Shown in pieces: positions 1 to 50,270 of a DNA stretch of 50,270 bases; position 1 is the first letter of the stretch, and each line of letters opens with the position of its first letter. Below the pieces are notes generated by a model. That model was not told the DNA's origin. It ran no database searches and saw only the letters and a program-made list of their open reading frames with translations. Source of the DNA: a virus (Duplodnaviria; Caudoviricetes); the IMG/VR virus record IMGVR_UViG_3300044260_000061, positions 1 through 50,270 of that record; one strand, written 5' to 3'. A program made the translations under genes and the position numbers.

Positions 1-487
1 CGTCGTCGTCGTCTCCCACCAGGTGGAGCTGGCGGACGTTGTTCGCCTGGGCGTCGCCGACGCCGCCGGAGAAGTTCGCGTTCTTGATGTTGTCGACCTC
101 GTGGGTGTCCATGTTGAGGTCGCCCGTCATCGCGCGCGAGCCGTCGATGATGAGGTACCCTAGGCCGAGCTCCCACCAGTTCTCGTCCCCACCTACCGTC
201 GGCTCGGCACCCGGGAGCGACGTCTGCGCCGTGAGGCACATGAACGTGAGGATCGCGTCGCCGGCCGTCGCGAGGTAGACGATGTCTCCCACCTCGTAGT
301 CGGTGTCCGCCGACCACTCCCCGCGCCAGGTGACGCCCTTCGGCCCCGGAGGCCCCTGGGGCCCGGGGGCGCCCCGACCGGCGCCCCCGCCTCCGGTCCC
401 GGCCCCGAGCAGCCCGATGATCCGAGGCCGAAGGGCGCTGAAGATCGCGTCGATGTCGACTCCGGCGAGCGGCCCTACACGCGCCAC
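1..487 (-). CDS. tail fibre-like protein, 5' part (continues across the window junction to 50005; about 250 aa total)
   Basis: Own translation: GTG at 487 after GGAGG gives MARVGPLAGVDIDAIF...GPQGPPGPKGVTWRGEWSADTDYEVGDIV...YLIIDGSRAMTGDLNM...LVGDDDD with no stop before position 1. Collagen-like triplets and fibre-type motifs. Missing from the ORF track because it crosses the edge. Confidence 0.75.
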   Translation of the reverse strand, partial: MARVGPLAGVDIDAIFSALRPRIIGLLGAGTGGGGAGRGAPGPQGPPGPKGVTWRGEWSADTDYEVGDIVYLATAGDAILTFMCLTAQTSLPGAEPTVGGDENWWELGLGYLIIDGSRAMTGDLNMDTHEVDNIKNANFSGGVGDAQANNVRQLHLVGDDDD

Positions 488-2721
488 GTTGCCTCCAGTC
501 CCGAGATGGGGTTCCGGCGGACCTCGACGAGCCGGATGTAGGCGTCGGCGTGCCGGTCCGCGACGTCGTTCCCGATGCCGAGCCAGTCACGGGCGGTGAT
601 CGCTCCCTCGTAGGCGAAGCGGCCCACGACGGAGCCGCTCGAGATGAGCGATCCGTCGGCCTCGAGGAAGACAGCGAAGCCGACCTCGATCGACCACGGC
701 GAGTACTCCGTCCAGCCGTCGGCCCCGAGCCAGCGTGCCCAGGCCCGGAGGACGTGCGTGCGGTTCAGGTCGAGGTCCGCGATCGGGCAGTCGAGCCGGA
801 AGGTCGTCTGGCCGCTCACGGCCCGCTCGAACCGGATCACGTCGTCGGAGCCCGTCTGCGCCACAAACTGCAGCGCGTCCCAGGTCGACGCCGCGTGCTG
901 CGCATGGAGGAGGGGGTGCACGTCGTCATCCGGGAGGGCCTCCGAGCGCCAGAACGGCCGGACCTCGATGACCGCGAGTCCGCGCTCGTAGCTCCAGATC
1001 TCGGCGGCGAGGGTGTTCGGCAGCCGGTGCACGTCGGGGTCCCGGGCGATTACGGCGCCCAGGGTGACGAGGGGCGTGCGCGCCCCCGCAACTGCCGTGG
1101 TGGAATGCTGCACGTCCACGATGGCCGCGTGCAGCGTCACCGGCCCCATGGAGCCCGAGAAACGGCCGACCCCGACGGCGTAGGTTCCGGCCGAGCACGG
1201 GATGGCATCGGCGACGGCCTCGCCGGATGGCTCATCCGACGGGATCGGGTTGTACGCCGGCGTCCCGGTCCACGTGCGGCCGGCCTCGCTCCAGTAGTTC
1301 GCCCCGGACCGCAGGTACCACTCCCCGCCTTGCGTCGCCGGCGTGGGGATGCTCGTGTTCTTGACGACCACGCGGACATGGAGCATCCCCGCTCCGAGCG
1401 CGCCCAGGCTGCGCTCGCGGCCGCCGCGGCCGCCTGCGGCTCCGTACGTCAGTCGACACGACGAGAGGTAGCCCTGTTCCTCCACCATCGGAACCAGGGC
1501 GTCAGCCGTTGCCGCGAAGTCCCCAACTGCCCCCACCGTCGCCCAGCCGGCCTGCATCAGGTCGTAGTTCTGGAGGCACACGGCGACGTCACCCCCGCCC
1601 TGGGCCGCGAGGCCCTCGGAACAGAGGTTCGGGTAGTCCTCGAGGACGCGCATCATGACCCCGTCCCCGGGACGCGGCGACCATCCATCCTGAGCGCGCG
1701 TGTGGACATAGCCGGCCCCCTTGTCGAGGAAGGCGAGCCCCTGGAGCTCCGGCGACCAGGGGGCGTCGATGCGGTACGCGGCCCAGAGGAGGCAGCGGAA
1801 GGACTGCAAGTCGAAGACCTGGTCCTCGATGCGGAACGTCTCCGGGAGGATGGTCCGCTTCAGGATCATCCCAGCCCGGCGCTCTAGACGGCGGCGTCCC
1901 CAGCCGTCCGCCGCGACGGCCGGCCCCCGCGGGTGCGACAGGTAAACGCCCGAGCCGACGTCACCGATGGCATGGTCCGCGAGCGAGCGCACGGCGACGG
2001 TGTTCCGCGCCCGCCGCATGAGGCGGAGCGTCATGGCCGCGGCATGCCGGATGTTGTCGACGTAGCCCCCGAGGTCCTCGACGCTCAGGACCACCCGCAG
2101 CTTGTGGACGCGGATCTTCCAGAAGGAGCCTTGCTCGTTCGTGAAGGCCGGCGCAGATGCCTCGACCTCTATCCCCGCGGCGAAGTTCGCAACGGAGAGG
2201 TCGTCGATCGTCCAGGGGCCGCCCTCCGGGTGCGCGTCGGTCTCCCACTCCTGCAGGAGCGGGCCCGAGTACCCGAGGTGGGTGTTGATGTTCTCGTCGT
2301 AGGCCGCGTCCGCCGGCCATGCCATCTCGCGGTAGGACGAATACAGGTTTCCCGACTTCGCGCGGTTGCGGATCGCGAGCCGGGCCCGAGGCCCGAAGGC
2401 GTTGTCGCCCGGGAAGTACCAGTTGTTCGGCCCCTGCTGGCTGTAGCTCCACCAGGCTTGCAGCTTCACCGACCGGAAGAGGGCCAGCGTGGGAGGCGCG
2501 GCGAACGAGGCGAGGACCGTGCCCACGCCGCCAGAGTCCTTCCCGGGCCACATGTACCAGTACGAGTCCGCGTCGTCATCCGACCAGACGTCGGCCAGCG
2601 TCTTCGTCGGGCTCCCGGCCCATGGGTAGCCCGACGAGTTCGGGTCGCGCGAGGTCTGCGCTCCGCCCGTCGCGGTGTCGGAGACTTCGCCCGTCGCCTC
2701 GAGGATGACTTCTCGGATCAT
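475..2721 (-). CDS. large minor tail / tail-tip protein (748 aa)
   Basis: C-terminal part of the 475..4398 ORF. The likely start MIREVILEATG at 2721 overlaps the upstream stop (ATGA). Normal composition, second gene after the tape measure. Confidence 0.7.
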   Translation of the reverse strand: MIREVILEATGEVSDTATGGAQTSRDPNSSGYPWAGSPTKTLADVWSDDDADSYWYMWPGKDSGGVGTVLASFAAPPTLALFRSVKLQAWWSYSQQGPNNWYFPGDNAFGPRARLAIRNRAKSGNLYSSYREMAWPADAAYDENINTHLGYSGPLLQEWETDAHPEGGPWTIDDLSVANFAAGIEVEASAPAFTNEQGSFWKIRVHKLRVVLSVEDLGGYVDNIRHAAAMTLRLMRRARNTVAVRSLADHAIGDVGSGVYLSHPRGPAVAADGWGRRRLERRAGMILKRTILPETFRIEDQVFDLQSFRCLLWAAYRIDAPWSPELQGLAFLDKGAGYVHTRAQDGWSPRPGDGVMMRVLEDYPNLCSEGLAAQGGGDVAVCLQNYDLMQAGWATVGAVGDFAATADALVPMVEEQGYLSSCRLTYGAAGGRGGRERSLGALGAGMLHVRVVVKNTSIPTPATQGGEWYLRSGANYWSEAGRTWTGTPAYNPIPSDEPSGEAVADAIPCSAGTYAVGVGRFSGSMGPVTLHAAIVDVQHSTTAVAGARTPLVTLGAVIARDPDVHRLPNTLAAEIWSYERGLAVIEVRPFWRSEALPDDDVHPLLHAQHAASTWDALQFVAQTGSDDVIRFERAVSGQTTFRLDCPIADLDLNRTHVLRAWARWLGADGWTEYSPWSIEVGFAVFLEADGSLISSGSVVGRFAYEGAITARDWLGIGNDVADRHADAYIRLVEVRRNPISGLEATWRV

Positions 2722-4076
2722 TCGAGCGTGAATCTCCCCTGGCTCCAGACGCACGGCACCTCGAGCGCGACCTTCTCGGGGAGGGCCGCGACGTCGTGCG
2801 CCTCGAGTGCGCCGACGAACTTCTGCTCGGCCGAGCTCCACATGTACGGGACCTTGACGTGCGTGTAGACTTCGCGCCGGTCCCCCGGGGCGTAGTCGAC
2901 GAGTCCGCCCTCGTGATGGGCCTCGACGTCGAACCACGAGGCGTCGTCGGGGTCGACGTCGTCGGGGTCGACGATGACGAACGCGAGCGTCCCGAGCGGC
3001 GTCCAGTGGATGCGGACCCAGGGGAACGCTTCGAGGAAGGTCCCGATCACCTCGGCCGCGCTCTCCGGGTTCTGGTCGCCCCCGAAGCGACGGGCCGACT
3101 CGTACCCGTGCATGTCGAACCAGGCCGCGGCGGCGTCCCAGGACTCCGCGTCGATGATCGCGTGCGGCCCGCGCCAGGCGCCGAGCGGCGGGGTGCGGTA
3201 GACGTACTCTTCCAGCATCGCCCGAAGCTGGGTCACGGGGTTCGTCAGGCTTGCACCGGCGGCGAGGCCGGAGGCGTCGGGGCCCTCGCAGTCGAAGGAG
3301 ACGACGACGCCTTTGTCGGGCTGGTAGCCCTCGCTGATCGAGATGATCGTCGCGACGTTGTTCCCATAGACGCCGCGGAGCGTCGTCCACACGGTGCTCG
3401 GCTGCGCGACGCCGTCGTAGTAGATGCGGCGGATGTTGACGAGGAGGTTGCCGGAGGCCCACCACCAGTAGCCGAGGTCCTTGTCGTAGCGGACGTTCAC
3501 GGCCGGCACCATGCCGCGCGCGGTGATGAGGAAGGAGTCCTGGATGCCGAGGACGAGGGGGACCGCGGTCCCGAAGATCGTCGAGTCCGCGGCCGAGCCC
3601 CACTCGGTCCGGCTGAAGGTCTTCGAGGGGACGGGGGTGCGCAGCACGGTGTCGTCCGTCTTGAGGAGGAGCTTCGTGAAGAGGCTGTCCCGCTCCCAGT
3701 CCTCGACGATGCCGACGAAGCAGGGTTCCCAGTCCTCGGCGACGAGGGCCGGCGCCCCCCAGTCGATCCGGGCCGCGCTCCCCCGGGGGTCGTAGGTCTC
3801 CAGCATCCGGAGAAGCGTCCCCGCCGGGTCGGAGATCCCGACGGACGTCCGGACAGCCTCGAGCGAGCCCCGCTCGATCCCGGAGCCGTATTCGATCGAG
3901 TCCCAGCCCCCGGGCTTCGTGACGGCGGACACCTGGCCACGGGACGTGATTCGCATCGAGGGCGAGTAGAGCCCCTGCCCGAGGTCGAGGCCGCGGGCAA
4001 GCCAGTCGACGGTGAGGATCGGGAAGACCTCGGCGCCCCGGGCGCGCGCCTCCGCGAGGGCCGCGGAGCGCATCAC
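2718..4076 (-). CDS. tail protein following tape measure (hub/baseplate-like, 452 aa)
   Basis: Directly after the TMP with overlapping stop/start. Beta-rich sequence with a VPLVLG motif typical of tail hub proteins. Confidence 0.65.
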   Translation of the reverse strand: MMRSAALAEARARGAEVFPILTVDWLARGLDLGQGLYSPSMRITSRGQVSAVTKPGGWDSIEYGSGIERGSLEAVRTSVGISDPAGTLLRMLETYDPRGSAARIDWGAPALVAEDWEPCFVGIVEDWERDSLFTKLLLKTDDTVLRTPVPSKTFSRTEWGSAADSTIFGTAVPLVLGIQDSFLITARGMVPAVNVRYDKDLGYWWWASGNLLVNIRRIYYDGVAQPSTVWTTLRGVYGNNVATIISISEGYQPDKGVVVSFDCEGPDASGLAAGASLTNPVTQLRAMLEEYVYRTPPLGAWRGPHAIIDAESWDAAAAWFDMHGYESARRFGGDQNPESAAEVIGTFLEAFPWVRIHWTPLGTLAFVIVDPDDVDPDDASWFDVEAHHEGGLVDYAPGDRREVYTHVKVPYMWSSAEQKFVGALEAHDVAALPEKVALEVPCVWSQGRFTLE

Positions 4077-6754
4077 GCGCGTCCGGACGCGACGGCCGCC
4101 GCGAGGTCGCGCGCCATCTCACGCTGCATCGTCTTGAGCGTGAAGGCGCGCTGCCGCAGAACCCCCTCGAAGGTCTGGAGGGGGTCGTCGTTGAACACGG
4201 GGGCGATGTTGAAGACGTCGCCCCCGCCGCCCGTGTAGCCTCCGGACTCCAGCGCGTCGAGCGGGATGATCGCCTCTGGGCCGTGGAGTATCGCGGCCGT
4301 GCCGGATCCGAAGTTCCCCCAGCCGCCGTCCGCGAAGCTCGGCGTGTTCTCCGGCAGGCTCGGCACGGTCGGAGTCGTGCTGGTGTTGGAGGCCCCACTC
4401 GGCGTGCCGGCGATCTGCTTGAGGACTCCGAGCTGCTCCTTCTGGACGTTCAGTGACTGGAGCGCCGGGTCGGCGAGGATCTCGATCCCGTTCGCCTTCG
4501 CCTCGTCGAGGAGCGCCTGCGTCTTCGCGTCCAGGGCATTTCCGCTCTGCATGGCGGCGTTGAGCTGCTCGCGCAGGATAGGCGCGATGGCGATGAGGCC
4601 GGCGCGGGTCGCCCCTTGGGGATCGAGGCCCTGGGCCGTGGCCGCGTCCTGGGCTTGCTTCCGGAGATCCTCGGCGGCTTGCGCGCCGACCGCCGAGACG
4701 CCCGCATCGATGACGCCGGCGGTCCGCATCCCGCCCAGCATCCCGGCGACGTCCTGCGCGGCGCCCTGCGCCCCCGTGAACTCCTTCGACCCCGTCAGGC
4801 GGGCGTCGATGGTGCCAATGCCGTACTTCATGAGGGCGCCGTTGACGGCGCCGAACAGCGCCTCGATCGCGGCGGACGACTTCACGGAACCGTCCGCGAT
4901 CTTGGCCTGGAGGCTCTCCGCGGACTGCGCGGCCCGCCCGAGGCCGGCCTCGAGGTCCTGCCGGCTCTTGATCTTCGCTTGGAGCGCCTCCTCCTCGGCC
5001 TTCCGCTTCGCCTCTTCGGCTGCCGCCTTCTCCGCCGCCTTCTGCTCCTTCGACTTCCCGCCGAACAGGCTCTTGATCCCCGAGAAGAGCGAGCCCGCGA
5101 CGCCGATGATCGACCCGACCATCCCAAGCCCGCCGGCGACCTTGCCGAGCACGCTCTTGAAGCCGCCGCCCTTGATGTCCTTCATGGCGTTGAACCCGCT
5201 GATGGCTCCGCCCAAGCCGGACGACAGTGACGCGGCGAAGCCCACGATGTCCCCGGTCAGGCCGCCCGTCGTCTGCGCCAGGCCCTGGAGCTGGTCCGCG
5301 AGAGTCCCGAGCGTCGACGTCCAGGTCTCCGTCTCCTTCGTCGCCTCCTTCGCCTTCTCTGCGGCATCCTTCCCCGCGTCTCCCCAGGTGATGAAGCCCT
5401 GAGCGTCGAGCCCGAAGTCGAAGTTCCGAGCACCGACCATCGCGCCCATACCGAGGTCGCGCCCCTGCGGCAGGAACCCGACGCCGTCGAGCGTCGTGGC
5501 CATGCCGCTGCCGGCCTTCTTCTTCGCCTCGTCGAGGATCTGGAACGCGAGCTTCCGCGCGCTCTTCGCGGCGTCGGCCAGGAGGCTGCTGATCTCCTCC
5601 TGCTCCTTGGCCGATTCCTTGGCCGCCTTCGCCGACGCCTTCCGGGCTTCCTCCTCCTCGGGGCCGAGCGTCAGCCCCGACTTGTCGAGGTAGGTCTCCG
5701 GGCTCGAGATCCGCGCGAGCTCCGCGAAGCCGCCGCTCAGACCGGCGATGCCGCCCTCGATCCCGGTCGTGCTGATGCGGACCGGCTTGCTCAGGTAGTT
5801 GAAGACGGGGACGATCGACGCAAGGGCCCGGTTCTTCCAGAGCTCCCAGTTTCTCCCGGCCTCGTCGAGGGCCTTGTCCGTCTCCGCCAGGGCCCGCACC
5901 TGCTCGGGGCCGAGCGTCTCGATCATCTTGTACGCACCGGACGCGACGTCGTCGAGGATCGGAATCAGGTCCGTCCCGGCCCGCCCGAGGCCGGCCTGGG
6001 CTGCCGCGGACTTGATCGCGGGGTCTTCGATGCCCGCCACCGCCTGAGCGAACGCCTGGAGACGCTGCTCCTGCGTCATGAGGTCCCAGCCGGTGATGTC
6101 GATCCCGAACTTTGCGATGTCCTTCCCCCCGGACGCGATCTCCGCGCTCAGGGCCTTCATGCCCTTCCGGAGCGCCTCGGGGGCGATCTGGGCCTCCGTC
6201 ATGACCTGGGAGAGCTGCTGGACGGTCTCCATCCCGAGGCCCGTCGACTTCGCCGTGTTCGACCACTCCTCCGCCTTGTCCGCGAGCTCGGCGACCGCGG
6301 TGTACGCCTTCGTCCCCGCGAAGGCCACGGCACCGAAGGCGCCAGCGGCCACGACGCCCGCGGGACCGAGCGCGGAGAGGGCCCCGGCCACCCCGCCGCC
6401 CGTCGTCAGCGACGCGAACGCCGCCCCGAACTTCGACCCGATCCCGGTCAGCCCCGAGAGGCTCGCTGGCACCTTCGCGCCCGCGGCGGCCAGTTGGTTG
6501 ACCTGCAGCGTGACCCGGCCGAGCTGGGCCCCCGTGAGATTCGCCGTGCCGCCCAGCCCGCGAACGGCGAGCTCCAGCGCCTTCATGTCCGCGGTGGGCC
6601 GCGCCGCCGTGACCTTGTCGAGTTGGCCCTGGACGGCCTTGAGCTCGACCCCCATGCGGCCCGCCGCCTGGGCCGCGTCCCTCAGGGACTTCTGGAGGAC
6701 ACCGCTCCCGCCCGTGAGTTCGACGCGCAGCGTACGCAGCGTGTCACCGGCCAT
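4073..6754 (-). CDS. tail tape measure protein (893 aa)
   Basis: N-terminus TLRTLRVELTG, long Ala/Gly-rich helical body, C-terminal SFADGG...ILHGPEAIIPL motif. Follows the tail chaperones. Confidence 0.92.
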   Translation of the reverse strand: MAGDTLRTLRVELTGGSGVLQKSLRDAAQAAGRMGVELKAVQGQLDKVTAARPTADMKALELAVRGLGGTANLTGAQLGRVTLQVNQLAAAGAKVPASLSGLTGIGSKFGAAFASLTTGGGVAGALSALGPAGVVAAGAFGAVAFAGTKAYTAVAELADKAEEWSNTAKSTGLGMETVQQLSQVMTEAQIAPEALRKGMKALSAEIASGGKDIAKFGIDITGWDLMTQEQRLQAFAQAVAGIEDPAIKSAAAQAGLGRAGTDLIPILDDVASGAYKMIETLGPEQVRALAETDKALDEAGRNWELWKNRALASIVPVFNYLSKPVRISTTGIEGGIAGLSGGFAELARISSPETYLDKSGLTLGPEEEEARKASAKAAKESAKEQEEISSLLADAAKSARKLAFQILDEAKKKAGSGMATTLDGVGFLPQGRDLGMGAMVGARNFDFGLDAQGFITWGDAGKDAAEKAKEATKETETWTSTLGTLADQLQGLAQTTGGLTGDIVGFAASLSSGLGGAISGFNAMKDIKGGGFKSVLGKVAGGLGMVGSIIGVAGSLFSGIKSLFGGKSKEQKAAEKAAAEEAKRKAEEEALQAKIKSRQDLEAGLGRAAQSAESLQAKIADGSVKSSAAIEALFGAVNGALMKYGIGTIDARLTGSKEFTGAQGAAQDVAGMLGGMRTAGVIDAGVSAVGAQAAEDLRKQAQDAATAQGLDPQGATRAGLIAIAPILREQLNAAMQSGNALDAKTQALLDEAKANGIEILADPALQSLNVQKEQLGVLKQIAGTPSGASNTSTTPTVPSLPENTPSFADGGWGNFGSGTAAILHGPEAIIPLDALESGGYTGGGGDVFNIAPVFNDDPLQTFEGVLRQRAFTLKTMQREMARDLAAAVASGRA

Positions 6755-7079
6755 GGGTGGCAGCCCCTCCTTCGCGGCGGTGGAGCTTCAGCCCGGCGGC
6801 GGAGGCCCACGCCATGACGTTCATGCGGACCTCTTCGGGGGTTTGCTGGGCACGCGGGGAGGCTTCACCGACGAGCGTCTTCAGGCTGGGAAGCTGCTTC
6901 GATCTCATCAGCGCCGCCATGTACCAGGCCTCCCGCAGTGAGAGCCGCGCCGCGTGTTCCTGACGCCACAGCGCGCCCTTCAGGAGGATCGAGAGCTCGC
7001 GGAGCGTCGCCGCGTTCACCTCCTCCGGTGTGATGCCCGCTCGGGCCGCGTCTAGGAAGACGTCGGCCCACCGGAAGGG
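6744..7079 (-). CDS. tail assembly chaperone extension (gpT-like, -1 frameshift product)
   Basis: ORF in the -1 frame of the 7052..7423 gene (FRWADVFLDAARAGITPEEVNAATLREL...). No convincing start of its own; lies just before the TMP. Confidence 0.7.
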   Translation of the reverse strand, partial: PFRWADVFLDAARAGITPEEVNAATLRELSILLKGALWRQEHAARLSLREAWYMAALMRSKQLPSLKTLVGEASPRAQQTPEEVRMNVMAWASAAGLKLHRREGGAATHGR

Positions 7080-7423
7080 CGGGGCTTGCCTCCCTTCTTC
7101 GGATCGACCGGCTCCTTCTCGGGCAGCGCCCAGCGGACCGCCTCCTCGATCGTGCGCTCGCATCGGGGCATCCCGAGCTCCGTCATGATGTCGCCCGCCT
7201 CCTCGATCGTGATCTCGGGCTGGTGCGCCAGGAGCCCGTGGTAGATGACCATGCGCGGTCGCTTGAAGCCGGAGAGCTGCTGGAGGGCGAGGGCGAACTC
7301 CTCGTCCTTGTCGGCGAGGCCGAAGTCGTTCTGAATCGCGATCATCTCGTTCACGCCCAGGCGGAAGGTGAGCTTCTTCCCTCCCGCCTGGATCTCGACC
7401 TCGCCGTGCAGGTTGTTGGCCAT
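7052..7423 (-). CDS. tail assembly chaperone (gpG / GTA-gp10-like, 123 aa)
   Basis: MANNLHGEVEIQAGGKKLTFRLG N-terminus; between tail tube and TMP. Confidence 0.8.
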   Translation of the reverse strand: MANNLHGEVEIQAGGKKLTFRLGVNEMIAIQNDFGLADKDEEFALALQQLSGFKRPRMVIYHGLLAHQPEITIEEAGDIMTELGMPRCERTIEEAVRWALPEKEPVDPKKGGKPRPSGGPTSS

Positions 7424-7436
7424 GGTGGACCCCCGG

Positions 7437-7889
7437 CTACGAGATCTCGGGGAAGGTCCGGACGTTCAGGCCGGCGAGCGTCAGGGTGATCGTTGCGGTC
7501 AGCGGATCGTTCGGCCCCAGCTTCGGCTTGAAGCCGCTCACGAAGGCGGGGAAGATGTCCGTCTCCATCCCGTCGGGGAAGGAGAACTTCCAGTTGGCCA
7601 CCGCCCTCGATGCCTTCAGGGCCATGATCCGCTGGTGGATCTCGTACACCGCGGGGTTGTAGTTCACGTCGAAGGTCGCCTCGCCCGCGTCGATCATGCC
7701 GGCGATCTTCTCCTTCACGCCCCCCGGGCTCTCGAAGTGCGAGACGTCGTGCGTGTCCACCTTCTCGTCGGGCGGCTCGAACCCGGTCAGGTCGTAGACC
7801 TGGTCGAAGGTCTCGGGGGGGCCGTCGCCGTTGCCGAGCTCCAGCTTGGAACCGTATCCGGTGACCGCCTGCGTGGCATGTTCCGCCAT
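7437..7889 (-). CDS. major tail tube protein (150 aa)
   Basis: DTHDVSHFESPGGVKEKIAGMIDAGEATF and FPAFVSGF...LTATITL motifs of siphophage tail tube proteins. Confidence 0.88.
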   Translation of the reverse strand: MAEHATQAVTGYGSKLELGNGDGPPETFDQVYDLTGFEPPDEKVDTHDVSHFESPGGVKEKIAGMIDAGEATFDVNYNPAVYEIHQRIMALKASRAVANWKFSFPDGMETDIFPAFVSGFKPKLGPNDPLTATITLTLAGLNVRTFPEIS

Positions 7890-7892
7890 GAC

Positions 7893-8465
7893 TTACGCTC
7901 CTTCCGTGGACTCCGCGGCGGGTTGCCGCGCAAACGAGATGTCGTGCTCGAGGTTCTTGATGAGGGAGGCCTGCGCCGCCTCCTGGAAGGCGGCGAGCTT
8001 CTTCTCGAAGACGTGCGGCAGCGACGGGCCCTGCAGCTCGATGATCGCGAGCCGCTTCTTCGCCTTGCGCTTGAAGACCCCGCGGTGGCCGCTCTTCATC
8101 GTCGCGATGAAGGCGTCCGGCACCCGACCGCGGCCCGTGGGGAGCCGGTACGACACGCCCTTCCCGCGCCCGCGCGAGGGTTCCGGGCCGCGGGCCTGGA
8201 AGGCGACCAGGGGGAGCCGTCGGCCCTTGATCGTCAGCCGCACGAGCGGGAACGACCGCGTTGCCTTGTCGAGGGCGATCTCGCGCTTGACGTCCTTCGC
8301 CGCGAGGCCGGTGTCCGCCGTGATCGCCCGCACCATCGCCGTCTGCCCGCTGACGCCGGCACGGTTGAGCGCGCGCGCCAGGATCGCCGGCGCCTGGTCG
8401 GCCATGCTCTCGAGGTCCTTCTGCAGGGCCCGGATGTCGGCCTCGAAGCGGTAATCGTTGCTCAC
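7893..8465 (-). CDS. minor tail protein Z-like (190 aa)
   Basis: GTG start at 8465 overlapping the upstream stop. ARALNRAG, AFIATMKSGHRGVFKR and LQGPSLP are typical of the lambda gpZ family. Confidence 0.8.
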   Translation of the reverse strand: MSNDYRFEADIRALQKDLESMADQAPAILARALNRAGVSGQTAMVRAITADTGLAAKDVKREIALDKATRSFPLVRLTIKGRRLPLVAFQARGPEPSRGRGKGVSYRLPTGRGRVPDAFIATMKSGHRGVFKRKAKKRLAIIELQGPSLPHVFEKKLAAFQEAAQASLIKNLEHDISFARQPAAESTEGA

Positions 8466-8968
8466 GCGCCACCCCCGCCCCACCGCTCCTCGAAGTTGGC
8501 GATGTACTCGACCGAGGCGCCGACGTACGTGCTCCCCTCGCGGCGCTTGATGGTCCGGATGACGCCGCGCTCGAGGCCCCGGGGAAGGGTGCCGTACGGC
8601 TTTCCGTCCTCCCCGACCACGCCGAGGAAACGATCGACGGAGCCGTCGGCCTCGATCTCGACGGCCTCCTTGATGTCGGCGATGATCGCCTCGATCGCGA
8701 GCAGCGGATCGTTGAGGCCGGCTGGAACGACCGCCCATATCTCGATCGGCGTCCGCGTCCGAATGAGGCCCCCCGCGGCCTGGGGGCTGTCGTCTTCGAC
8801 CAGCACGGCGAGCGCCTCGGGCGGATCGTCTTCTCCAAAGGTCGGGGCCTCCCCAACGAACATGTGCTCGCCGGCGTCGGTGTTGTAGCCGTTCGCCTTC
8901 GTGATGAACTCCAGGCGGCGGACGAGCTCGCCGATCGCGGCCTGGCGCTTGCTCGATGGAAGGGGCAT
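8462..8968 (-). CDS. tail terminator / completion protein (gpU-like, 168 aa)
   Basis: SKRQAAIGELVRRLEFITKANGYNTDAG N-terminus; position in the head-tail connector block. Confidence 0.7.
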   Translation of the reverse strand: MPLPSSKRQAAIGELVRRLEFITKANGYNTDAGEHMFVGEAPTFGEDDPPEALAVLVEDDSPQAAGGLIRTRTPIEIWAVVPAGLNDPLLAIEAIIADIKEAVEIEADGSVDRFLGVVGEDGKPYGTLPRGLERGVIRTIKRREGSTYVGASVEYIANFEERWGGGGA

Positions 8969-9300
8969 CAGCTTCCCTGCTCATGCGGGACCACCCAGAC
9001 GCGGTGGTGGTCCGAGTCGAAACGCTCCATGGAGTCGGTGGCCCACTCCCGAGCTTCACCGCCCTCGTACTCCGCCATGCTGACGATCGTCCCGCGTGGA
9101 ACCTGCGGCACCTCACTCGTGGGCAGCACGAGGACGCGGCGCGCCTCGGACCGTCGAAACTCCGGCCCGACGCCGACCTGCTCGATCGTCGACGGGAGCC
9201 AGAAGGCTCGCGTCTCGACCGGGTCGCCGCCGGGCGGAGTCACGACGGCCGGGAGCGCGAACGCGCTCAGGGCCGATTCGAGCGAGGGCCGCAGGTCCAT
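8968..9300 (-). CDS. head-tail joining protein (gpFII-like, 110 aa)
   Basis: Size, position after the capsid gene, beta-rich with VPRGTIV motif. Confidence 0.7.
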   Translation of the reverse strand: MDLRPSLESALSAFALPAVVTPPGGDPVETRAFWLPSTIEQVGVGPEFRRSEARRVLVLPTSEVPQVPRGTIVSMAEYEGGEAREWATDSMERFDSDHHRVWVVPHEQGS

Positions 9301-9312
9301 CGCGGGCTGCGG

Positions 9313-10293
9313 CTACGACGCGAGCGTGACCTTGACCACCGCGTCGGGCCGCAGGCAGATGGCCAGCGGGTTCGACTGCGTATGCAGCTTCACCCAGCGG
9401 TTGAACTCGTCGTCGATCGCCTGCTTTGCGTAGACGGGCAGGCCGACCGTGTTGACGGTCTCGACGAAGTCGGCGGGCGCGAAGTAGGTGGCGAAGATCG
9501 ACGTCCCTTCCGGGAAGACGTAGGCTTCGCCGGCGGGGATGAACGGCGTCCCGCCCAGGCTGCCGCGGTAGTTCTCGAAGGTGACACCGCCGTAGAGGAA
9601 GCCGCTCCGGAGGTCGCCGCGCAGGAGGGCGGATTCCTGGTACTTCAGGGACTCCTTGATCGAGTCGGCCTCGATCAGGGCATCGAAGAAGTCGTCGCCG
9701 CAGAAGGCGCGGTAGCCCGAGACGACCTCGGCCCCGAGCACGCCCTCGATCTGCCGCTGCGCCGCGACCGTCTGCGCGCGGACGTCGCCGGCGAGGTCGA
9801 ACTCCGCGTCGGACTGGGAGACGCCGAAGGCGGTGAACAGGTTGAGCAGGGTGGAGCCGTCGGCGTCGAGCACGAGGCCCTTGATCGCGCCAGCGCGCAG
9901 GTGCTCGAGAGTAACCTCGTGCATCGCGCGCAAGTCGGCCAGGCGCTCGTTGACGATCTGCTGGACGCCCTGCGCGGCGTCCGGCGAGCCGAACGCGCGG
10001 ACGTTCTGCACCTCGTCGGCCAGGATGGTCGACTCGCGCTCCAGGTGCGGCACCACGAAAGAACGGGCCGTCCGCTTCTCGGCGCCGATCGTCGAGCCGG
10101 GGCCGCCGCGTGGCGAGGTCTGGATGAGCGACAGGCGGCCGTTCTTCTCCTCGACGACGACCGTCGTCGTGGTGATGCCGCGCTCGCGGAAGAGGCCCAG
10201 CGAACCGATCCGGCCGGGCTTGTACGGGGCCTTGAGGATCGCGTCGGTCAGCGACGCGAGCGAGAAGGCGTCGGTGCGAAAGATGTCCAGCAT
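9313..10293 (-). CDS. major capsid protein (lambda gpE family, 326 aa)
   Basis: AFSLASLTDAI...PGRIGSLGLF, TLEHLRAGAIKG and HTQSNPLAICLRP are hallmark motifs of this family. Confidence 0.95.
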   Translation of the reverse strand: MLDIFRTDAFSLASLTDAILKAPYKPGRIGSLGLFRERGITTTTVVVEEKNGRLSLIQTSPRGGPGSTIGAEKRTARSFVVPHLERESTILADEVQNVRAFGSPDAAQGVQQIVNERLADLRAMHEVTLEHLRAGAIKGLVLDADGSTLLNLFTAFGVSQSDAEFDLAGDVRAQTVAAQRQIEGVLGAEVVSGYRAFCGDDFFDALIEADSIKESLKYQESALLRGDLRSGFLYGGVTFENYRGSLGGTPFIPAGEAYVFPEGTSIFATYFAPADFVETVNTVGLPVYAKQAIDDEFNRWVKLHTQSNPLAICLRPDAVVKVTLAS

Positions 10294-10325
10294 GGTTCTT
10301 TTTCCTTTCCTCTTCCCTGGCGCCC

Positions 10326-10697
10326 TCAGTCGCGCGCCTTGATCCCGACGGCCGCGAGGTGGGTGAGCCCCGCGTCGTCGTCGGCGCCGTCGCCCCAGAC
10401 CAGATCCGCGGAGCGGACCTCGGCGCAGAAGTCGATGACCACGCCAGCCATCGCGACGGGCGCGTTCGTGGCGTTCACCAGCTCCGCGTACAAGACGCCG
10501 GCCGCCGTCTCGCTCCCGTCCGAGGCCGAGTCGTCGTACGGGGCGTAGTGCCCCGTGCCCGAGAGCTGGCCGAGGACGGTCCCCGGGGCCAGCGTGGTCG
10601 CCGCCGGGACGTCGACCGTGACGTTGTCGCGGCTGATCGTGCCGGGCGCCTCGGCGAGGATGAACTCGCCCGTGTTCTTACCTTCGGTCAGGCTCAT
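10326..10697 (-). CDS. head decoration protein (gpD-like, 123 aa)
   Basis: GEFILAEA...SRD, GTVLG, DGSETAAGVL and AEV motifs; between protease and capsid. Confidence 0.9.
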   Translation of the reverse strand: MSLTEGKNTGEFILAEAPGTISRDNVTVDVPAATTLAPGTVLGQLSGTGHYAPYDDSASDGSETAAGVLYAELVNATNAPVAMAGVVIDFCAEVRSADLVWGDGADDDAGLTHLAAVGIKARD

Positions 10698-10713
10698 CAG
10701 CTTCTCCTTCTCC

Positions 10714-11850
10714 TCAGTTCTTCGCCGCCGGCAGCCGGAGGCGGTTTCGCTCGGCGTACACGGCCACGACGTCGATCGCGGGCTTGTGCTTGGTTCCGTG
10801 GTCGGGATCGAGCCCGGCGTCGATCTCGACCTTGTCGAGCTTCGCGGTGATCTTCGTGAGGTGGTCCCGCACCTGCTCGACGGTCATGCCGCCCGAGACG
10901 TAGCCGGCGGCGAGGTCGTCCTGCTTCGCCTTCGCGCAGAGGGCGCGGATCTCCGTCGCACGGGCCTCGGCCGCCGCGCGCGCCTGCTTCTCGGAGGACG
11001 CCCGCGCCCGCACGGCTTCGAGGGTGAGGCCCTCGCCGATCAGCGCCTGGGCGAAGGCCAGGTCGAGCCCGGACTCGCCGCAGAGCCTGACAACCTCGGC
11101 CGCGTCGGCCACTGCCGGCGTGGGCGTGGGGGCAGGCGCCGGCTTTGGGCCGTCCTTGGGCTCGTCCTCCGGCCGCAGCAGCGCCTTGACTCGGTCCGCG
11201 TACTTCTCCGGGATCTTGAGCTTCCCGGCGGCCCGCGGATCGATCGAGGCCGCCGCCCGCAGGCCTTCGATCTTCTCGTCGGCGAAGCCGTTGGCCAGCG
11301 CCTCGTCGGCGTCCATCCAAGTCGTCGCGGCCAGCATCGCGGCGATCTCCCCGGCCGAGAGGTCCGTGTGCCACTGGTAGGTCGGGATCAGGCTCGCGTC
11401 CCTGAACTTGTCGAGGTCGGCCGCAGCCTGCCGCATCTCGGCCGCGTTGCCGACCGCCACCGTCCACGGGTCGTGGATCATCAGGAGGCCGTTGTCCGAG
11501 ATTCGCGCCGGCTCCCCCGCCATGACGATCAGCGACGCCGCGGAGGCCGCGAGGCCGTCCACGATCGTCTCGACGGTGCGCCCCTTCGCACGCTCGGCGC
11601 GCAGGGCGTTGGCGATGTTCACGGCGCCGAACACATCGCCGCCCGGGCTGTTGACGTGGACGCGGAGGGTCTTCACGGAGGGGGGCAGCTTCGCGAGCTC
11701 GTCGACGAACTGCTTCGCGGTGACGGGGGTGTCGGTCCCCAGCCAGTCCTTGATCCAATCGTCGACCCAGTCGCCGATCACGTCGATGATGTGGATGTCC
11801 GCGACCGTCTCGTCCTCGGCCTGTAGCCGGACCTGCATCCACTCCCTCAT
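10714..11850 (-). CDS. ClpP-type head maturation protease with C-terminal scaffold (378 aa)
   Basis: Start MREWMQ at 11850 (ATGA with the portal stop). NSPGGDVF, GLAASAASLI, MIHDPW and TWMDADEALANGFAD motifs; helical C-terminal tail. Confidence 0.92.
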   Translation of the reverse strand: MREWMQVRLQAEDETVADIHIIDVIGDWVDDWIKDWLGTDTPVTAKQFVDELAKLPPSVKTLRVHVNSPGGDVFGAVNIANALRAERAKGRTVETIVDGLAASAASLIVMAGEPARISDNGLLMIHDPWTVAVGNAAEMRQAAADLDKFRDASLIPTYQWHTDLSAGEIAAMLAATTWMDADEALANGFADEKIEGLRAAASIDPRAAGKLKIPEKYADRVKALLRPEDEPKDGPKPAPAPTPTPAVADAAEVVRLCGESGLDLAFAQALIGEGLTLEAVRARASSEKQARAAAEARATEIRALCAKAKQDDLAAGYVSGGMTVEQVRDHLTKITAKLDKVEIDAGLDPDHGTKHKPAIDVVAVYAERNRLRLPAAKN

Positions 11851-13382
11851 GCGGTCTCTCCCTTGGCTGACTTCTCTGCGCTGCCCATCGCCACGATGAC
11901 GGGCTGCGTCGCATCCTGTCGGCAGTCGGACTCGTAGGTCAGCCCGAGCGAATCCGCGCGATCGTTGTCCGCCTTCTGTTGGCGGTCGATCTCCTCGGCG
12001 TCGTCTCCCTGCTCCGCGACCGCCTGAGACCGAGACAGGAGACCCGCCCGGATCGCCGCCTTTGTCGCTTCGACGTCCTGCACCGGGTGGATGTACTTCC
12101 AGCCCTGCGCCTTCCACTCGACGGACGCCCAGGGCTCGGAGTCGTCGAGGAACGCTGCGGCGATCGGAAGCGCGCCACTCAGAAACACGCGGAAGAGCCA
12201 CGCGGCCCACACAGGCCGGCAGAGCTGGAAGGCGACGATGTGCTCTTGCCGGGTCTGAATCTGGCGCCGGAACTCGTGGAGGATCACCCGGACCGTCCGG
12301 TCGTTCACCCCCGTCATGTCGCCGGTGAGCACCTCGTACGGCACGCCCGTCGCAGCGGAGACACTCATGAGCTGCTGCCGCATGTAGCTGGGGTAGGCCG
12401 GGCCCACGTCGGGCGGGTCAGAGAACTCCACCTCTTCGCCTGGCGCGAGCTCCTGGAAAATGCCGGGCTCGAGGCTCAGGATCTGACGCCCGTCCGGGCT
12501 CGTCCCGTCCGGAGCCCTCCCGGTCAGGGGGTGGACGTCCGCTCCCGCGCCGTCGACGGTCGGGCGCTTCACGAAGCCAGCGAAGAGGTTCGCGATCTGC
12601 TGACGAAGGAGCGTCGCGTCGTCGAACTTGTCGAGCTCGTAGAGCCGCAGGAGGGCCTGGGTCAGGTGCGGCAGGCCGCGAATCTGGCCGGGGCGAAGAG
12701 GGTCGTACAGGTGGACGACGCTGTCCGCCGGCACGCGCCGGAGCTGGCCCGGGTCGAAGTCCATGAGGTCGCCAGGGCGCGACGGGTGAAACCAGTACGC
12801 GGCGCGCTTGCCGATCCCGTCGAACTCGATCCCGGCCCGGACCCGGTTGCCGTTGGGCGCGGTCGCGTCGTAGGTGTACGGGCACAGCTCGGGCTCGAGG
12901 ACCTGGACCTGGAGGGGTACGTGCAGACCGTCGCTGGGGAGGCGGGGGCGGAGGCGGATGAAAACCTCGCCCGCCTCAAGCCAGGACCGGACGGCCTGCG
13001 CCTGCTGGCCGTACCAGTCGAGGAGGCCGTCGGCATCGCTCTCGTCCGTCCACCGGAGCCAGAGGGCTTGGACGGCCTTCCGGAAGTCGGCGTCGACCGC
13101 CTTCGAAAGCGGCTTGATCCCGGTCCCGACGATGTTCGTGACGAGCTTGTCGATCACGCCCTTCGCGTAGCCGTCGTTCCGGACGGCCTGCCGGGACCGG
13201 TCCCTTAGGGTCGAGAGGTTCTGGAGGACGGCGATGTTCGGGGAGACCGTGGGGGCGCGCCATCCGAGGGTGCGCCGCGAAGACGAGCCGGCCTCGTAGA
13301 CGGAGGCGCGGACCTTCGGCGCAGTCACCTTGACGCCGCGGCCGAGGGGGAGGGCGAGCTGCGCGGCGGCGGCGGTCGCCAC
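11847..13382 (-). CDS. portal protein, lambda family (511 aa)
   Basis: LRDRSRQAVRND, VGTGI, GIEFDGIGKRAAYW, RPGQIRGLP, GVPYEVLTGD and IHPVQD motifs. Confidence 0.95.
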   Translation of the reverse strand: MATAAAAQLALPLGRGVKVTAPKVRASVYEAGSSSRRTLGWRAPTVSPNIAVLQNLSTLRDRSRQAVRNDGYAKGVIDKLVTNIVGTGIKPLSKAVDADFRKAVQALWLRWTDESDADGLLDWYGQQAQAVRSWLEAGEVFIRLRPRLPSDGLHVPLQVQVLEPELCPYTYDATAPNGNRVRAGIEFDGIGKRAAYWFHPSRPGDLMDFDPGQLRRVPADSVVHLYDPLRPGQIRGLPHLTQALLRLYELDKFDDATLLRQQIANLFAGFVKRPTVDGAGADVHPLTGRAPDGTSPDGRQILSLEPGIFQELAPGEEVEFSDPPDVGPAYPSYMRQQLMSVSAATGVPYEVLTGDMTGVNDRTVRVILHEFRRQIQTRQEHIVAFQLCRPVWAAWLFRVFLSGALPIAAAFLDDSEPWASVEWKAQGWKYIHPVQDVEATKAAIRAGLLSRSQAVAEQGDDAEEIDRQQKADNDRADSLGLTYESDCRQDATQPVIVAMGSAEKSAKGETA

Positions 13383-13604
13383 CTACAAGAGCCCCTTCGT
13401 CGCCACGATCAGGGTCTGCTTCGGTCGAGAGGCGCTCGTGACCGTCGCCAGTTGCCGGGCGATCGCGTCACGGGCCTTCTGCAGGTCTGCGATCGAGCGA
13501 TAGGTGACCGCGCGGTCGGCGAACATCACGTAGCCCTCGGGCCGCGCGATCGCGGCGTCGATGGCTGCGAGTCTGGCTTCGAGCTCGGCCTGCGTGTCCG
13601 CCAT
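13383..13604 (-). CDS. gpW-like head-tail adaptor (73 aa)
   Basis: LAAIDAAIA...VTYRSIADL motif; immediately before the portal. Confidence 0.88.
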   Translation of the reverse strand: MADTQAELEARLAAIDAAIARPEGYVMFADRAVTYRSIADLQKARDAIARQLATVTSASRPKQTLIVATKGLL

Positions 13605-13653
13605 CCCGAACCGAAGGATAGGGCCGGTTTTCGGACGGACCGGGGTCGGTGAA

Positions 13654-13692
13654 ATGGTGAGAGGCTATGGTGAGAGGCTATGGTGAAAGGGG
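13654..13692. repeat. 13-bp tandem direct repeat ATGGTGAGAGGCT x2 plus degenerate ATGGTGAAAGGGG
   Basis: Seen directly at 13654-13666, 13667-13679 and 13680-13692, upstream of the gpW/portal operon. Confidence 0.85.
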
Positions 13693-13923
13693 CTTGACAG
13701 GGGTTTCCGTTCCGCGTCGTTCGCGCGCTATCCTGGGGATCCGACCGCCCTCGAGCTCGCGCACGACCTCGGCCGGCACCCAGAGGCACAGCCGCGGATG
13801 ACTCCCCTGTCGCGCGAGGTGGCAGCGGGCCCGGAACGGACGGAGTTGTCTCCACGCTGTCAGCCGGGCGACGTGCAACGCGGCCGCGACCTCGCCAAGC
13901 GTGAACCAGGCCTTCTCGGTCAT
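13678..13923 (-). CDS. small HTH DNA-binding protein (81 aa)
   Basis: ATG at 13923 overlaps the upstream stop; WFTLGEVAAALHVARLTAWR is HTH-like. Confidence 0.6.
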   Translation of the reverse strand: MTEKAWFTLGEVAAALHVARLTAWRQLRPFRARCHLARQGSHPRLCLWVPAEVVRELEGGRIPRIARERRGTETPVKPLSP

Positions 13924-14744
13924 CGCGCTCGGGCCCTCGCGGGGACGCCGCGTCCCCAGCCGGGTCGGGGCGGGCGTGGGGGCTGGGGGACGGGGGCGGG
14001 CGGCGGGCCTCCGCCCGCTTCGCGCTCGAGCTGTCGCCAGATCCGGACCAGGCGCTGCAGCCGCATCGAGGCCGGCCCCAGGTTGAAGACGGCCCGCCGC
14101 AGGCTGCTCTTCAGGTGCACGATGCGGGTCAGCGCCGGATCGAAGGAGGCCCACGACGAGTCCTCCAGGTTCCACTCGACGCAGGGCAGCTTCAGGACCC
14201 GGAGGTCGAGCCGATCCACGATCCCCCCCTCCAGCATCGCGCCCAGGGCGGCCTGGTTACACCCGCCGTAGGTCCGTCTCCACCGCTGGTGCTCCTGTGG
14301 CGCCTCGAGGAGCCGCACGTTCTCCCGTTGCCACGCCGCGGCAAACTGGCGCGACGCCTCGCCCACCCGCAGAAACACGACGCCGCTGTTGAACGGGAAG
14401 CGCGAGGTCGTCTTCACGGTGTAGGCCAGGTCGAATTCCGCGTCCCACACGTCGTCGAGCGGGCGCAGGACCATCGTGTCGGAGTCGATCAGCAGGATCC
14501 GCTCCCCGTCCACCGCCGCCGCGATGACGTCCGCCCAGGCGTCCATCTTCATCGTGTTGTGGGCGTGGCTCGCGATCCCAAGGGGGCTCCGCCTCGGCGC
14601 CGGATTGATCCTCTGGACCTCGACCTCCCAGCCCGGGCAGTGCCGACGCGCCGTGAACTCCAACACGCGCGCCATCCTGGAAAACTGCTGGTTCTCCCCG
14701 AACCAAGGCGAGACGAGACGGGGGGCGCGGAGGCTATCGGCCAA
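13920..14744 (-). CDS. GT-A fold glycosyltransferase (GT8/GT34/GT77-like, 274 aa)
   Basis: LLIDSDTMVLRPL (DxD), FNSGVVFLR, NQAAL, EWN and IVHLK appear in the canonical order. Confidence 0.82.
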   Translation of the reverse strand: MADSLRAPRLVSPWFGENQQFSRMARVLEFTARRHCPGWEVEVQRINPAPRRSPLGIASHAHNTMKMDAWADVIAAAVDGERILLIDSDTMVLRPLDDVWDAEFDLAYTVKTTSRFPFNSGVVFLRVGEASRQFAAAWQRENVRLLEAPQEHQRWRRTYGGCNQAALGAMLEGGIVDRLDLRVLKLPCVEWNLEDSSWASFDPALTRIVHLKSSLRRAVFNLGPASMRLQRLVRIWRQLEREAGGGPPPAPVPQPPRPPRPGWGRGVPARARAR

Positions 14745-16629
14745 GATAGGAGCTCCTCGAGGCGCGGCGCTCGTTCGGTTGCGCGGGTTTCGTGGGCGCT
14801 GAACCCGAATCGCCGCCGCTCCCCGGCTTGGGCACCGGCGTCGCCGCGAGCGTCTCGGCCATGTGGCGGATGTTCGGGTTCAGGAGCCGGAACGCCGCGA
14901 GGGTGAGGACCGCGGTGTCGAGCGCTTCGTTCCGCTCCCGGTCCTGGACCCACACGCTATGGGTCGCGACGCCGGCCTTGTTCTTCCGGGTCTCCCGGTG
15001 CTCGGCGCAGAGCTGAGCGAGGTACTCCTCGTCTATCCGTTCCGGGAAGTGGAGGTAGCCGGGTCCGGGCGCGGCGAGCGCGAGGGCCGCCATGATCTCC
15101 GCCTTCGCGTCGTCCACGTTGACGGGATAGAGGCGGACGGGCCGGCCGCGGCGCCCGTAGGTCTTCTCGTTTACTCGGCCGATGATCGGCTCCCCCGAGC
15201 GCCCGGCGACGCCCTTCGTCGCGAAGATCCGCCGGTGCTGGTGCGCGAGCACGAAGTCGTAGATTTCCTCGGTGGCGTAGCCTGAGTCGATGCAGCTCGC
15301 GTGGATCGGGAGGAGATGCCCCGAGGCGTGCCGGTATCGGGCGCTGAGGGCCTCGAGGAGGGCCGCCTGGGTCTCGGCCCGCTTCGGGCTCCCGGGGATC
15401 GAGCGCCAGTCGACGACCCACCGCTCGCCGGCCGGCCCCCAGGCGACGACCTGCAGCGCGAAGTAGTCGACCTGGACGTCAACGCCGGCCGTGAGGCACG
15501 GGGCCTCCGCCGGGACCTCGACGTCCTCGCCGTAGGACTCCCGCCGCCCGAGGAAGCTCTGCGGCTCGAGCCGCGCACCGCGGTCCTCCCAGCCCTCGGC
15601 GAGCGACGTGTTGATGAACACCCGGAGGGCTTCCTTCCCGCGGGCCCGGGCGGACAGCCACTTCGCCACCAGGCCCGGGAGGGTGACGTCCCCGAGGGTC
15701 GAGACCATCGCCGGGAGATGGAAGCCGGCGAGGCCGGGCTCGTCCGCCTGGCGCGTCGCCCGCCACTCGCCCCGCGCGACCATCGCCCGCCGCTCCGGCT
15801 CGCGCATCCGGGCGCCGCAGGGGCACTCGAGGCAGGCGCTCTCGGCGTCCTCGCCGTCGAAGACGACCCGGAGGTGCTTGGGGTCATTCCAGGAGATCCA
15901 GTCCTCCCGGCCGCAGGTCGGGCACGCCACGAAGTATCGCCGCTGATCGCTCCGCGCGTAGAGGGTGTCGATCCGCCCCCCCATGAGGGTGGGGGTCGAG
16001 ACGAAGACGGTGAGGGCGTCGTAGAAGCTGGTCCCGCGGTTGATGAGTAGGTCGACGGGGTCACCCTCCTCGCCGACGACCGCGGGCCACCGGTCGACGT
16101 CGTCGCCGATGCCAAGGCGGATCGCACTCCGGGCGAACGGGTTCGGGCTGTTGGCGCCGCCGAGGATGATGAAGCCACCGGGGAACATCTTCATCGTCAG
16201 CGTGCTTTCGGCCTGTTGGGCAACCGTCCTCGGCTGCGCCTTGTCGCGGACGACCGCAGCGAGCTCGGGGGTCGAGCGGATCATGTCCGCCAGCCGTTCC
16301 TTCGAGTAGGCCTGGGCGACCTCGACGGTCGGGTGGATGACCAGCATCGGGCAGGGGTCGTGGTGGACGTGGTAGCCGATGACGTTGTTCAGCGCCTCCG
16401 ACCCGCCACTCTGCACGCTCTTCATCAGGGCGATCTTCCGGATCCCCTCCTCGCGGGTCGCGTCCATGATCCCCATCAGGTACGGCGCGACCTCGTTGTG
16501 CCACTTCCCGCCGCGGGCCGCGCTGGTCTCCGGCAGCATCCGGTACCGGTCAGCCCACTCGCTCACCGTCAGGCGGGGCGGGGGCTTCCACGCCGACGCC
16601 CACTCTGCCGTGAGGGTCGCAGAGCTCAT
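14734..16629 (-). CDS. terL: terminase large subunit, lambda gpA family (631 aa)
   Basis: PPRLTVSEWADRYR, KSVQSGGSE, STPT, CPTC/CPC zinc sites, LTAGVDVQ, IDSG and RNEALD. Start at 16629 by ATGA coupling. Confidence 0.96.
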   Translation of the reverse strand: MSSATLTAEWASAWKPPPRLTVSEWADRYRMLPETSAARGGKWHNEVAPYLMGIMDATREEGIRKIALMKSVQSGGSEALNNVIGYHVHHDPCPMLVIHPTVEVAQAYSKERLADMIRSTPELAAVVRDKAQPRTVAQQAESTLTMKMFPGGFIILGGANSPNPFARSAIRLGIGDDVDRWPAVVGEEGDPVDLLINRGTSFYDALTVFVSTPTLMGGRIDTLYARSDQRRYFVACPTCGREDWISWNDPKHLRVVFDGEDAESACLECPCGARMREPERRAMVARGEWRATRQADEPGLAGFHLPAMVSTLGDVTLPGLVAKWLSARARGKEALRVFINTSLAEGWEDRGARLEPQSFLGRRESYGEDVEVPAEAPCLTAGVDVQVDYFALQVVAWGPAGERWVVDWRSIPGSPKRAETQAALLEALSARYRHASGHLLPIHASCIDSGYATEEIYDFVLAHQHRRIFATKGVAGRSGEPIIGRVNEKTYGRRGRPVRLYPVNVDDAKAEIMAALALAAPGPGYLHFPERIDEEYLAQLCAEHRETRKNKAGVATHSVWVQDRERNEALDTAVLTLAAFRLLNPNIRHMAETLAATPVPKPGSGGDSGSAPTKPAQPNERRASRSSYLGR

Positions 16630-17243
16630 GCGGGGATCTCCTGGAGGACGGCCGCCCCCAGAGCGGCGTCCCACCGCCCGAGCTCCTCGAGCGCCTCGAC
16701 GACGAGCGCGTAGAGGGCCGACTCGTTCTCACGAGCCACGATTCCCCGCATGACGGCCTGGTGAGGCGTCGACAAGAGCCGCGCCTTCGCCGCGGTGATG
16801 TGGGCGCGTCCCTCGGCGACGGCGGCCGTTCGCTCGACGAGCTGGCCGGCCCGGACGAGGTTCTCCCGCTCCCACTTCTGCGCCTGGGCATCCGCCAGCC
16901 GCGCCCGGGCGGCCCCGAGGCTCAGGTTCGCATCCGGCCGATCCCCCTTCCCCCTCACCCACGCCCGCAGGGCCTCGAGGTCGTACATCGCCGAGTGCCC
17001 GCGCCGCCCCGGCATCGCCACCGGCGCCCCGTCGGCCGCCCACTTGTTGATCCGGTTCGGCGCCACGTCGAGCTCGCGCGCGGCCTCGGCGCGGGTCACG
17101 AGGCCGCCTGGCCGGCTCCCGACGGCCGGGAGGGTGCCTCGGCGGGCCGACTTCCGGCGGGGACGACCGCCCCTGGGGCCTCGGCGGGCCTTCGTTGCCG
17201 GCAGTTTCTTCGTCTTCGCGCCGGCCTTTCGGTGTCTCCTCAA
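16626..17243 (-). CDS. terS: terminase small subunit (Nu1-like)
   Basis: VTRAEAARELDV...INKW...GAP...YDL winged HTH followed by coiled coil and GQLV motif; directly upstream of terL. Start uncertain. Confidence 0.85.
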   Translation of the reverse strand: MRRHRKAGAKTKKLPATKARRGPRGGRPRRKSARRGTLPAVGSRPGGLVTRAEAARELDVAPNRINKWAADGAPVAMPGRRGHSAMYDLEALRAWVRGKGDRPDANLSLGAARARLADAQAQKWERENLVRAGQLVERTAAVAEGRAHITAAKARLLSTPHQAVMRGIVARENESALYALVVEALEELGRWDAALGAAVLQEIPA

Positions 17244-17284
17244 ACCCTTAATCCTCTAGGACTTAGCTGAGACGGCCGCTTCCC

Positions 17285-17357
17285 CCGCGCCCGCTTGACC
17301 CGCTCCAGGGTGGGGGGGCCCCAGGGTCCCTGGAAGTCCTGACGTATCAACACGTTG
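17285..17357 (-). other. candidate cos packaging site with IHF site
   Basis: Minus strand GGGACCC, 22 nt, 12-mer GGGTCAAGCGGG, CGCGG mirrors the lambda cosQ/cosN layout. TATCAACACGTTG (17345-17357) fits the IHF consensus WATCAANNNNTTR. Non-coding gap upstream of terS. Confidence 0.55.
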
Positions 17358-17384
17358 GCGCATCGCGCCCTAATCCCAATTGGC

Positions 17385-18107
17385 TCATGCACTTACGCCG
17401 CCCCATCGTGGCAGCACGCGCCCCCTCCAGTTCGCGCGGCAGGGGTCGCCCAGGTGCAGGACGTAGAAGTCCAAGAGGCCGACCTTGTGCGCGAAGCTGC
17501 CGCGGAAGACCAGGTCGTACTTGCCCGCGGTCTTGAAGCTGCCGAGGGCTTGGCCCGGGTAGTAGCGGAAGAGCTGGAAGTAGCCGAGGCAGGCCTTGGC
17601 CGCCTTGCGGATGGTCGACTTGTTCGCGCCACGGACGATGGCGGGCGCATCCATGCCGCGATCACGGGGGAGCATCAACGGAAGCGCCCCCCGCTTCGTC
17701 TGGCCCCCGCGGTGCGCCTCGAGATCGGCCGCTGTCGCGCAGAGGTAGCGGGCGCAGCCGTAGATGGCGCCCGGCCTGAGCCTGTCGGCCGGGAGGTGGC
17801 CGAACGGGTAGACGTCGGCGTCGGCGACGAGGCAGCGTTCGCCCATGGCGGGCGGGCCGAGGTTGCCCCGGCTGGTGATGCCGAGCGCCTCGTCGAGGGC
17901 GGCGGCCTTGTCGAAGGCGTGCCCGTGCGCGTACCACGCCTCGGTGATGTGGAGGCGGGCGCCGAGACGGGCGGCGAGAGCCTGCGTGTCGCGGTCCTTG
18001 GGCGCGGTGACGACCGTGATGCTGGCGAAGGGGAACATGGCTTGCCAGGCGGGCAACGTGACCGCGAGGAAGTCGGCGTAGTCAACGGCCGGGACTACGA
18101 TGCGCAC
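17385..18107 (-). CDS. GT2-like glycosyltransferase (240 aa)
   Basis: N-terminal IVVPAVDYADFLAVTL, FDKAAALDEAL, LVADADV (DxD), GYFQLF and VLHLG motifs. Confidence 0.75.
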   Translation of the reverse strand: MRIVVPAVDYADFLAVTLPAWQAMFPFASITVVTAPKDRDTQALAARLGARLHITEAWYAHGHAFDKAAALDEALGITSRGNLGPPAMGERCLVADADVYPFGHLPADRLRPGAIYGCARYLCATAADLEAHRGGQTKRGALPLMLPRDRGMDAPAIVRGANKSTIRKAAKACLGYFQLFRYYPGQALGSFKTAGKYDLVFRGSFAHKVGLLDFYVLHLGDPCRANWRGRVLPRWGGVSA

Positions 18108-19441
18108 GCGAGCACCCTATTCTCGAGCAGCACCTCGTCGGGCCACATCTCCAGCACGCGGAAGTCCGGAAGCATCTCGAGGATCTCGCGGAGGGTGGCT
18201 TGCCCCTCGTAGAGCTCGTCGTCGGACCACTCGGTGTAGAGGTAACGGGTGCGCTCGAGGACGTCGTGCGCCCCGCGGATCATCTCGCGCTCCGCGCCCT
18301 GGATGTCAGCCCAGATGAGCGCGACGTCCCCGACTCCCTCGCGAGCGCAGAAGCTGTCGAGGGTCGTCGTGTGGACTTCGATCGTCTCCCCGAAGGTAAC
18401 GGGGTAGCGCCTGAAGTGGTTCTTGGGCAGCTTGAGCGAGGACGAATAGGTCCACTCGCGCCCCCATCCCCCCCGGCTCAAAACGAACGGTGCCACCCCA
18501 TCGCGGTCCGAAACGGCGAGCTCGTGGACGACGACGTTCGGCCTGGGCGGCTGGGTGTTGCGCGGATCGGGCTCGAAGGCGTGGACCGTGGCCCCCGGGA
18601 CCTGGGCGAGCCATGCTGTGTCGGTGCCCTGGTGCGCCCCGAGTTCGAGGAACACCTTGGCTTCCGGGCGGGCGAACGTGCGCTCGACCCACTCCCGGAT
18701 GGCGAACGGGTTGCGGCTCAGGCGCCGCCCTCGCGCCTCGATCCCGGCGCGCACGCCGCGCGACAGCGCCAGGCAGGAGTCGTAGTCGTCCCCTGCCCTG
18801 GAGATGCCGGCGACGCGCGAGAGCTCCTTGACGCAGCGGCTCCAGGTTGCCGTGGTCCAACGACGCGGATGCTTCGCGTGGAAGGCAACGGGGAAGTCCA
18901 CACAGCAGACCGGCAGGCCATGCGCAGCGAAGACGTGCGGGAGCCAGTAGTCCCAGGCCGGTTGCCCCATGCTGAGGAAGGACTCGGGGAAGAGCGCGCC
19001 GTCGCGGCCGTGGAGGAGGAAGGCGTCGATCCCGTAGTGCTCCCGCGCTGCGGGCGCGGCGGTGCCGTTGTGGTTGTGCCGGATGAAGTAGGCGAGCCCG
19101 CGGTCGGACAGCCAGCGCAGGCGCTGCATCTCCCACGGGGCGAGCCTCAGCTCGAGATCCGCGTTCACCAGGAGGACGGGCGCGTCCTGGTCGCGGGCCC
19201 AGTTCAACAGTGCGTTGATCGGCACGTAGTGGCGGCCGAAGGTCTTGATCGAGGTGTTCTTCACCGGGACGAAGTCCACGTCGTAGAGCTTGGCGAGGGC
19301 GGCGATCTCGGATGGATGGTTGAAGGACCTGACGGAGAGCCCCGCGGACGCCCAGGATCGCAGGGCCAGACGCTGGACCTCCACGCCTCCGTGGGGCGAC
19401 AGCGACGTCAGGGCGTAGATGGGGTCGGGGCTCGGCCTCAC
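18095..19441 (-). CDS. glycosyltransferase-like domain fused to FkbM-family methyltransferase (448 aa)
   Basis: N-half has LLVNADLEL, GIDAFLL and GQPAWDYWLP. C-half has FLELGAHQG (SAM motif), AFEPDP, TTLDSF, DIQGAE and YTE, typical of FkbM. Confidence 0.82.
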   Translation of the reverse strand: MRPSPDPIYALTSLSPHGGVEVQRLALRSWASAGLSVRSFNHPSEIAALAKLYDVDFVPVKNTSIKTFGRHYVPINALLNWARDQDAPVLLVNADLELRLAPWEMQRLRWLSDRGLAYFIRHNHNGTAAPAAREHYGIDAFLLHGRDGALFPESFLSMGQPAWDYWLPHVFAAHGLPVCCVDFPVAFHAKHPRRWTTATWSRCVKELSRVAGISRAGDDYDSCLALSRGVRAGIEARGRRLSRNPFAIREWVERTFARPEAKVFLELGAHQGTDTAWLAQVPGATVHAFEPDPRNTQPPRPNVVVHELAVSDRDGVAPFVLSRGGWGREWTYSSSLKLPKNHFRRYPVTFGETIEVHTTTLDSFCAREGVGDVALIWADIQGAEREMIRGAHDVLERTRYLYTEWSDDELYEGQATLREILEMLPDFRVLEMWPDEVLLENRVLACAS

Positions 19442-19469
19442 GTCTACTCCCCCCGGGGGGTTCGTTTTT

Positions 19470-19528
19470 CGCGGCTGCGCCTCCCGCAGCCCATGGACGG
19501 GCGACTGCGGGAGGGCCAGCGCTTCGCG
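19470..19528. other. intergenic GC-rich hairpin
   Basis: CCTCCCGCAG (19480-19489) pairs with CTGCGGGAGG (19505-19514), with extendable outer arms. No downstream U-tract on either strand. Confidence 0.55.
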
Positions 19529-19553
19529 GGGGCGATGGTCAACGGCTCGCGCC

Positions 19554-20384
19554 TCAGTAGAACGGGAACGCGCGGCCGCTGCCGGAGTTGTAGTAGAGCG
19601 CGACGTCGTTCGCGCTCAGACCACGGGACCAGATGGCGAGGCCGTCCATGACGGTGTTGAGGTACTCGCCGCTTCTTCCTCCGACCGTGAGGTCGGCCGA
19701 CGAAGAGCGCACGTTGTAGGTCAGGTCTCCGCAGGTGAAGGCGGCATTGTTGACGGAGATGCACGCCTGAGCCTTGCCGTAGGGGCCGTAAGGGCTCAAC
19801 TTCCAGACCACGAGGGCCCACTGGTCGAGGGGGATCGCGCTCGCGTAGGTGTAGCTTTGCCCGGTGTCCGTCTCGTCCTCCCAGGCGTCCAATTCCGGTT
19901 TCCCAGCGTTGAGCCGCAGGATGATTCCGGAGCTGTCGCTTGCTGTCCCCGATCCGTCCGTCGTGGCGAGGACGGTCTGCAGCCCTGACGCCGTGCTCTG
20001 GTAGAGCCAGACCGCGACTGTGAAGTACGACGTGAACATGTTCGAGCCGAAGCGCGGGATGCGGAACTGGCTCGACGTGGTGTTGAAGTTGCCGGCGCTG
20101 TAGGAGGATCCCGTCCAAGCCATGTGTGTGGCGTTGCGGTTCACGCCGGCGGCCCCCATCTCGTACAGCGGCGTGTTGGCGTAGGAGCCGAAGCGCGTCG
20201 AGTCGGTCGCCTCTTCGAAGTTCCACCACTCGACCAGGCCGCGGCACAGGACCGACTGCTGCGGGTCGCAGATGCCGACGGCGGCCTCCGCGGGGCGAGG
20301 GGCGAGGGGCGTGTGGGACGGGGCCAGCATGAGCGCGGCGACGATCCCCGCCGCGAGGAGTCCGACCCGGATTGCCTTCTTCAT
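19554..20384 (-). CDS. secreted LamG/concanavalin A-like lectin-domain protein (276 aa)
   Basis: Sec signal MKKAIRVGLLAAGIVAALML...AEA; LVEWWNFEE, FTVAVW, QWALVV, MDGLAIWSRGLS and LYYNSG LamG pattern. Confidence 0.8.
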   Translation of the reverse strand: MKKAIRVGLLAAGIVAALMLAPSHTPLAPRPAEAAVGICDPQQSVLCRGLVEWWNFEEATDSTRFGSYANTPLYEMGAAGVNRNATHMAWTGSSYSAGNFNTTSSQFRIPRFGSNMFTSYFTVAVWLYQSTASGLQTVLATTDGSGTASDSSGIILRLNAGKPELDAWEDETDTGQSYTYASAIPLDQWALVVWKLSPYGPYGKAQACISVNNAAFTCGDLTYNVRSSSADLTVGGRSGEYLNTVMDGLAIWSRGLSANDVALYYNSGSGRAFPFY

Positions 20385-20432
20385 GGTTTCTTTCCTCCCT
20401 TTCCTTCGTTTCGTGTGGAGTGGCCGCAGCGC

Positions 20433-21242
20433 CTACGGGTTGGCAGTGAACGGGTAGGCGCGGCCGGAGCCGGAGTTGCAGAGCCAGGAGACTTCCCCCG
20501 CGCTCAGGGTGCCGGAGAAGATGCTGAGCTGGTCGAACTTGTAGGCTGAGATCCTGTCCATGTTCCCGATCCGGAAGTCGCCCAGGAACACCTGCGGCGG
20601 GTAGGTGATCGTCTGCGTCGTCGCCGCCCCGCCGTTCACGCGGATCCACAGGGTCGACTGATAGGGCTCGGTGGTCGTCGGGCTCGCGTAGATCCCGAAC
20701 GAAACGAAGTACCACGTCGTCGCGCTGAGAGTCGTCGAGTCCTCGACGTAGCTCACAGTGTCGGTCATCGACTGCTTCACGGTGAAGCGGAAGTGGTGGA
20801 CCGAAGACGTGTTTGTGTCGGACAAGTAGGAACCGACCTTCGTCCCGCTGTCGTCATACGTCCCGATGAGAGTGCTCGTGGCCCCGAGCGAGTCGGCGTA
20901 CAACCAGACGTTGGCCGTGAACGACGTGCCAAGCGACGGCGACCGCGGGATGTAGAGGTACTCCGTCCCGGATCCGGTGTCGGGGGCAAGGGAATAGGAG
21001 CCGGTCTTGTGCGTCGACGAGCGGGCGAGGTCGTAGCCTCCCCGCTCGAGGAAGGGCGCCGTCCCCGTCTCGCTGGTCCGGTCGTAGTTCGCGGCCTCCT
21101 CGAACTCGTAGAGGGCGACGAGGGAGGCGCACATCTTCGCCTTGGCGGGGTCGCACAGGGTGTAGGTGCGGTCGGCGGCGCGGGCCGGGAGCGCGAGCGC
21201 CAGGAGCGCGGCGACCGCGTACAGCATGAGTCTCTTCTTCAT
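20433..21242 (-). CDS. secreted LamG-like protein, paralogue of the downstream gene (269 aa)
   Basis: ATG 21242 after AGGAGG; signal MKKRLMLYAVAALLALALPARA; LVALYEFEE, FTANVW, TWYFV, FDQLSIFSGTLS and NSGSGRAYPF. Confidence 0.8.
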   Translation of the reverse strand: MKKRLMLYAVAALLALALPARAADRTYTLCDPAKAKMCASLVALYEFEEAANYDRTSETGTAPFLERGGYDLARSSTHKTGSYSLAPDTGSGTEYLYIPRSPSLGTSFTANVWLYADSLGATSTLIGTYDDSGTKVGSYLSDTNTSSVHHFRFTVKQSMTDTVSYVEDSTTLSATTWYFVSFGIYASPTTTEPYQSTLWIRVNGGAATTQTITYPPQVFLGDFRIGNMDRISAYKFDQLSIFSGTLSAGEVSWLCNSGSGRAYPFTANP

Positions 21243-21308
21243 CGTCTTGTCCTCCTTGTGCGTGTCGGCCATCTCGATCCCCCTCCCCGGGGGTGGTAAA
21301 AAGATTCC

Positions 21309-21346
21309 GCTACCAAGTAGCCACGGGATGTGCTAGGGTTTCCTCC
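21309..21346 (+). promoter_or_regulatory. candidate promoter/operator for the plus-strand two-gene insert
   Basis: Inverted repeat GCTAC-CAA-GTAGC (21309-21321) and extended -10-like TGCTAGGGT just before GTG 21347, possibly leaderless. Confidence 0.4.
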
Positions 21347-21529
21347 GTGGGCACGAAGCGACTGCGGCGGACGGTTTCGGTGTGGGACTGCCGGTGCGAG
21401 AGGTGCGGGCACGAGTGGCGGGCGATGGGGGCGAAGGCGCCGACGTCGTGCGCCCGGTGCAAGAGCAAGAGCTGGAACACGCGGCCCGGGACCGTGAAGC
21501 CGGGGCCGAAGGCGAAGGGGGATCGGTGA
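21347..21529 (+). CDS. small zinc-ribbon protein (60 aa)
   Basis: CERCGHEW...CARCKSKSWN gives two CxxC pairs with a basic tail; its stop overlaps the next start (TGATG). Confidence 0.7.
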   Translation: MGTKRLRRTVSVWDCRCERCGHEWRAMGAKAPTSCARCKSKSWNTRPGTVKPGPKAKGDR

Positions 21530-21714
21530 TGGAAACCGGCCCGATATACGGCATCCTCGGCGTAATCTCCGCCGTGTTGGTTATCCTCTTGCTGGAGCAT
21601 TACGACCCGACGTTTCGGCATAGCAGTAAGTCGCGGAAGCTGGCATGGTTTGTCCCGATCCTCATCGTGTCCAGCTTCATGGTCTGGTTCTTCGAGTGGC
21701 TCAGGTCTCCCTAG
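21529..21714 (+). CDS. small 2-TM membrane protein, candidate immunity protein (61 aa)
   Basis: METGPIYGILGVISAVLVILLL...LAWFVPILIVSSFMVWFF. Visibly AT-richer than the flanks; stop overlaps the convergent gene's stop (CTAG). Confidence 0.7.
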   Translation: METGPIYGILGVISAVLVILLLEHYDPTFRHSSKSRKLAWFVPILIVSSFMVWFFEWLRSP

Positions 21715-22715
21715 CGGTACTGGGTAGGGCATCCGGCCTCGGCCAAGATCTTTCGAGTGGCTGGATCCATCCGAGCATCCATGGCGCTGGCGTTGCTATA
21801 GGCGGCGATACCGAGACCCGAGAGTCCCGCCGCCATGGGGGCTGCAGCAGCGAGGTCGGCCGCGAGGGTGGTGGGCGCTATTAGGACGCCCGTGCCGGTC
21901 CCCAGGATCACGGCCCGTTGGGCTTCCTGCGGGGTCACGCCGCCGCGCGACGCCCAGAACCTCATCGCAGACTGTCCCCAACTGTTCCATACCGTTGCGA
22001 CGTAGTTGTTCGCGTACGACACCGACCGATAAGCCGCACGCGACTTGTTCCCCGTCATCAGCTCCTCGGCAGCGTTGACGAGCTCGGGCCCGTTCGGCGT
22101 GACCTGAACCGTGTATCTGTCGGTTGCGAAGGAGTACGCGGCGTAAAGCAAGGCGGCAGCACCCGCGTACCATACCCAGGTCGGCAACTCTCCGCTGTTG
22201 ACGACGGACTTTGCTTCTGCCGAGGCGCGTGGCGTTGAACCCTGCGATGAGTAGACTGTCCCCCTGTTGGGAGTCGGACACATGGGGCTCACGGGCGCTG
22301 GCGTGGCCACGGGCGCGGGAGTGGCCACTGGCTCTGGCGTCACGGGGGGCGCATCGGGCAGACACGAATACGTGGGCTGGTCCCAGTGCGAGCCGTCAGG
22401 GCACCCGCCCTCGTTCTTGTCTCTCCCGCCACCGCCAGTCGTTCCGTTGTTCCCTCCGGTGGGTGACGGATATCCCTGACCGGCGCCGGAGTGGGGAGGA
22501 CCAGCATTCACGTCTACCTCGACCCGGTGCCCACCCCAGGGATCTGCGCAGTAGACTGCGCATCCCCCCCACGAGCACGCCTCTCCCCAGGGATACGTCC
22601 CCTCTGGGCATATCCCAGGGGGCAACGTGAAGGCCGGCGGTGGAGGTGCCAGCAGAAAGATCATCGCCACGATCACGGCAGTCGAAACACCCTTCATTCG
22701 TCGCATTTCTCTCAT
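21711..22715 (-). CDS. secreted Cys/Pro-rich protein with C-terminal hydrophobic hairpin, candidate toxin (about 334 aa)
   Basis: Signal peptide, Cys-rich and Gly-rich N-region, PVATPA linker, hydrophobic segments WVWYAGAAALLYAAYSF and AVILGTGTGVLIAPTTLAADLAAAAPMAAGLSGLGIAAY. The function is inferred. Confidence 0.6.
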   Translation of the reverse strand: MREMRRMKGVSTAVIVAMIFLLAPPPPAFTLPPGICPEGTYPWGEACSWGGCAVYCADPWGGHRVEVDVNAGPPHSGAGQGYPSPTGGNNGTTGGGGRDKNEGGCPDGSHWDQPTYSCLPDAPPVTPEPVATPAPVATPAPVSPMCPTPNRGTVYSSQGSTPRASAEAKSVVNSGELPTWVWYAGAAALLYAAYSFATDRYTVQVTPNGPELVNAAEELMTGNKSRAAYRSVSYANNYVATVWNSWGQSAMRFWASRGGVTPQEAQRAVILGTGTGVLIAPTTLAADLAAAAPMAAGLSGLGIAAYSNASAMDARMDPATRKILAEAGCPTQYR

Positions 22716-23224
22716 TCCTCCTTCGTTTCCTTCGGGTCGCCCCCCCCGCCTTTTTCGCGCGTCGCCGCCGCGTAACGCGGGCATCCCGGATAGCCGCACC
22801 CCACGTCCCCCAGGAACGAGAGCTGCTGCTCCAAGTCCGTGTTCCGGACCTCCAGCACCGTCGCCCGGTTCTCGAGCAGGGCGATCCGCGGCACCGCCTG
22901 CGCGATGACGTGGACCTCGTTCGTCAGGTTGGTGATCGCCTGCGCCAGATCGCGGAACAGCGTGGCGACGTTGTGGTCCATGGTCCCCAGGCGCTGCTCA
23001 TGCCTGTCGACGAGATCCTCGACGCGCCGGAGCCGCAGGTCCTGACTCGGCCCGCTCCACCCGCGCGACGCGACAAACAGGGCGACGAGTAGCGCGAAGT
23101 TGACGATCGGGAAGCCGATGTCGATGGCCGCCACCGGCGGGGCGATCCCCCTCATCATCGCGAGCAGGACGACGAGGAGAACGACGTTCAACGTCGGCAG
23201 GCCGTAGCTCAGGACTCGCTTCAT
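22712..23224 (-). CDS. 2-TM plus coiled-coil membrane protein (holin/spanin-like, 170 aa)
   Basis: Two N-terminal hydrophobic helices, heptad-rich C-half; lysis region. Confidence 0.6.
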   Translation of the reverse strand: MKRVLSYGLPTLNVVLLVVLLAMMRGIAPPVAAIDIGFPIVNFALLVALFVASRGWSGPSQDLRLRRVEDLVDRHEQRLGTMDHNVATLFRDLAQAITNLTNEVHVIAQAVPRIALLENRATVLEVRNTDLEQQLSFLGDVGCGYPGCPRYAAATREKGGGGDPKETKEE

Positions 23225-23670
23225 CGCTTGGTCTCCGGTGGGGTGTTGTTACGCGCGACGTTGCGCTCCCGCTTCGCGCGGATCGCCTCGGCTCGCGTCA
23301 TCAGCGCCGCGACCTGCTGCGTCAGCCGCGCGCTCTCGTTGCCGTCGGCGACCCACAACTGGTCCCGCACCAGGTCGATGAGCAGCTTCTGGCGGATGAG
23401 CTCGTGGATGAGGCCGTCGACGGCGATGAGCCGGTTTTCGTCGGCCTGGCCCGGCGTCCAGACGTGCAGGCTGTGCCGGATGGCGTCGAGGAGGTAGCGG
23501 ATTGCCTTGCCCTCCAGCTCGCGCTTCTCGCGGGCGGCGCGCCGCTTCCGGGCCCACCGCGTGGCCAGCGCCCAGGCACCGGCGAGGAGGCCGAGGATCG
23601 CCGTGAGGGCCTTCGCCGAACTCTCCAGCTCGACGGTCGTCGGCCAGGCCCAGGCGTGGCTCATCCTCAT
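23221..23670 (-). CDS. single-TM membrane protein (149 aa)
   Basis: ALTAILGLLAGAWALA followed by basic RWARKRR and a helical domain. Confidence 0.6.
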   Translation of the reverse strand: MRMSHAWAWPTTVELESSAKALTAILGLLAGAWALATRWARKRRAAREKRELEGKAIRYLLDAIRHSLHVWTPGQADENRLIAVDGLIHELIRQKLLIDLVRDQLWVADGNESARLTQQVAALMTRAEAIRAKRERNVARNNTPPETKR

Positions 23671-23702
23671 GCGGCCCAGCCCGTCATGTGCCCGCACCGC
23701 AC

Positions 23703-24263
23703 CTACCTGCCGGGCTTCGCGCCTTCGACCTTGGCGGCCGCGACCACCTTGGCGTCGGCCACCTTCTCGGCGGCGACCACCTTCGCGTCTTCGACCTTGG
23801 CGGAGGCTTCCATCTTCGCGGTCTCGACGAGGCGCTCCTCCGGGGTCCAGATGGTGCGGTTCGGCGCCAGGTACGTCGTGTTCGTCTTGTAGTTGCCGTA
23901 ACCCGCCACGCAGGCCGCCCAGGCGATGGCGGCCCACTCCATCCCGATGACCTCGACGCCGCCGGGCGTCTTCTCTGCCTGTGCGGCGGTGTAGAGCGGC
24001 ATGGCTACCGCGAGCGCGAATCCGATGGACGTGAGAATCCTCTTCATCATTGGACTAGCCTCCAAAAAGTCCGCCAACTTCCTTCGGATGAGCACTCCGG
24101 CGATGCGCCACTGGAGCGGCAGCCCCTCCGGCTTCGGGCCGTAGCACTCGAGCATGTAGTTGCTCGTGGCGCGCTGGAGCACGTACAGGTCCCGTGTGGG
24201 ATAGGCATGGCGCAGCTCGGCGAAGTGCTCGAACCAGAGCCGCTCCCACTGCTCGGGTGTCAC
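23703..24263 (-). CDS. holin-like membrane protein with possible internal start at 24050 and C-terminal 11-aa repeats
   Basis: GTG 24263 coupled to the upstream stop; second start MMKRIL after GGAGG; two hydrophobic segments; AKVEDAKVVAA/EKVADAKVVAA/AKVEGAK repeats. Confidence 0.55.
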   Translation of the reverse strand: MTPEQWERLWFEHFAELRHAYPTRDLYVLQRATSNYMLECYGPKPEGLPLQWRIAGVLIRRKLADFLEASPMMKRILTSIGFALAVAMPLYTAAQAEKTPGGVEVIGMEWAAIAWAACVAGYGNYKTNTTYLAPNRTIWTPEERLVETAKMEASAKVEDAKVVAAEKVADAKVVAAAKVEGAKPGR

Positions 24264-24442
24264 TTGGGCGGCGCCAGGTGCACGGCGAGGGCGAACCCCT
24301 CGCGGCCCGTCGCGACGATGCGAAAGAGGCGGGCTCGCAGATCGTCCAGCTTCTCGCGCCACCCGCCGTGATCGCCGAAAGCGAATCGCCGCGGCTTCGA
24401 TCCTGGCGCGCTGTGCTCGTAGACGTAGACCGCGCGCTTCAC
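24260..24442 (-). CDS. hypothetical protein (60 aa)
   Basis: GTG 24442 after GAGGTG; normal composition; stop coupled to the next start. Confidence 0.5.
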   Translation of the reverse strand: MKRAVYVYEHSAPGSKPRRFAFGDHGGWREKLDDLRARLFRIVATGREGFALAVHLAPPK

Positions 24443-24508
24443 TCGATCACCACCTCTCCGCGCACTCCGGCCCGCGGCGTGCACGACGGGCCCCCGCGAG
24501 TCGATCGG

Positions 24509-25936
24509 TCACGGGACGACCACCGATCCGCACGCCTTCCCGCTCTGGTCGCAGACCTTGACGGTGCCGCGGCCCATGTAGATCGCCTGCGCCGGGTTCG
24601 TGTTCGTCGTGCCGGCACACTCGCAGTTCCCCGGGACACGGCACGGGAACACCTCGACAGTCGGGCTCTCCGCTGACCAGACGGGGACGCCGAAGACGCG
24701 CCGCTCGCACGCTTCTCGGTCGGCGGCGCCCTCCTGGCGGACGGGACAGAAGGAGCGGCCGTCGGTGAAGCCGATGCGCGCGCAGTACTCGCGCCCCTCG
24801 ACCAGGCCCGTCGAGTCGAGGTTGGCGCAGAACGCCTGATGGATCTTGACGTTGAAGCGCGCCGCGGGAGGGGGTGCCGGCTCGCCGCATCCATCGCCCG
24901 CCGGGGCGGCGTAGGCTCCGCGGACGGCCTGCGGCGACCAGACCACCGTCCCGGGGCCCGAGGGTGGCCCGGCGTAGACGTGCCAGCCCTCGCGGGGAGT
25001 CGTGATCGAGGTGGCGACCGCGATCTCGTCAGTCTCCGGCGTGTGCTGGCCGGAGCAGAGCGCGGCCGCGCGGAGCTCGGCGATCACCTGGGCCTGCCAC
25101 TCCTGGCGCCCGACGTCGAGGACGCACCTCCCGCCGACCTCGCAGTCGGGGCGGCGCCGGAGCATCGCGGCGTTGACGGCATCGCCGAGCGCGTTGTGGT
25201 AGCCCTCGATCGCCGCCCCGGGCTCGCCGTCAATCGAGCAACCGGTCGGCGGCGGGGTGGGAAGAGGCGTCGGGGTCGGGGTAGGCGAGGGGGTGGGGAC
25301 CGGCGTCGGAGTCGGGACCGGTGTCGGCGTCGGCCCTGGAGTCGGCGACGGCGTCGGCGTCCCGCAGGCCTCGGCTTGCCGGCGGGCCTCCGTGCACAGG
25401 GACGAATCCGGGACCGCCGCGCAGGTTGCGACCGCGGCGTCCTTCAGCTTCGAGCACTCGTCGGGGCAGCCCCGGGCACCGACCAGGAACGGCAGCGCGA
25501 GGGCGATCAGCAGGAACGCCCCCCCTTGCGTCTTTGACCGCGGCACCTCGACACCCTCCCTCTCCATCACGACCGCCCACGCGATCACGGCCATGAGCGG
25601 CAGCGCCGTGACGACGATCGCCTGCCCGCCGCTCCACCAGTACGCCCCGCCCGTCACCACATGGAGCGCGAACTCGCCCACGAAGAGCCCGGCCACTGGC
25701 ACGCGCGCGAGGCGCCAGCGCCGGCGCGGACGGATGCCGATCCAGTTCCAGATCCGGTCCGAGAACGTCGCGCCGGGCGCGTGGTTGACGACGGCCCACA
25801 GCTCCATGACCAGGAACGCCGCGAGCCAGTACGTCCACTGAGCGGCGACCTGGCCCCGCGCGAAGGACCAGACCATCGCGCCGCAGAAGGCCGCAAGGAT
25901 CAGGATCGGGAACGGGCCGGGGCGCCGCGGGCTCAC
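24509..25936 (-). CDS. multi-TM domain fused to Cys-rich lipoprotein-like domain with Pro/Thr linker (475 aa)
   Basis: GTG 25936 (GTGA overlap); about 4 TM helices; then MPRSKTQGGAFLLIALALPFLVGARG-C, a PT repeat and a Cys-rich domain (YCARIGFTDGRSFCPVRQEG). Confidence 0.7.
   Translation of the reverse strand: MSPRRPGPFPILILAAFCGAMVWSFARGQVAAQWTYWLAAFLVMELWAVVNHAPGATFSDRIWNWIGIRPRRRWRLARVPVAGLFVGEFALHVVTGGAYWWSGGQAIVVTALPLMAVIAWAVVMEREGVEVPRSKTQGGAFLLIALALPFLVGARGCPDECSKLKDAAVATCAAVPDSSLCTEARRQAEACGTPTPSPTPGPTPTPVPTPTPVPTPSPTPTPTPLPTPPPTGCSIDGEPGAAIEGYHNALGDAVNAAMLRRRPDCEVGGRCVLDVGRQEWQAQVIAELRAAALCSGQHTPETDEIAVATSITTPREGWHVYAGPPSGPGTVVWSPQAVRGAYAAPAGDGCGEPAPPPAARFNVKIHQAFCANLDSTGLVEGREYCARIGFTDGRSFCPVRQEGAADREACERRVFGVPVWSAESPTVEVFPCRVPGNCECAGTTNTNPAQAIYMGRGTVKVCDQSGKACGSVVVP
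25245..25361 (-). repeat. Pro-Thr coding repeat (linker)
   Basis: TPTPSPTPGPTPTPVPTPTPVPTPSPTPTPTPLPTPPPT encoded by degenerate 6-bp units. Confidence 0.85.
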
Positions 25937-26601
25937 TTGAACCTCACCGCCGCGCCGAAGGTGCCGGTGTAGGCGCCAGGCCCCACGGCCAGGGAGCCGA
26001 TGGTCGCGACGCGATCGTTGATCGCGACCTGCCAGACGAACGTCCCGGCGACGCCGCGGAGGGCCTGGTTCTGGCCGGCGACGCCGTAGATCCATCCTCC
26101 GGGCCATGACGCGCGGAAGCCGACGCCGGCCGTGATGCGCTTCGGCAGCGTGGGGGCGACCCCGGCGTCGTTGTGCTCGAGCGCGACGGCGCCGCCGATG
26201 GCGGCCGCGGGGCCGAGCACGACTCTCCCCGGGAGCCGCAGCGCGTCGTAGGCGCTGGCGACGTGGACCTCGATGGAGCGCACGGTCTGCCAGTCGCCCT
26301 GGACGTACTCGCCTGGAATCCCGGTGGCATCGCCCCGCGCGGCGTAGCGCCAGCCGTGGTATCGCACCTCGGCCTGGAGACGGCCCCCGACGAGGTCGCG
26401 CGGTGCTGCCCCGCCGGGCGTCCAGGACCGCTCGGTCAGAAGCCAGCCTTCGACTCCGAGGCACGGCGTCGCGAGGGGGTCGCACGGCGGCTTCGGGGCT
26501 GGCGCTGGCGCCTCTTGCGCGCCGGCCGCGCCGGCGAGGGTAAGGCAGACGCCGATGGTCCAGGCCCAGGCCCAGAAGCGCCGCCACCGTGAACCCGCCA
26601 T
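25933..26601 (-). CDS. outer-membrane beta-barrel protein (222 aa)
   Basis: ATG 26601 after GAGGAGG; signal ending AGA|QE; alternating amphipathic strands; C-terminal YTGTFGAAVRFK resembles a BAM beta-signal. Confidence 0.7.
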   Translation of the reverse strand: MAGSRWRRFWAWAWTIGVCLTLAGAAGAQEAPAPAPKPPCDPLATPCLGVEGWLLTERSWTPGGAAPRDLVGGRLQAEVRYHGWRYAARGDATGIPGEYVQGDWQTVRSIEVHVASAYDALRLPGRVVLGPAAAIGGAVALEHNDAGVAPTLPKRITAGVGFRASWPGGWIYGVAGQNQALRGVAGTFVWQVAINDRVATIGSLAVGPGAYTGTFGAAVRFK

Positions 26602-26617
26602 CAGCGGACCCTCCTCG

Positions 26618-26808
26618 GCTCGCGGGCTCCGCTGGCGCGACGCCTCGTCGAGTCGGCGGGCGCCAGACGGCGGCGCCATGTGCCGCAGCCATGCGGCTCG
26701 ACTCCGAACGACGCAGCGCCAGCGGAGGCTGCGAGCATGAAACGACGGGGGCGGGGAGGAATCACGGCGGCGCGAGGTCCCCCCCGCCCCACCCGGCAAG
26801 AGCCCGGG
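26618..26808 (-). ncRNA. candidate structured intergenic RNA
   Basis: Nested stems GCTCGC/GCGAGC, CTCCGCTGGCGC/GCGCCAGCGGAG and GAGTCG/CGACTC close two internal hairpins; two more hairpins lie at 26748-26790 and 26792-26807. Confidence 0.45.
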
Positions 26809-26812
26809 CGGC

Positions 26813-27394
26813 TCACTTGCCACCGGCGAACAGCATGGGGTCGGGGATCGGGATGCGGCCGAACTGCACCTGGATCCGCTCGACGTAGTCGCGGACCTGG
26901 TGGTAGTCCGCCCACCGCCCGGAGACCGCAGCAGAGCGGTGGAACAGGTACCGCCAGCTCGGCTCCCAGGCCCACCACAACGGACCACCGTCCGTCTCTG
27001 CGAGCGCCAGGGCGCGCACGACGTAGCCCCTGCCGCAGTTGTACGCGGCGAAGGACCAGCGGAGCGCCTCGAGTCGAGACGGCACGCGCCCCTCGATGGC
27101 CTCGTACTGGCGGCGCAGGTACGTCACGCCGCCGTGGAGGTTCTGGGCCGGGTCGAGCGGATCGCGGACGCCGACCTCGTCGGCCGTCCCGGGCATGAGC
27201 TGCAGGAGCCCCTGCGCGCCGGAGGGCGAGACCGCGCGGGGGTCGCCGCGGCTCTCGGTGTGGACCTGGGCCTCGATCCAGCGCGCGCCGTCAGCGAGGC
27301 CGGGCCAGACGGAAACGACTGTCTGCTGGATGAGGGGGCGCCAAGCTGCTGCTCCGCTCGGCGGTATCAACCCCGGCCCGGCCGCTCCGCCCAT
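26813..27394 (-). CDS. endolysin, SLT lytic transglycosylase
   Basis: ES catalytic motif (HTESRGDPRAVSPSGAQGLLQLMPGTA) and AAYNCG. Start uncertain (27370-27496). Confidence 0.9.
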   Translation of the reverse strand: MGGAAGPGLIPPSGAAAWRPLIQQTVVSVWPGLADGARWIEAQVHTESRGDPRAVSPSGAQGLLQLMPGTADEVGVRDPLDPAQNLHGGVTYLRRQYEAIEGRVPSRLEALRWSFAAYNCGRGYVVRALALAETDGGPLWWAWEPSWRYLFHRSAAVSGRWADYHQVRDYVERIQVQFGRIPIPDPMLFAGGK

Positions 27395-27502
27395 CGCACC
27401 CCCACAGAGAGTCCGACTGCGCTCTCCGCGTTGGTACGACCGCGGCCCGGCGGCCTTCATCGCCCCCGCTGGCACTGCCGGGGGCTCGGGCTTCACGACG
27501 CG

Positions 27503-27733
27503 CTAAGTATGCGCTCCGCTGTCAAGCGCACGGCGCTCATACCGCTCCACGACCTCGATCGCCTCGATCCCTTCCGGCCCGACCTCGATGCGCACGACGA
27601 CGGGCACCCCGCGACCCAGGTTCCGCGCCCGGACCTCAGCACGGTCAAGCGCGGCCCCGAGAGCGCGCGTGCCGTCCGGGGGCAGGTGCGCCAGGCGCTC
27701 ACGGAGGCGCGTGTCGGGGCTCGGCTGGGTCAC
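27503..27733 (-). CDS. hypothetical protein (76 aa)
   Basis: GTGA-coupled start after GGAGG; normal composition. Confidence 0.55.
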   Translation of the reverse strand: MTQPSPDTRLRERLAHLPPDGTRALGAALDRAEVRARNLGRGVPVVVRIEVGPEGIEAIEVVERYERRALDSGAHT

Positions 27734-27879
27734 CAGGTCCTCCGGGGCTGCATCCGCAGCGCCTCCTCCACGTCGGCGAGCCGCCAGCCGTACCAGCGCG
27801 CCAGCAGCCGTACCGACCAGCCCCGCGCGAAGAGCCGGCGCAGCTTCGCGGGGGCGGCGCGGCGGCGCGGGCGCCTCAC
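27730..27879 (-). CDS. small basic HTH-like protein (49 aa)
   Basis: LFARGWSVRLLARWYGWRLADVEEALR; coupled at both ends. Confidence 0.5.
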   Translation of the reverse strand: MRRPRRRAAPAKLRRLFARGWSVRLLARWYGWRLADVEEALRMQPRRTW

Positions 27880-28352
27880 GCTCCGGACACCTCGACGACC
27901 GCGCCCTTCCTGTCCCGGAGGCGCCGCAGCGTAGCGATCGCGATCTCCAGCTCGTCGCGCTCTAGCTCGAGCGCAGCGATGACCCCGCTGTAGTCGATCC
28001 GCGCGACGGATTCCTCGGCGGGCGGGCCTGCCGGCCGGCCGCGCGGGAGAGCGCGTGCGTCGTGCCGCGCCTTGGCGCGGACTGGAGGCGCGGGCGCGAC
28101 GGCCCGCAGTTCCGGTGGCGGCGCGAACGTCGTCCGCTTGGCCCCGCAGGCCATGCACAGCCCGGTGTCGTCGTCCCACTCGTGATCCGGCCTCATCGGT
28201 CCGCGGCTCGGCTTGCAGGATGGCTCCATCGTCGTCGCTCCTCGGTCCTTCGGTGGACGGCCCGGACCGCCGGGGTGCCAGGGCTTGCTGCCCTTGCGCG
28301 CGGACTCCCGGCGTACCCTGGCCCGCGCCGCCGGATCCGCGTACGGGCTCAC
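27876..28352 (-). CDS. hypothetical protein with Zn-binding-like motif and C-terminal coiled coil (158 aa)
   Basis: HEW...CMACG and DYSGVIAALELERDELEIAIATLRRL. Confidence 0.55.
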   Translation of the reverse strand: MSPYADPAARARVRRESARKGSKPWHPGGPGRPPKDRGATTMEPSCKPSRGPMRPDHEWDDDTGLCMACGAKRTTFAPPPELRAVAPAPPVRAKARHDARALPRGRPAGPPAEESVARIDYSGVIAALELERDELEIAIATLRRLRDRKGAVVEVSGA

Positions 28353-28903
28353 GCGCCGACCCCGAGCAGCCCGCGCTGCTTCCCGCGATCGCCGGCCAAC
28401 GTCCGACGGCCGAATTCAGCCAGGCAGAGCGCATCGGCCATGCCGTCGTGGGGCTTGCGGCTTCGCGGTGTTGGCAGAAGCGAGACCGCGGGGAACAGGC
28501 GCCGAGCGAGCCAGATGCTCCGCGCCTTCGTGTCGGCGCCGGGGATGCCCTCGAGCAGGGCACGCTGCCAAACCTGCGGCGGCACGGCGAGCTGGCACCC
28601 TGGCGGCAGCGAGGCGAGCAGGCCGCGGATGATTCCGCATGCGAGGCCCCGGCGGTGGTTCCCGATGCCGCCGCCCATCGCCTTGCCATCCGCCCGTGTC
28701 GGCGGAAGCGAGCCGAGCTTCTCGTAGACCACGAGCCCGAGTCCCTGGGTCCTGTCGATCAGCTTTCGCAGCTCGAACTCGTCGTAGTCGTCGCGCTCGC
28801 GGTCCGGAACGAGCGGCATGAGCTTCACCGAAGCCGCGCCCGTGGCGGTGTTCAGCCAGGCGAGGGCGCCCCGAAGACCGGGGTCGATCGCCAGGATCAG
28901 CAC
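28349..28903 (-). CDS. RuvC-like Holliday junction resolvase (184 aa)
   Basis: ILAIDPGLRGALA, VYEK, VPPQVWQ, K...ARRLFP and HDGMADALCLA motifs. Confidence 0.85.
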   Translation of the reverse strand: MLILAIDPGLRGALAWLNTATGAASVKLMPLVPDRERDDYDEFELRKLIDRTQGLGLVVYEKLGSLPPTRADGKAMGGGIGNHRRGLACGIIRGLLASLPPGCQLAVPPQVWQRALLEGIPGADTKARSIWLARRLFPAVSLLPTPRSRKPHDGMADALCLAEFGRRTLAGDRGKQRGLLGVGA

Positions 28904-29289
28904 GTCTCCCCCGCGCGGTTCGCTCGCACTCGACGCCCGGCGACCACCCCACATGCCGTCGCGAGGTCGTCGTGGCCCCGAGGCCGGTCCAGCGGCGTCG
29001 CCCATCGCGCGGTGTCGTCTGGCGGACGGCGCGCGTGGGGCCGATTGAACGGGACCAGGACCTGGAGCTCCGCGGAGAACGTGCGCTCGACGGCGCCGAA
29101 CCGGCAGCGGACGGCGCGAACGCGCGTCTCGCGCCCGGTGCGCTCGTCGACGTCGACGACGTAGCCCCAGTCGGCGACGGTCCCATGTGACCTGCTGATC
29201 GCCGTCTCGAACTCCTCGCTGATCCGCAGATCGCGGAGACGCACCGGGACGAGCGCGGGGCGGCGAGGATCCCAGAGCGGGGTCCTCAT
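28897..29289 (-). CDS. hypothetical protein (130 aa)
   Basis: ATG 29289 overlapping the upstream stop, GGAGG upstream. Confidence 0.55.
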   Translation of the reverse strand: MRTPLWDPRRPALVPVRLRDLRISEEFETAISRSHGTVADWGYVVDVDERTGRETRVRAVRCRFGAVERTFSAELQVLVPFNRPHARRPPDDTARWATPLDRPRGHDDLATACGVVAGRRVRANRAGETC

Positions 29290-29861
29290 GCACGGGCCCT
29301 CCGCCGCGCCTTCTCCGCGCGGAAGTCGGAGACGGCCTTCGGCTCCTCGACGGCTCCGACGTCGACCTGGGCCTCCGCCGGCGGGACGTAGCCCGCCTCG
29401 ACCGGCGCACCTTCCGCCGGCCCGTCGTCGGCCGGCCCTTCGATGAGCCAGCACTCCGGGTCGGCGCAGGCCACGGCCACCGCGTGCTCCCCGTCGCACT
29501 TCACGCGCGCAGGTTGCGCGTCGACCCCGTGGATCGGACAGGTGGGCGACTTCACGTCCGCTTGCGGCCCGCCCTCGCAGGTGCACGCCGCGGCCGCGAC
29601 GTCGTGCAGCGCCTGGGCCGCCTGCTCCGCCGGGAACGTGAGGTCCATCTGGCGCCGCTCCTCCGCCCCCTCGCGCAGCACGTTGCCGTGCTCCTGCAGC
29701 CTAGCCTCGAGGGCCTTGATCTGCTCCCCGAAGACCTCGGCCTGGTCGGCCTTCTGCCGCTTCACCGCGGCGATCTCCGCGAGGAGGCCCGCCATGATGT
29801 CCGCGCGCTCGGCCCGTTCCTCGACCGTCAACGGCACCCGGACTGTCGTCTCGTCGCTCAT
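29286..29861 (-). CDS. hypothetical protein, coiled-coil N-terminus and Cys/His motifs (191 aa)
   Basis: VPLTVEERAERA... coiled coil; CTC...CPIHG motif; RBS GGGAG. Confidence 0.6.
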   Translation of the reverse strand: MSDETTVRVPLTVEERAERADIMAGLLAEIAAVKRQKADQAEVFGEQIKALEARLQEHGNVLREGAEERRQMDLTFPAEQAAQALHDVAAAACTCEGGPQADVKSPTCPIHGVDAQPARVKCDGEHAVAVACADPECWLIEGPADDGPAEGAPVEAGYVPPAEAQVDVGAVEEPKAVSDFRAEKARRRARA

Positions 29862-29894
29862 GCTTTCGCTCCCTATGGTCTAGATGGAAACCAG

Positions 29895-30680
29895 CTACAG
29901 CGTCCCGTCGTGGAGTGTTGCTGGATCGCGGGCCCGGACCATGATGCGGAGAGGACCGGAGTGCCCGAGTTCTATGAACGCCCGCTTGATCTGGTCGTGG
30001 TACTGGCCCCGCACCCACCTCTTCGCCTCGGAACTCGGCGCTGCGATCACGAACGTCTCCCCATCCCAGCCATCGGCCTCAAGGCCTCTCACCCAGGTCG
30101 CGAAGCTCTCCTGTGGGATGACTCCACTGAGCCGTAGCCGTACCGCCTCGAAGAGTTGAACTGCGTCCACGTGCTCTGGGTGGGTGGGCGCCCCGGGGCC
30201 GCCGGCGGGCGCCGAAGGTGCCGCCGTGGCTGGCTCTGGCCCCGGCTCTGGATACTGGCTCTGGCTCTGGCTCTGGATACCGGCAACGGCACCGGCGGGT
30301 GTGCCCTCCGGGCACCCTTTGGGCTCCCCCCGGGCGCCCTGTTGCGTAACTCGCACAATCTCCTGACCTTTACGGGCGACCTTACGCCTCACGTAGCGGT
30401 CGGAGTGCTCGTGCCAGTCGTGCACCACGAGGCGGTGCCCTTCCACCTCGTCGAGCCAGCGGCAGGAGATCAGAGCCTCGACCATCGCGCCGGGTTCGCC
30501 CTCCCAGCCGCATGCGCTCTCGATCGCCGGGTCGGGCCACCGGCCGATGTCGCCCGCCGGAGCGTAGACCGAGGCGAAGTGCCAGAGCATCTCGAGGTGT
30601 CCGACGGCCTGGGCCCTGCAGATGCCGAGCTTTTTCATGAGGGCGGCTGTCTTGGGGTGTTCCGGAGTTCCACGAAGCAT
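29895..30680 (-). CDS. phage replication initiator with C-terminal DnaA N-terminal-like domain (261 aa)
   Basis: N-term HPKTAALMKKLG...AVGHLEMLWH...VHDWHEH (phage initiator wHTH); low-complexity linker; C-term SFATWVRGL...FVIAAPSSEAKRWVRGQY resembles DnaA domain I. Confidence 0.75.
   Translation of the reverse strand: MLRGTPEHPKTAALMKKLGICRAQAVGHLEMLWHFASVYAPAGDIGRWPDPAIESACGWEGEPGAMVEALISCRWLDEVEGHRLVVHDWHEHSDRYVRRKVARKGQEIVRVTQQGARGEPKGCPEGTPAGAVAGIQSQSQSQYPEPGPEPATAAPSAPAGGPGAPTHPEHVDAVQLFEAVRLRLSGVIPQESFATWVRGLEADGWDGETFVIAAPSSEAKRWVRGQYHDQIKRAFIELGHSGPLRIMVRARDPATLHDGTL
30225..30341. repeat. candidate replication origin repeats inside the initiator gene
   Basis: (CTGGCT)n hexamers, GGCTCTGGATAC twice, and 11-bp periodic CGGGCACCCTT/TGGGCTCCCCC/CGGGCGCCCTG. 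Confidence 0.45.
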
Positions 30681-30692
30681 CTGGCGCTTCCC

Positions 30693-31100
30693 TTAGTTCG
30701 GCAGTGGATGGTCGGCCTGTAACTCGGCCAGGATGGCTTTGGCGTTTGCGAGGTAACGCCTCACGCGCTCGATCGGCAGACACCGGACCCAGTCGACTAG
30801 CAGGCGGTCTTCAATCTCTTCGCCCCACTCGAAAGGGATCCCTTGCGACGTCAGGTATTCCTGGATGTCCGGCAACAAGACGAACCACTCCCCGCTCAGT
30901 CGACATTGGTCAAACCGCCGATGGATGTGTGTCTCAGTGCAGAAGGCCGTCTCTGGGATCGCGCCGAGAAGCTGCAGTGGGAAGGGGTTGCCCGTGGAGA
31001 ACGACGCCACACGGGCGACTGGGTTTCTAGCACGACCGATCTTGATGACCGCAGAGCCCCGCATCTGCGCGAAGTAGATGAACGTCTGTTCGCCACTCAT
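30693..31100 (-). CDS. GIY-YIG family protein (T5orf172/MUG113-like, 135 aa)
   Basis: IYFAQ...IKIGRARNPVARV...TGNPFPL...ETHIHRRF...GEWF; AT-richer than neighbours. Confidence 0.85.
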   Translation of the reverse strand: MSGEQTFIYFAQMRGSAVIKIGRARNPVARVASFSTGNPFPLQLLGAIPETAFCTETHIHRRFDQCRLSGEWFVLLPDIQEYLTSQGIPFEWGEEIEDRLLVDWVRCLPIERVRRYLANAKAILAELQADHPLPN

Positions 31101-31207
31101 GGTCTCCGGATCCTCCTGGCCGTGACGATGCTGTAGAGCGCGTCGAGGACGAGCGCCGCGACCAGGAGCGCGAGCACCTTCAGTAGCTCCGCGGCTGGCT
31201 CAGGCAT
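31097..31207 (-). CDS. tiny single-TM peptide (36 aa)
   Basis: Own translation MPEPAAELLKVLALLVAALVLDALYSIVTARRIRRP; fills the gap exactly and ends in an ATGA overlap. Confidence 0.6.
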   Translation of the reverse strand: MPEPAAELLKVLALLVAALVLDALYSIVTARRIRRP

Positions 31208-31468
31208 CTAGGTCTTCCCCGCCCGCACGAGATGCCGGTCTGTCCCGCCGCGCGCCGTCATCCGCTCGCGGGTCCGCAACTCCGCTTCGTGTACCTCGTC
31301 CACCGTGCCGACCCTCCGGGGCCACGGATGGCCAGCCTCGTGCCAGTGGCGAGAGCAGAAGCGGCGCCCGTCGACCACGGCGAAGAGCTGGTCCTTCGGC
31401 GGGGGTGGGTCGGGCGGGCAGGCGTCGCAGCCGGCGAGCACCTGCAGGAGCGGGGCTTCGGGCGTCAC
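31208..31468 (-). CDS. hypothetical Zn-finger-like protein (86 aa)
   Basis: CDAC...CSRH motif; GTGA coupling. Confidence 0.55.
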   Translation of the reverse strand: MTPEAPLLQVLAGCDACPPDPPPPKDQLFAVVDGRRFCSRHWHEAGHPWPRRVGTVDEVHEAELRTRERMTARGGTDRHLVRAGKT

Positions 31469-32019
31469 GTGGTCAGCCTCCGGTGGAGGCGCTCCACGCG
31501 GACGGCGGTGATCGCCAGGACCCGGCGCCGCCCGAGCTGCAGGGCGGGCTTCTGCGCGCCGAGCTCGCGCGCTATGCGGGCCTTCGTGTAGCCCTCGGCG
31601 AGGAGCTCGCGGACCCGGCGCCAAGTCGGGCCCGCCGGCACCCTCGCGCCGTCGGCGAGGGCCTGGCGGTCCACGGCCAGGATGCGGCGCTCCGTCGCTG
31701 CGCGGATCTGAGGGCGGCGACCCGAACGGACCTGCTGGATCACCGTGATCGCCACGCCCGAGGCCTCGCCTACGGCCCGGCGTCCCACTCCAGCGCCGCT
31801 CAGCGCCAGGAGGTGGGCGCGCGCGCGATCGGAGCACACGATGCCGTTCCACTCCCCCCGCTTTCGCGCGGCCAGCCGCTCGGTCTCGTACCGGCTGTTC
31901 GCTGCCCGGCACGGCACGCAGCGACAGCCGGAGATGTAGCGGAGGCGGGTGCCGTGCGGGCGCTCGGCCAGGCGTTCGCGCGTCGGGAGGCCGCGGGCCT
32001 GGACGAAGTCGGCGCTCAC
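31465..32019 (-). CDS. DNA-binding protein (HGT..GCRC..C zinc motif plus HTH, 184 aa)
   Basis: HGTRLRYISGCRCVPCRAAN followed by ARAHLLAL...GVGRRAVGEASGV HTH, a common phage family. Confidence 0.7.
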   Translation of the reverse strand: MSADFVQARGLPTRERLAERPHGTRLRYISGCRCVPCRAANSRYETERLAARKRGEWNGIVCSDRARAHLLALSGAGVGRRAVGEASGVAITVIQQVRSGRRPQIRAATERRILAVDRQALADGARVPAGPTWRRVRELLAEGYTKARIARELGAQKPALQLGRRRVLAITAVRVERLHRRLTT

Positions 32020-32117
32020 CGGTTGCCCCTCCCAGCCAGCCACGCCAGCAGCGCCACGAGGAGCCCAGCGAGGCCGAGGGCGACGATGCGGAACGGCCGG
32101 GTGAGTCGGCGTCTCAC
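32016..32117 (-). CDS. tiny single-TM peptide (33 aa)
   Basis: MRRRLTRPFRIVALGLAGLLVALLAWLAGRGNR; GTGA overlaps at both ends. Confidence 0.55.
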   Translation of the reverse strand: MRRRLTRPFRIVALGLAGLLVALLAWLAGRGNR

Positions 32118-32254
32118 CGCCGTCCCTGCATCCACCCGGGCGACACCTTGCCCTCCGGTGGCTGACGCTGTGTGGCCCCCGCGAGGAGCCACGGCAGCGC
32201 CCACAGCACGCCGGACGCGAGCAGTAGCGCCGCGATAAGCTGATCTGCGCTCAC
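32114..32254 (-). CDS. tiny single-TM peptide (46 aa)
   Basis: MSADQLIAALLLASGVLWALPWLLAGATQ...; GTGA overlaps at both ends. Confidence 0.55.
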   Translation of the reverse strand: MSADQLIAALLLASGVLWALPWLLAGATQRQPPEGKVSPGWMQGRR

Positions 32255-32340
32255 ATCAGGCTCCACATAAGTAGCGCGATCACGCACGCGGCACTGAGGC
32301 AGCAGAGCGCCAGCCCGAGGAGGCAGCCGCGGCGGTTCAT
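32251..32340 (-). CDS. tiny Cys-rich hydrophobic peptide (29 aa)
   Basis: MNRRGCLLGLALCCLSAACVIALLMWSLM; ATGA/GTGA overlaps. Confidence 0.5.
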   Translation of the reverse strand: MNRRGCLLGLALCCLSAACVIALLMWSLM

Positions 32341-33017
32341 GCGGCCCTCGTGGTTTCGTCCCCGATCCGGCCTCCGAAGACCAGGTCGAGGAACCAGAGC
32401 TGATCCACCCGAGCCAGCCGGTACGCCGTTGGATGAGAACGCAGGAAGGCGAGGACATCACGCTCGGTGAACATCCAGCGGTCGCGCGGATGAGTTCCCT
32501 GGTGCTCGGCGCGGAGCTTCCCCTGCTCGACGAGGTCGGTAAGACGGCGGTGGTCGATCCCGAGCGCCATCTCCAGATCGCGGAGGGAGTAGCCCTCGCG
32601 CACCCGCCGGCTCAGGTGCATGCGCTTGAGCTTCAGGACGACCGACGTCAGCGTGCGGCCGAGCTGCTTCGACAGCCAGTTCACATGCCGGGTCCCGGCG
32701 TGGGTCTCCAGGAACTGCACTTCGGCGGGCGTCCAGTCCTGCCAGGGCGCCCGCTCGCCGGCGAGTCCAAGCTCCCTTGCCCGCCTCTTCACGACCCAGC
32801 CCGGCCAGCCGAGGGCCTGGGCGATTGAGCACGAGCGGCCCCTCACCCGCGAGTCGTACCGTTCCCGGAGTAGGGCGTCACGCTCGGGCGTCCACTCGTA
32901 CTTCAGGCGCTTGCGCCCCCGGTGCTTCCAGCGACAGGAGGGGCAGAACCGGGCATGGCGGGCCTTGAAGCGACGACCGCAGTCCGCGCAGGCGCGCGGC
33001 GTGACGGGAGCTTTCAC
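32337..33017 (-). CDS. DNA-binding protein: Zn finger, two Myb-like WT..E repeats, HTH (226 aa)
   Basis: CADC...CPSC, WTPERDALLRERY, WTPAEVQFLE and YSLRDLEMALGI motifs. Confidence 0.7.
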   Translation of the reverse strand: MKAPVTPRACADCGRRFKARHARFCPSCRWKHRGRKRLKYEWTPERDALLRERYDSRVRGRSCSIAQALGWPGWVVKRRARELGLAGERAPWQDWTPAEVQFLETHAGTRHVNWLSKQLGRTLTSVVLKLKRMHLSRRVREGYSLRDLEMALGIDHRRLTDLVEQGKLRAEHQGTHPRDRWMFTERDVLAFLRSHPTAYRLARVDQLWFLDLVFGGRIGDETTRAA

Positions 33018-33226
33018 GCGCGGCCCCCGGCTGCAACGTCTCCCACGGTCTGAGGCGCTAGCAGCCTCCTTTCCGGCACCGCCGTCGTGCCACCCATCCC
33101 CAGGCCGGCAGCCACCGGCCCGCGCTCTTCCCGGGAAGTCTCTGAGTCCCGCCCGGGTCCACACGTCGGGCGCCGGCTTTCCAGTTCGCCGCCCGCTGGG
33201 GATGAGTCGCCCGACAGGTAGGTCAT
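33014..33226 (-). CDS. hypothetical protein (70 aa)
   Basis: Coupled at both ends; no motif. Confidence 0.4.
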   Translation of the reverse strand: MTYLSGDSSPAGGELESRRPTCGPGRDSETSREERGPVAAGLGMGGTTAVPERRLLAPQTVGDVAAGGRA

Positions 33227-33510
33227 GCGGCCTCCCCGCCGCCGTCAGGGGGGAGGCCGTCGAAGCACGCCTCTTCCTGCGCGGCCTCCTCGGCGCGGCG
33301 CCGGTCCTCGGCCTCGCGCTCCGCCTCTTCCAGCGACCGCTCCTCGGCCCGCTCGCGCTCCCGTCGCCCCTCGTCGTAGCCGACGGCCCAGGCGTCGTGC
33401 AGGGGCCGCTCGTTCTCGCGCAGCGTCGAGTGCGGGTTGTCGGTCGACCACCGGCTGCGCCGGCCCTCGTCGTGGGCTTCCTGCTCCTCGTGCGTCCAGT
33501 AGGTCGTCAT
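33223..33510 (-). CDS. hypothetical acidic protein (95 aa)
   Basis: ATGA coupling; NPH...AWAVGYDEG motif, then a charged helix. Confidence 0.6.
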   Translation of the reverse strand: MTTYWTHEEQEAHDEGRRSRWSTDNPHSTLRENERPLHDAWAVGYDEGRRERERAEERSLEEAEREAEDRRRAEEAAQEEACFDGLPPDGGGEAA

Positions 33511-35123
33511 GCCGCCCTCTCGGTCGAGACGCTCGGCGCGTTGCTGCGCACGAGGACCTCGGCCATCTCGGGGCAGACGCTGTTACCGATGAGGCGCACC
33601 TTTGCCGACTTCGTCCGCGCCGCGGAGAGGTCGTAGGCGGCCGAGAAGCGCCCGAACTGCGCGGCGAGCAGCTCGTGCGGCTCGAGCATGCGCATGCCGA
33701 TGTCGACGATCTGGTAGTCGGTGCCCTCGACGGTCACCAGGCCGAGCCGGTGCTTCGCGGTGAGCGTGCGCGCTGGCTCGTCGAGCCGCTGGCCCTTGCC
33801 TAGCGTGCCGTCGCTGCCATAGAAAGCGGTGAGGAAGGCGCGCACCTCGGCGATGTGGTTCGAATCGGCGGTGACAGTAGGCATCGGCGTCCCGATCGGG
33901 ACACCCGTGTCGTCGTGGTTGAACCGGATCAGAGTGGCGGCGGCGAGGCTGTGGTGATCCTTCGCGGTGACGGCGCCGACGGGGCGCTCGAGGTCGTGGC
34001 CTACTACGCCGCCGAAATGCTTCGCGAGGAACGCGGCGACGAGCGCGTGCTTCTGGCCGCCGGCGACGACGGTGCCGAGCGGCTGGTGGATGTCGAGGTA
34101 GCGCGGCCGTTGCCCTTCGCGCTCGCCCCAGCTCGTCTGGATGAGGGTCGGAGCGACGAGGGCATGGCCACGCTGCGTCGCGGTCACTGTGGAGAGAGGC
34201 TCCTCGGCGGCCTCGCCGCGAGGTTCCCACCTCCCGTGGTTCACCTTGACAATGCTGGGCGCCACCAAGCCGACGCGGTTCGACGTGTCCTGCGTCGTCA
34301 AGGGCTCGTCGATGCCCTGGCCGCGCCAGAGCCCTCCGTTGTAGCGGACGATGAACGGCCGCGGGTTCTCGAGGACGAACCGCCGGATGCCCTGCGCGAT
34401 GCGCCACAGCGTCTTCTCGGCGAGCGGCTTCTTCCGCTCGAAGATCGAGGGGCACGGCAGCGACCAGTCGATGCACTCCGCGGCGGTGCGCGCCGTGAGC
34501 AGGCCCGGGCCCTTGCCGTGCGTCGGCAACGGCCAGCGGACCGGCTGCCCATCGCATCGCGCCACGATGAAGAGCCGCTTCCGGCGCGTCGGCGCGCCGT
34601 AGGCGGAGGCGTCAAGCACGCGGTGGTCGACCACGTAGCCGAGGCGCTCGAGCTTGCGGCGCCACCGGATGAACGTCTGACCCATGCGCCGCTTGTCGGG
34701 CCTGCCGTCGGCGCCGAGCGGGCCCCAGCCGCGGAACTCCGCGACGTTCTCGAGGAAGATCACAGACGGTCGTACGGCGGCGGCCCAGCGCACGACGGCC
34801 CACGCGAGCGAGCGGATGTTCTGCTTCTTCGGGACGTCGCCCTTCGCAATGCTGAAGTGCGTACAGTCGGGGGAGGCCCAGAGCAGCGCCACGGGGCGGC
34901 CCTCCGTGGCCTCCGTCGGGCGCACTTCCCAGATATCGGCGTCGAGGTGCCGCGTCCGCGGGTGGTTCGCCTTGTGGACCGCGAGCGCGACCGCGTCGTG
35001 GTTGATCGCCACGTCGACGGGCCGCCCGAGGGCTGCCTCGATCCCTGCGCTTGCCCCGCCGCCGCCCGCGAAAAGGTCGACGATCAGGCCATCGCGCCCG
35101 CAGTCTCGGATTCTGTCCATCAC
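33507..35123 (-). CDS. DNA (cytosine-5)-methyltransferase (538 aa)
   Basis: DLFAGGGGAS (motif I), WASPDCTHFS (catalytic Cys), ENV, R.RLF and IGNSV. Repeated PL.TVT target-recognition segments; no cognate restriction enzyme seen. Confidence 0.93.
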   Translation of the reverse strand: MMDRIRDCGRDGLIVDLFAGGGGASAGIEAALGRPVDVAINHDAVALAVHKANHPRTRHLDADIWEVRPTEATEGRPVALLWASPDCTHFSIAKGDVPKKQNIRSLAWAVVRWAAAVRPSVIFLENVAEFRGWGPLGADGRPDKRRMGQTFIRWRRKLERLGYVVDHRVLDASAYGAPTRRKRLFIVARCDGQPVRWPLPTHGKGPGLLTARTAAECIDWSLPCPSIFERKKPLAEKTLWRIAQGIRRFVLENPRPFIVRYNGGLWRGQGIDEPLTTQDTSNRVGLVAPSIVKVNHGRWEPRGEAAEEPLSTVTATQRGHALVAPTLIQTSWGEREGQRPRYLDIHQPLGTVVAGGQKHALVAAFLAKHFGGVVGHDLERPVGAVTAKDHHSLAAATLIRFNHDDTGVPIGTPMPTVTADSNHIAEVRAFLTAFYGSDGTLGKGQRLDEPARTLTAKHRLGLVTVEGTDYQIVDIGMRMLEPHELLAAQFGRFSAAYDLSAARTKSAKVRLIGNSVCPEMAEVLVRSNAPSVSTERAA

Positions 35124-36853
35124 GCGACCGCCGCCTCGCCGCGGAGGGTCCGCAGCGCCTCGGGGCCGACGACCGCGGCCACCACCTGGGCTCCTCTCGA
35201 GGCAATCTCGCGCAGCAGCGCGGCCCGGGCCTTCGGGTCGAGCTTCTCCATGCCGTCGAGGAGCACCAGGGGGAGGTGGGGGCGAGCCGGATCCGCCGGC
35301 CGGCTCCGCAGGAGCGAGACCTCGGTGGCCAGCTCGACGAGCCTTCCATCGTTGACTTGGCCGAGTGGTACGTTGTCGAGGAGGAGGGACTTCCTTCCCT
35401 TCTCGTCGAAGGCGATGCGCAACCCCTTGATCGGCAACCGCTCGGCGAGCTGCAGCCGGTACCGCTTGAGCGCCTCGATCCCCGCGGTGAGGGCGGCGGC
35501 GCGCGCGGCGTGCTCCCGCGCCTTCGCCTGGGCCTCGGCCGCGGTCGACCGGACGTGGCGGTCGGTCTCCGCCGTCTGCTGCTGTGCACGCAGCGCGGCG
35601 AGCTTCTCGCGCCCCTCGGCGAGCGTCCGCTTCTTCGCGTCGAGCGCGAAGCGGGCGTTCTCCCGCTTCTCCCGGGCGGCCTGGCGCGCCTTCTCCGCTG
35701 CCTCCTGGGCGGCGTCGATCTCCCCCTCCCCCCGGGTCTTCAGCGCGTCGATCGCGGTCTCCGTCTCCGCCAGGAGCTCGGCGATCCGGCGCTCGGCAGC
35801 TGCTCGCAGTTCGGCAGCTGCGGCCTCATGGGCGGCGCGGAGCCGGGCGGCCTCCGCCTTGAAGGCGCCCCCGATGCGCTCCTGGGCGACGCGGAGGGCC
35901 CCCGCGGCGGCCTGGGCGGCCTCGCGCTCCGCGGCGTCCGCGGCCTCCTCCTCGCGGGCGATCGCGTCGGCAAGGGCGGCGTTGTCGAACTCGGCCATCC
36001 GGACGTCCTTCTCGACGTCCCCCGGCGCCTCCGCCGGCAGGCCGGCCAGCAGCTTCGTCGCCGCGTCGTGCTCGGCGCGCTCCTGGCGGTTGACCTCGGT
36101 CCGGGAGGAGAAGACGGCCGCCTCGATCTGTTCCAGGTCCTCGAGTGGGTGGAGACCGGCGGGCAGAGGCGGCAGGCGGAACGTCTCGAGCCCCGCCGCC
36201 TTCAGCGCGGCCGCCCGGTCGTAGCCCGCGAGGGGCATCGCCGCCAGGACCGCGGTCGCCCGGGTCTCGTCGTCGGCTGCGAGCCAGGCCGCGGGGTTCG
36301 CCGCCTCGACGTCGATCAGGTCTCGGAGCCACTCGACGGGCCGGGGGACCTTCCGCCAGTCCTCCCCGACCCGCTCCCTCACCTCGGGGCTTCCGGCGCC
36401 TCTGCGGGTCACCTGGACCTCGCGGTCCTCGCCCACGAGGAGCACCTCGACGGAGGGTTCCTTGCCGTCGGAGTCCACGACGGAGTCGTCGATCCGGGCC
36501 AGCCGGGCGAGCGCCGTCCTGTCGATCCCGAGCGCCGAGCGGAGCGCCTTCAGGTGGGTGCTCTTCCCGGTGGCGTTCGCCCCCGCGAGCACGGTGATGT
36601 CGGCGAGGTCGATCGTCGAGTCCTCGACGCCGAGGACGCCATGGACCGTCAGGCGCGCGACCGTCAGGCGACCGGTGGGGGTCTTGGGGGCGGCGGGAGG
36701 CTCGAGCTTCGCGAGCGCCCGCGGGTCGCCGGCGTTCGCGCGCCGGAGGAGGTCGTCGCCGTCGATGCTGGCTCCGCCGGCGGGAGGGCGCCGCGGCGCC
36801 CCTGGCGAGGGGGCGAGGGGGAGCTGGGCCCCGGCCTTCTTCTTCGTGGCCAT
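35120..36853 (-). CDS. SMC/Rad50-like ATPase with long coiled coil (577 aa)
   Basis: Walker A GANATGKS, central coiled coil, degenerate signature LGQVNDGR, Walker B VLLDGMEKLD. Confidence 0.85.
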   Translation of the reverse strand: MATKKKAGAQLPLAPSPGAPRRPPAGGASIDGDDLLRRANAGDPRALAKLEPPAAPKTPTGRLTVARLTVHGVLGVEDSTIDLADITVLAGANATGKSTHLKALRSALGIDRTALARLARIDDSVVDSDGKEPSVEVLLVGEDREVQVTRRGAGSPEVRERVGEDWRKVPRPVEWLRDLIDVEAANPAAWLAADDETRATAVLAAMPLAGYDRAAALKAAGLETFRLPPLPAGLHPLEDLEQIEAAVFSSRTEVNRQERAEHDAATKLLAGLPAEAPGDVEKDVRMAEFDNAALADAIAREEEAADAAEREAAQAAAGALRVAQERIGGAFKAEAARLRAAHEAAAAELRAAAERRIAELLAETETAIDALKTRGEGEIDAAQEAAEKARQAAREKRENARFALDAKKRTLAEGREKLAALRAQQQTAETDRHVRSTAAEAQAKAREHAARAAALTAGIEALKRYRLQLAERLPIKGLRIAFDEKGRKSLLLDNVPLGQVNDGRLVELATEVSLLRSRPADPARPHLPLVLLDGMEKLDPKARAALLREIASRGAQVVAAVVGPEALRTLRGEAAVA

Positions 36854-36862
36854 GGGTGCGCC

Positions 36863-37708
36863 CTACTTCTCGCTCAGACGGCCCTGCCGCGGCTTCGCCT
36901 TCTCGGCCTCCACGGCCCCCGCGAACGGAGACTTCGTCCCGGGCTCCGCCGTCGTCGGCGTCGGGATCTCCTTCTCGGCGACCGCGTCGACGGGGGCGGC
37001 GCCGGCCGGCAGCGTCTGCGCCGCGGCGTGGAGCTTCTCGGTGAGCTGTGCCAGGCTCCGCGGGCGCTCCACCTCGACGGCGGTCGTCTCGACGATCTCC
37101 TCCTCGGCCGAGATCCCGAGCATGACCTCCGGCATGTGGCGCCGGGCCCACTCGCGGGCGCCGCGGTAGAAGAGCATCTGGTCGGGCATCGACTGCCACT
37201 TCTCATTCGAGGTCTTCCAGGCCCCGACCGTGCCGTCGATGGTCCGGTCCTCGGCCTCGCCCCGGATCAGGCCGATGATCGTCACCTTGCGGTCGGGCCC
37301 AAGGGCGGCGCCGGAGTAGACCGGCTTCAGGTTCGTCTCCAGGCGCCCGCTCGCGTTGATGAGGCCCGCGATCAGCTTCCCCTCGTAGCCGAGCTTTCCC
37401 TGCGTGACGAAGGTGTGCTGCGCCACAGAGAAGGGGTCCATGCGCCAGCGGAAGGCCTGGGCGGCGACGAGGAAGCAGTCGGCGATCTTCTCGTCTCCCC
37501 GCAGGTGCGCGGGCACGAGGTTCGCCTTCGCCATCATCTTCGCGACGCGCTGGAGCTGGTCGAAGATCCCAGTGTTCATGTAGAGCGACACCGGGTCATC
37601 GGCGTCGAAGGAGACGGCCGGGCGCGGCATGAGCGCCGAGGGCACGGCCGCGGCGGGCGGCACCTCTGCGGGGACGGGCTGGACTGGCGTCTGCGGACTC
37701 TCGGACAT
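36863..37708 (-). CDS. RecT/Red-beta-like single-strand annealing protein (281 aa)
   Basis: LVPAHLRG...DCFLV...WRMDPFSVAQ...GKLGYEGKLI...W...PDQMLFYR...WAR...PEVMLG; adjacent to the YqaJ exonuclease. Confidence 0.8.
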   Translation of the reverse strand: MSESPQTPVQPVPAEVPPAAAVPSALMPRPAVSFDADDPVSLYMNTGIFDQLQRVAKMMAKANLVPAHLRGDEKIADCFLVAAQAFRWRMDPFSVAQHTFVTQGKLGYEGKLIAGLINASGRLETNLKPVYSGAALGPDRKVTIIGLIRGEAEDRTIDGTVGAWKTSNEKWQSMPDQMLFYRGAREWARRHMPEVMLGISAEEEIVETTAVEVERPRSLAQLTEKLHAAAQTLPAGAAPVDAVAEKEIPTPTTAEPGTKSPFAGAVEAEKAKPRQGRLSEK

Positions 37709-37711
37709 TCG

Positions 37712-38668
37712 TTACCCCCTCTTGAACCGCGGGCGCCATCGGCGCAGCACGCGGAAACTGGTGGCCTGCACGGAGTACGCCCCGCGCTTCGTGAGCTTCA
37801 GCGTCAGGTACGACCCGTCCGTCAGCGCCCCAAATGACGCGGCCCCCATCCGGGCCCGGAGTTTGTTCTCGAGGTCGTCGCCGGTGGCCTTCGCCGCGGC
37901 CTCTCGAGCGCCGGCTGCCTCCCACTCCGCCACGAGGCGCTCGGCCTCCGCGTCGAGCGGTACGGTGGCTCCGTCTTCCCCCGCCCAGAGGCGGCGGATC
38001 GCCGCCGAGGTCCCCGGCTTGCCGTCCGCCTCGGGGGGGATCCGGTGCTCGACGTGCCACCGGAACCGCTCAAGCTGTGGAACCAGCGCGGCGAAGAACG
38101 TGTCATCTCGCACCAGGTCCACGGTGGCCAGCGGACCGGGCCCGACGAGCGCCGCGAGCGCGCCCCACCCGGACGCGGCGCACGCCATCTCCACCTGGAC
38201 CTGGACGACGTAGCCCAGCGGAGGCTCGTCCTTCCACTCGCGCGCGCTGCCGATCGCGAGCTTGATCTGGAGGGGAACGCGGCCGACGACGCGACCGTTC
38301 CGCGACTCGGCGACCGTGCCGCCGAAGGGATCGGGGGTAGCGGGGCACCCATCCGTCGTCCGATCGAGCGTCGCGCCAAGCCAGGGGATCGACGGGTGCC
38401 GCGTGATCTCGTACTCGCCGAGGGCGGCCACCGGCCGGCCCGTCTGCTCGGCGTAGTCCTCGGCGATCACCGCCTCGAAGCGCCGGCCCCGCCGCATCGG
38501 GATCGTCTCCTCGGCTTCGATGTCTCCGACCTTGGAGGCGTAGACGGCCAGCGGCCCGCGCCGCGGGTCCTCGCCGATGATGGCCGCGCAGTCGCTCGCG
38601 GTGACGAGGCGCCGCCGCTCCTGCAGCCACTGCTCCCGCGGCGAGTGGACGATCGCGGGGGCGCTCAT
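37712..38668 (-). CDS. YqaJ / lambda-exonuclease family protein (318 aa)
   Basis: WLQERRRLVTASDCAAIIG, MRRGRRFE, HPSIPWLGATLD, QIK and YVVQVQ motifs. Confidence 0.88.
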   Translation of the reverse strand: MSAPAIVHSPREQWLQERRRLVTASDCAAIIGEDPRRGPLAVYASKVGDIEAEETIPMRRGRRFEAVIAEDYAEQTGRPVAALGEYEITRHPSIPWLGATLDRTTDGCPATPDPFGGTVAESRNGRVVGRVPLQIKLAIGSAREWKDEPPLGYVVQVQVEMACAASGWGALAALVGPGPLATVDLVRDDTFFAALVPQLERFRWHVEHRIPPEADGKPGTSAAIRRLWAGEDGATVPLDAEAERLVAEWEAAGAREAAAKATGDDLENKLRARMGAASFGALTDGSYLTLKLTKRGAYSVQATSFRVLRRWRPRFKRG

Positions 38669-38838
38669 CGGTGGCTTCCGTACCGGCCACCCCGCCCGAT
38701 CATCCGGGCGTGGTACTCGCGGCGCACGGCCTCGTACGCACGAGCAGCGAGCCAGGCGAAGCCGAGCACCAGGAGGAAGGCGACCGGGACCATCAGCAGG
38801 CCGAGCGCGACCTTCGCGGCGAGCTCGTGGCCGCTCAT
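38665..38838 (-). CDS. small single-TM protein (57 aa)
   Basis: VALGLLMVPVAFLLVLGFAWLAA; ATGA coupling. Confidence 0.55.
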   Translation of the reverse strand: MSGHELAAKVALGLLMVPVAFLLVLGFAWLAARAYEAVRREYHARMIGRGGRYGSHR

Positions 38839-39026
38839 GCGGCGGCCCGCGCGCGCTGCCGGAAGAGCGAGGCCAGAACAGCGAGGGCGAGCCAGGTGCG
38901 CCACGTCCAAGGGATCGCGCCCCCGAGTTGGTTCACCGACCAGATGAGCGTCGGCGGCACTAGGAGCGCCTCGCCGAGGAACCGACCAACGATGGTCGCG
39001 AGCTTCGACCTGCTTTCGCGGTTCAC
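38835..39026 (-). CDS. small membrane protein (63 aa)
   Basis: Hydrophobic, Trp-rich; GTGA coupling. Confidence 0.55.
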   Translation of the reverse strand: MNRESRSKLATIVGRFLGEALLVPPTLIWSVNQLGGAIPWTWRTWLALAVLASLFRQRARAAA

Positions 39027-39226
39027 TGCTGCACCGCCCGGCCGAGCTGCCACGTCCGCGCCCGCCGGCGCGCCTCCTCGAGCTGCGCCGCGATCGCCGC
39101 CTCGCGCGCCTGAAGCGATGCCTCGAAGCATCCGGCACAGAACGAGGTCAGGCGCTGAGGCTCGCGACAGACGGGGCAGCAGGTGCCCGGCTCGGGCTCC
39201 TCGAGGGATAGGAGCGGGGCGGTCAT
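39023..39226 (-). CDS. small Zn-finger protein (67 aa)
   Basis: CPVC...CAGC; ATGA coupling. Confidence 0.55.
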   Translation of the reverse strand: MTAPLLSLEEPEPGTCCPVCREPQRLTSFCAGCFEASLQAREAAIAAQLEEARRRARTWQLGRAVQQ

Positions 39227-39588
39227 CGGTCGCCCCGCAGGCCAGGAACCGCGCGGAAGGCAGCATGAGCGGCAAAGATCGCCGGTATCACCCCGAGGTT
39301 GCGCTCCCAGAACCGCGGCGTCAGCGCCAAGCCGCTCCGACACCGCCAAGCGAAATCGCTCGTGTTCTGCCGCAGGTACCGGAGCAACGTCTCCGCGTCC
39401 GCCAGCGCGTCCGCCCGAGCGGGTTGCTCGACGGGCACTTCGCCGTCTCCCCCGCACGCGCCGCACAGCTCGAACGGCCACGCGATGTCCCCGCCCTGCC
39501 ACTCGGGGCCGAGTCCTGTGCCATCGCATCCGAGACAGAGACGGTGGCCAGGGGTGAGGATCGTCCGGGCCTGCTCACTCGGACTCAC
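39223..39588 (-). CDS. protein with DnaJ-type CxxCxGxG pair (121 aa)
   Basis: CLGCDGTG...CGACGGDG. Confidence 0.6.
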   Translation of the reverse strand: MSPSEQARTILTPGHRLCLGCDGTGLGPEWQGGDIAWPFELCGACGGDGEVPVEQPARADALADAETLLRYLRQNTSDFAWRCRSGLALTPRFWERNLGVIPAIFAAHAAFRAVPGLRGDR

Positions 39589-39830
39589 AGCACGTCCCCG
39601 AGGGCCGACGGGTCGCGCCGGTCATGGACCCGCCTGTACATCTCGTAGGCGTCCACGCCCGCCCTGAAGGCGGCCACGGTCGGTCCGGGGCCGTCGGCGG
39701 TCATCACGCGCCACCCCCAGGCCAGCGCGTGGTCCCGCACCAGGTCCCTCTGCCGGGTCTGCCGCACCGGCTGCGGCTCCGGGGCCTCGATCGGCTCCGG
39801 TGCGATTCGGGAATGGGTATCGGCGGTCAT
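39585..39830 (-). CDS. hypothetical protein (81 aa)
   Basis: ATG after GAGG; stop coupled to the next gene. Confidence 0.55.
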   Translation of the reverse strand: MTADTHSRIAPEPIEAPEPQPVRQTRQRDLVRDHALAWGWRVMTADGPGPTVAAFRAGVDAYEMYRRVHDRRDPSALGDVL

Positions 39831-39849
39831 GGCTGGCCTCGGTTCCTTT

Positions 39850-40467
39850 CTAGGCGTCCTCGGATTGGAAGACCCAGTCGACGCCCTTCAGCATCCCGTC
39901 GCGGTCCGCCTGGGCGAGACTCGACCAGAAGTCGAGCGCCTTCTCCGAGCCGTACGACACGGCGGGCGCGCTCTTCTTCAGGAACTTGGCGAGCGCCTCC
40001 AGGTCGGCGACGGTCTCGCTCGCCGCCGCCGCGATCGCCTTCTCGAGGTCGTTTGCGATCAGGGCTCTGAGGAAGTGCTCCGGGATCATGCCCCGCTGGA
40101 TGAAGCGCACGAGCTCCCTGCGCAGATGGTCCGGGACGGGGTCGAGGAAGCCTCCCGTCGGCGGGGGCTCCACTCCGACCCCCTCCCGCAGCCTCTTGGC
40201 GATCTGCTGGGCCGCCTCGGCGACGGCGCTCTGCGACCCCTTCTCCCCGGTCGGCTTCATGCTGTCGAGCGCGTCGGCCACCTCCTTCGGCCGGCCCGCG
40301 ATCACCTTCGAGAAGAGCTCGCCCCCGGGGTGCGGGACGACCTTCCCCTGGCTACTCGCGGCGAAGAAGGCGTCGTTCAGGGCTGCGGCGGCCACCGACG
40401 CGACGTCGTCGTCGACGGCCTCGAAGACGTACGGGTCGCCGGGGCTGATCAGTTCGTAGAGCGTCAT
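39850..40467 (-). CDS. hypothetical protein (205 aa)
   Basis: Start MTLYELISPGDPY at 40467 (ATGA); C-terminal HFLRALIANDL...AP...YGS...W motif seen in phage proteins. Confidence 0.65.
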   Translation of the reverse strand: MTLYELISPGDPYVFEAVDDDVASVAAAALNDAFFAASSQGKVVPHPGGELFSKVIAGRPKEVADALDSMKPTGEKGSQSAVAEAAQQIAKRLREGVGVEPPPTGGFLDPVPDHLRRELVRFIQRGMIPEHFLRALIANDLEKAIAAAASETVADLEALAKFLKKSAPAVSYGSEKALDFWSSLAQADRDGMLKGVDWVFQSEDA

Positions 40468-40592
40468 CGCGTCAGCGCCCCCAGGAAGGCGACGATGTAG
40501 AGGACCCCGAGCAACAGGATCCCGGCGTAGACGAGCCCCAAGATCCGGGACTCGACCATGCGAGGGCGACTCGTGAATGCCATCGGCGTCAT
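40464..40592 (-). CDS. tiny single-TM peptide (42 aa)
   Basis: Own translation MTPMAFTSRPRMVESRILGLVYAGILLLGVLYIVAFLGALTR; GGAGG upstream. Confidence 0.6.
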   Translation of the reverse strand: MTPMAFTSRPRMVESRILGLVYAGILLLGVLYIVAFLGALTR

Positions 40593-40598
40593 CGGTCT

Positions 40599-40916
40599 TC
40601 AACCTCCCTGGGTGAGGCGGCGTTCGTACGTCTGCAGCGCCGAGCGCCGCACGTACCAGCCGCCGTTCTTCATCGCCGCGATGCGGCCGCGCGCGCACTC
40701 GTTCCGAATGTGGCTCTCGCTGCAACGCAGCTCGGCCGCGGCCTCGGCGGCGGAGAGGAGCGGGTCCTCCTGCGCCTCCTGGTCCGCGATGTCGGCCAGG
40801 TGGAGCGCGAGGACACCGAGCTCGTCGAGGGCCCTCGCGACCTTGCGGAGCGCGAGGGCGACGCTCGGGCGGTCCTCATCGGGAGGAGGCGCGAGGCGGA
40901 GCGGGGTCGCGGTCAC
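40599..40916 (-). CDS. excisionase-like HTH_17 protein (105 aa)
   Basis: LLSAAEAAAELRCSESHIRNECARGRIAAMKNGGWYV, a MerR-like wHTH. Confidence 0.7.
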   Translation of the reverse strand: MTATPLRLAPPPDEDRPSVALALRKVARALDELGVLALHLADIADQEAQEDPLLSAAEAAAELRCSESHIRNECARGRIAAMKNGGWYVRRSALQTYERRLTQGG

Positions 40917-41635
40917 TGGAGCACCAGATCGGTAGACGGCCCACGGAGCGGTCGCGCGCAATACCGCGAGTCCAGCCACGTCAGCCCGAGCGGCGTCACA
41001 AGGGCCTGTGTCGTCACGTCCTCGTCGTGGTCGCCGATGACGACAGCGCGGACACGAAAGCGGCCCTCCGTGACGTGCTTCGCGTAGGGCTCCAGCCGCC
41101 CGCGGGCGTCACGGAAGAGGATCGCGTCGGAGAGCAGCCTGGAGACGAATTCCTTCTCGGGGATCCGGAGTGCCTTCGCCGCCTTGCGCAGGGAGAGGTC
41201 CCCGCCGGCCGCGGCGAGACGATCGAAGGCCTGGACCTTCGGGAGCAGCTCGGCATGCTCAGCCCGAAGCCGCTGGTTCTCAGCGTGCGCCAGGATGACG
41301 GCGCGGGCCATCACGGCGCTTGGGCTATTCCATAGCTCCTCGATCCTGATGAGCGCCTGGCGTGCCTCGAGCGCCTGCGGGCCGCGCGTCGAGATCGCAA
41401 TGAGCTTCGCGGTCGGCAGGCTCAGCGCGTACTCGGTAGCTGGCCGGCCGCCCTGGGGGTTTTCGCCGGAACCGGCGAAAACCTCGAAGTCGCGCCCCTG
41501 CACCAGTTCGAAGCGGGCGATCTGGTCCTTGACCCAGTTCGTGAAGTCGCGTCCGACGCCGAGCGCCGCGTGGAGTTGCCGCGCGTCAATGCCCTGCCTG
41601 GCTTCGTCGGTGGTGACGGCGAGCGCGTCGATCAT
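40913..41635 (-). CDS. antirepressor (AntA/AntB N-domain plus KilAC/ANT C-domain, 240 aa)
   Basis: IDARQLHAALGVGRDFTNWVK...GGRPATEYALSL; PKVQAFD...AAKAL...VTPLGLTWL. Confidence 0.9.
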   Translation of the reverse strand: MIDALAVTTDEARQGIDARQLHAALGVGRDFTNWVKDQIARFELVQGRDFEVFAGSGENPQGGRPATEYALSLPTAKLIAISTRGPQALEARQALIRIEELWNSPSAVMARAVILAHAENQRLRAEHAELLPKVQAFDRLAAAGGDLSLRKAAKALRIPEKEFVSRLLSDAILFRDARGRLEPYAKHVTEGRFRVRAVVIGDHDEDVTTQALVTPLGLTWLDSRYCARPLRGPSTDLVLQ

Positions 41636-42204
41636 CTCGTCGCCTCCGCTGCCATCGCCGCGCCTTCGAAGGCCGCCGCTGCGCCTCGGAGCTCGCCCGC
41701 GCGCGCCCGGAGGGACGCGGCTTCCGAGGGGTCCACGACCCCGTCGGCGACGGCGCGCGTCACGTCCCCGAGCGCCTCCGTCGCGATCTGGGCGGCCATG
41801 ATCGCCGTCTCAACAACCGACCCCGGCGCCGTGGCCACCGGCAGCAGGCCCTGCCCCACCGCGCGCGCCAGGAGCGTCAGGGCCGCGACGGTCGCCGCCC
41901 GCGCCTCCCGGGTCGGGTCCGTCGCCAGCCGGCAGATGTCGCCGAGCGGCATCGAGCGTTCGCCGCGCAGGGCCTCGCGGAAGTGCTCGGGACAGTGGGT
42001 CCCGGAAAGCATGGAGGCGACGCCCCGCAGCTCAGCCTGGAGCGCGTCGAGGACGCAGGCCTCGAGGTCGACCGCACGGGGGAACCGGGCGTCGAGCCGC
42101 TGTGCCCGGAGGGCCACCTGGTCGCGGATCCGGTCCGCGGTCGTCGGGTGCGGATCTGGTTCCGGGACGCAGGAGAGCCGTAGATTCGTGGCCATGAGGC
42201 TCAC
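41632..42204 (-). CDS. CII-like phage regulatory protein
   Basis: Directly after cro; C-terminal ALGDVTRAVADGVVDPSE motif of the CII family. Confidence 0.6.
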   Translation of the reverse strand: MSLMATNLRLSCVPEPDPHPTTADRIRDQVALRAQRLDARFPRAVDLEACVLDALQAELRGVASMLSGTHCPEHFREALRGERSMPLGDICRLATDPTREARAATVAALTLLARAVGQGLLPVATAPGSVVETAIMAAQIATEALGDVTRAVADGVVDPSEAASLRARAGELRGAAAAFEGAAMAAEATR

Positions 42205-42443
42205 TCAGCGGCGGGATCGGACGAGGAGCCCACCAGGTCATCGGCGGAAAGGCCGGGCACGTACCGCCGGAGGACAGCCAGCGCCCGAAACAGCTCGTCA
42301 GAGGGCGGAGAGAACTCCGTCTTCCAGCGAGTCACCGTCTCGGGAGCAACCCCCATTTCGGTGGCTATGTCCTTCTGTGTCAGGTCGTTGGCTGAGCAGA
42401 TCCGTTCAAGAACGACCCCGAATCCGGTAATTGAGCGTGCCAT
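42201..42443 (-). CDS. Cro-like XRE regulator (80 aa)
   Basis: LTQKDIATEMGVAPETVTRWK HTH; divergent from the repressor; apparently leaderless. Confidence 0.85.
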   Translation of the reverse strand: MARSITGFGVVLERICSANDLTQKDIATEMGVAPETVTRWKTEFSPPSDELFRALAVLRRYVPGLSADDLVGSSSDPAAE

Positions 42444-42481
42444 CAAGATTGAAGATAGGTACGCTTGATCGTAAAGTCAAG
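42431..42481. promoter_or_regulatory. two operator-like inverted repeats TTGA-N8-TCAA
   Basis: TTGAGCGTGCCATCAA (42431-42446) and CTTGATCGTAAAGTCAAG (42464-42481) overlap the cro start and the -35 box. Confidence 0.7.
42452..42480 (-). promoter_or_regulatory. sigma70-type lytic promoter for cro
   Basis: TTGACT-17 nt-TATCTT, ending 8 nt before the cro ATG. Confidence 0.75.
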
Positions 42482-42512
42482 TACTTTCTCGCGGACGGTG
42501 TACCGTTCGGCG

Positions 42513-42854
42513 GTGGCTGGGAAACCGCGGGCGATGGCCGTCCTGTCGAAGCGGGTGAAGATGCTGCCGCGGGGGACTCAGAAGGTGGTCGCCGAGTTGG
42601 CTGGCCTCAGCGCGGAGACCATCACCCGGTGGAAGGGCGGTCACGGGAATCCGAGGCTCGGCGACCTGGAGGCCTTCGCCGACGTGCTCGGAGTTTCGGT
42701 GGCCTACCTGGTCGACGCGGCGCGTGTGGAGGCGCCGAAGATCCCGCCTACGAGCGCCGACGGGAGGCGCCTCGAGAGGCTCGTCCGCGACGGCGAGCGA
42801 ATCGAGGCGGAACTGCCGAAGGCGTTGGACGCGGTCCGAGGTCGGACGCGATGA
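42513..42854 (+). CDS. CI-like XRE repressor lacking a peptidase domain
   Basis: TQKVVAELAGLSAETITRWKGGHGNPRLGDLEAFADVLGVSVAYL. Start GTG 42513 or ATG 42534. Confidence 0.85.
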   Translation: MAGKPRAMAVLSKRVKMLPRGTQKVVAELAGLSAETITRWKGGHGNPRLGDLEAFADVLGVSVAYLVDAARVEAPKIPPTSADGRRLERLVRDGERIEAELPKALDAVRGRTR

Positions 42855-43094
42855 AGCGGAGGGCGCGCTCGACGGTGCCGACGAGATCGGCGAGGCGGAC
42901 GACATGCGAGCGGCTCACGATGACCCGTCCCGGCTCCCTCTCCATGCCCCACTCCTTGCCCCAGGCGCGCATCTTCGCCGACCACGGTGCAGCGGGAGGT
43001 CCCATCGGTGGCTGGAGACGAAACGGAACTTCGTCGCGTGATGGTCGACCGAGTTGACGGATGCCCTACGCTACAGGTCGTGTGAGGTGAGCGC

Positions 43095-43763
43095 ATGGCC
43101 ACCAAGCCCTGCCCCTTCTGTGCGGAGCAGATTCAGGACGCGGCCGTCTTCTGCCGACACTGCCACCATGACCTGAAGACCGGCAGCATCGAAGGACCGG
43201 CGGCAGACGGGCCGCGGCGGTACTGGAGTCCGGGCATCGCGGGGCTCCTGTCGTTCCTGATGCCCGGCGCCGGGTCGATGTACAAGGGCGACGTCGCCCT
43301 CGGGATCCTGCTATTCGTGCTGACCGTCGGCGGGTACTTCCTCTTCTTCGTGCCCGGCCTTGTCCTGCACCTGGTCGCCATCGTCGTGGCCACCTCCGGC
43401 GATCCGACCCGTGATCCGGCCGGTCGGCCCGGTCCAACCGTCGCAGCCCTCGCTGCCGAGCAGCGGCGCGCGATCCCTGCCACGCCCGGGCAACTGGCCA
43501 GCGCCAGGAAGAGGGCACGGATCGGCTGGGCTGTGGCCGGCGTCGCGCTCGTCGCGCTCGCGGCCCTCCTGCTCGCGGCCGCGCGGATCGGCGCACCGAC
43601 TCCGACGGGCATCTCCGGGAGGGATCTGGATCTCGCCGACAACCTGCGGTCGATCGCCGCCGCCACGCTCGTGGTGATGCTCATCGCCGGCGGCTATGGC
43701 GTGGAGATGACCACGAGGGTCGCCGATCTCAATCGACGGCTCCGCGCGTCCAAGGGACGGTAG
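43095..43763 (+). CDS. zinc-ribbon plus TM2-like membrane protein (222 aa), candidate superinfection exclusion
   Basis: KPCPFCAEQI...FCRHC, SPGIAGLLSFLMPGAGSMYKG and several TM helices; between repressor and integrase. Confidence 0.7.
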   Translation: MATKPCPFCAEQIQDAAVFCRHCHHDLKTGSIEGPAADGPRRYWSPGIAGLLSFLMPGAGSMYKGDVALGILLFVLTVGGYFLFFVPGLVLHLVAIVVATSGDPTRDPAGRPGPTVAALAAEQRRAIPATPGQLASARKRARIGWAVAGVALVALAALLLAAARIGAPTPTGISGRDLDLADNLRSIAAATLVVMLIAGGYGVEMTTRVADLNRRLRASKGR

Positions 43764-43768
43764 CCGCG

Positions 43769-44833
43769 GTGCGCGGTGACGGCTCCCTCATCCTCCGCGG
43801 CCGCGTCTGGTACGCCCGGATCTACGAGCGCGGCCGAGAGATCCGGGAGTCCCTCCGGACCACGGACCCCGACCTGGCCGAGCGGCGCTTCGTCGCCCTC
43901 CGGAAGAAGCGCGAGCGCGGGACCTACCTCGACCCCTCCCAGCGGCGGATTCGCGTGGACGAGCTGCTCGACGACCTGGTGCTCCACCTCGAGGTCCGCG
44001 GCGCCGCCAGTCTCCCGAAGGTCCGCTCGCATCTCAAGGCCGTCCGCAGCGAGGTCGGCCGCCGCCCCGCGCACGCGCTCGACACGGCGACCCTCGAGCG
44101 GATGCAACGTGCCTGGCTCCGAGCCGGCGCCGCGCCGGCGACCGTCAACCGTCGCTGCGAGCTCCTACGCCAGGCCCTGCGCCTCGCGGCCAGGCGCCGG
44201 CCGCCGAAGGTGGTGGATGCGCCCCACGTCCCCCTCCTGAGCGTTCAGAACGCGCGCCAGGGCTTCCTGGGTCAGGGCGACGTCGCGCGCCTCCTGGCGG
44301 GGCTGGTGGACGTCGACGTGCGGGATTTCGTGGAGTGGGCCGCGTGGACCGGGATGCGGCCGGGCGAGATCCGGCAACTCACCTGGGAGATGGTCGACCT
44401 GCAGGCCGCCACCCTCACCGTCGCGCCGCAGGTCGCGAAGACGCGGCGCGGCCGCGTGCTCGCCCTCGTGGGCCCCCTCCTCGCGATCGTCCAGCGGCGC
44501 CTCGCGCGCCGGCGCCTCGGCTGCGCCCTGGTGTTCCACCGCGCCTCGAAGGGCCGGCTGGGCGCCCCCGTGCTCGACTACCGCCGCGCCTGGCGCGTCG
44601 CGCTGAAGGCGGCGAAGCTGCCCCTCACCCTCCGACCCTACGACCTGCGAAGGAGCGCGCTCCGCAACCTGATCCGGTCCGGGACGCACGAAACCGTGGC
44701 CATGGCCATCTCGGGGCACCGCACCAGGAGCACCTTCGACCGCTACAACATCACCTCGACCGACGACGTCGCGGCCGCGATCGAGCGCGTTGCCAGCGAG
44801 GACTGGACCTCTCACGGCACCAAGGCGCGCTAA
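43769..44833 (+). CDS. int: tyrosine integrase (354 aa)
   Basis: Arm-binding N-terminus; catalytic R (TGMRPGEI), K (AKTRR), YDLRRS, SGHRT and Y (FDRYNI). Confidence 0.95.
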   Translation: MRGDGSLILRGRVWYARIYERGREIRESLRTTDPDLAERRFVALRKKRERGTYLDPSQRRIRVDELLDDLVLHLEVRGAASLPKVRSHLKAVRSEVGRRPAHALDTATLERMQRAWLRAGAAPATVNRRCELLRQALRLAARRRPPKVVDAPHVPLLSVQNARQGFLGQGDVARLLAGLVDVDVRDFVEWAAWTGMRPGEIRQLTWEMVDLQAATLTVAPQVAKTRRGRVLALVGPLLAIVQRRLARRRLGCALVFHRASKGRLGAPVLDYRRAWRVALKAAKLPLTLRPYDLRRSALRNLIRSGTHETVAMAISGHRTRSTFDRYNITSTDDVAAAIERVASEDWTSHGTKAR

Positions 44834-44843
44834 GGTCCGCCCG

Positions 44844-45359
44844 ATGAGAGGCGATGGTTCAGTCATTCGCCGCGGCCGCGTTTGGTACACGCGGATCTAC
44901 GTCGGGGGTAAAGAGATCCGCACGAGCACGGGGGCGACAAATCGGGACGACGCGATCGCGCAGCTCAAAGCGGCGCGGGAGGCTTCGCGAGACTCAGGCC
45001 CTCGAGGCCGGGCCCTGAATGCGGGGCTGCGCAAGATCCACACCGGCACGTTGAGTGGCGCCGACGTGTGCGCCTTGCGTCGGCCACTCGTCTACGCCTG
45101 GTTCCGTGGGGAGGAAGTGCTCTATGTGGGTAAGGGCGCCATGGGAATGTACCGTCCTCTTCACCCCAAGCACCACCGCCTCCACGACATTGCACCCGAC
45201 GATGAACTGCGGTTCTGGGCTTGCGCCAACGCCGCAGAAGCCGAGGCATTCGAAAGCCAACTCATCAAGCGGTGGCGACCTCGGCTGAACCGCCGCCACA
45301 TTCGCACCGCTCACGAGCGTGATCAGGCAAGAATGGCGACTGTAAGTAACTCATTATAA
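44844..45359 (+). CDS. integrase arm-binding-like domain fused to GIY-YIG nuclease domain (171 aa)
   Basis: First 28 aa are 21/28 identical to the integrase N-terminus (hand count). C-half has VYAWFRGEEVLYVGKG...R...AEAFESQLIKRWRPRLN. Confidence 0.75.
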   Translation: MRGDGSVIRRGRVWYTRIYVGGKEIRTSTGATNRDDAIAQLKAAREASRDSGPRGRALNAGLRKIHTGTLSGADVCALRRPLVYAWFRGEEVLYVGKGAMGMYRPLHPKHHRLHDIAPDDELRFWACANAAEAEAFESQLIKRWRPRLNRRHIRTAHERDQARMATVSNSL

Positions 45360-45367
45360 ATACGTTA

Positions 45368-45392
45368 TGGCGGAAGCGGGTGGGAATCGAAC
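45368..45392 (-). other. attP core = 3' end of tRNA-Sec (selC)
   Basis: Minus strand GTTCGATT-CCCAC-CCGCTTCC-G-CCA: T-loop, 5-nt T stem strand, 8-nt acceptor strand, G discriminator, CCA. No 5' tRNA half; an AT-rich tract and IHF-like ATCAACGACTTG lie nearby. Confidence 0.82.
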
Positions 45393-45458
45393 GATCTGAC
45401 GGGGTGGCGGCGACGCCGTGCGGGTGGCGCCCTTGCGCGGCATCAACGACTTGCGGGG

Positions 45459-45478
45459 GCTCTTCGAAAGTCGAGAGC
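45459..45478. terminator. hairpin between the convergent int and tail operons
   Basis: GCTC(T)TCGA-AAG-TCGAGAGC stem; no U-tract. Confidence 0.3.
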
Positions 45479-45531
45479 GGCCTCCGCTAGGCGGCACCCC
45501 TGACAAACGCCGGATCACCTGATCGGCCTTC

Positions 45532-46800
45532 TCAGGGCGACGCGAACGGGCTCTCGGTGAACGGGAGCGCGAAGCTCCGCAGCGATCCCCCGTCCACCGG
45601 GCTCACGAGGCTGTACGTCACCTTGTCGGCGATCCGCCCGTGGTAGACCCGGCCCGTGCCCTCGAACGCGGGGCCCGGCAGCAGCAGCAGCGGGTCGGCC
45701 CCGAACCGGGTCAGGCGCGCGATCTCGCCCCGGATCTGCCGGTAGTGGGCGTCGTTCCTCGTCTTGAACTCCAGGTCGAGCTCGGCCGCCGGCCATGCCT
45801 CATCCGGGATGACCTCCTTCCGCTTCCGGGCGGCCTCGAGGACGAGCTGGCCCGGCGCCGACTCCGTCAGCCCGATGGGGAGCACGGGGCTCCCGGCGAG
45901 GAGCGTGCGAGCCGTCCCGAGCCAGACCTCGCCGAGGACCGGCGGAGGCAGGAGGGCCGACGGCATGGCGATCGACAGCCGCCAGACCTGGGCGAGGACG
46001 GGGGACGTGGCCACCGCGTACATCGACGGCTGCGCCGGCGTGAGGGCGATAGCGGTCCCGGACGGCTGCGGCTGCAGCTCCACCGTCGCGCCGGCCGGGA
46101 GGTTGTGCCCCACGATGGCAGCCAGGTCGACCTCCGCGAAGAGGGCGGGGGCCGAGACGTAGACGTAGGTGGTCGCGCCGTAGGATGCGGCGACCGGCTC
46201 GAGGATGACCCGGTACGTCGTGCGTTCAGTGCGCGCCGTGTCCGCGGCGATCGTCTCCGCGACGTCGAGCCAGGAGTCGTCGGAGGCCTGCTCGCCGGCG
46301 ACGCCGTCGTCCGTCCAGTCGTCCGTCGAGCTCGCCTCCCAGGCCTTCCCCGTCGAGAGGTCGACCACCCGCACGCGGACGCCCGTTGCCGTCGAGGCCC
46401 CGGGGAGCTGCAGCCCGGTGTCGAGCTTCACGGCCTCGCCCGGCATGACCTCGACGTCCTGGGCGATCGGGCGGAAGAGCCGGAGCGCCGAGCGGCCCGC
46501 GTACGTGCCCCAGTCCGGGGGGGCAGCAGGGAGGCCCGGGGAGCCGGCCAGGTAGTTGAGGAGGTCGAACCACCCCGTCGGCGCGTCCGTGCGCTCGCTC
46601 GAGGCCGCGAGCAGGTTCAGGTCGAGGTCCGCCTCGTAGTCGCCCTCGGCGCGCCACTGGAAGGCCCCTCGCTGGTCGGGATAGCCGCTGCCGAGGTTCG
46701 CCAGCGGGAGGAGCGTGTCCTCCACGGCCGGCGAGACGGCGACCGGAGACACGGGCGCGCGGCTCAGGAGGTTGCCGATGCCGTACTTCCAGGCTGCCAT
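45532..46800 (-). CDS. virion structural / distal-tail-like protein (422 aa)
   Basis: Last gene of the tail operon; beta-rich, GEVWLG motif, C-terminal LPFTE. Confidence 0.6.
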   Translation of the reverse strand: MAAWKYGIGNLLSRAPVSPVAVSPAVEDTLLPLANLGSGYPDQRGAFQWRAEGDYEADLDLNLLAASSERTDAPTGWFDLLNYLAGSPGLPAAPPDWGTYAGRSALRLFRPIAQDVEVMPGEAVKLDTGLQLPGASTATGVRVRVVDLSTGKAWEASSTDDWTDDGVAGEQASDDSWLDVAETIAADTARTERTTYRVILEPVAASYGATTYVYVSAPALFAEVDLAAIVGHNLPAGATVELQPQPSGTAIALTPAQPSMYAVATSPVLAQVWRLSIAMPSALLPPPVLGEVWLGTARTLLAGSPVLPIGLTESAPGQLVLEAARKRKEVIPDEAWPAAELDLEFKTRNDAHYRQIRGEIARLTRFGADPLLLLPGPAFEGTGRVYHGRIADKVTYSLVSPVDGGSLRSFALPFTESPFASP

Positions 46801-46809
46801 CTTCGACTC

Positions 46810-47061
46810 CTATCCTGAGCCCGAGACCATCGGGGGCGGCGAGCACCATGGCGGGTTGAGGATCACGTACGATCCGCTGACGTTCGGAGCTCGCGTGAGA
46901 GATGCTCGGCATGGTCCGAGCCCCCCCACGTTCCCCCGCCGCGTCGCCTCGCGCCACGACGTGTAGCCCTCGGCGTACCACGGCATGTACATGCCCGACC
47001 ATGGGCGGGACGTCGTCGTGACCGTCCTCATCGGCGCCGGAAGGGGGACCACGTAGGCCAC
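46810..47061 (-). CDS. hypothetical protein (83 aa)
   Basis: Fills the gap between two tail genes; no motif. Confidence 0.45.
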   Translation of the reverse strand: MAYVVPLPAPMRTVTTTSRPWSGMYMPWYAEGYTSWREATRRGNVGGLGPCRASLTRAPNVSGSYVILNPPWCSPPPMVSGSG

Positions 47062-47062
47062 G

Positions 47063-47944
47063 TCATTCCCACCTGATGCAGACCGAAAAAGCCACGGGGG
47101 CCGTGAAACTCTCGTAGAGGTAGGCGGAGGTCGTGACGTTCCCCCAGAGGGCGATGTACGTCCGGTTCGATCCGAGGAGGGAGAAGGTGTGCTGGCTCGT
47201 CAGAGATGCGTGGGCGTAGGGGATGCAGATGATGTCCCGGGCGAGGAGGAACTCCGCGGCCGTGGCGACGTAGATCGGGAAGACGGGGATCGCCCCGGCC
47301 GAGCCGGGGACCGGCGCGGAGAGGGCGAGCATGCACCCGAGCCCGGTCCGCTGGCTGCTCGACCCGGTCGAGAAGTTCACCTGCTCGTGCTTGGCCCCGG
47401 TCCCACCCTGGAGCATGAAGACGATGAACCCGTTCCCGTCGTCCACCCCGCTCGCGTCAGTCGTGCGCTGGATGACGAACCCGGGTATCGTCGCCGTCAT
47501 CGTCCCGGCCGAGGTGTTCGCCGCCATCACGACTGCAAGGCGCGCTCCTGCGCCGCTGACGTAGTCTGTGCAGCCCACCGCCCCCACGGCCGTGGTGATG
47601 CACTCTGTCCTCGTCGTCTTGTCGCCAGTGATCGTGCCGGCCCCGTCTGAGCCCTCGCCGCAGGTGACCCAGAGCGCCATGTTCGTCACCGTCGAGCCGG
47701 AGCCGTACTCGATCTTGAGGTAGATCCGGGCGCCGGCGACGTTGTCGGACTGGCGGATCTCATACCCGGCGACCGTGTGCGTCGTGCCCGGCTTCGACAC
47801 CGTCGTCCAGTTGATCGTCCCGGAGTCGGTGACGATAGACCAGCCGCAATCCGTCAGCCGGTCCGAGATCCACTTCCCCCTGGTCCTGAACTCCGCGTCA
47901 TTCGTGACGTTCTGCGAGGCGTACCCCTGCGAATAGGTCGACAT
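47063..47944 (-). CDS. putative tail fibre / receptor-binding protein (293 aa)
   Basis: Thr/Gly/Ser-rich; YLKIEYGSGS motif; C-terminal IRWE typical of virion proteins. Confidence 0.6.
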   Translation of the reverse strand: MSTYSQGYASQNVTNDAEFRTRGKWISDRLTDCGWSIVTDSGTINWTTVSKPGTTHTVAGYEIRQSDNVAGARIYLKIEYGSGSTVTNMALWVTCGEGSDGAGTITGDKTTRTECITTAVGAVGCTDYVSGAGARLAVVMAANTSAGTMTATIPGFVIQRTTDASGVDDGNGFIVFMLQGGTGAKHEQVNFSTGSSSQRTGLGCMLALSAPVPGSAGAIPVFPIYVATAAEFLLARDIICIPYAHASLTSQHTFSLLGSNRTYIALWGNVTTSAYLYESFTAPVAFSVCIRWE

Positions 47945-47947
47945 CTC

Positions 47948-49315
47948 TCACCCCAGCGTGTAGTCGATCTGCACGGCCACGTAGCTAACCGTCCCCGTGA
48001 CGCCCCGCACCTCGACGTCGATGTCGCGGCCGGCTGCGACGGCGAGGGCCAAGCCGGCTGACGAGCCCCACGAAGAGCTGGGGCTGAGGTTCGCCCCGAG
48101 CACGTCCGTCCCGTTGTCGGTGACGTTCACCCCGCACGACCCGGACCCGATCATGTAGGCGCGCACCTTCGTGATCGTGACCGCCTGCTCCGTCTGCCAG
48201 AACGGGAAGTTCGTCGAGCCCGCGGGCGGTGCGGCGACGACGAACTGCTTCGAGAGCGCGACCGTCCCCGCCGCGATGGTCCCGGGGACCGCCCAGTCCC
48301 CGTCCGCGCGGAGGACCATGCCCGCCGCGGCCGCGCCCGCCGGGGGCGCCGGCACCGCCCCCGACGCCCCTCCGGTCCCGGCGTCCCCGGTGAAGTCGTC
48401 GATGCCGAGAGTGAGGTCGGCGGTGAGGTCCCCTCCCCCGGTGAGCGGGGCGGTCGTGCTGATCTCCCTCGACGTCGGCACCCCTCCGGACGGCGCGGCG
48501 GCCACCCACCCGCCGGGCGTCGAGTTGTAGGTCAGGACGTCCCCGTCACTCGGGGACGCGGCGTCCACGTCGGTCAGGTCATCGAGGGCGCTCGCCCCGC
48601 CGGCGGCGTCGGCTCCGACGATGGTCGCGCCGTCGCGCTTCAGGTACTTCCCGTCCGCGACCACTCCCATGGTGAGGAGCGTCGGCCCGCCCGTCTCGCG
48701 CAGTCCTCGCACGTCGGGAGACGCGACGCTGCCCCCGAGCTGCCCGGCGAGCGCTGCCTTCTCCGAGTCGAGCTCGTTGATCGCCGCCTGCATGTCGGTT
48801 GCCACGAGGTTTCCGGCGGCGGTGTTGGAGACGTCGCCCCCGGCAAGGCGGCGCGGCTCCCACAGGTGCGTGCTCGCCTTGTAGATGAGGACGTCGAGGT
48901 CGCTCGGGCTCTCGACGCTCACGCCGGACAGCTCCCCGATGGACGGGAGGACCCGCACGTCCACATCCACGGTGCACGCCGCCTCGATGACCTCGAAGAC
49001 CGTCCCGACGAGGATGAGTGGGAGCGGGGCAGCCGGACGCGTCTTCGTGATCGATCCGTCGTCCCTCGCCCAGAGGAGGTCGCCGGCCGCCCACGTCTCG
49101 GAGTTCTGCGCCGTCACGCCGCGCATGGTGCCGCGCCGCATGACGGAGATCGGCTCGGTGAACTCCGAGGTCGTCATCGTCACGCCGAGGATCTTGTGGG
49201 CCGTCGCGAGGCCCGGCTGCTCGTACGCGGTGGGGGTCCACGGGATCACGACGGCGTGGCCGTCGCTGGCGACGTCGTTGATCTGGACGAGCGTGAAGCG
49301 AGCGATGGTCGACAC
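47948..49315 (-). CDS. tail fibre protein (455 aa)
   Basis: IGELSGV and LDDLTDV..GDVLTYN..W repeats; ATDMQAAINELDSEK, LTGGGDLTADLTL, GAVPAPPAG and LRADGDW fibre modules. Confidence 0.8.
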   Translation of the reverse strand: MSTIARFTLVQINDVASDGHAVVIPWTPTAYEQPGLATAHKILGVTMTTSEFTEPISVMRRGTMRGVTAQNSETWAAGDLLWARDDGSITKTRPAAPLPLILVGTVFEVIEAACTVDVDVRVLPSIGELSGVSVESPSDLDVLIYKASTHLWEPRRLAGGDVSNTAAGNLVATDMQAAINELDSEKAALAGQLGGSVASPDVRGLRETGGPTLLTMGVVADGKYLKRDGATIVGADAAGGASALDDLTDVDAASPSDGDVLTYNSTPGGWVAAAPSGGVPTSREISTTAPLTGGGDLTADLTLGIDDFTGDAGTGGASGAVPAPPAGAAAAGMVLRADGDWAVPGTIAAGTVALSKQFVVAAPPAGSTNFPFWQTEQAVTITKVRAYMIGSGSCGVNVTDNGTDVLGANLSPSSSWGSSAGLALAVAAGRDIDVEVRGVTGTVSYVAVQIDYTLG

Positions 49316-50008
49316 CTACGGTCTCCAGATGGCCGACATGGGGGAGCTGCCCCACGGCACCACCTCGACTACCCCCGTCGTGGGCGAGCCGCTCTCGCTG
49401 AACGCGGCGCACTGATAGATCCAGGCCGAGGTGCCGTCGAAGATGGGGGCCACGTCCTCTGAGTAGCCGGCGGGAGAGCGGGAGCCGACGGTCATCGGGT
49501 CGTTCGCGTCGTTGTCGTAGGCCAGCCCGCAGTAGGAGATCAGGGCGCTCGCGAACAGGTGGAGCGCGGTGCCGGTCAGCATGACTCCGTGGGCCTCGGT
49601 GCCCAAGAACGTGTTCAGGGTCCAGTCGCGCCGGCCGGCATCGCTCCCGCCGGGGTAGCCGAAGGCCGTTCCCGTCACCAGAAAGTCGTGGTCGTCGGGA
49701 TCCGGCGGGGGGTTCGTGGGCGTCCAGTGGACGATCGTGTGGCCTCGAAGCGCGAGCTGATCGGTCACGTCGAGCGGGTGGGAGTCGGACCCCCAGTTGC
49801 TCCCGAACCACAGCCGCTTCCCCCCGGGTCCGCAGAAGAACTTCACGGCGTTGTCGACGAGGTCCACGATGCTCACGTCGCGTGAGTAGCCGTAGTCGGT
49901 GAAGGACCAGATGTCCCCGAACCACAAGATGCCGCCCTCGAGCACGACGGGGGCGGCCCCGTTGCGGGCGATCGTCACATCAGAGCCGAGGGGGAGGCGG
50001 ATGCTCAT
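49316..50008 (-). CDS. hypothetical virion protein (230 aa)
   Basis: ATG 50008 overlapping the upstream stop (ATGA); lies in the fibre cluster. Confidence 0.6.
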   Translation of the reverse strand: MSIRLPLGSDVTIARNGAAPVVLEGGILWFGDIWSFTDYGYSRDVSIVDLVDNAVKFFCGPGGKRLWFGSNWGSDSHPLDVTDQLALRGHTIVHWTPTNPPPDPDDHDFLVTGTAFGYPGGSDAGRRDWTLNTFLGTEAHGVMLTGTALHLFASALISYCGLAYDNDANDPMTVGSRSPAGYSEDVAPIFDGTSAWIYQCAAFSESGSPTTGVVEVVPWGSSPMSAIWRP

Positions 50009-50270
50009 GCCGGGTTGTAGCCGTTCACGGCCAGCGAAGCCGCCCACCCGAGGGCGATGAGGACGACTCCGCTACCGCTGGCGACGTAGGCGACGAGGAC
50101 GTCCTCGACGGTGTCCCAGGAGACCTTCCCGACGCCGCCCGCGTAGTCGTCTCCGGCCGCCACGTTCGGGTTCATCTCGATCCGGGACGGCTTCTCGATC
50201 ACCGACTTCGTCGGCTCGTCGTTGAAGACGACCCGCTCGGCGCCGTCGATGCGGGCCTCGCCGTCGTCGT
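50005..50270 (-). CDS. tail fibre-like protein, 3' part (continuation of 487..1)
   Basis: Open to the window end (DDGEARIDGAERVVFNDEPTKSVIEKPSRIEMNP...) and in frame with 487..1. Confidence 0.75.
   Translation of the reverse strand, partial: DDGEARIDGAERVVFNDEPTKSVIEKPSRIEMNPNVAAGDDYAGGVGKVSWDTVEDVLVAYVASGSGVVLIALGWAASLAVNGYNPA

What the first reader, a model, noticed from the sequence alone, without database searches (positions are those of the whole stretch)
21347..22715. Candidate phage-borne secreted pore-forming toxin with convergent membrane immunity gene
Seen: a late-strand gene encodes signal peptide, Cys-rich domain, Gly-rich stretch, Pro linker and a helical C-domain with a long small-residue hydrophobic hairpin. 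Its stop overlaps the stop of an opposite-strand 61 aa 2-TM gene, which is coupled to a zinc-ribbon gene with its own candidate promoter. Both partners are AT-richer than the genome. Established: pore-forming colicins have a C-terminal hydrophobic hairpin and a convergently transcribed small inner-membrane immunity gene. Inference: a bacteriocin-like toxin/immunity system that lets lysogens kill non-lysogens, from a family I do not recognise.
Basis: partly seen in the sequence, partly recalled or inferred. Interest (0 to 1): 0.78.

Follow-up and report, generated by a model that had tools for sequence, protein, structure and literature searches.

The report
Orphan exported phage protein, unproven toxin
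A temperate phage from sediment carries a one-of-a-kind exported protein gene lying tail-to-tail with a tiny membrane-protein gene; the layout fits a toxin and its antidote, but no test available here could support or refute that.

Summary
A 334-codon ORF (21711-22715, minus strand) has an N-terminal export or anchor segment, a Cys/Gly/Pro-rich half and an Ala-rich helical C-half with a 39-residue weakly hydrophobic hairpin. Its stop overlaps (CTAG) the stop of a 61-aa two-TM gene, which is coupled (TGATG) to a 60-aa zinc-ribbon gene. The window is a whole temperate lambda-like phage record whose terminase relatives sit in Vicinamibacteria and Rokubacteria MAGs. The genes lie in a variable cargo slot between the lysis cassette and the terminase. 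The closest relative has only a methyltransferase there.

The large protein and the 61-aa protein are orphans: only self-hits in 1.84 and 5.8 billion proteins, and no hit in Pfam, PHROGs, NCBIfam, PADLOC, PDB, phage, viral or metagenome collections, or in 401 Acidobacteriota genomes. Both have the lowest GC3 of the phage's genes, which suggests they arrived together.

There is no match to the colicin pore domain. AlphaFold models are unusable (pLDDT about 40), and no promoter was found. The toxin/immunity reading is still the single most likely specific mechanism (about 25%) but remains untested. Rivals are a cis-acting envelope or lysis accessory, unrelated cargo genes, and a partly non-coding ORF.

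The parts
21711..22715 (-). Orphan 334-aa ORF ('target'). It is exported or anchored, with a Cys/Gly/Pro-rich N-half and an Ala-rich helical C-half.
   Evidence: Open frame. Anatomy. An open frame of 335+ codons arose in 5 of 2000 shuffles, and GC3 is 0.734 against a mean of 0.906 for 40 phage genes. No homologue.
22623..22715 (-). Residues 1-31: positively charged N-terminus, a 14-residue hydrophobic run, then a proline run. This is a signal peptide or an uncleaved signal anchor.
   Evidence: Hydropathy. Only one weak -3/-1 site (after residue 30) and no lipobox. ATGA overlap with the upstream stop and GGAGG upstream.
22236..22622 (-). Residues 32-160: a Cys cluster (C36, C47, C52, C56), a Gly/Asn/Thr-rich stretch, a Cys pair (C105, C118), a Pro/Ala/Thr/Val linker and C146.
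   Evidence: Composition and Cys positions. 18-nt tandem repeat at 22290-22352. No clear codon-usage frame.
21714..22235 (-). Residues 161-334: Ala-rich, predicted all-helical C-domain.
   Evidence: Helices in both AF2 models, but pLDDT is only 39-40. Codon log-likelihood is best in this frame. This part was called as a 146-aa gene by the source.
21798..21914 (-). Residues 268-306: two adjacent small-residue hydrophobic segments (the 'hairpin').
   Evidence: Kyte-Doolittle 1.60 and 1.44. The summed Hessa-scale values are positive, so hydrophobicity is marginal.
21529..21714 (+). 61-aa protein with two TM segments and a basic loop ('tm61').
   Evidence: ORF and overlaps. Two TM-like 19-mers with KD 2.45 and 1.87. 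Codon log-likelihood is clearly best in this frame. GC3 of 0.823 is below all 40 reference genes. Only a self-hit.
21347..21529 (+). 60-aa CxxC...CxxC zinc-ribbon protein, GTG start, whose stop overlaps the tm61 start.
   Evidence: Weak Zn_ribbon_8, HypA and FmdB-type hits below cut-off. One relative, L018:3917-4120, with 16 of 28 residues identical. 21293-21346 is non-coding by codon usage.
21273..21346 (.). Intergenic stretch between the LamG gene and the zinc-ribbon gene, with an A-rich patch. This is where a promoter for the plus-strand pair would have to sit.
   Evidence: No sigma-70-like site; one weak terminator-like hairpin on the minus strand at 21321-21309. Folding is no better than shuffles.
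22712..23224 (-). Upstream 170-aa gene (TM + coiled coil + GCGYPxCPR motif). It is the last gene shared with relative L002 before the cargo slot, and its stop overlaps the target's start.
   Evidence: 37% identity to the L002 homologue.

Best explanation
**Shown.** The finding is a real, compositionally foreign, orphan gene set. It is carried as cargo in the variable slot between the lysis cassette and the terminase genes of a temperate lambda-like phage. The large gene sits on the late strand, and its start overlaps the stop of the last conserved lysis-region gene. Its product has an N-terminal export or anchor segment and a helical C-domain with a marginally hydrophobic hairpin. A 61-aa two-TM gene abuts it tail-to-tail on the strand that also carries the repressor and integrase.

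**Inferred (the single most likely specific mechanism, about 1 in 4).**
- The large protein is a membrane-active antagonistic protein made late in infection.
- It is exported to the periplasm, where its Cys-rich half is oxidised, and it is set free when the phage lyses the cell.
- Its C-domain inserts the hairpin into the inner membrane of neighbouring sensitive cells and depolarises them.
- The 61-aa inner-membrane protein, made by lysogens, neutralises it in the membrane.

This works like an ionophoric colicin with its immunity protein, or like Tse5/Tsi5-type effector pairs. It is not a member of either family.
For: **Phage context.**
- Pfam hits to terminase GpA, lambda-type portal, ClpP-like protease, head decoration protein D, major capsid protein E, a tail tube protein, an integrase, a Cro/CI-type HTH protein and an antirepressor.
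- The window is a whole viral record, about 91% complete.

**Cargo slot.**
- In tblastn of 16 window proteins against 16 related loci, L002 (TerL 80% identical) shares p76, part of p24509, p170, p240 and TerS.
- The target and tm61 hit none of the 16 loci.
- L002 has a Methyltransf_24 gene directly after its p170 homologue.
- Other relatives carry different contents before TerS: a PAS-domain protein, fibre-like proteins, a HerA-like ATPase.

**Foreign pair.**
- GC3 is 0.734 for the target and 0.823 for tm61. Both are below all 40 reference genes (mean 0.906, sd 0.038).
- The flanking p170 and LamG genes have GC3 of 0.90-0.94.
- The two genes overlap stop on stop.

**Protein features.** Export segment, 7 Cys in the N-half plus 1 near the C-terminus, and the hairpin.

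**Precedents.**
- The ionophoric colicin immunity gene lies on the opposite strand with its own promoter (PMC9517006, passage in section 5).
- The pore-forming Tse5-CT has an inner-membrane immunity protein with two predicted TM regions and is described as unique to one species (PMC9637101, passages).
Against: **No family or structural support.**
- No hit to the Colicin family at E <= 10, by protein scan or six-frame search.
- No Pfam, PHROGs, NCBIfam or PADLOC hit of note. The only PHROGs hit at E <= 5 is phrog_11783 (unknown function, E 0.0078) over the Pro-rich linker.
- No usable structure: pLDDT 40.4 and 39.3. Foldseek found 0 matches at E <= 0.001 and no colicin among the 50 listed rows.

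**Expression and partners unexplained.**
- No promoter-like site was found for the small operon.
- The zinc-ribbon partner has no role in the model. Its one relative is followed by an XRE-type HTH gene, not a membrane gene.
- Colicins have no signal peptide; this protein has an N-terminal hydrophobic segment with no clean cleavage site.

**Comparison impossible or unconfirmed.**
- There are no homologues, so the predicted co-variation of C-domain and small gene cannot be seen.
- The N-half has no clear coding signal by phage codon usage.
- The 47 nt across the convergent junction (21718-21764) are not covered by the contigs of the run that otherwise matches exactly.
Confidence: 0.25

Rival explanations
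1. Unrelated cargo genes. The large protein is an envelope protein that acts on the infected cell or lysogen itself, for example by masking or destroying a receptor, or by superinfection exclusion. The zinc-ribbon/tm61 pair is a separate cargo operon on the lysogeny strand that merely abuts it.
For: - The slot is variable among relatives.
- It also holds two secreted LamG proteins and a methyltransferase, which are envelope-type cargo.
- The zinc-ribbon gene has ordinary phage GC3 (0.934), unlike the target.
- Its one relative is paired with an HTH gene instead.
Against: - The target and tm61 are the two lowest-GC3 genes of 42 and overlap stop on stop, which suggests joint arrival.
- The start overlapping the stop of a lysis-region gene points to late expression, which is not useful for exclusion in a lysogen.
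Confidence: 0.2
2. Accessory lysis factor. Anchored in the inner membrane by its N-terminus, the protein spans the periplasm with its Gly/Pro-rich linkers. Its Ala/Gly-rich C-terminal hairpin perturbs or fuses membranes at lysis. This resembles a spanin or a depolarising trigger, like a unimolecular spanin with reversed polarity.
For: - The start overlaps (ATGA) the stop of p170, a TM + coiled-coil protein with a conserved C-terminal Cys motif that occupies the place of an i-spanin.
- A crude scan found no credible lipobox ORF in the window or in L002's lysis region, so no canonical o-spanin was seen.
- No clean signal-peptidase site was found.
Against: - L002 keeps the p170 homologue but has a methyltransferase in place of this gene, so the gene is dispensable for the lineage's lysis.
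- No spanin or holin family hit.
- The foreign codon usage fits cargo better than a core lysis gene.
- This model does not explain tm61.
Confidence: 0.12
3. Partly or wholly non-functional ORF. Only the C-terminal 146 codons (as called by the source), or nothing, is translated, and the N-half 'domains' are low-complexity sequence read in an open frame of GC-rich DNA.
For: - The codon log-likelihood of the N-half is no better in the ORF's frame (-0.455) than in two others (-0.41, -0.54), and the C-half is only weakly positive at +0.057.
- The source called a 146-aa gene.
- There is no homologue anywhere, so no evidence of selection.
Against: - An open frame of this length arose in 5 of 2000 shuffles.
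- No competing ORF with a coding signal was seen on either strand.
- The frame begins with a canonical charged-then-hydrophobic export segment, placed exactly at an ATGA overlap with GGAGG upstream.
Confidence: 0.15

Closest known systems
Ionophoric (pore-forming) colicin operons with their inner-membrane immunity genes (colicins A, E1, Ia, N)
   Same: - A helical C-terminal domain carrying a roughly 40-residue small-residue hydrophobic hairpin close to the C-terminus, preceded by a Gly-rich low-complexity N-terminal part.
- A small inner-membrane protein gene on the opposite strand immediately downstream (PMC9517006, section 5 passage).
- Production tied to cell lysis.
   Different: - No sequence match to the Colicin domain or to any immunity family.
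- The protein has an N-terminal export or anchor segment and 8 Cys.
- It is 334 aa with only about 95 residues ahead of the hairpin in the C-domain.
- It is phage-borne and on the late strand.
- The small protein has 2 TM segments in 61 aa. From recall, colicin immunity proteins have 3-4 TM in 110-180 aa.
- A zinc-ribbon gene heads the small operon.
T6SS membrane-depolarising effector/immunity pairs such as Tse5-CT/Tsi5
   Same: - A lineage-restricted toxin domain with no recognisable family, built of hydrophobic and amphipathic helices.
- The immunity protein is a small inner-membrane protein with two predicted TM regions (PMC9637101 passages).
   Different: - No Rhs, PAAR or VgrG delivery module and no T6SS context.
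- The genes are convergent rather than co-directional.
- Delivery would have to be by Sec export plus phage lysis.
Lambdoid cargo genes ('morons') at the lysis-terminase junction, such as lambda bor (recalled, not fetched)
   Same: - Accessory envelope genes inserted between the lysis cassette and the terminase, absent from close relatives and atypical in composition.
- One unit lies on the strand opposite to the late genes.
   Different: - bor is a lipoprotein with a known family; the genes here are orphans.
- No promoter or terminator could be identified for them.
Spanins (Rz/Rz1 two-component; T1 gp11 unimolecular; recalled)
   Same: - The position is directly after a TM + coiled-coil lysis-region gene with overlapping start and stop.
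- A periplasm-spanning Pro-rich protein with Cys residues and a membrane-active end.
   Different: - No lipobox.
- Several times larger than an o-spanin.
- Absent from the nearest relative, which keeps the upstream gene.
- No PHROGs spanin hit.
Phage-borne bacteriocins and polymorphic toxins
   Same: The idea that a temperate phage arms its lysogen with a toxin plus immunity is in print. [quoted passage not shown]
   Different: Those are lysins or peptide gene clusters, mostly in Gram-positive hosts. Here the candidate is a 334-aa protein with a colicin-like layout in a phage of a probable diderm soil or sediment host.

Membership tests
Colicin pore-forming domain (Pfam PF01024) | Sequence match to the Colicin domain profile | tested here: not met
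   No Pfam family at E <= 10 for the whole protein, and only DUF3606 (E 0.12) for the C-half. A six-frame search of the record with PF01024 found 0 matches at E <= 10; the control genomes rang.
Colicin pore-forming domain (Pfam PF01024) | Ten-helix globular bundle burying a hydrophobic helical hairpin | tested here: inconclusive
   AF2 predicts only helices, but with mean pLDDT 40.4 (whole protein) and 39.3 (C-half). Foldseek against PDB gave 0 matches at E <= 0.001 and TM <= 0.30 among the 50 listed rows.
Colicin pore-forming domain (Pfam PF01024) | Hydrophobic hairpin of about 40 small or hydrophobic residues near the C-terminus | tested here: met
   Residues 268-286 and 288-306 have KD 1.60 and 1.44, followed by a 28-residue polar tail.
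Ionophoric colicin operon | Immunity gene on the opposite strand downstream, with its own promoter | tested here: inconclusive
   A convergent small membrane gene is present. No sigma-70-like promoter was found in 19300-23400.
Ionophoric colicin operon | Toxin lacks a signal peptide and is released by a lysis lipoprotein | tested here: not met
   The protein has an N-terminal charged and hydrophobic export or anchor segment. No lipobox ORF was found in the window.
Colicin or other bacteriocin immunity protein families | Profile match of the 61-aa protein | tested here: not met
   0 families in Pfam (also at E <= 10), NCBIfam and PADLOC. In PHROGs, 0 families at E <= 0.01 and only phrog_9373 (unknown function, E 0.1) at E <= 5. 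Atlas look-alikes are unnamed two-TM proteins scoring 0.90-0.91.
Polymorphic toxin systems | Recognisable N-terminal trafficking or pre-toxin domain, with the immunity gene directly downstream on the same strand | tested here: not met
   No Pfam domain. The downstream gene is convergent.
o-spanin / u-spanin | Lipoprotein signal with a lipobox Cys | tested here: not met
   The sequence before the first Cys is LPPGI-C. No lipobox pattern was found, by a rule-based scan only.
Holin (for the 61-aa protein) | Profile match, or TM segments plus a charged C-terminal tail within a lysis cassette | tested here: not met
   No holin family hit. The C-terminal tail is only about 5 residues. The gene lies on the strand opposite to the lysis genes.
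Phage moron / cargo gene | Absent from the syntenic slot of close relatives | tested here: met
   0 of 16 related loci have a target or tm61 match. L002 has a methyltransferase in the slot.
Phage moron / cargo gene | Atypical composition | tested here: met
   Target GC3 is 0.734 (z -4.5) and tm61 is 0.823 (z -2.2) against 40 genes. The zinc-ribbon gene is ordinary at 0.934.
Phage moron / cargo gene | Own promoter and terminator | tested here: inconclusive
   No promoter-like site and only weak 5-bp hairpins. Folds at the junction and in the intergenic stretch are no better than shuffles. Promoter rules for the presumed host are unknown.

The most novel reading that the evidence does not exclude
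A previously unseen family of protein bacteriocin, carried by a temperate phage of an Acidobacteriota-like host. It would be a Sec-exported, disulfide-rich protein whose helical C-domain depolarises neighbouring cells after release by phage lysis. Lysogens would be protected by a 61-residue two-TM immunity protein encoded tail-to-tail with it. This would be a colicin-like logic invented independently and delivered by a phage.
Probability: 0.22. Interest if true: 0.65.

Novelty: new variant of a known kind. Interest (0 to 1): 0.33.

Why it matters
**If the toxin/immunity reading is true.**
- It would add a new pore-former family and a minimal immunity protein.
- It would show that phages of poorly studied soil and sediment phyla arm their lysogens with protein bacteriocins released by phage lysis.
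- It would give a small, easily tested pair: a 170-residue domain plus a 61-residue protector.

**If it is false.** The locus is one more orphan cargo gene set in a variable phage slot, which is ordinary.

**Either way.** The case shows how little can be decided for singletons. Both proteins are alone among billions of predicted proteins.

Tried and rejected
**Homology searches for the target, all blank.**
- Word-indexed search of 5.8 billion proteins: 0 of 7999 scored candidates.
- HMMER against 1.84 billion representatives: only the record's own 146-aa call. Its 90% cluster is a singleton.
- IMG/VR pattern scan: 0.
- tblastn against 50,697 phage records: 0.
- PDB sequences at E <= 10: 0.
- Metagenome contigs: 0 relatives among 103 pattern matches.
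- 401 genomes of the phylum of a related prophage's host: 7 had matches at E 3.8e-4 to 0.01. These are at the level expected by chance for that many genomes. Three contain stop codons and most fall in the low-complexity N-half. The one I translated (L022) is junk.
- The two MAGs that carry related prophages: 0.

**Other searches.**
- Atlas feature search of the C-half: best score 0.82, which is noise. For tm61: unnamed two-TM clusters at 0.90-0.91.
- tm61: only a self-hit, as a 99-aa call; 0 in viral contigs.
- Zinc ribbon: no word-sharing candidate. Of 2 viral loci returned, L019 is a spurious hit inside a terminase-like ORF.
- No similarity between the target's Cys-rich half and the other Cys-rich phage proteins.
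- A p170 alignment used to fish for more relatives of the slot found 0 in metagenome contigs and only L002's own contig in viral contigs.
- Rfam and tRNA scans of the window: 0.

**Structure and complex.**
- The two AF2 jobs are unusable, and the Foldseek run on the poor model is therefore meaningless.
- Complex prediction of the C-half with tm61 returned 'no answer': score 0.00, controls not run, folded without alignments. This is not evidence either way.

**Sequencing runs and other steps.**
- No RNA holder is listed.
- DNA contigs of two sediment runs match exactly where they cover the stretch, but leave 21718-21764 uncovered.
- The colicin review PMC1847374 is not held.
Full report
**What the window is.** The window is a complete IMG/VR viral record of 50,270 bp, estimated 91% complete. 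Pfam identifies these parts:
- a lambda-type packaging and head module: small terminase by PHROGs, GpA large terminase 14734-16674, lambda-family portal, ClpP-like protease, head decoration protein D, major capsid protein E;
- tail proteins;
- an SLT-domain endolysin (26813-27496);
- a RecT/YqaJ recombination pair, a C5 DNA methylase and an antirepressor;
- on the plus strand, a Cro/CI-type HTH protein (42465-42854) and an integrase (43769-44833).

So it is a temperate lambda-like phage. Its late genes run on the minus strand and its lysogeny genes on the plus strand.

No isolated phage is close: all 856 phage records with a TerL match are below 60% identity. TerL relatives were found in:
- 13 viral contigs, out of 22 pattern matches;
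- 3 genomic loci, out of 44 pattern matches. Two are prophages in one Vicinamibacteria MAG (69%) and one is in a Rokubacteria MAG (62%).

I infer a diderm soil or sediment host, possibly Acidobacteriota. The two sequencing runs that hold the stretch are labelled sediment metagenomes.

**The observation.**
- The minus-strand ORF 21711-22799 is open for 362 codons.
- The ATG at 22715 overlaps the TGA of the upstream 170-aa gene (ATGA) and is preceded by GGAGG. A second ATG lies three codons further in. I take 21711-22715 as the gene, 334 aa.
- An open frame of at least 335 codons arose in 5 of 2000 shuffles of 21700-22800.

The protein has these parts:
- a charged N-terminus followed by a 14-residue hydrophobic run and a proline run;
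- a Cys cluster (positions 36, 47, 52, 56);
- a Gly/Asn/Thr-rich stretch;
- a second Cys pair (105, 118);
- a Pro/Ala/Thr/Val linker encoded by an 18-nt tandem repeat;
- a 170-residue Ala-rich C-half in which both AF2 runs place only helices. It contains two adjacent small-residue hydrophobic 19-mers (268-286, 288-306) followed by a polar 28-residue tail.

- The stop of this gene and the stop of the plus-strand 61-aa gene share CTAG (21711-21714).
- The 61-aa gene's ATG overlaps the TGA of a 60-aa CxxC...CxxC zinc-ribbon gene (TGATG).
- The 61-aa protein has two strong TM segments separated by a basic loop.

**Points that weaken the description.**
- The sigma-70 scan found no promoter-like site in 19300-23400.
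- The intergenic stretch and the convergent junction fold no better than shuffled sequence.
- There is no clean signal-peptidase I site and no lipobox, so the N-terminus may be an uncleaved anchor.
- Phage codon usage supports the ORF's frame only weakly in the C-half (+0.057 bits per codon against about +0.45 to +0.5 for neighbours) and not at all in the N-half. The N-half's Gly/Pro/Cys composition can explain part of this.
- The source's gene caller predicted only a 146-aa C-terminal gene and a 99-aa form of the small gene.
- In the run that otherwise matches exactly, two contigs end at 21717 and 21765, so the 47 nt across the junction have no independent confirmation.

**Context.** In gene order on the minus strand the region reads:
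1. SLT endolysin;
2. two unknown genes, one of them a polytopic membrane protein with a Cys-rich, Pro/Thr-linked ectodomain;
3. a holin-like 115-aa protein;
4. a TM + helical 145-aa protein;
5. the 170-aa TM + coiled-coil protein;
6. the target;
7. the convergent plus-strand pair;
8. two secreted Laminin_G_3 proteins;
9. an FkbM methyltransferase;
10. a conserved 240-aa protein;
11. TerS and TerL.

I compared 16 window proteins with 16 related loci by tblastn. The closest relative, L002 (TerL 80%), shares p76, the N-terminal part of the polytopic protein, p170 (37%), p240 (54%) and TerS. The target and the 61-aa protein hit none of the 16 loci. In L002 the p170 homologue is followed directly by a Methyltransf_24 gene and then the p240 homologue.

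Other relatives differ in the endolysin type: glucosaminidase, GH108 and peptidase M15. They also carry different genes before TerS: a PAS-domain protein, fibre-like proteins and a HerA-like ATPase. The finding therefore lies in a variable cargo slot at the lysis-terminase junction.

**Composition.** Forty reference genes of the phage have GC3 of 0.906 ± 0.038, with a minimum of 0.826. The target has 0.734 and the 61-aa gene 0.823, both below every reference gene. The zinc-ribbon gene (0.934) and the flanking p170 and LamG genes (0.90-0.94) are ordinary. The two abutting outliers probably arrived together. This is the only positive evidence I found for a functional link between them.

**Orphan status.**
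- The target has no family hit of note in Pfam (also at E <= 10), NCBIfam, PADLOC or PHROGs. At E <= 5 PHROGs gave only phrog_11783 (unknown function, E 0.0078) over the Pro-rich linker.
- It has no relative in the 5.8-billion or 1.84-billion protein sets other than itself.
- It has none in PDB sequences, phage records, viral contigs or metagenome contigs.
- Six-frame searches of 401 genomes from the phylum of a related prophage's host gave only chance-level matches (7 of 401 at E 3.8e-4 to 0.01).
- The 61-aa protein is likewise a singleton.
- The zinc ribbon has one credible relative, in another viral contig (16 of 28 residues identical, including the second CxxC). There it is followed by an XRE-type HTH gene rather than a membrane gene.

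**Testing the toxin reading.**
- The Colicin pore-domain profile does not match, either against the protein or six-frame against the record (0 at E <= 10, while control genomes rang).
- AlphaFold2 without an alignment gave mean pLDDT 40.4 for the whole protein and 39.3 for the C-half.
- Foldseek on the latter gave no match at E <= 0.001, and only TM-scores of 0.30 or less among the 50 listed rows, none a colicin. With such a model this says nothing.
- The complex job for the C-half with the 61-aa protein returned no answer.

**What remains is analogy.**
- Ionophoric colicins keep their immunity gene on the opposite strand with its own promoter (PMC9517006, section 5 passage).
- Lineage-restricted pore-forming effectors such as Tse5-CT have two-TM inner-membrane immunity proteins (PMC9637101 passages).
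- A late-strand, exported, membrane-active protein released by phage lysis, with a protector made from the lysogeny strand, is coherent with this layout.

Several things count against the reading. The zinc-ribbon gene has no role in it. No promoter was found. Colicins lack signal peptides. The marginal hydrophobicity of the hairpin fits a buried hairpin and a weak TM pair equally well.

**Rivals.**
- The start/stop overlap with p170 suggests an accessory lysis role, as does the absence of any credible lipobox ORF in the window or in L002's lysis region (crude scan). But L002 keeps p170 without this gene.
- The envelope-type neighbours (two LamG proteins 30% identical to each other) suggest generic envelope cargo, with the plus-strand pair unrelated.
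- The weak coding statistics keep open a partly non-coding ORF.

**Verdict.** I put the toxin/immunity mechanism at about 0.25, unrelated envelope cargo at 0.20, a partly non-coding ORF at 0.15 and a lysis accessory at 0.12. The rest is unassigned. It is not a member of the colicin family or of any other known family. Phage-borne bacteriocin-like factors are already in print (search listings and abstracts only), so this would be a new variant rather than a new kind. Interest is modest until a bench test or the first homologues arrive.

Noticed in passing
window 19554-20384 (-) and 20433-21272 (-): Two paralogous secreted Laminin_G_3 (concanavalin-like) proteins lie here. They are 30% identical to each other. 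Each has a signal peptide and an N-terminal C-x7-C motif, and their GC3 is typical of the phage. They are absent from L002. Their role is unknown; lectin-like envelope or surface cargo is one possibility.
   Followed up: partly
window 22712-23224 (-); L002:7128-7568: A TM + coiled-coil protein ends in a conserved GCGYPxCPR motif. Only two members were found, this phage and L002. It sits where an i-spanin would, but no lipoprotein partner was seen in either phage by a rule-based lipobox scan.
   Followed up: partly
window 24509-25960 (-); L002:4552-5799: A large protein has about five N-terminal TM segments, a Pro/Thr linker and a Cys-rich C-terminal ectodomain. It lies between the endolysin and the holin-like gene. 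Only the membrane part is shared with L002.
   Followed up: no
window 43095-43763 (+): A protein with a zinc ribbon plus a DUF6677-like region lies between the CI-type repressor and the integrase. That position is typical of prophage exclusion or abortive-infection genes.
   Followed up: no
window 21717 / 21765: In the run that otherwise matches the record exactly, two contigs of similar depth end at 21717 and 21765. The gap lies exactly across the convergent stop/stop junction. This could be a graph branch from a strain variant or just a gap.
   Followed up: no
window 21691-21701 and 21752-21762: An exact 11-nt direct repeat (TTCGAGTGGCT) flanks the stop/stop junction at 61-nt spacing. It may be chance or a recombination scar.
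   Followed up: no
window 18095-19441 (-) and 17385-18107 (-): An FkbM-family methyltransferase (448 aa) is followed by a conserved 240-aa protein of no known family (54% identical in L002) just before TerS. L002 has a Methyltransf_24 gene in the equivalent place.
   Followed up: partly
related loci L003, L015, L017 versus window 26813-27496: The endolysin type differs among TerL relatives. It is SLT here, glucosaminidase in L003, GH108 plus PG_binding_3 in L015 and peptidase M15 in L017, in the same position.
   Followed up: partly
window 33507-36853 (-): The early region holds a C5 cytosine DNA methylase next to a 577-aa AAA_23/AAA_21 (AbiEii-like) ATPase.
   Followed up: no

Follow-up and report, generated by a model that had tools for sequence, protein, structure and literature searches.

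What is a predicted nuclease gene doing between the integrase gene of a temperate phage and its attachment core, and what does it mean that its product begins with a stretch closely resembling the beginning of the integrase itself? The question is raised by a viral sequence record, 50,270 bases long and with a completeness rating of 91 %, the whole of which is called the window in what follows. Annotation with PHROGs pointed to a lambda-like temperate siphovirus. In the initial annotation of this DNA, it was proposed that the arm-binding domain of the integrase (Int) had been duplicated and fused to a GIY-YIG nuclease, the product of the gene here called ORF2. The evidence presented below indicates that ORF2 is a member of an undescribed, integrase-linked family of predicted nucleases, which probably cut DNA at attachment sites.

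The integrase gene, ORF2 and the attachment core

The arrangement of the locus is given in Table 1. Int matched the Pfam model PF00589 (E 7.3e-17; 62.1 bits, cut-off 27.1) and the PHROGs family phrog_1, "integrase" (E 1.3e-42), while the match of its N-terminus to DUF6538 (E 0.0024) stayed under the Pfam cut-off. The coordinates and counts claimed initially all held, among them the start of ORF2, 10 nt past the int stop codon, and the end of the gene, 8 nt short of the att core. The 25-mer on the minus strand that forms this core matched the last 25 nt of tRNA-SeC genes called by ARAGORN in G001, G003 and G049, with three mismatches in two of these genomes and one in the third. As ARAGORN called no complete tRNA anywhere in the window and the match does not extend beyond the T-loop, the block represents an att core of the phage rather than a tRNA gene; Rfam likewise detected no tRNA in the window. 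The same block is present 3' of the integrase or nuclease gene in four other loci (L002, L081, L083 and L084). The excisionase-type gene was recognized by its match to PF12728 (E 3.5e-10; 40.4 bits, cut-off 27). A scan for promoters and terminators gave no useful result.

Candidate arm-type sites were sought around the core. A weak motif, picked post hoc, has 12 matches in the window, 3 of which lie within 45377-45429. The repeats D4 and I8, which are short enough to have arisen by chance, link the 3' end of ORF2 with positions 45404-45433. Repeats around the cores are far clearer in the sister phages than in the window.

Table 1 Features of the integration locus, with positions in the window
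Feature	Position	Strand	Basis
Excisionase-type gene (HTH_17), candidate directionality factor	40599..40979	-	Pfam PF12728
Int, tyrosine integrase, 354 aa, GTG start	43769..44833	+	Pfam PF00589, phrog_1
Int N-terminal arm-type domain and start of linker (aa 1-59)	43769..43945	+	Alignment with ORF2 N-terminus and sister Ints
Spacer between int stop and ORF2 start, 10 nt	44834..44843	+	Sequence itself
ORF2, predicted two-domain nuclease, 171 aa, ATG start, stop codon included	44844..45359	+	ORF list and sequence
ORF2 N-domain (aa 1-51), three beta strands and a helix, integrase arm-type fold	44844..44996	+	AF2, similarity to Int
ORF2 helical linker (aa 53-78), end conserved in the family	45000..45077	+	AF2 helices, alignment
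ORF2 GIY-YIG nuclease domain (aa 79-152)	45078..45299	+	Family profile, Foldseek, VIA, invariant residues
Candidate arm-type sites within ORF2 3' end, one direct and one inverted copy	45268..45299	.	Repeats D4, I8
att core, 25-nt copy of tRNA-Sec 3' end (T-loop to CCA)	45368..45392	-	Matches to tRNA-SeC 3' ends
Candidate arm-type sites, a 9-10-nt motif in two direct copies spaced by 20 nt	45400..45429	+	Motif matches

ORF2 is a predicted GIY-YIG endonuclease

The AF2 model of ORF2 has a mean pLDDT of 90, and the residues at the start of the protein agree with those of other family members. The N-domain consists of strands at residues 6-10, 13-20 and 23-28 followed by a helix at 34-51 (pLDDT 78-97 over the block). 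It is joined by two linker helices (53-65 and 72-78) to the C-terminal domain; L70, G72, V75, L78 and R79 in this region are invariant across the eight closest members.

Pfam, PHROGs and NCBIfam left ORF2 unnamed, the best of their nonsignificant matches being a UvrC model (E 0.0065). The Pfam model for GIY-YIG domains, PF01541, did not match ORF2 even at E <= 1 and matched only 1 of 33 family members (E 0.011). The family profile, on the other hand, matched UvrC GIY-YIG domains with an E value of 1.6e-10, and the nine best Foldseek hits of ORF2 were all UvrC GIY-YIG domains (TM scores by target 0.58-0.64). The GIY-YIG fold claimed initially was thus recovered, also with VIA, in which the nuclease domain aligned with UvrC (1ycz) over 74 residues (Z 8.5, rmsd 2.1), ahead of 9u75 (Z 6.4), I-TevI (Z 6.0, 15 % identity) and T4 EndoII (Z 5.9). 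ORF2 thus belongs to a divergent branch, of considerable size and seemingly confined to uncultured phages, that escapes the curated model for GIY-YIG domains.

The motifs recognized in the initial annotation correspond to eight invariant GIY-YIG positions of the family. Six of these, Y84, Y94, R104, H110, E137 and N149, make up the catalytic set and are identical in all 33 aligned members, while G96 and P146 are likewise family-invariant. Y84 and Y94, together with G96, line up with the GIY and YIG motifs of UvrC. The role of each catalytic residue of the GIY-YIG domain has been assigned from work on I-TevI and UvrC, the Glu being the one that binds metal. The invariance of the catalytic residues in 33 of 33 members implies that the chemistry of the family is under selection, not DNA binding alone, and ORF2 is predicted to be an active GIY-YIG endonuclease.

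The N-terminal domain resembles that of the neighbouring integrase

In a single BLASTP comparison, Int and ORF2 were identical at 32 of 70 positions (E 4e-12). The identity of 21 of the first 28 residues, reported initially together with many synonymous changes, was reproduced: of these 21 residues, 10 are encoded by the same codon in both genes, 10 differ synonymously, and the remaining one is the start codon. Within the small comparison set of six related Ints, the strand region of ORF2 is closer to its own Int (21/28) than to the five sister Ints (13-17/28), while the helix and linker are less similar to its own Int (8/31) than to the sister Ints (14-21/31). The sharing of the strands is, therefore, specific to ORF2 and its own Int. 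In lambda Int, it is these strands of the N-domain that read the DNA.

The secondary-structure plan of the ORF2 N-domain, a three-stranded sheet followed by a helix, is that of the lambda Int N-domain class. The best arm-type match in VIA was the HPI integrase domain 3jtz (Z 4.7, rmsd 1.9, 47 residues aligned, 28 % identity), followed by lambda Int 1z1b (Z 4.4) and 2wcc (Z 4.0), scores with which many unrelated small folds tie at Z 4-5. The family profile also matched the N-termini of seven further Ints, with E values of 2.8e-6 to 4.9e-13. DUF6538 matched 5 of the 33 family members (best E 0.00021) and Arm-DNA-bind_4 matched one; the nuclease of L002 scored 18.6 bits with the latter model (E 0.0014, cut-off 22.3). 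A word-indexed search with residues 1-60 of ORF2 among longer proteins returned nothing at E <= 10, also missing the Int of the window.

When each nuclease N-domain was scored against 11 Ints, its subtype turned out to be that of the neighbouring Int in three of the four testable pairs. The N-domains of the window and of L088 had the adjacent Int as best partner (scores of 128, next 94, and 108, next 53, respectively). That of L047 scored 257 with its own Int and 272 with the Int of its near relative L045, all others remaining at or below 51. The fourth, from L002, is unlike its own Int and reached at most 41 with any of the 11. Moreover, the L080 nuclease carries an arm-type domain next to an Int without any. 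The idea that the N-domain tracks the cognate Int was thus borne out in three pairs and contradicted by L002 and by the armless Int of L080; likeness to the neighbouring Int is not a rule across the nuclease family.

Origin and composition of ORF2

The GC content at third codon positions reaches 0.94 in int but only 0.70 in ORF2 (0.74 for its N part, 0.69 for its C part), in agreement with the AT-richer codons noted initially. Among identical residues of three matched pairs, synonymous differences outnumber identical codons in every case (19 versus 12, 12 versus 11, and 27 versus 22), which indicates long-term constraint at the protein level rather than recent gene conversion. Together with a nucleotide identity of 53 %, the excess of synonymous differences led to the rejection of a recent in-place duplication or gene conversion. 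Of the earlier term "duplicated", the resemblance of the N-domain to Int remains; a local copy does not fit the foreign third-position composition and the apparent saturation of synonymous sites. As the gene is compositionally foreign over its whole length and its synonymous sites look saturated, ORF2 either arrived as a unit or is old. The foreign composition is among the features that speak for a mobile accessory gene.

Family members and their genomic context

The two-domain architecture is recurrent: the combination of an integrase arm-type domain with a GIY-YIG domain was found in 40 of the best 150 cluster representatives, while in 108 of them the nuclease domain lacks the arm-type domain and carries other N- or C-terminal extensions. 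In a FastTree phylogeny of 158 nuclease domains, based on some 85 columns and indicative only as to the count of changes, the arm label changed 22 times, compared to 31-43 times when labels were shuffled. The arm label is, thus, clustered yet apparently often swapped.

An integrase gene adjoins the nuclease gene in 9 of 14 non-redundant loci, which upholds the proposed linkage; this tally leaves out the distant matches from scans of genomes (35 loci, all distant) and metagenomes (40 loci, mostly distant). The distant matches sit in extended open frames, some 430-1,090 codons in length, which we take to be UvrC-type genes. That the gene would lie between int and att holds for the window and L002, in which it separates int from a tRNA-Sec att core, and fails for L003/L004, L045 and L047/L048, in which it is located upstream of int, and for L040, in which the two genes are convergent. 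The nucleases of L003/L004 and L041-L043 have no arm-type domain. L002 carries, in the same slot as the window, a different family member with 46 % identity in the C-domain and an unrelated N-domain.

Of the four sister phages closest to the window, three have int directly at the att core and lack the nuclease gene. The distance between int and core is approximately 30 nt in L083 and L084 and approximately 296 nt in L081; L082 was not counted, its core block not having been found. The Ints of L081, L083 and L084 are 62-66 % identical to that of the window. The gene is, therefore, present (window, L002) or absent (L081, L083, L084) at one site among relatives, and its absence from sister phages with the same core indicates that it is dispensable for this type of Int. 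Degraded copies were observed in L047/L048, in which one frameshift is common to two contigs, and in L046.

A word-indexed protein search with ORF2 returned the window's own protein only. No match was obtained by blastn with positions 43000-46000 or tblastn with ORF2 against 50,697 GenBank phage records, by tblastn with ORF2 against 72,556 plasmids, or in viral scans with two further subsets of the family. When 121 genomes from the phylum with the closest tRNA-Sec were searched with a profile, no two-domain member came to light; the sole match lay at the N-terminus of a frame of 370 aa, presumably an integrase. Matches from the ESM Atlas and BFVD served as leads only. No pair of near-identical genomes differing by the cassette alone was found.

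Proposed role and alternative explanations

The reading that we favour, to which we would give a little less than an even chance, is that ORF2 is an active GIY-YIG nuclease aimed through its arm-type domain at the arm sites of Int, and that it is mobile, of a homing or an anti-rival type. The N-domain would bind the arm-type att sites that it has in common with the phage's own Int. The cassette, seated in the spacer between the int stop codon and the tRNA-Sec att core, may move as a mobile gene, and it is probably co-transcribed with int given the 10-nt gap. Once bound to the arm sites, ORF2 would nick or cut the adjacent DNA of elements that bear such sites and lack the cassette, the likely targets being sister phages, satellites or islands with the same integration module. 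Cleavage could shut out a competitor for the tRNA-Sec site; alternatively, repair could copy the cassette together with the linked int-att module, as in homing. The phage's own attP might be spared if insertion of the cassette alters the spacing or the sequence between binding site and cut site. What the sequences and models show directly is the two-domain build, the complete catalytic set, the existence of a family, its linkage to int, the agreement of N-domain subtype with the adjacent Int, and the patchy occupation of a single slot; arm-site binding, cleavage, choice of target and self-sparing are all steps that we infer, and the last of these is purely conjectural. To encode a nuclease directed at its own arm sites is dangerous for the phage, which counts against the favoured reading. 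The weakness of the candidate arm sites in the window and the variable position of the gene relative to int also count against it, as do the exceptions to the matching of subtypes (L002, L080 and the armless nucleases of L003/L004 and L041-L043), the failure to find genomes that differ by the cassette alone, and the small size of the set of related Ints.

ORF2 could instead be an ordinary free-standing homing endonuclease with a target other than the arm sites, such as int itself, or the stretch between int and att, in relatives without the cassette. The N-domain would then be an interchangeable DNA-binding module, resembling Int through old common ancestry and not through shared specificity. 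We consider this unlikely, albeit deserving of serious attention: most of the best 150 representatives (108) carry other extensions on the nuclease domain, the arm label, although clustered on the tree, appears to have been swapped many times, the L002 N-domain does not resemble its Int, and HNH-AP2 homing endonucleases form a known class (PMC10448857). Against this stand the closer agreement of the ORF2 strands with its own Int than with the orthologous sister Ints and the occurrence of three N-domain subtypes, each beside the matching subtype of Int. Such strand sharing and co-occurrence of subtypes are not predicted by common ancestry alone. A role as accessory to the phage's own integration or excision, with ORF2 brought to the intasome via the arm sites to nick att, resolve stalled Holliday junctions, or serve as a brake or directionality switch in competition with Int, seems improbable to us. 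Probable co-transcription with int and the adjacent att core would suit such a role, as would the tight linkage to integrases even of armless nucleases (L003/L004), and the GIY-YIG fold takes in structure-specific nucleases such as Slx1. However, L081, L083 and L084 lack the gene despite their similar Ints and shared core, and the foreign codon usage and degraded copies are those of a dispensable mobile gene. The separate HTH_17 gene makes the directionality-factor idea put forward initially less likely, and a brake needs no invariant catalytic set.

The remaining explanation, a decaying, functionless remnant that arose when an integrase gene was displaced and its 5' end became fused by chance to a nuclease fragment, is extremely improbable. 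The end of a prophage is a debris-prone spot, the composition of ORF2 is odd, and the word-indexed search returned no protein other than that of the window. Nevertheless, the reading frame is intact, the catalytic residues are complete and the fold is confidently modelled. The same two-domain build with its eight invariant positions recurs across the family, and protein similarity to Int has been retained in spite of apparently saturated synonymous sites. The evidence from the family comes near to refuting this explanation. ORF2 is not a one-off, and the earlier view that selection rather than debris accounts for it agrees with the intact catalytic set and the recurrent family.

Comparison with known systems

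I-TevI and the Seg proteins of T4 are small, modular, free-standing GIY-YIG homing endonucleases of phages in which a linker joins the nuclease to a DNA-binding domain. ORF2 resembles them in its intergenic slot, its patchy occurrence among relatives, its odd composition and the existence of degraded copies. The order of domains is reversed, as the nuclease is N-terminal in I-TevI and Seg and the binding part (zinc finger, NUMOD or helix-turn-helix) is C-terminal; the binding part of ORF2 is also unlike these modules in being an integrase arm-type domain. The latter shares its secondary-structure plan with the arm domains of lambda Int and the HPI integrase (3jtz). In integrases of the lambda class, the arm domain is part of the recombinase, whereas in ORF2 it is detached and joined to a nuclease. 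To our knowledge, arm-type binding domains have hitherto been regarded solely as components of integrases.

The origin-directed nuclease Odn of vibriophage ICP1 is a chimera that acquired a DNA-binding domain highly similar to the origin-binding proteins of its target; it attaches to the origins concerned and cuts them (Barth, Nguyen & Seed 2021, PMC8263062), which offers a precedent for the favoured reading. Odn is reported to have arisen by domain shuffling, to have inherited its specificity from the origin binder of PLE, and to cut at the sites of that protein. Both Odn and ORF2 belong to the GIY-YIG nucleases in the wider sense, are encoded by phages and have a DNA-binding domain that resembles that of another site-specific protein. 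The binding domain of Odn stems from the replication initiator of an enemy, whereas that of ORF2 resembles the integrase arm domain of its own genome. The nuclease domain of Odn is described there as of the T5orf172 type, while that of ORF2 is closest to the UvrC type and gave no T5orf172 match in Pfam. The activity of Odn has been demonstrated by experiment in the same work; ORF2 is known from its sequence and predicted structure.

In HNH-AP2 homing endonucleases, an HNH nuclease is combined with an AP2 domain (Magnani et al. 2004, as cited in PMC10448857). The targeting domain has three strands and a helix, as in ORF2, and belongs to the AP2/integrase fold class; the ORF2 N-domain scored Z 4.7 with AP2/GCC-box domains in VIA. 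HNH-AP2 enzymes differ in having an HNH instead of a GIY-YIG fold and in the C-terminal position of AP2, and a link to integrase genes or att sites was not found in the passages of PMC10448857 that concern them. In line with the initial claim of novelty, no published description of a nuclease combining an arm domain with GIY-YIG was found, with the reservation that the supplement of PMC10448857, on DNA-binding domains joined to T5orf172, may bear on this point.

Implications

A detached arm domain, joined to an intact nuclease and resembling that of the neighbouring integrase in three lineages, raises the idea that att sites are read beyond the recombination machinery. If ORF2 cuts at arm sites, this would help to explain the competition of phages and islands for popular tRNA attachment sites, and it would bear on the movement of integration modules as units between phages. 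It would also provide natural nucleases with a specificity that is predictable from a partner protein. It is possible, although we put this forward tentatively and at somewhat less than an even chance, that a family of nucleases took over the integrase arm domain and keeps it matched to the adjacent integrase, as an att-reading weapon that would cut rivals with the same arm sites and tRNA attachment site, or as a means of driving the int-att module into them. If true, this would add a new layer to the conflict between mobile elements, one that is fought at their attachment sites.

The int-ORF2-att region

The virus record of 50,270 bases (completeness rating 91 %, G+C content approximately 70 %) is, by its PHROGs annotation, a lambda-like temperate siphovirus. 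The integrase gene int is followed by the gene for the two-domain protein ORF2 and by a 25-nt block whose minus strand corresponds to the 3'-terminal part of a tRNA having an acceptor stem of 8 bp. This 25-mer corresponds to the 3' end of tRNA-SeC genes called by ARAGORN, with three mismatches in two genomes reached via the loci studied here. Identity ends at the T-loop and ARAGORN called no tRNA anywhere in the window; the block is therefore considered to be the phage att core, as the initial annotation had proposed. In a sample of 301 genomes from the phylum of G001 (the first of the two genomes; titled as a Gemmatimonadetes MAG), only G049 carried a tRNA-SeC gene (G049:C7; locus L092 1501-1597) of which the last 25 nt differ from the att core at one base, a hint, nothing more, as to the host group. 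In sister phages (related phages reached with the window's Int) that lack the ORF2 cassette, clear arm-type repeats of approximately 12-24 nt flank the tRNA-Sec core on either side. L081, L083, and L084 each have a repeat sequence of their own; in L083 and L084, the copies to the left of the core fall in the 3' end of int.

Positions of features in the window and in sister phages
Feature	Position	Remarks
Terminase, portal, protease, major head, and tail genes		Minus strand; PHROGs
RecE/RecT-like genes and anti-repressor		Window; PHROGs
HTH_17 excisionase-type gene	40599-40979	Separate from ORF2
Divergent HTH regulator pair	42201-42854	PHROGs
Integrase (int)	43769-44833	Pfam PF00589, E 7.3e-17; phrog_1, E 1.3e-42
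ORF2	44844-45359	171 codons; ATG at 44844, 10 bases past int stop
att core (25-nt block)	45368-45392	8 bases past ORF2 end; tRNA 3' end in minus-strand reading
Candidate arm sites	Within ORF2 3' end	One direct and one inverted copy
Candidate arm sites	45400-45429	Two direct motif copies
Tail-fibre-side genes	From 45532	Opposite strand
Arm-type repeats, L081	~4780-5010	Sister phage
Arm-type repeats, L083	~4535-4762	Sister phage
Arm-type repeats, L084	~4570-4791	Sister phage

Immediately 5' of int, a frequent site of lysogeny-expressed "moron" genes, a 222-aa protein is encoded (43095-43763, plus strand), in which sub-threshold Pfam matches indicate a zinc ribbon at the N-terminus and membrane segments like those of DUF6677. 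Two ORFs of approximately 275 aa (19554-21272, minus strand) without a PHROG match occupy the stretch of lowest GC (0.65-0.66) and have an unusually low first-position GC (0.50-0.55); they are possibly another acquired block. DNA methyltransferase genes are of a kind used by phages against restriction, and two methyltransferase-like genes are present on the minus strand (18095-19441, phrog_8156, E 3e-17; 33507-35123, phrog_116, E 4e-90).

Domain composition of ORF2

ORF2 is not named by curated family libraries. Its first 70 residues are identical to those of Int at 32 positions (E 4e-12), and its first 28 at 21, ten of these through the same codon and ten through a synonymous one. ORF2 has a GC3 of 0.70, its two halves both being low, and int one of 0.94. 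The identity, the synonymous changes, and the AT-richer codons reported in the initial annotation are thereby borne out. Searching 1.84 billion cluster representatives exhaustively with HMMER yielded 552 relatives at E <= 1e-3, 107 of them at E <= 1e-10. In an alignment of ORF2 with 32 relatives that match over most of their length, residues Y84, Y94, G96, R104, H110, E137, P146, and N149 are invariant, as is A37 in the N-domain. By alignment, the invariant residues of the nuclease domain comprise the GIY-YIG catalytic set; their individual roles are presumably those established for I-TevI and UvrC.

A profile of the 33 sequences matched the solved GIY-YIG domain of UvrC motif for motif (E 1.6e-10). 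An AlphaFold2 model built from the alignment had a mean pLDDT of 90, and the top nine Foldseek matches of modelled residues 79-152 were all the UvrC GIY-YIG domain. In the model, these residues (VIA) superpose on that domain with Z 8.5 and an rmsd of 2.1 over 74 residues, followed by a GIY-YIG restriction enzyme (Z 6.4), I-TevI (Z 6.0), and T4 EndoII (Z 5.9). Residues 1-51 are predicted to form three strands and a helix, resembling the arm-type domain of HPI integrase (Z 4.7, rmsd 1.9, 28 % identity), AP2/GCC-box domains (Z 4.7), and lambda Int (Z 4.4 and 4.0). As unrelated small folds reach the same scores, the fold search alone leaves the N-domain undecided. Its assignment as an arm-type domain is based on homology to the Int N-terminus, on a match of the family profile to the N-termini of seven other integrases, and on matches of DUF6538 and Arm-DNA-bind_4 that stay below threshold.

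The family and its linkage to integrases

The nuclease domain was present in all of the 150 best cluster representatives, and an arm-type domain preceded it in 40 of these (query included), a call made with a profile built from 33 of the 40, the other seven being independent of it. After counting near-identical contigs once and dropping distant matches in long UvrC-sized frames, 14 fetchable loci of the close subfamily were available (the window, L002, L003/L004, L040-L046, L047/L048, L057, L080, and L088). An integrase gene adjoins the nuclease gene in nine. The latter lies 3' of int in the window, L002, L080, and L088, 5' of it in L003/L004, L045, L047/L048, and L057, and is convergent with it in L040. 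PF00589 was confirmed for the neighboring Ints of L003, L048, L057, L080, and L088; the view of L045 covers the Int N-terminus only. L041-L044 are on contigs of less than 1.9 kb with little flank, and no integrase was in view beside the degraded copy on the 6-kb contig L046. The architecture recurs elsewhere; the order int, nuclease, att noted initially is one of several.

In L080 (1-1857) and L003 (5890-7529), subfamily nucleases lie directly beside Xer-like Ints with a SAM-like N-terminus and without an arm domain, so the integrase link reaches past the sharing of arm domains. An HTH_17 excisionase-type gene (L047 43-432, plus strand; E 1.9e-8) directly precedes the nuclease and int genes of L047, giving the order xis, nuclease, int, and L087 (2450-4682) carries two integrase-like frames in tandem (in-house Int profile, E 1.8e-46 and 3.4e-126). 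In tblastn searches covering 50,697 deposited phage records and 72,556 plasmids, ORF2 had no match, and none of 121 genomes from the candidate host phylum yielded a two-domain member when searched with a profile. The ORF2 family is undescribed and linked to integrases.

Correspondence between the N-domain and the neighboring Int

At four loci, the nuclease N-domain is of arm type and the Int likewise has an arm domain; each of these N-domains was scored against 11 Int N-termini. The best partner was the own Int for the window (128; runner-up 94) and for L088 (108; runner-up 53), where both proteins share an unusual insertion. The L047 N-domain scored highest with its own Int (257), with which it has a long cysteine-bearing insertion in common, and with the Int of the closely related L045 (272), all others reaching at most 51. 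The L002 N-domain, of another arm-type kind (Arm-DNA-bind_4, E 0.0014), scored at most 41 with every Int. N-domain and neighboring Int therefore match in three of the four pairs, spanning three domain subtypes, with L002 as the exception. Counter-cases are L080, where the nuclease has an arm-type domain and the Int begins at its SAM-like domain, and L003/L004 and L041-L043, where the nucleases lack an arm-type domain.

In lambda Int, the corresponding strands read DNA. The likeness of ORF2 to the window Int is centred on this region: 21 of 28 strand positions are identical, against only 13-17 for five sister Ints that are 58-66 % identical to the window Int overall. In the helix and linker, the numbers are 8 of 31 for ORF2 and 14-21 of 31 for the sister Ints. 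The arm-type repeats around the cores of the sister phages differ as well. The simplest reading would be that ORF2 and the window Int share DNA specificity.

Age and mobility

Where residues are identical in the three matched nuclease-Int pairs, synonymous differences are each time more numerous than identical codons (19 against 12, 12 against 11, and 27 against 22), and nucleotide identity of the pairs is 51-61 %. The likeness is therefore old and has been kept at the protein level. Judged by its codons, ORF2 is not a recent copy of the Int N-terminus; its codon usage is foreign throughout.

A scan with an Int alignment returned nine viral loci, one being L002 again; the four closest are 62-66 % identical. 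The tRNA-Sec core lies approximately 30 nt past the int stop in L083 and L084 and approximately 296 nt past it in L081, and these three lack a nuclease gene; no core block was found in L082. L002 (Int 59 % identical) carries another family member in exactly the slot of ORF2, starting in overlap with the int stop and ending 24 nt ahead of the core. Its C-domain is 46 % identical to that of ORF2; its N-domain is unrelated. One frameshift, midway through the GIY-YIG domain, is shared by the nuclease genes of two separate metagenome contigs (genes at L047 492-1044 and L048 335-887, 5' of int). The related L045 copy is intact across this point, and the frameshifted gene looks like a real inactivated copy; the L046 copy is degraded. 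Free-standing homing endonuclease genes typically occupy a given site in some relatives and not in others, deviate in composition, and leave degenerating copies; the ORF2 gene is probably mobile.

Comparison with known systems and possible function

In classical GIY-YIG homing enzymes, the nuclease domain comes first and the binding modules are of other kinds. By its predicted domains, ORF2 is a modular nuclease of the GIY-YIG class whose aiming domain is of integrase type. A term search of publications, supplements aside, returned none combining GIY-YIG with integrase arm-binding, AP2-integrase, or Arm-DNA-bind domains; the sole paper containing GIY-YIG, arm-type, and integrase together is a restriction-modification review. 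The main text of a 2006 survey of the GIY-YIG superfamily contains neither "integrase" nor "AP2" (PMC1564403). Homing endonucleases with HNH and AP2 domains are known, and T5orf172 nucleases are joined to many DNA-binding domains, according to one report (PMC10448857). The closest working analogue is Odn of phage ICP1, described as having taken in a DNA-binding domain highly similar to the origin-binding proteins of its target, the origins of which it binds and cleaves (PMC8263062).

The architecture and family of ORF2 are far more certain than its function: the original observation stands, and its interpretation as an att-arm-guided nuclease is supported in part. Were ORF2 a mere competitor for arm sites, a catalytic set would be dispensable, and the invariance of this set in the family argues against that role. 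A part as an essential recombination factor is argued against by the sister phages without the gene and by the distinct HTH_17 excisionase-type gene. An active nuclease tethered to Int arm sites, excluding rivals or spreading the cassette, is put forward tentatively, at slightly below an even chance; its binding, cleavage, target, and sparing of attP are inferred. Held at Int arm sites by its arm-type domain, the nuclease would act on DNA that carries these sites and lacks the cassette, and the phage's own attP would be spared. Either a rival for the tRNA-Sec site would thereby be excluded, or the cassette and its int-att module would spread through repair.
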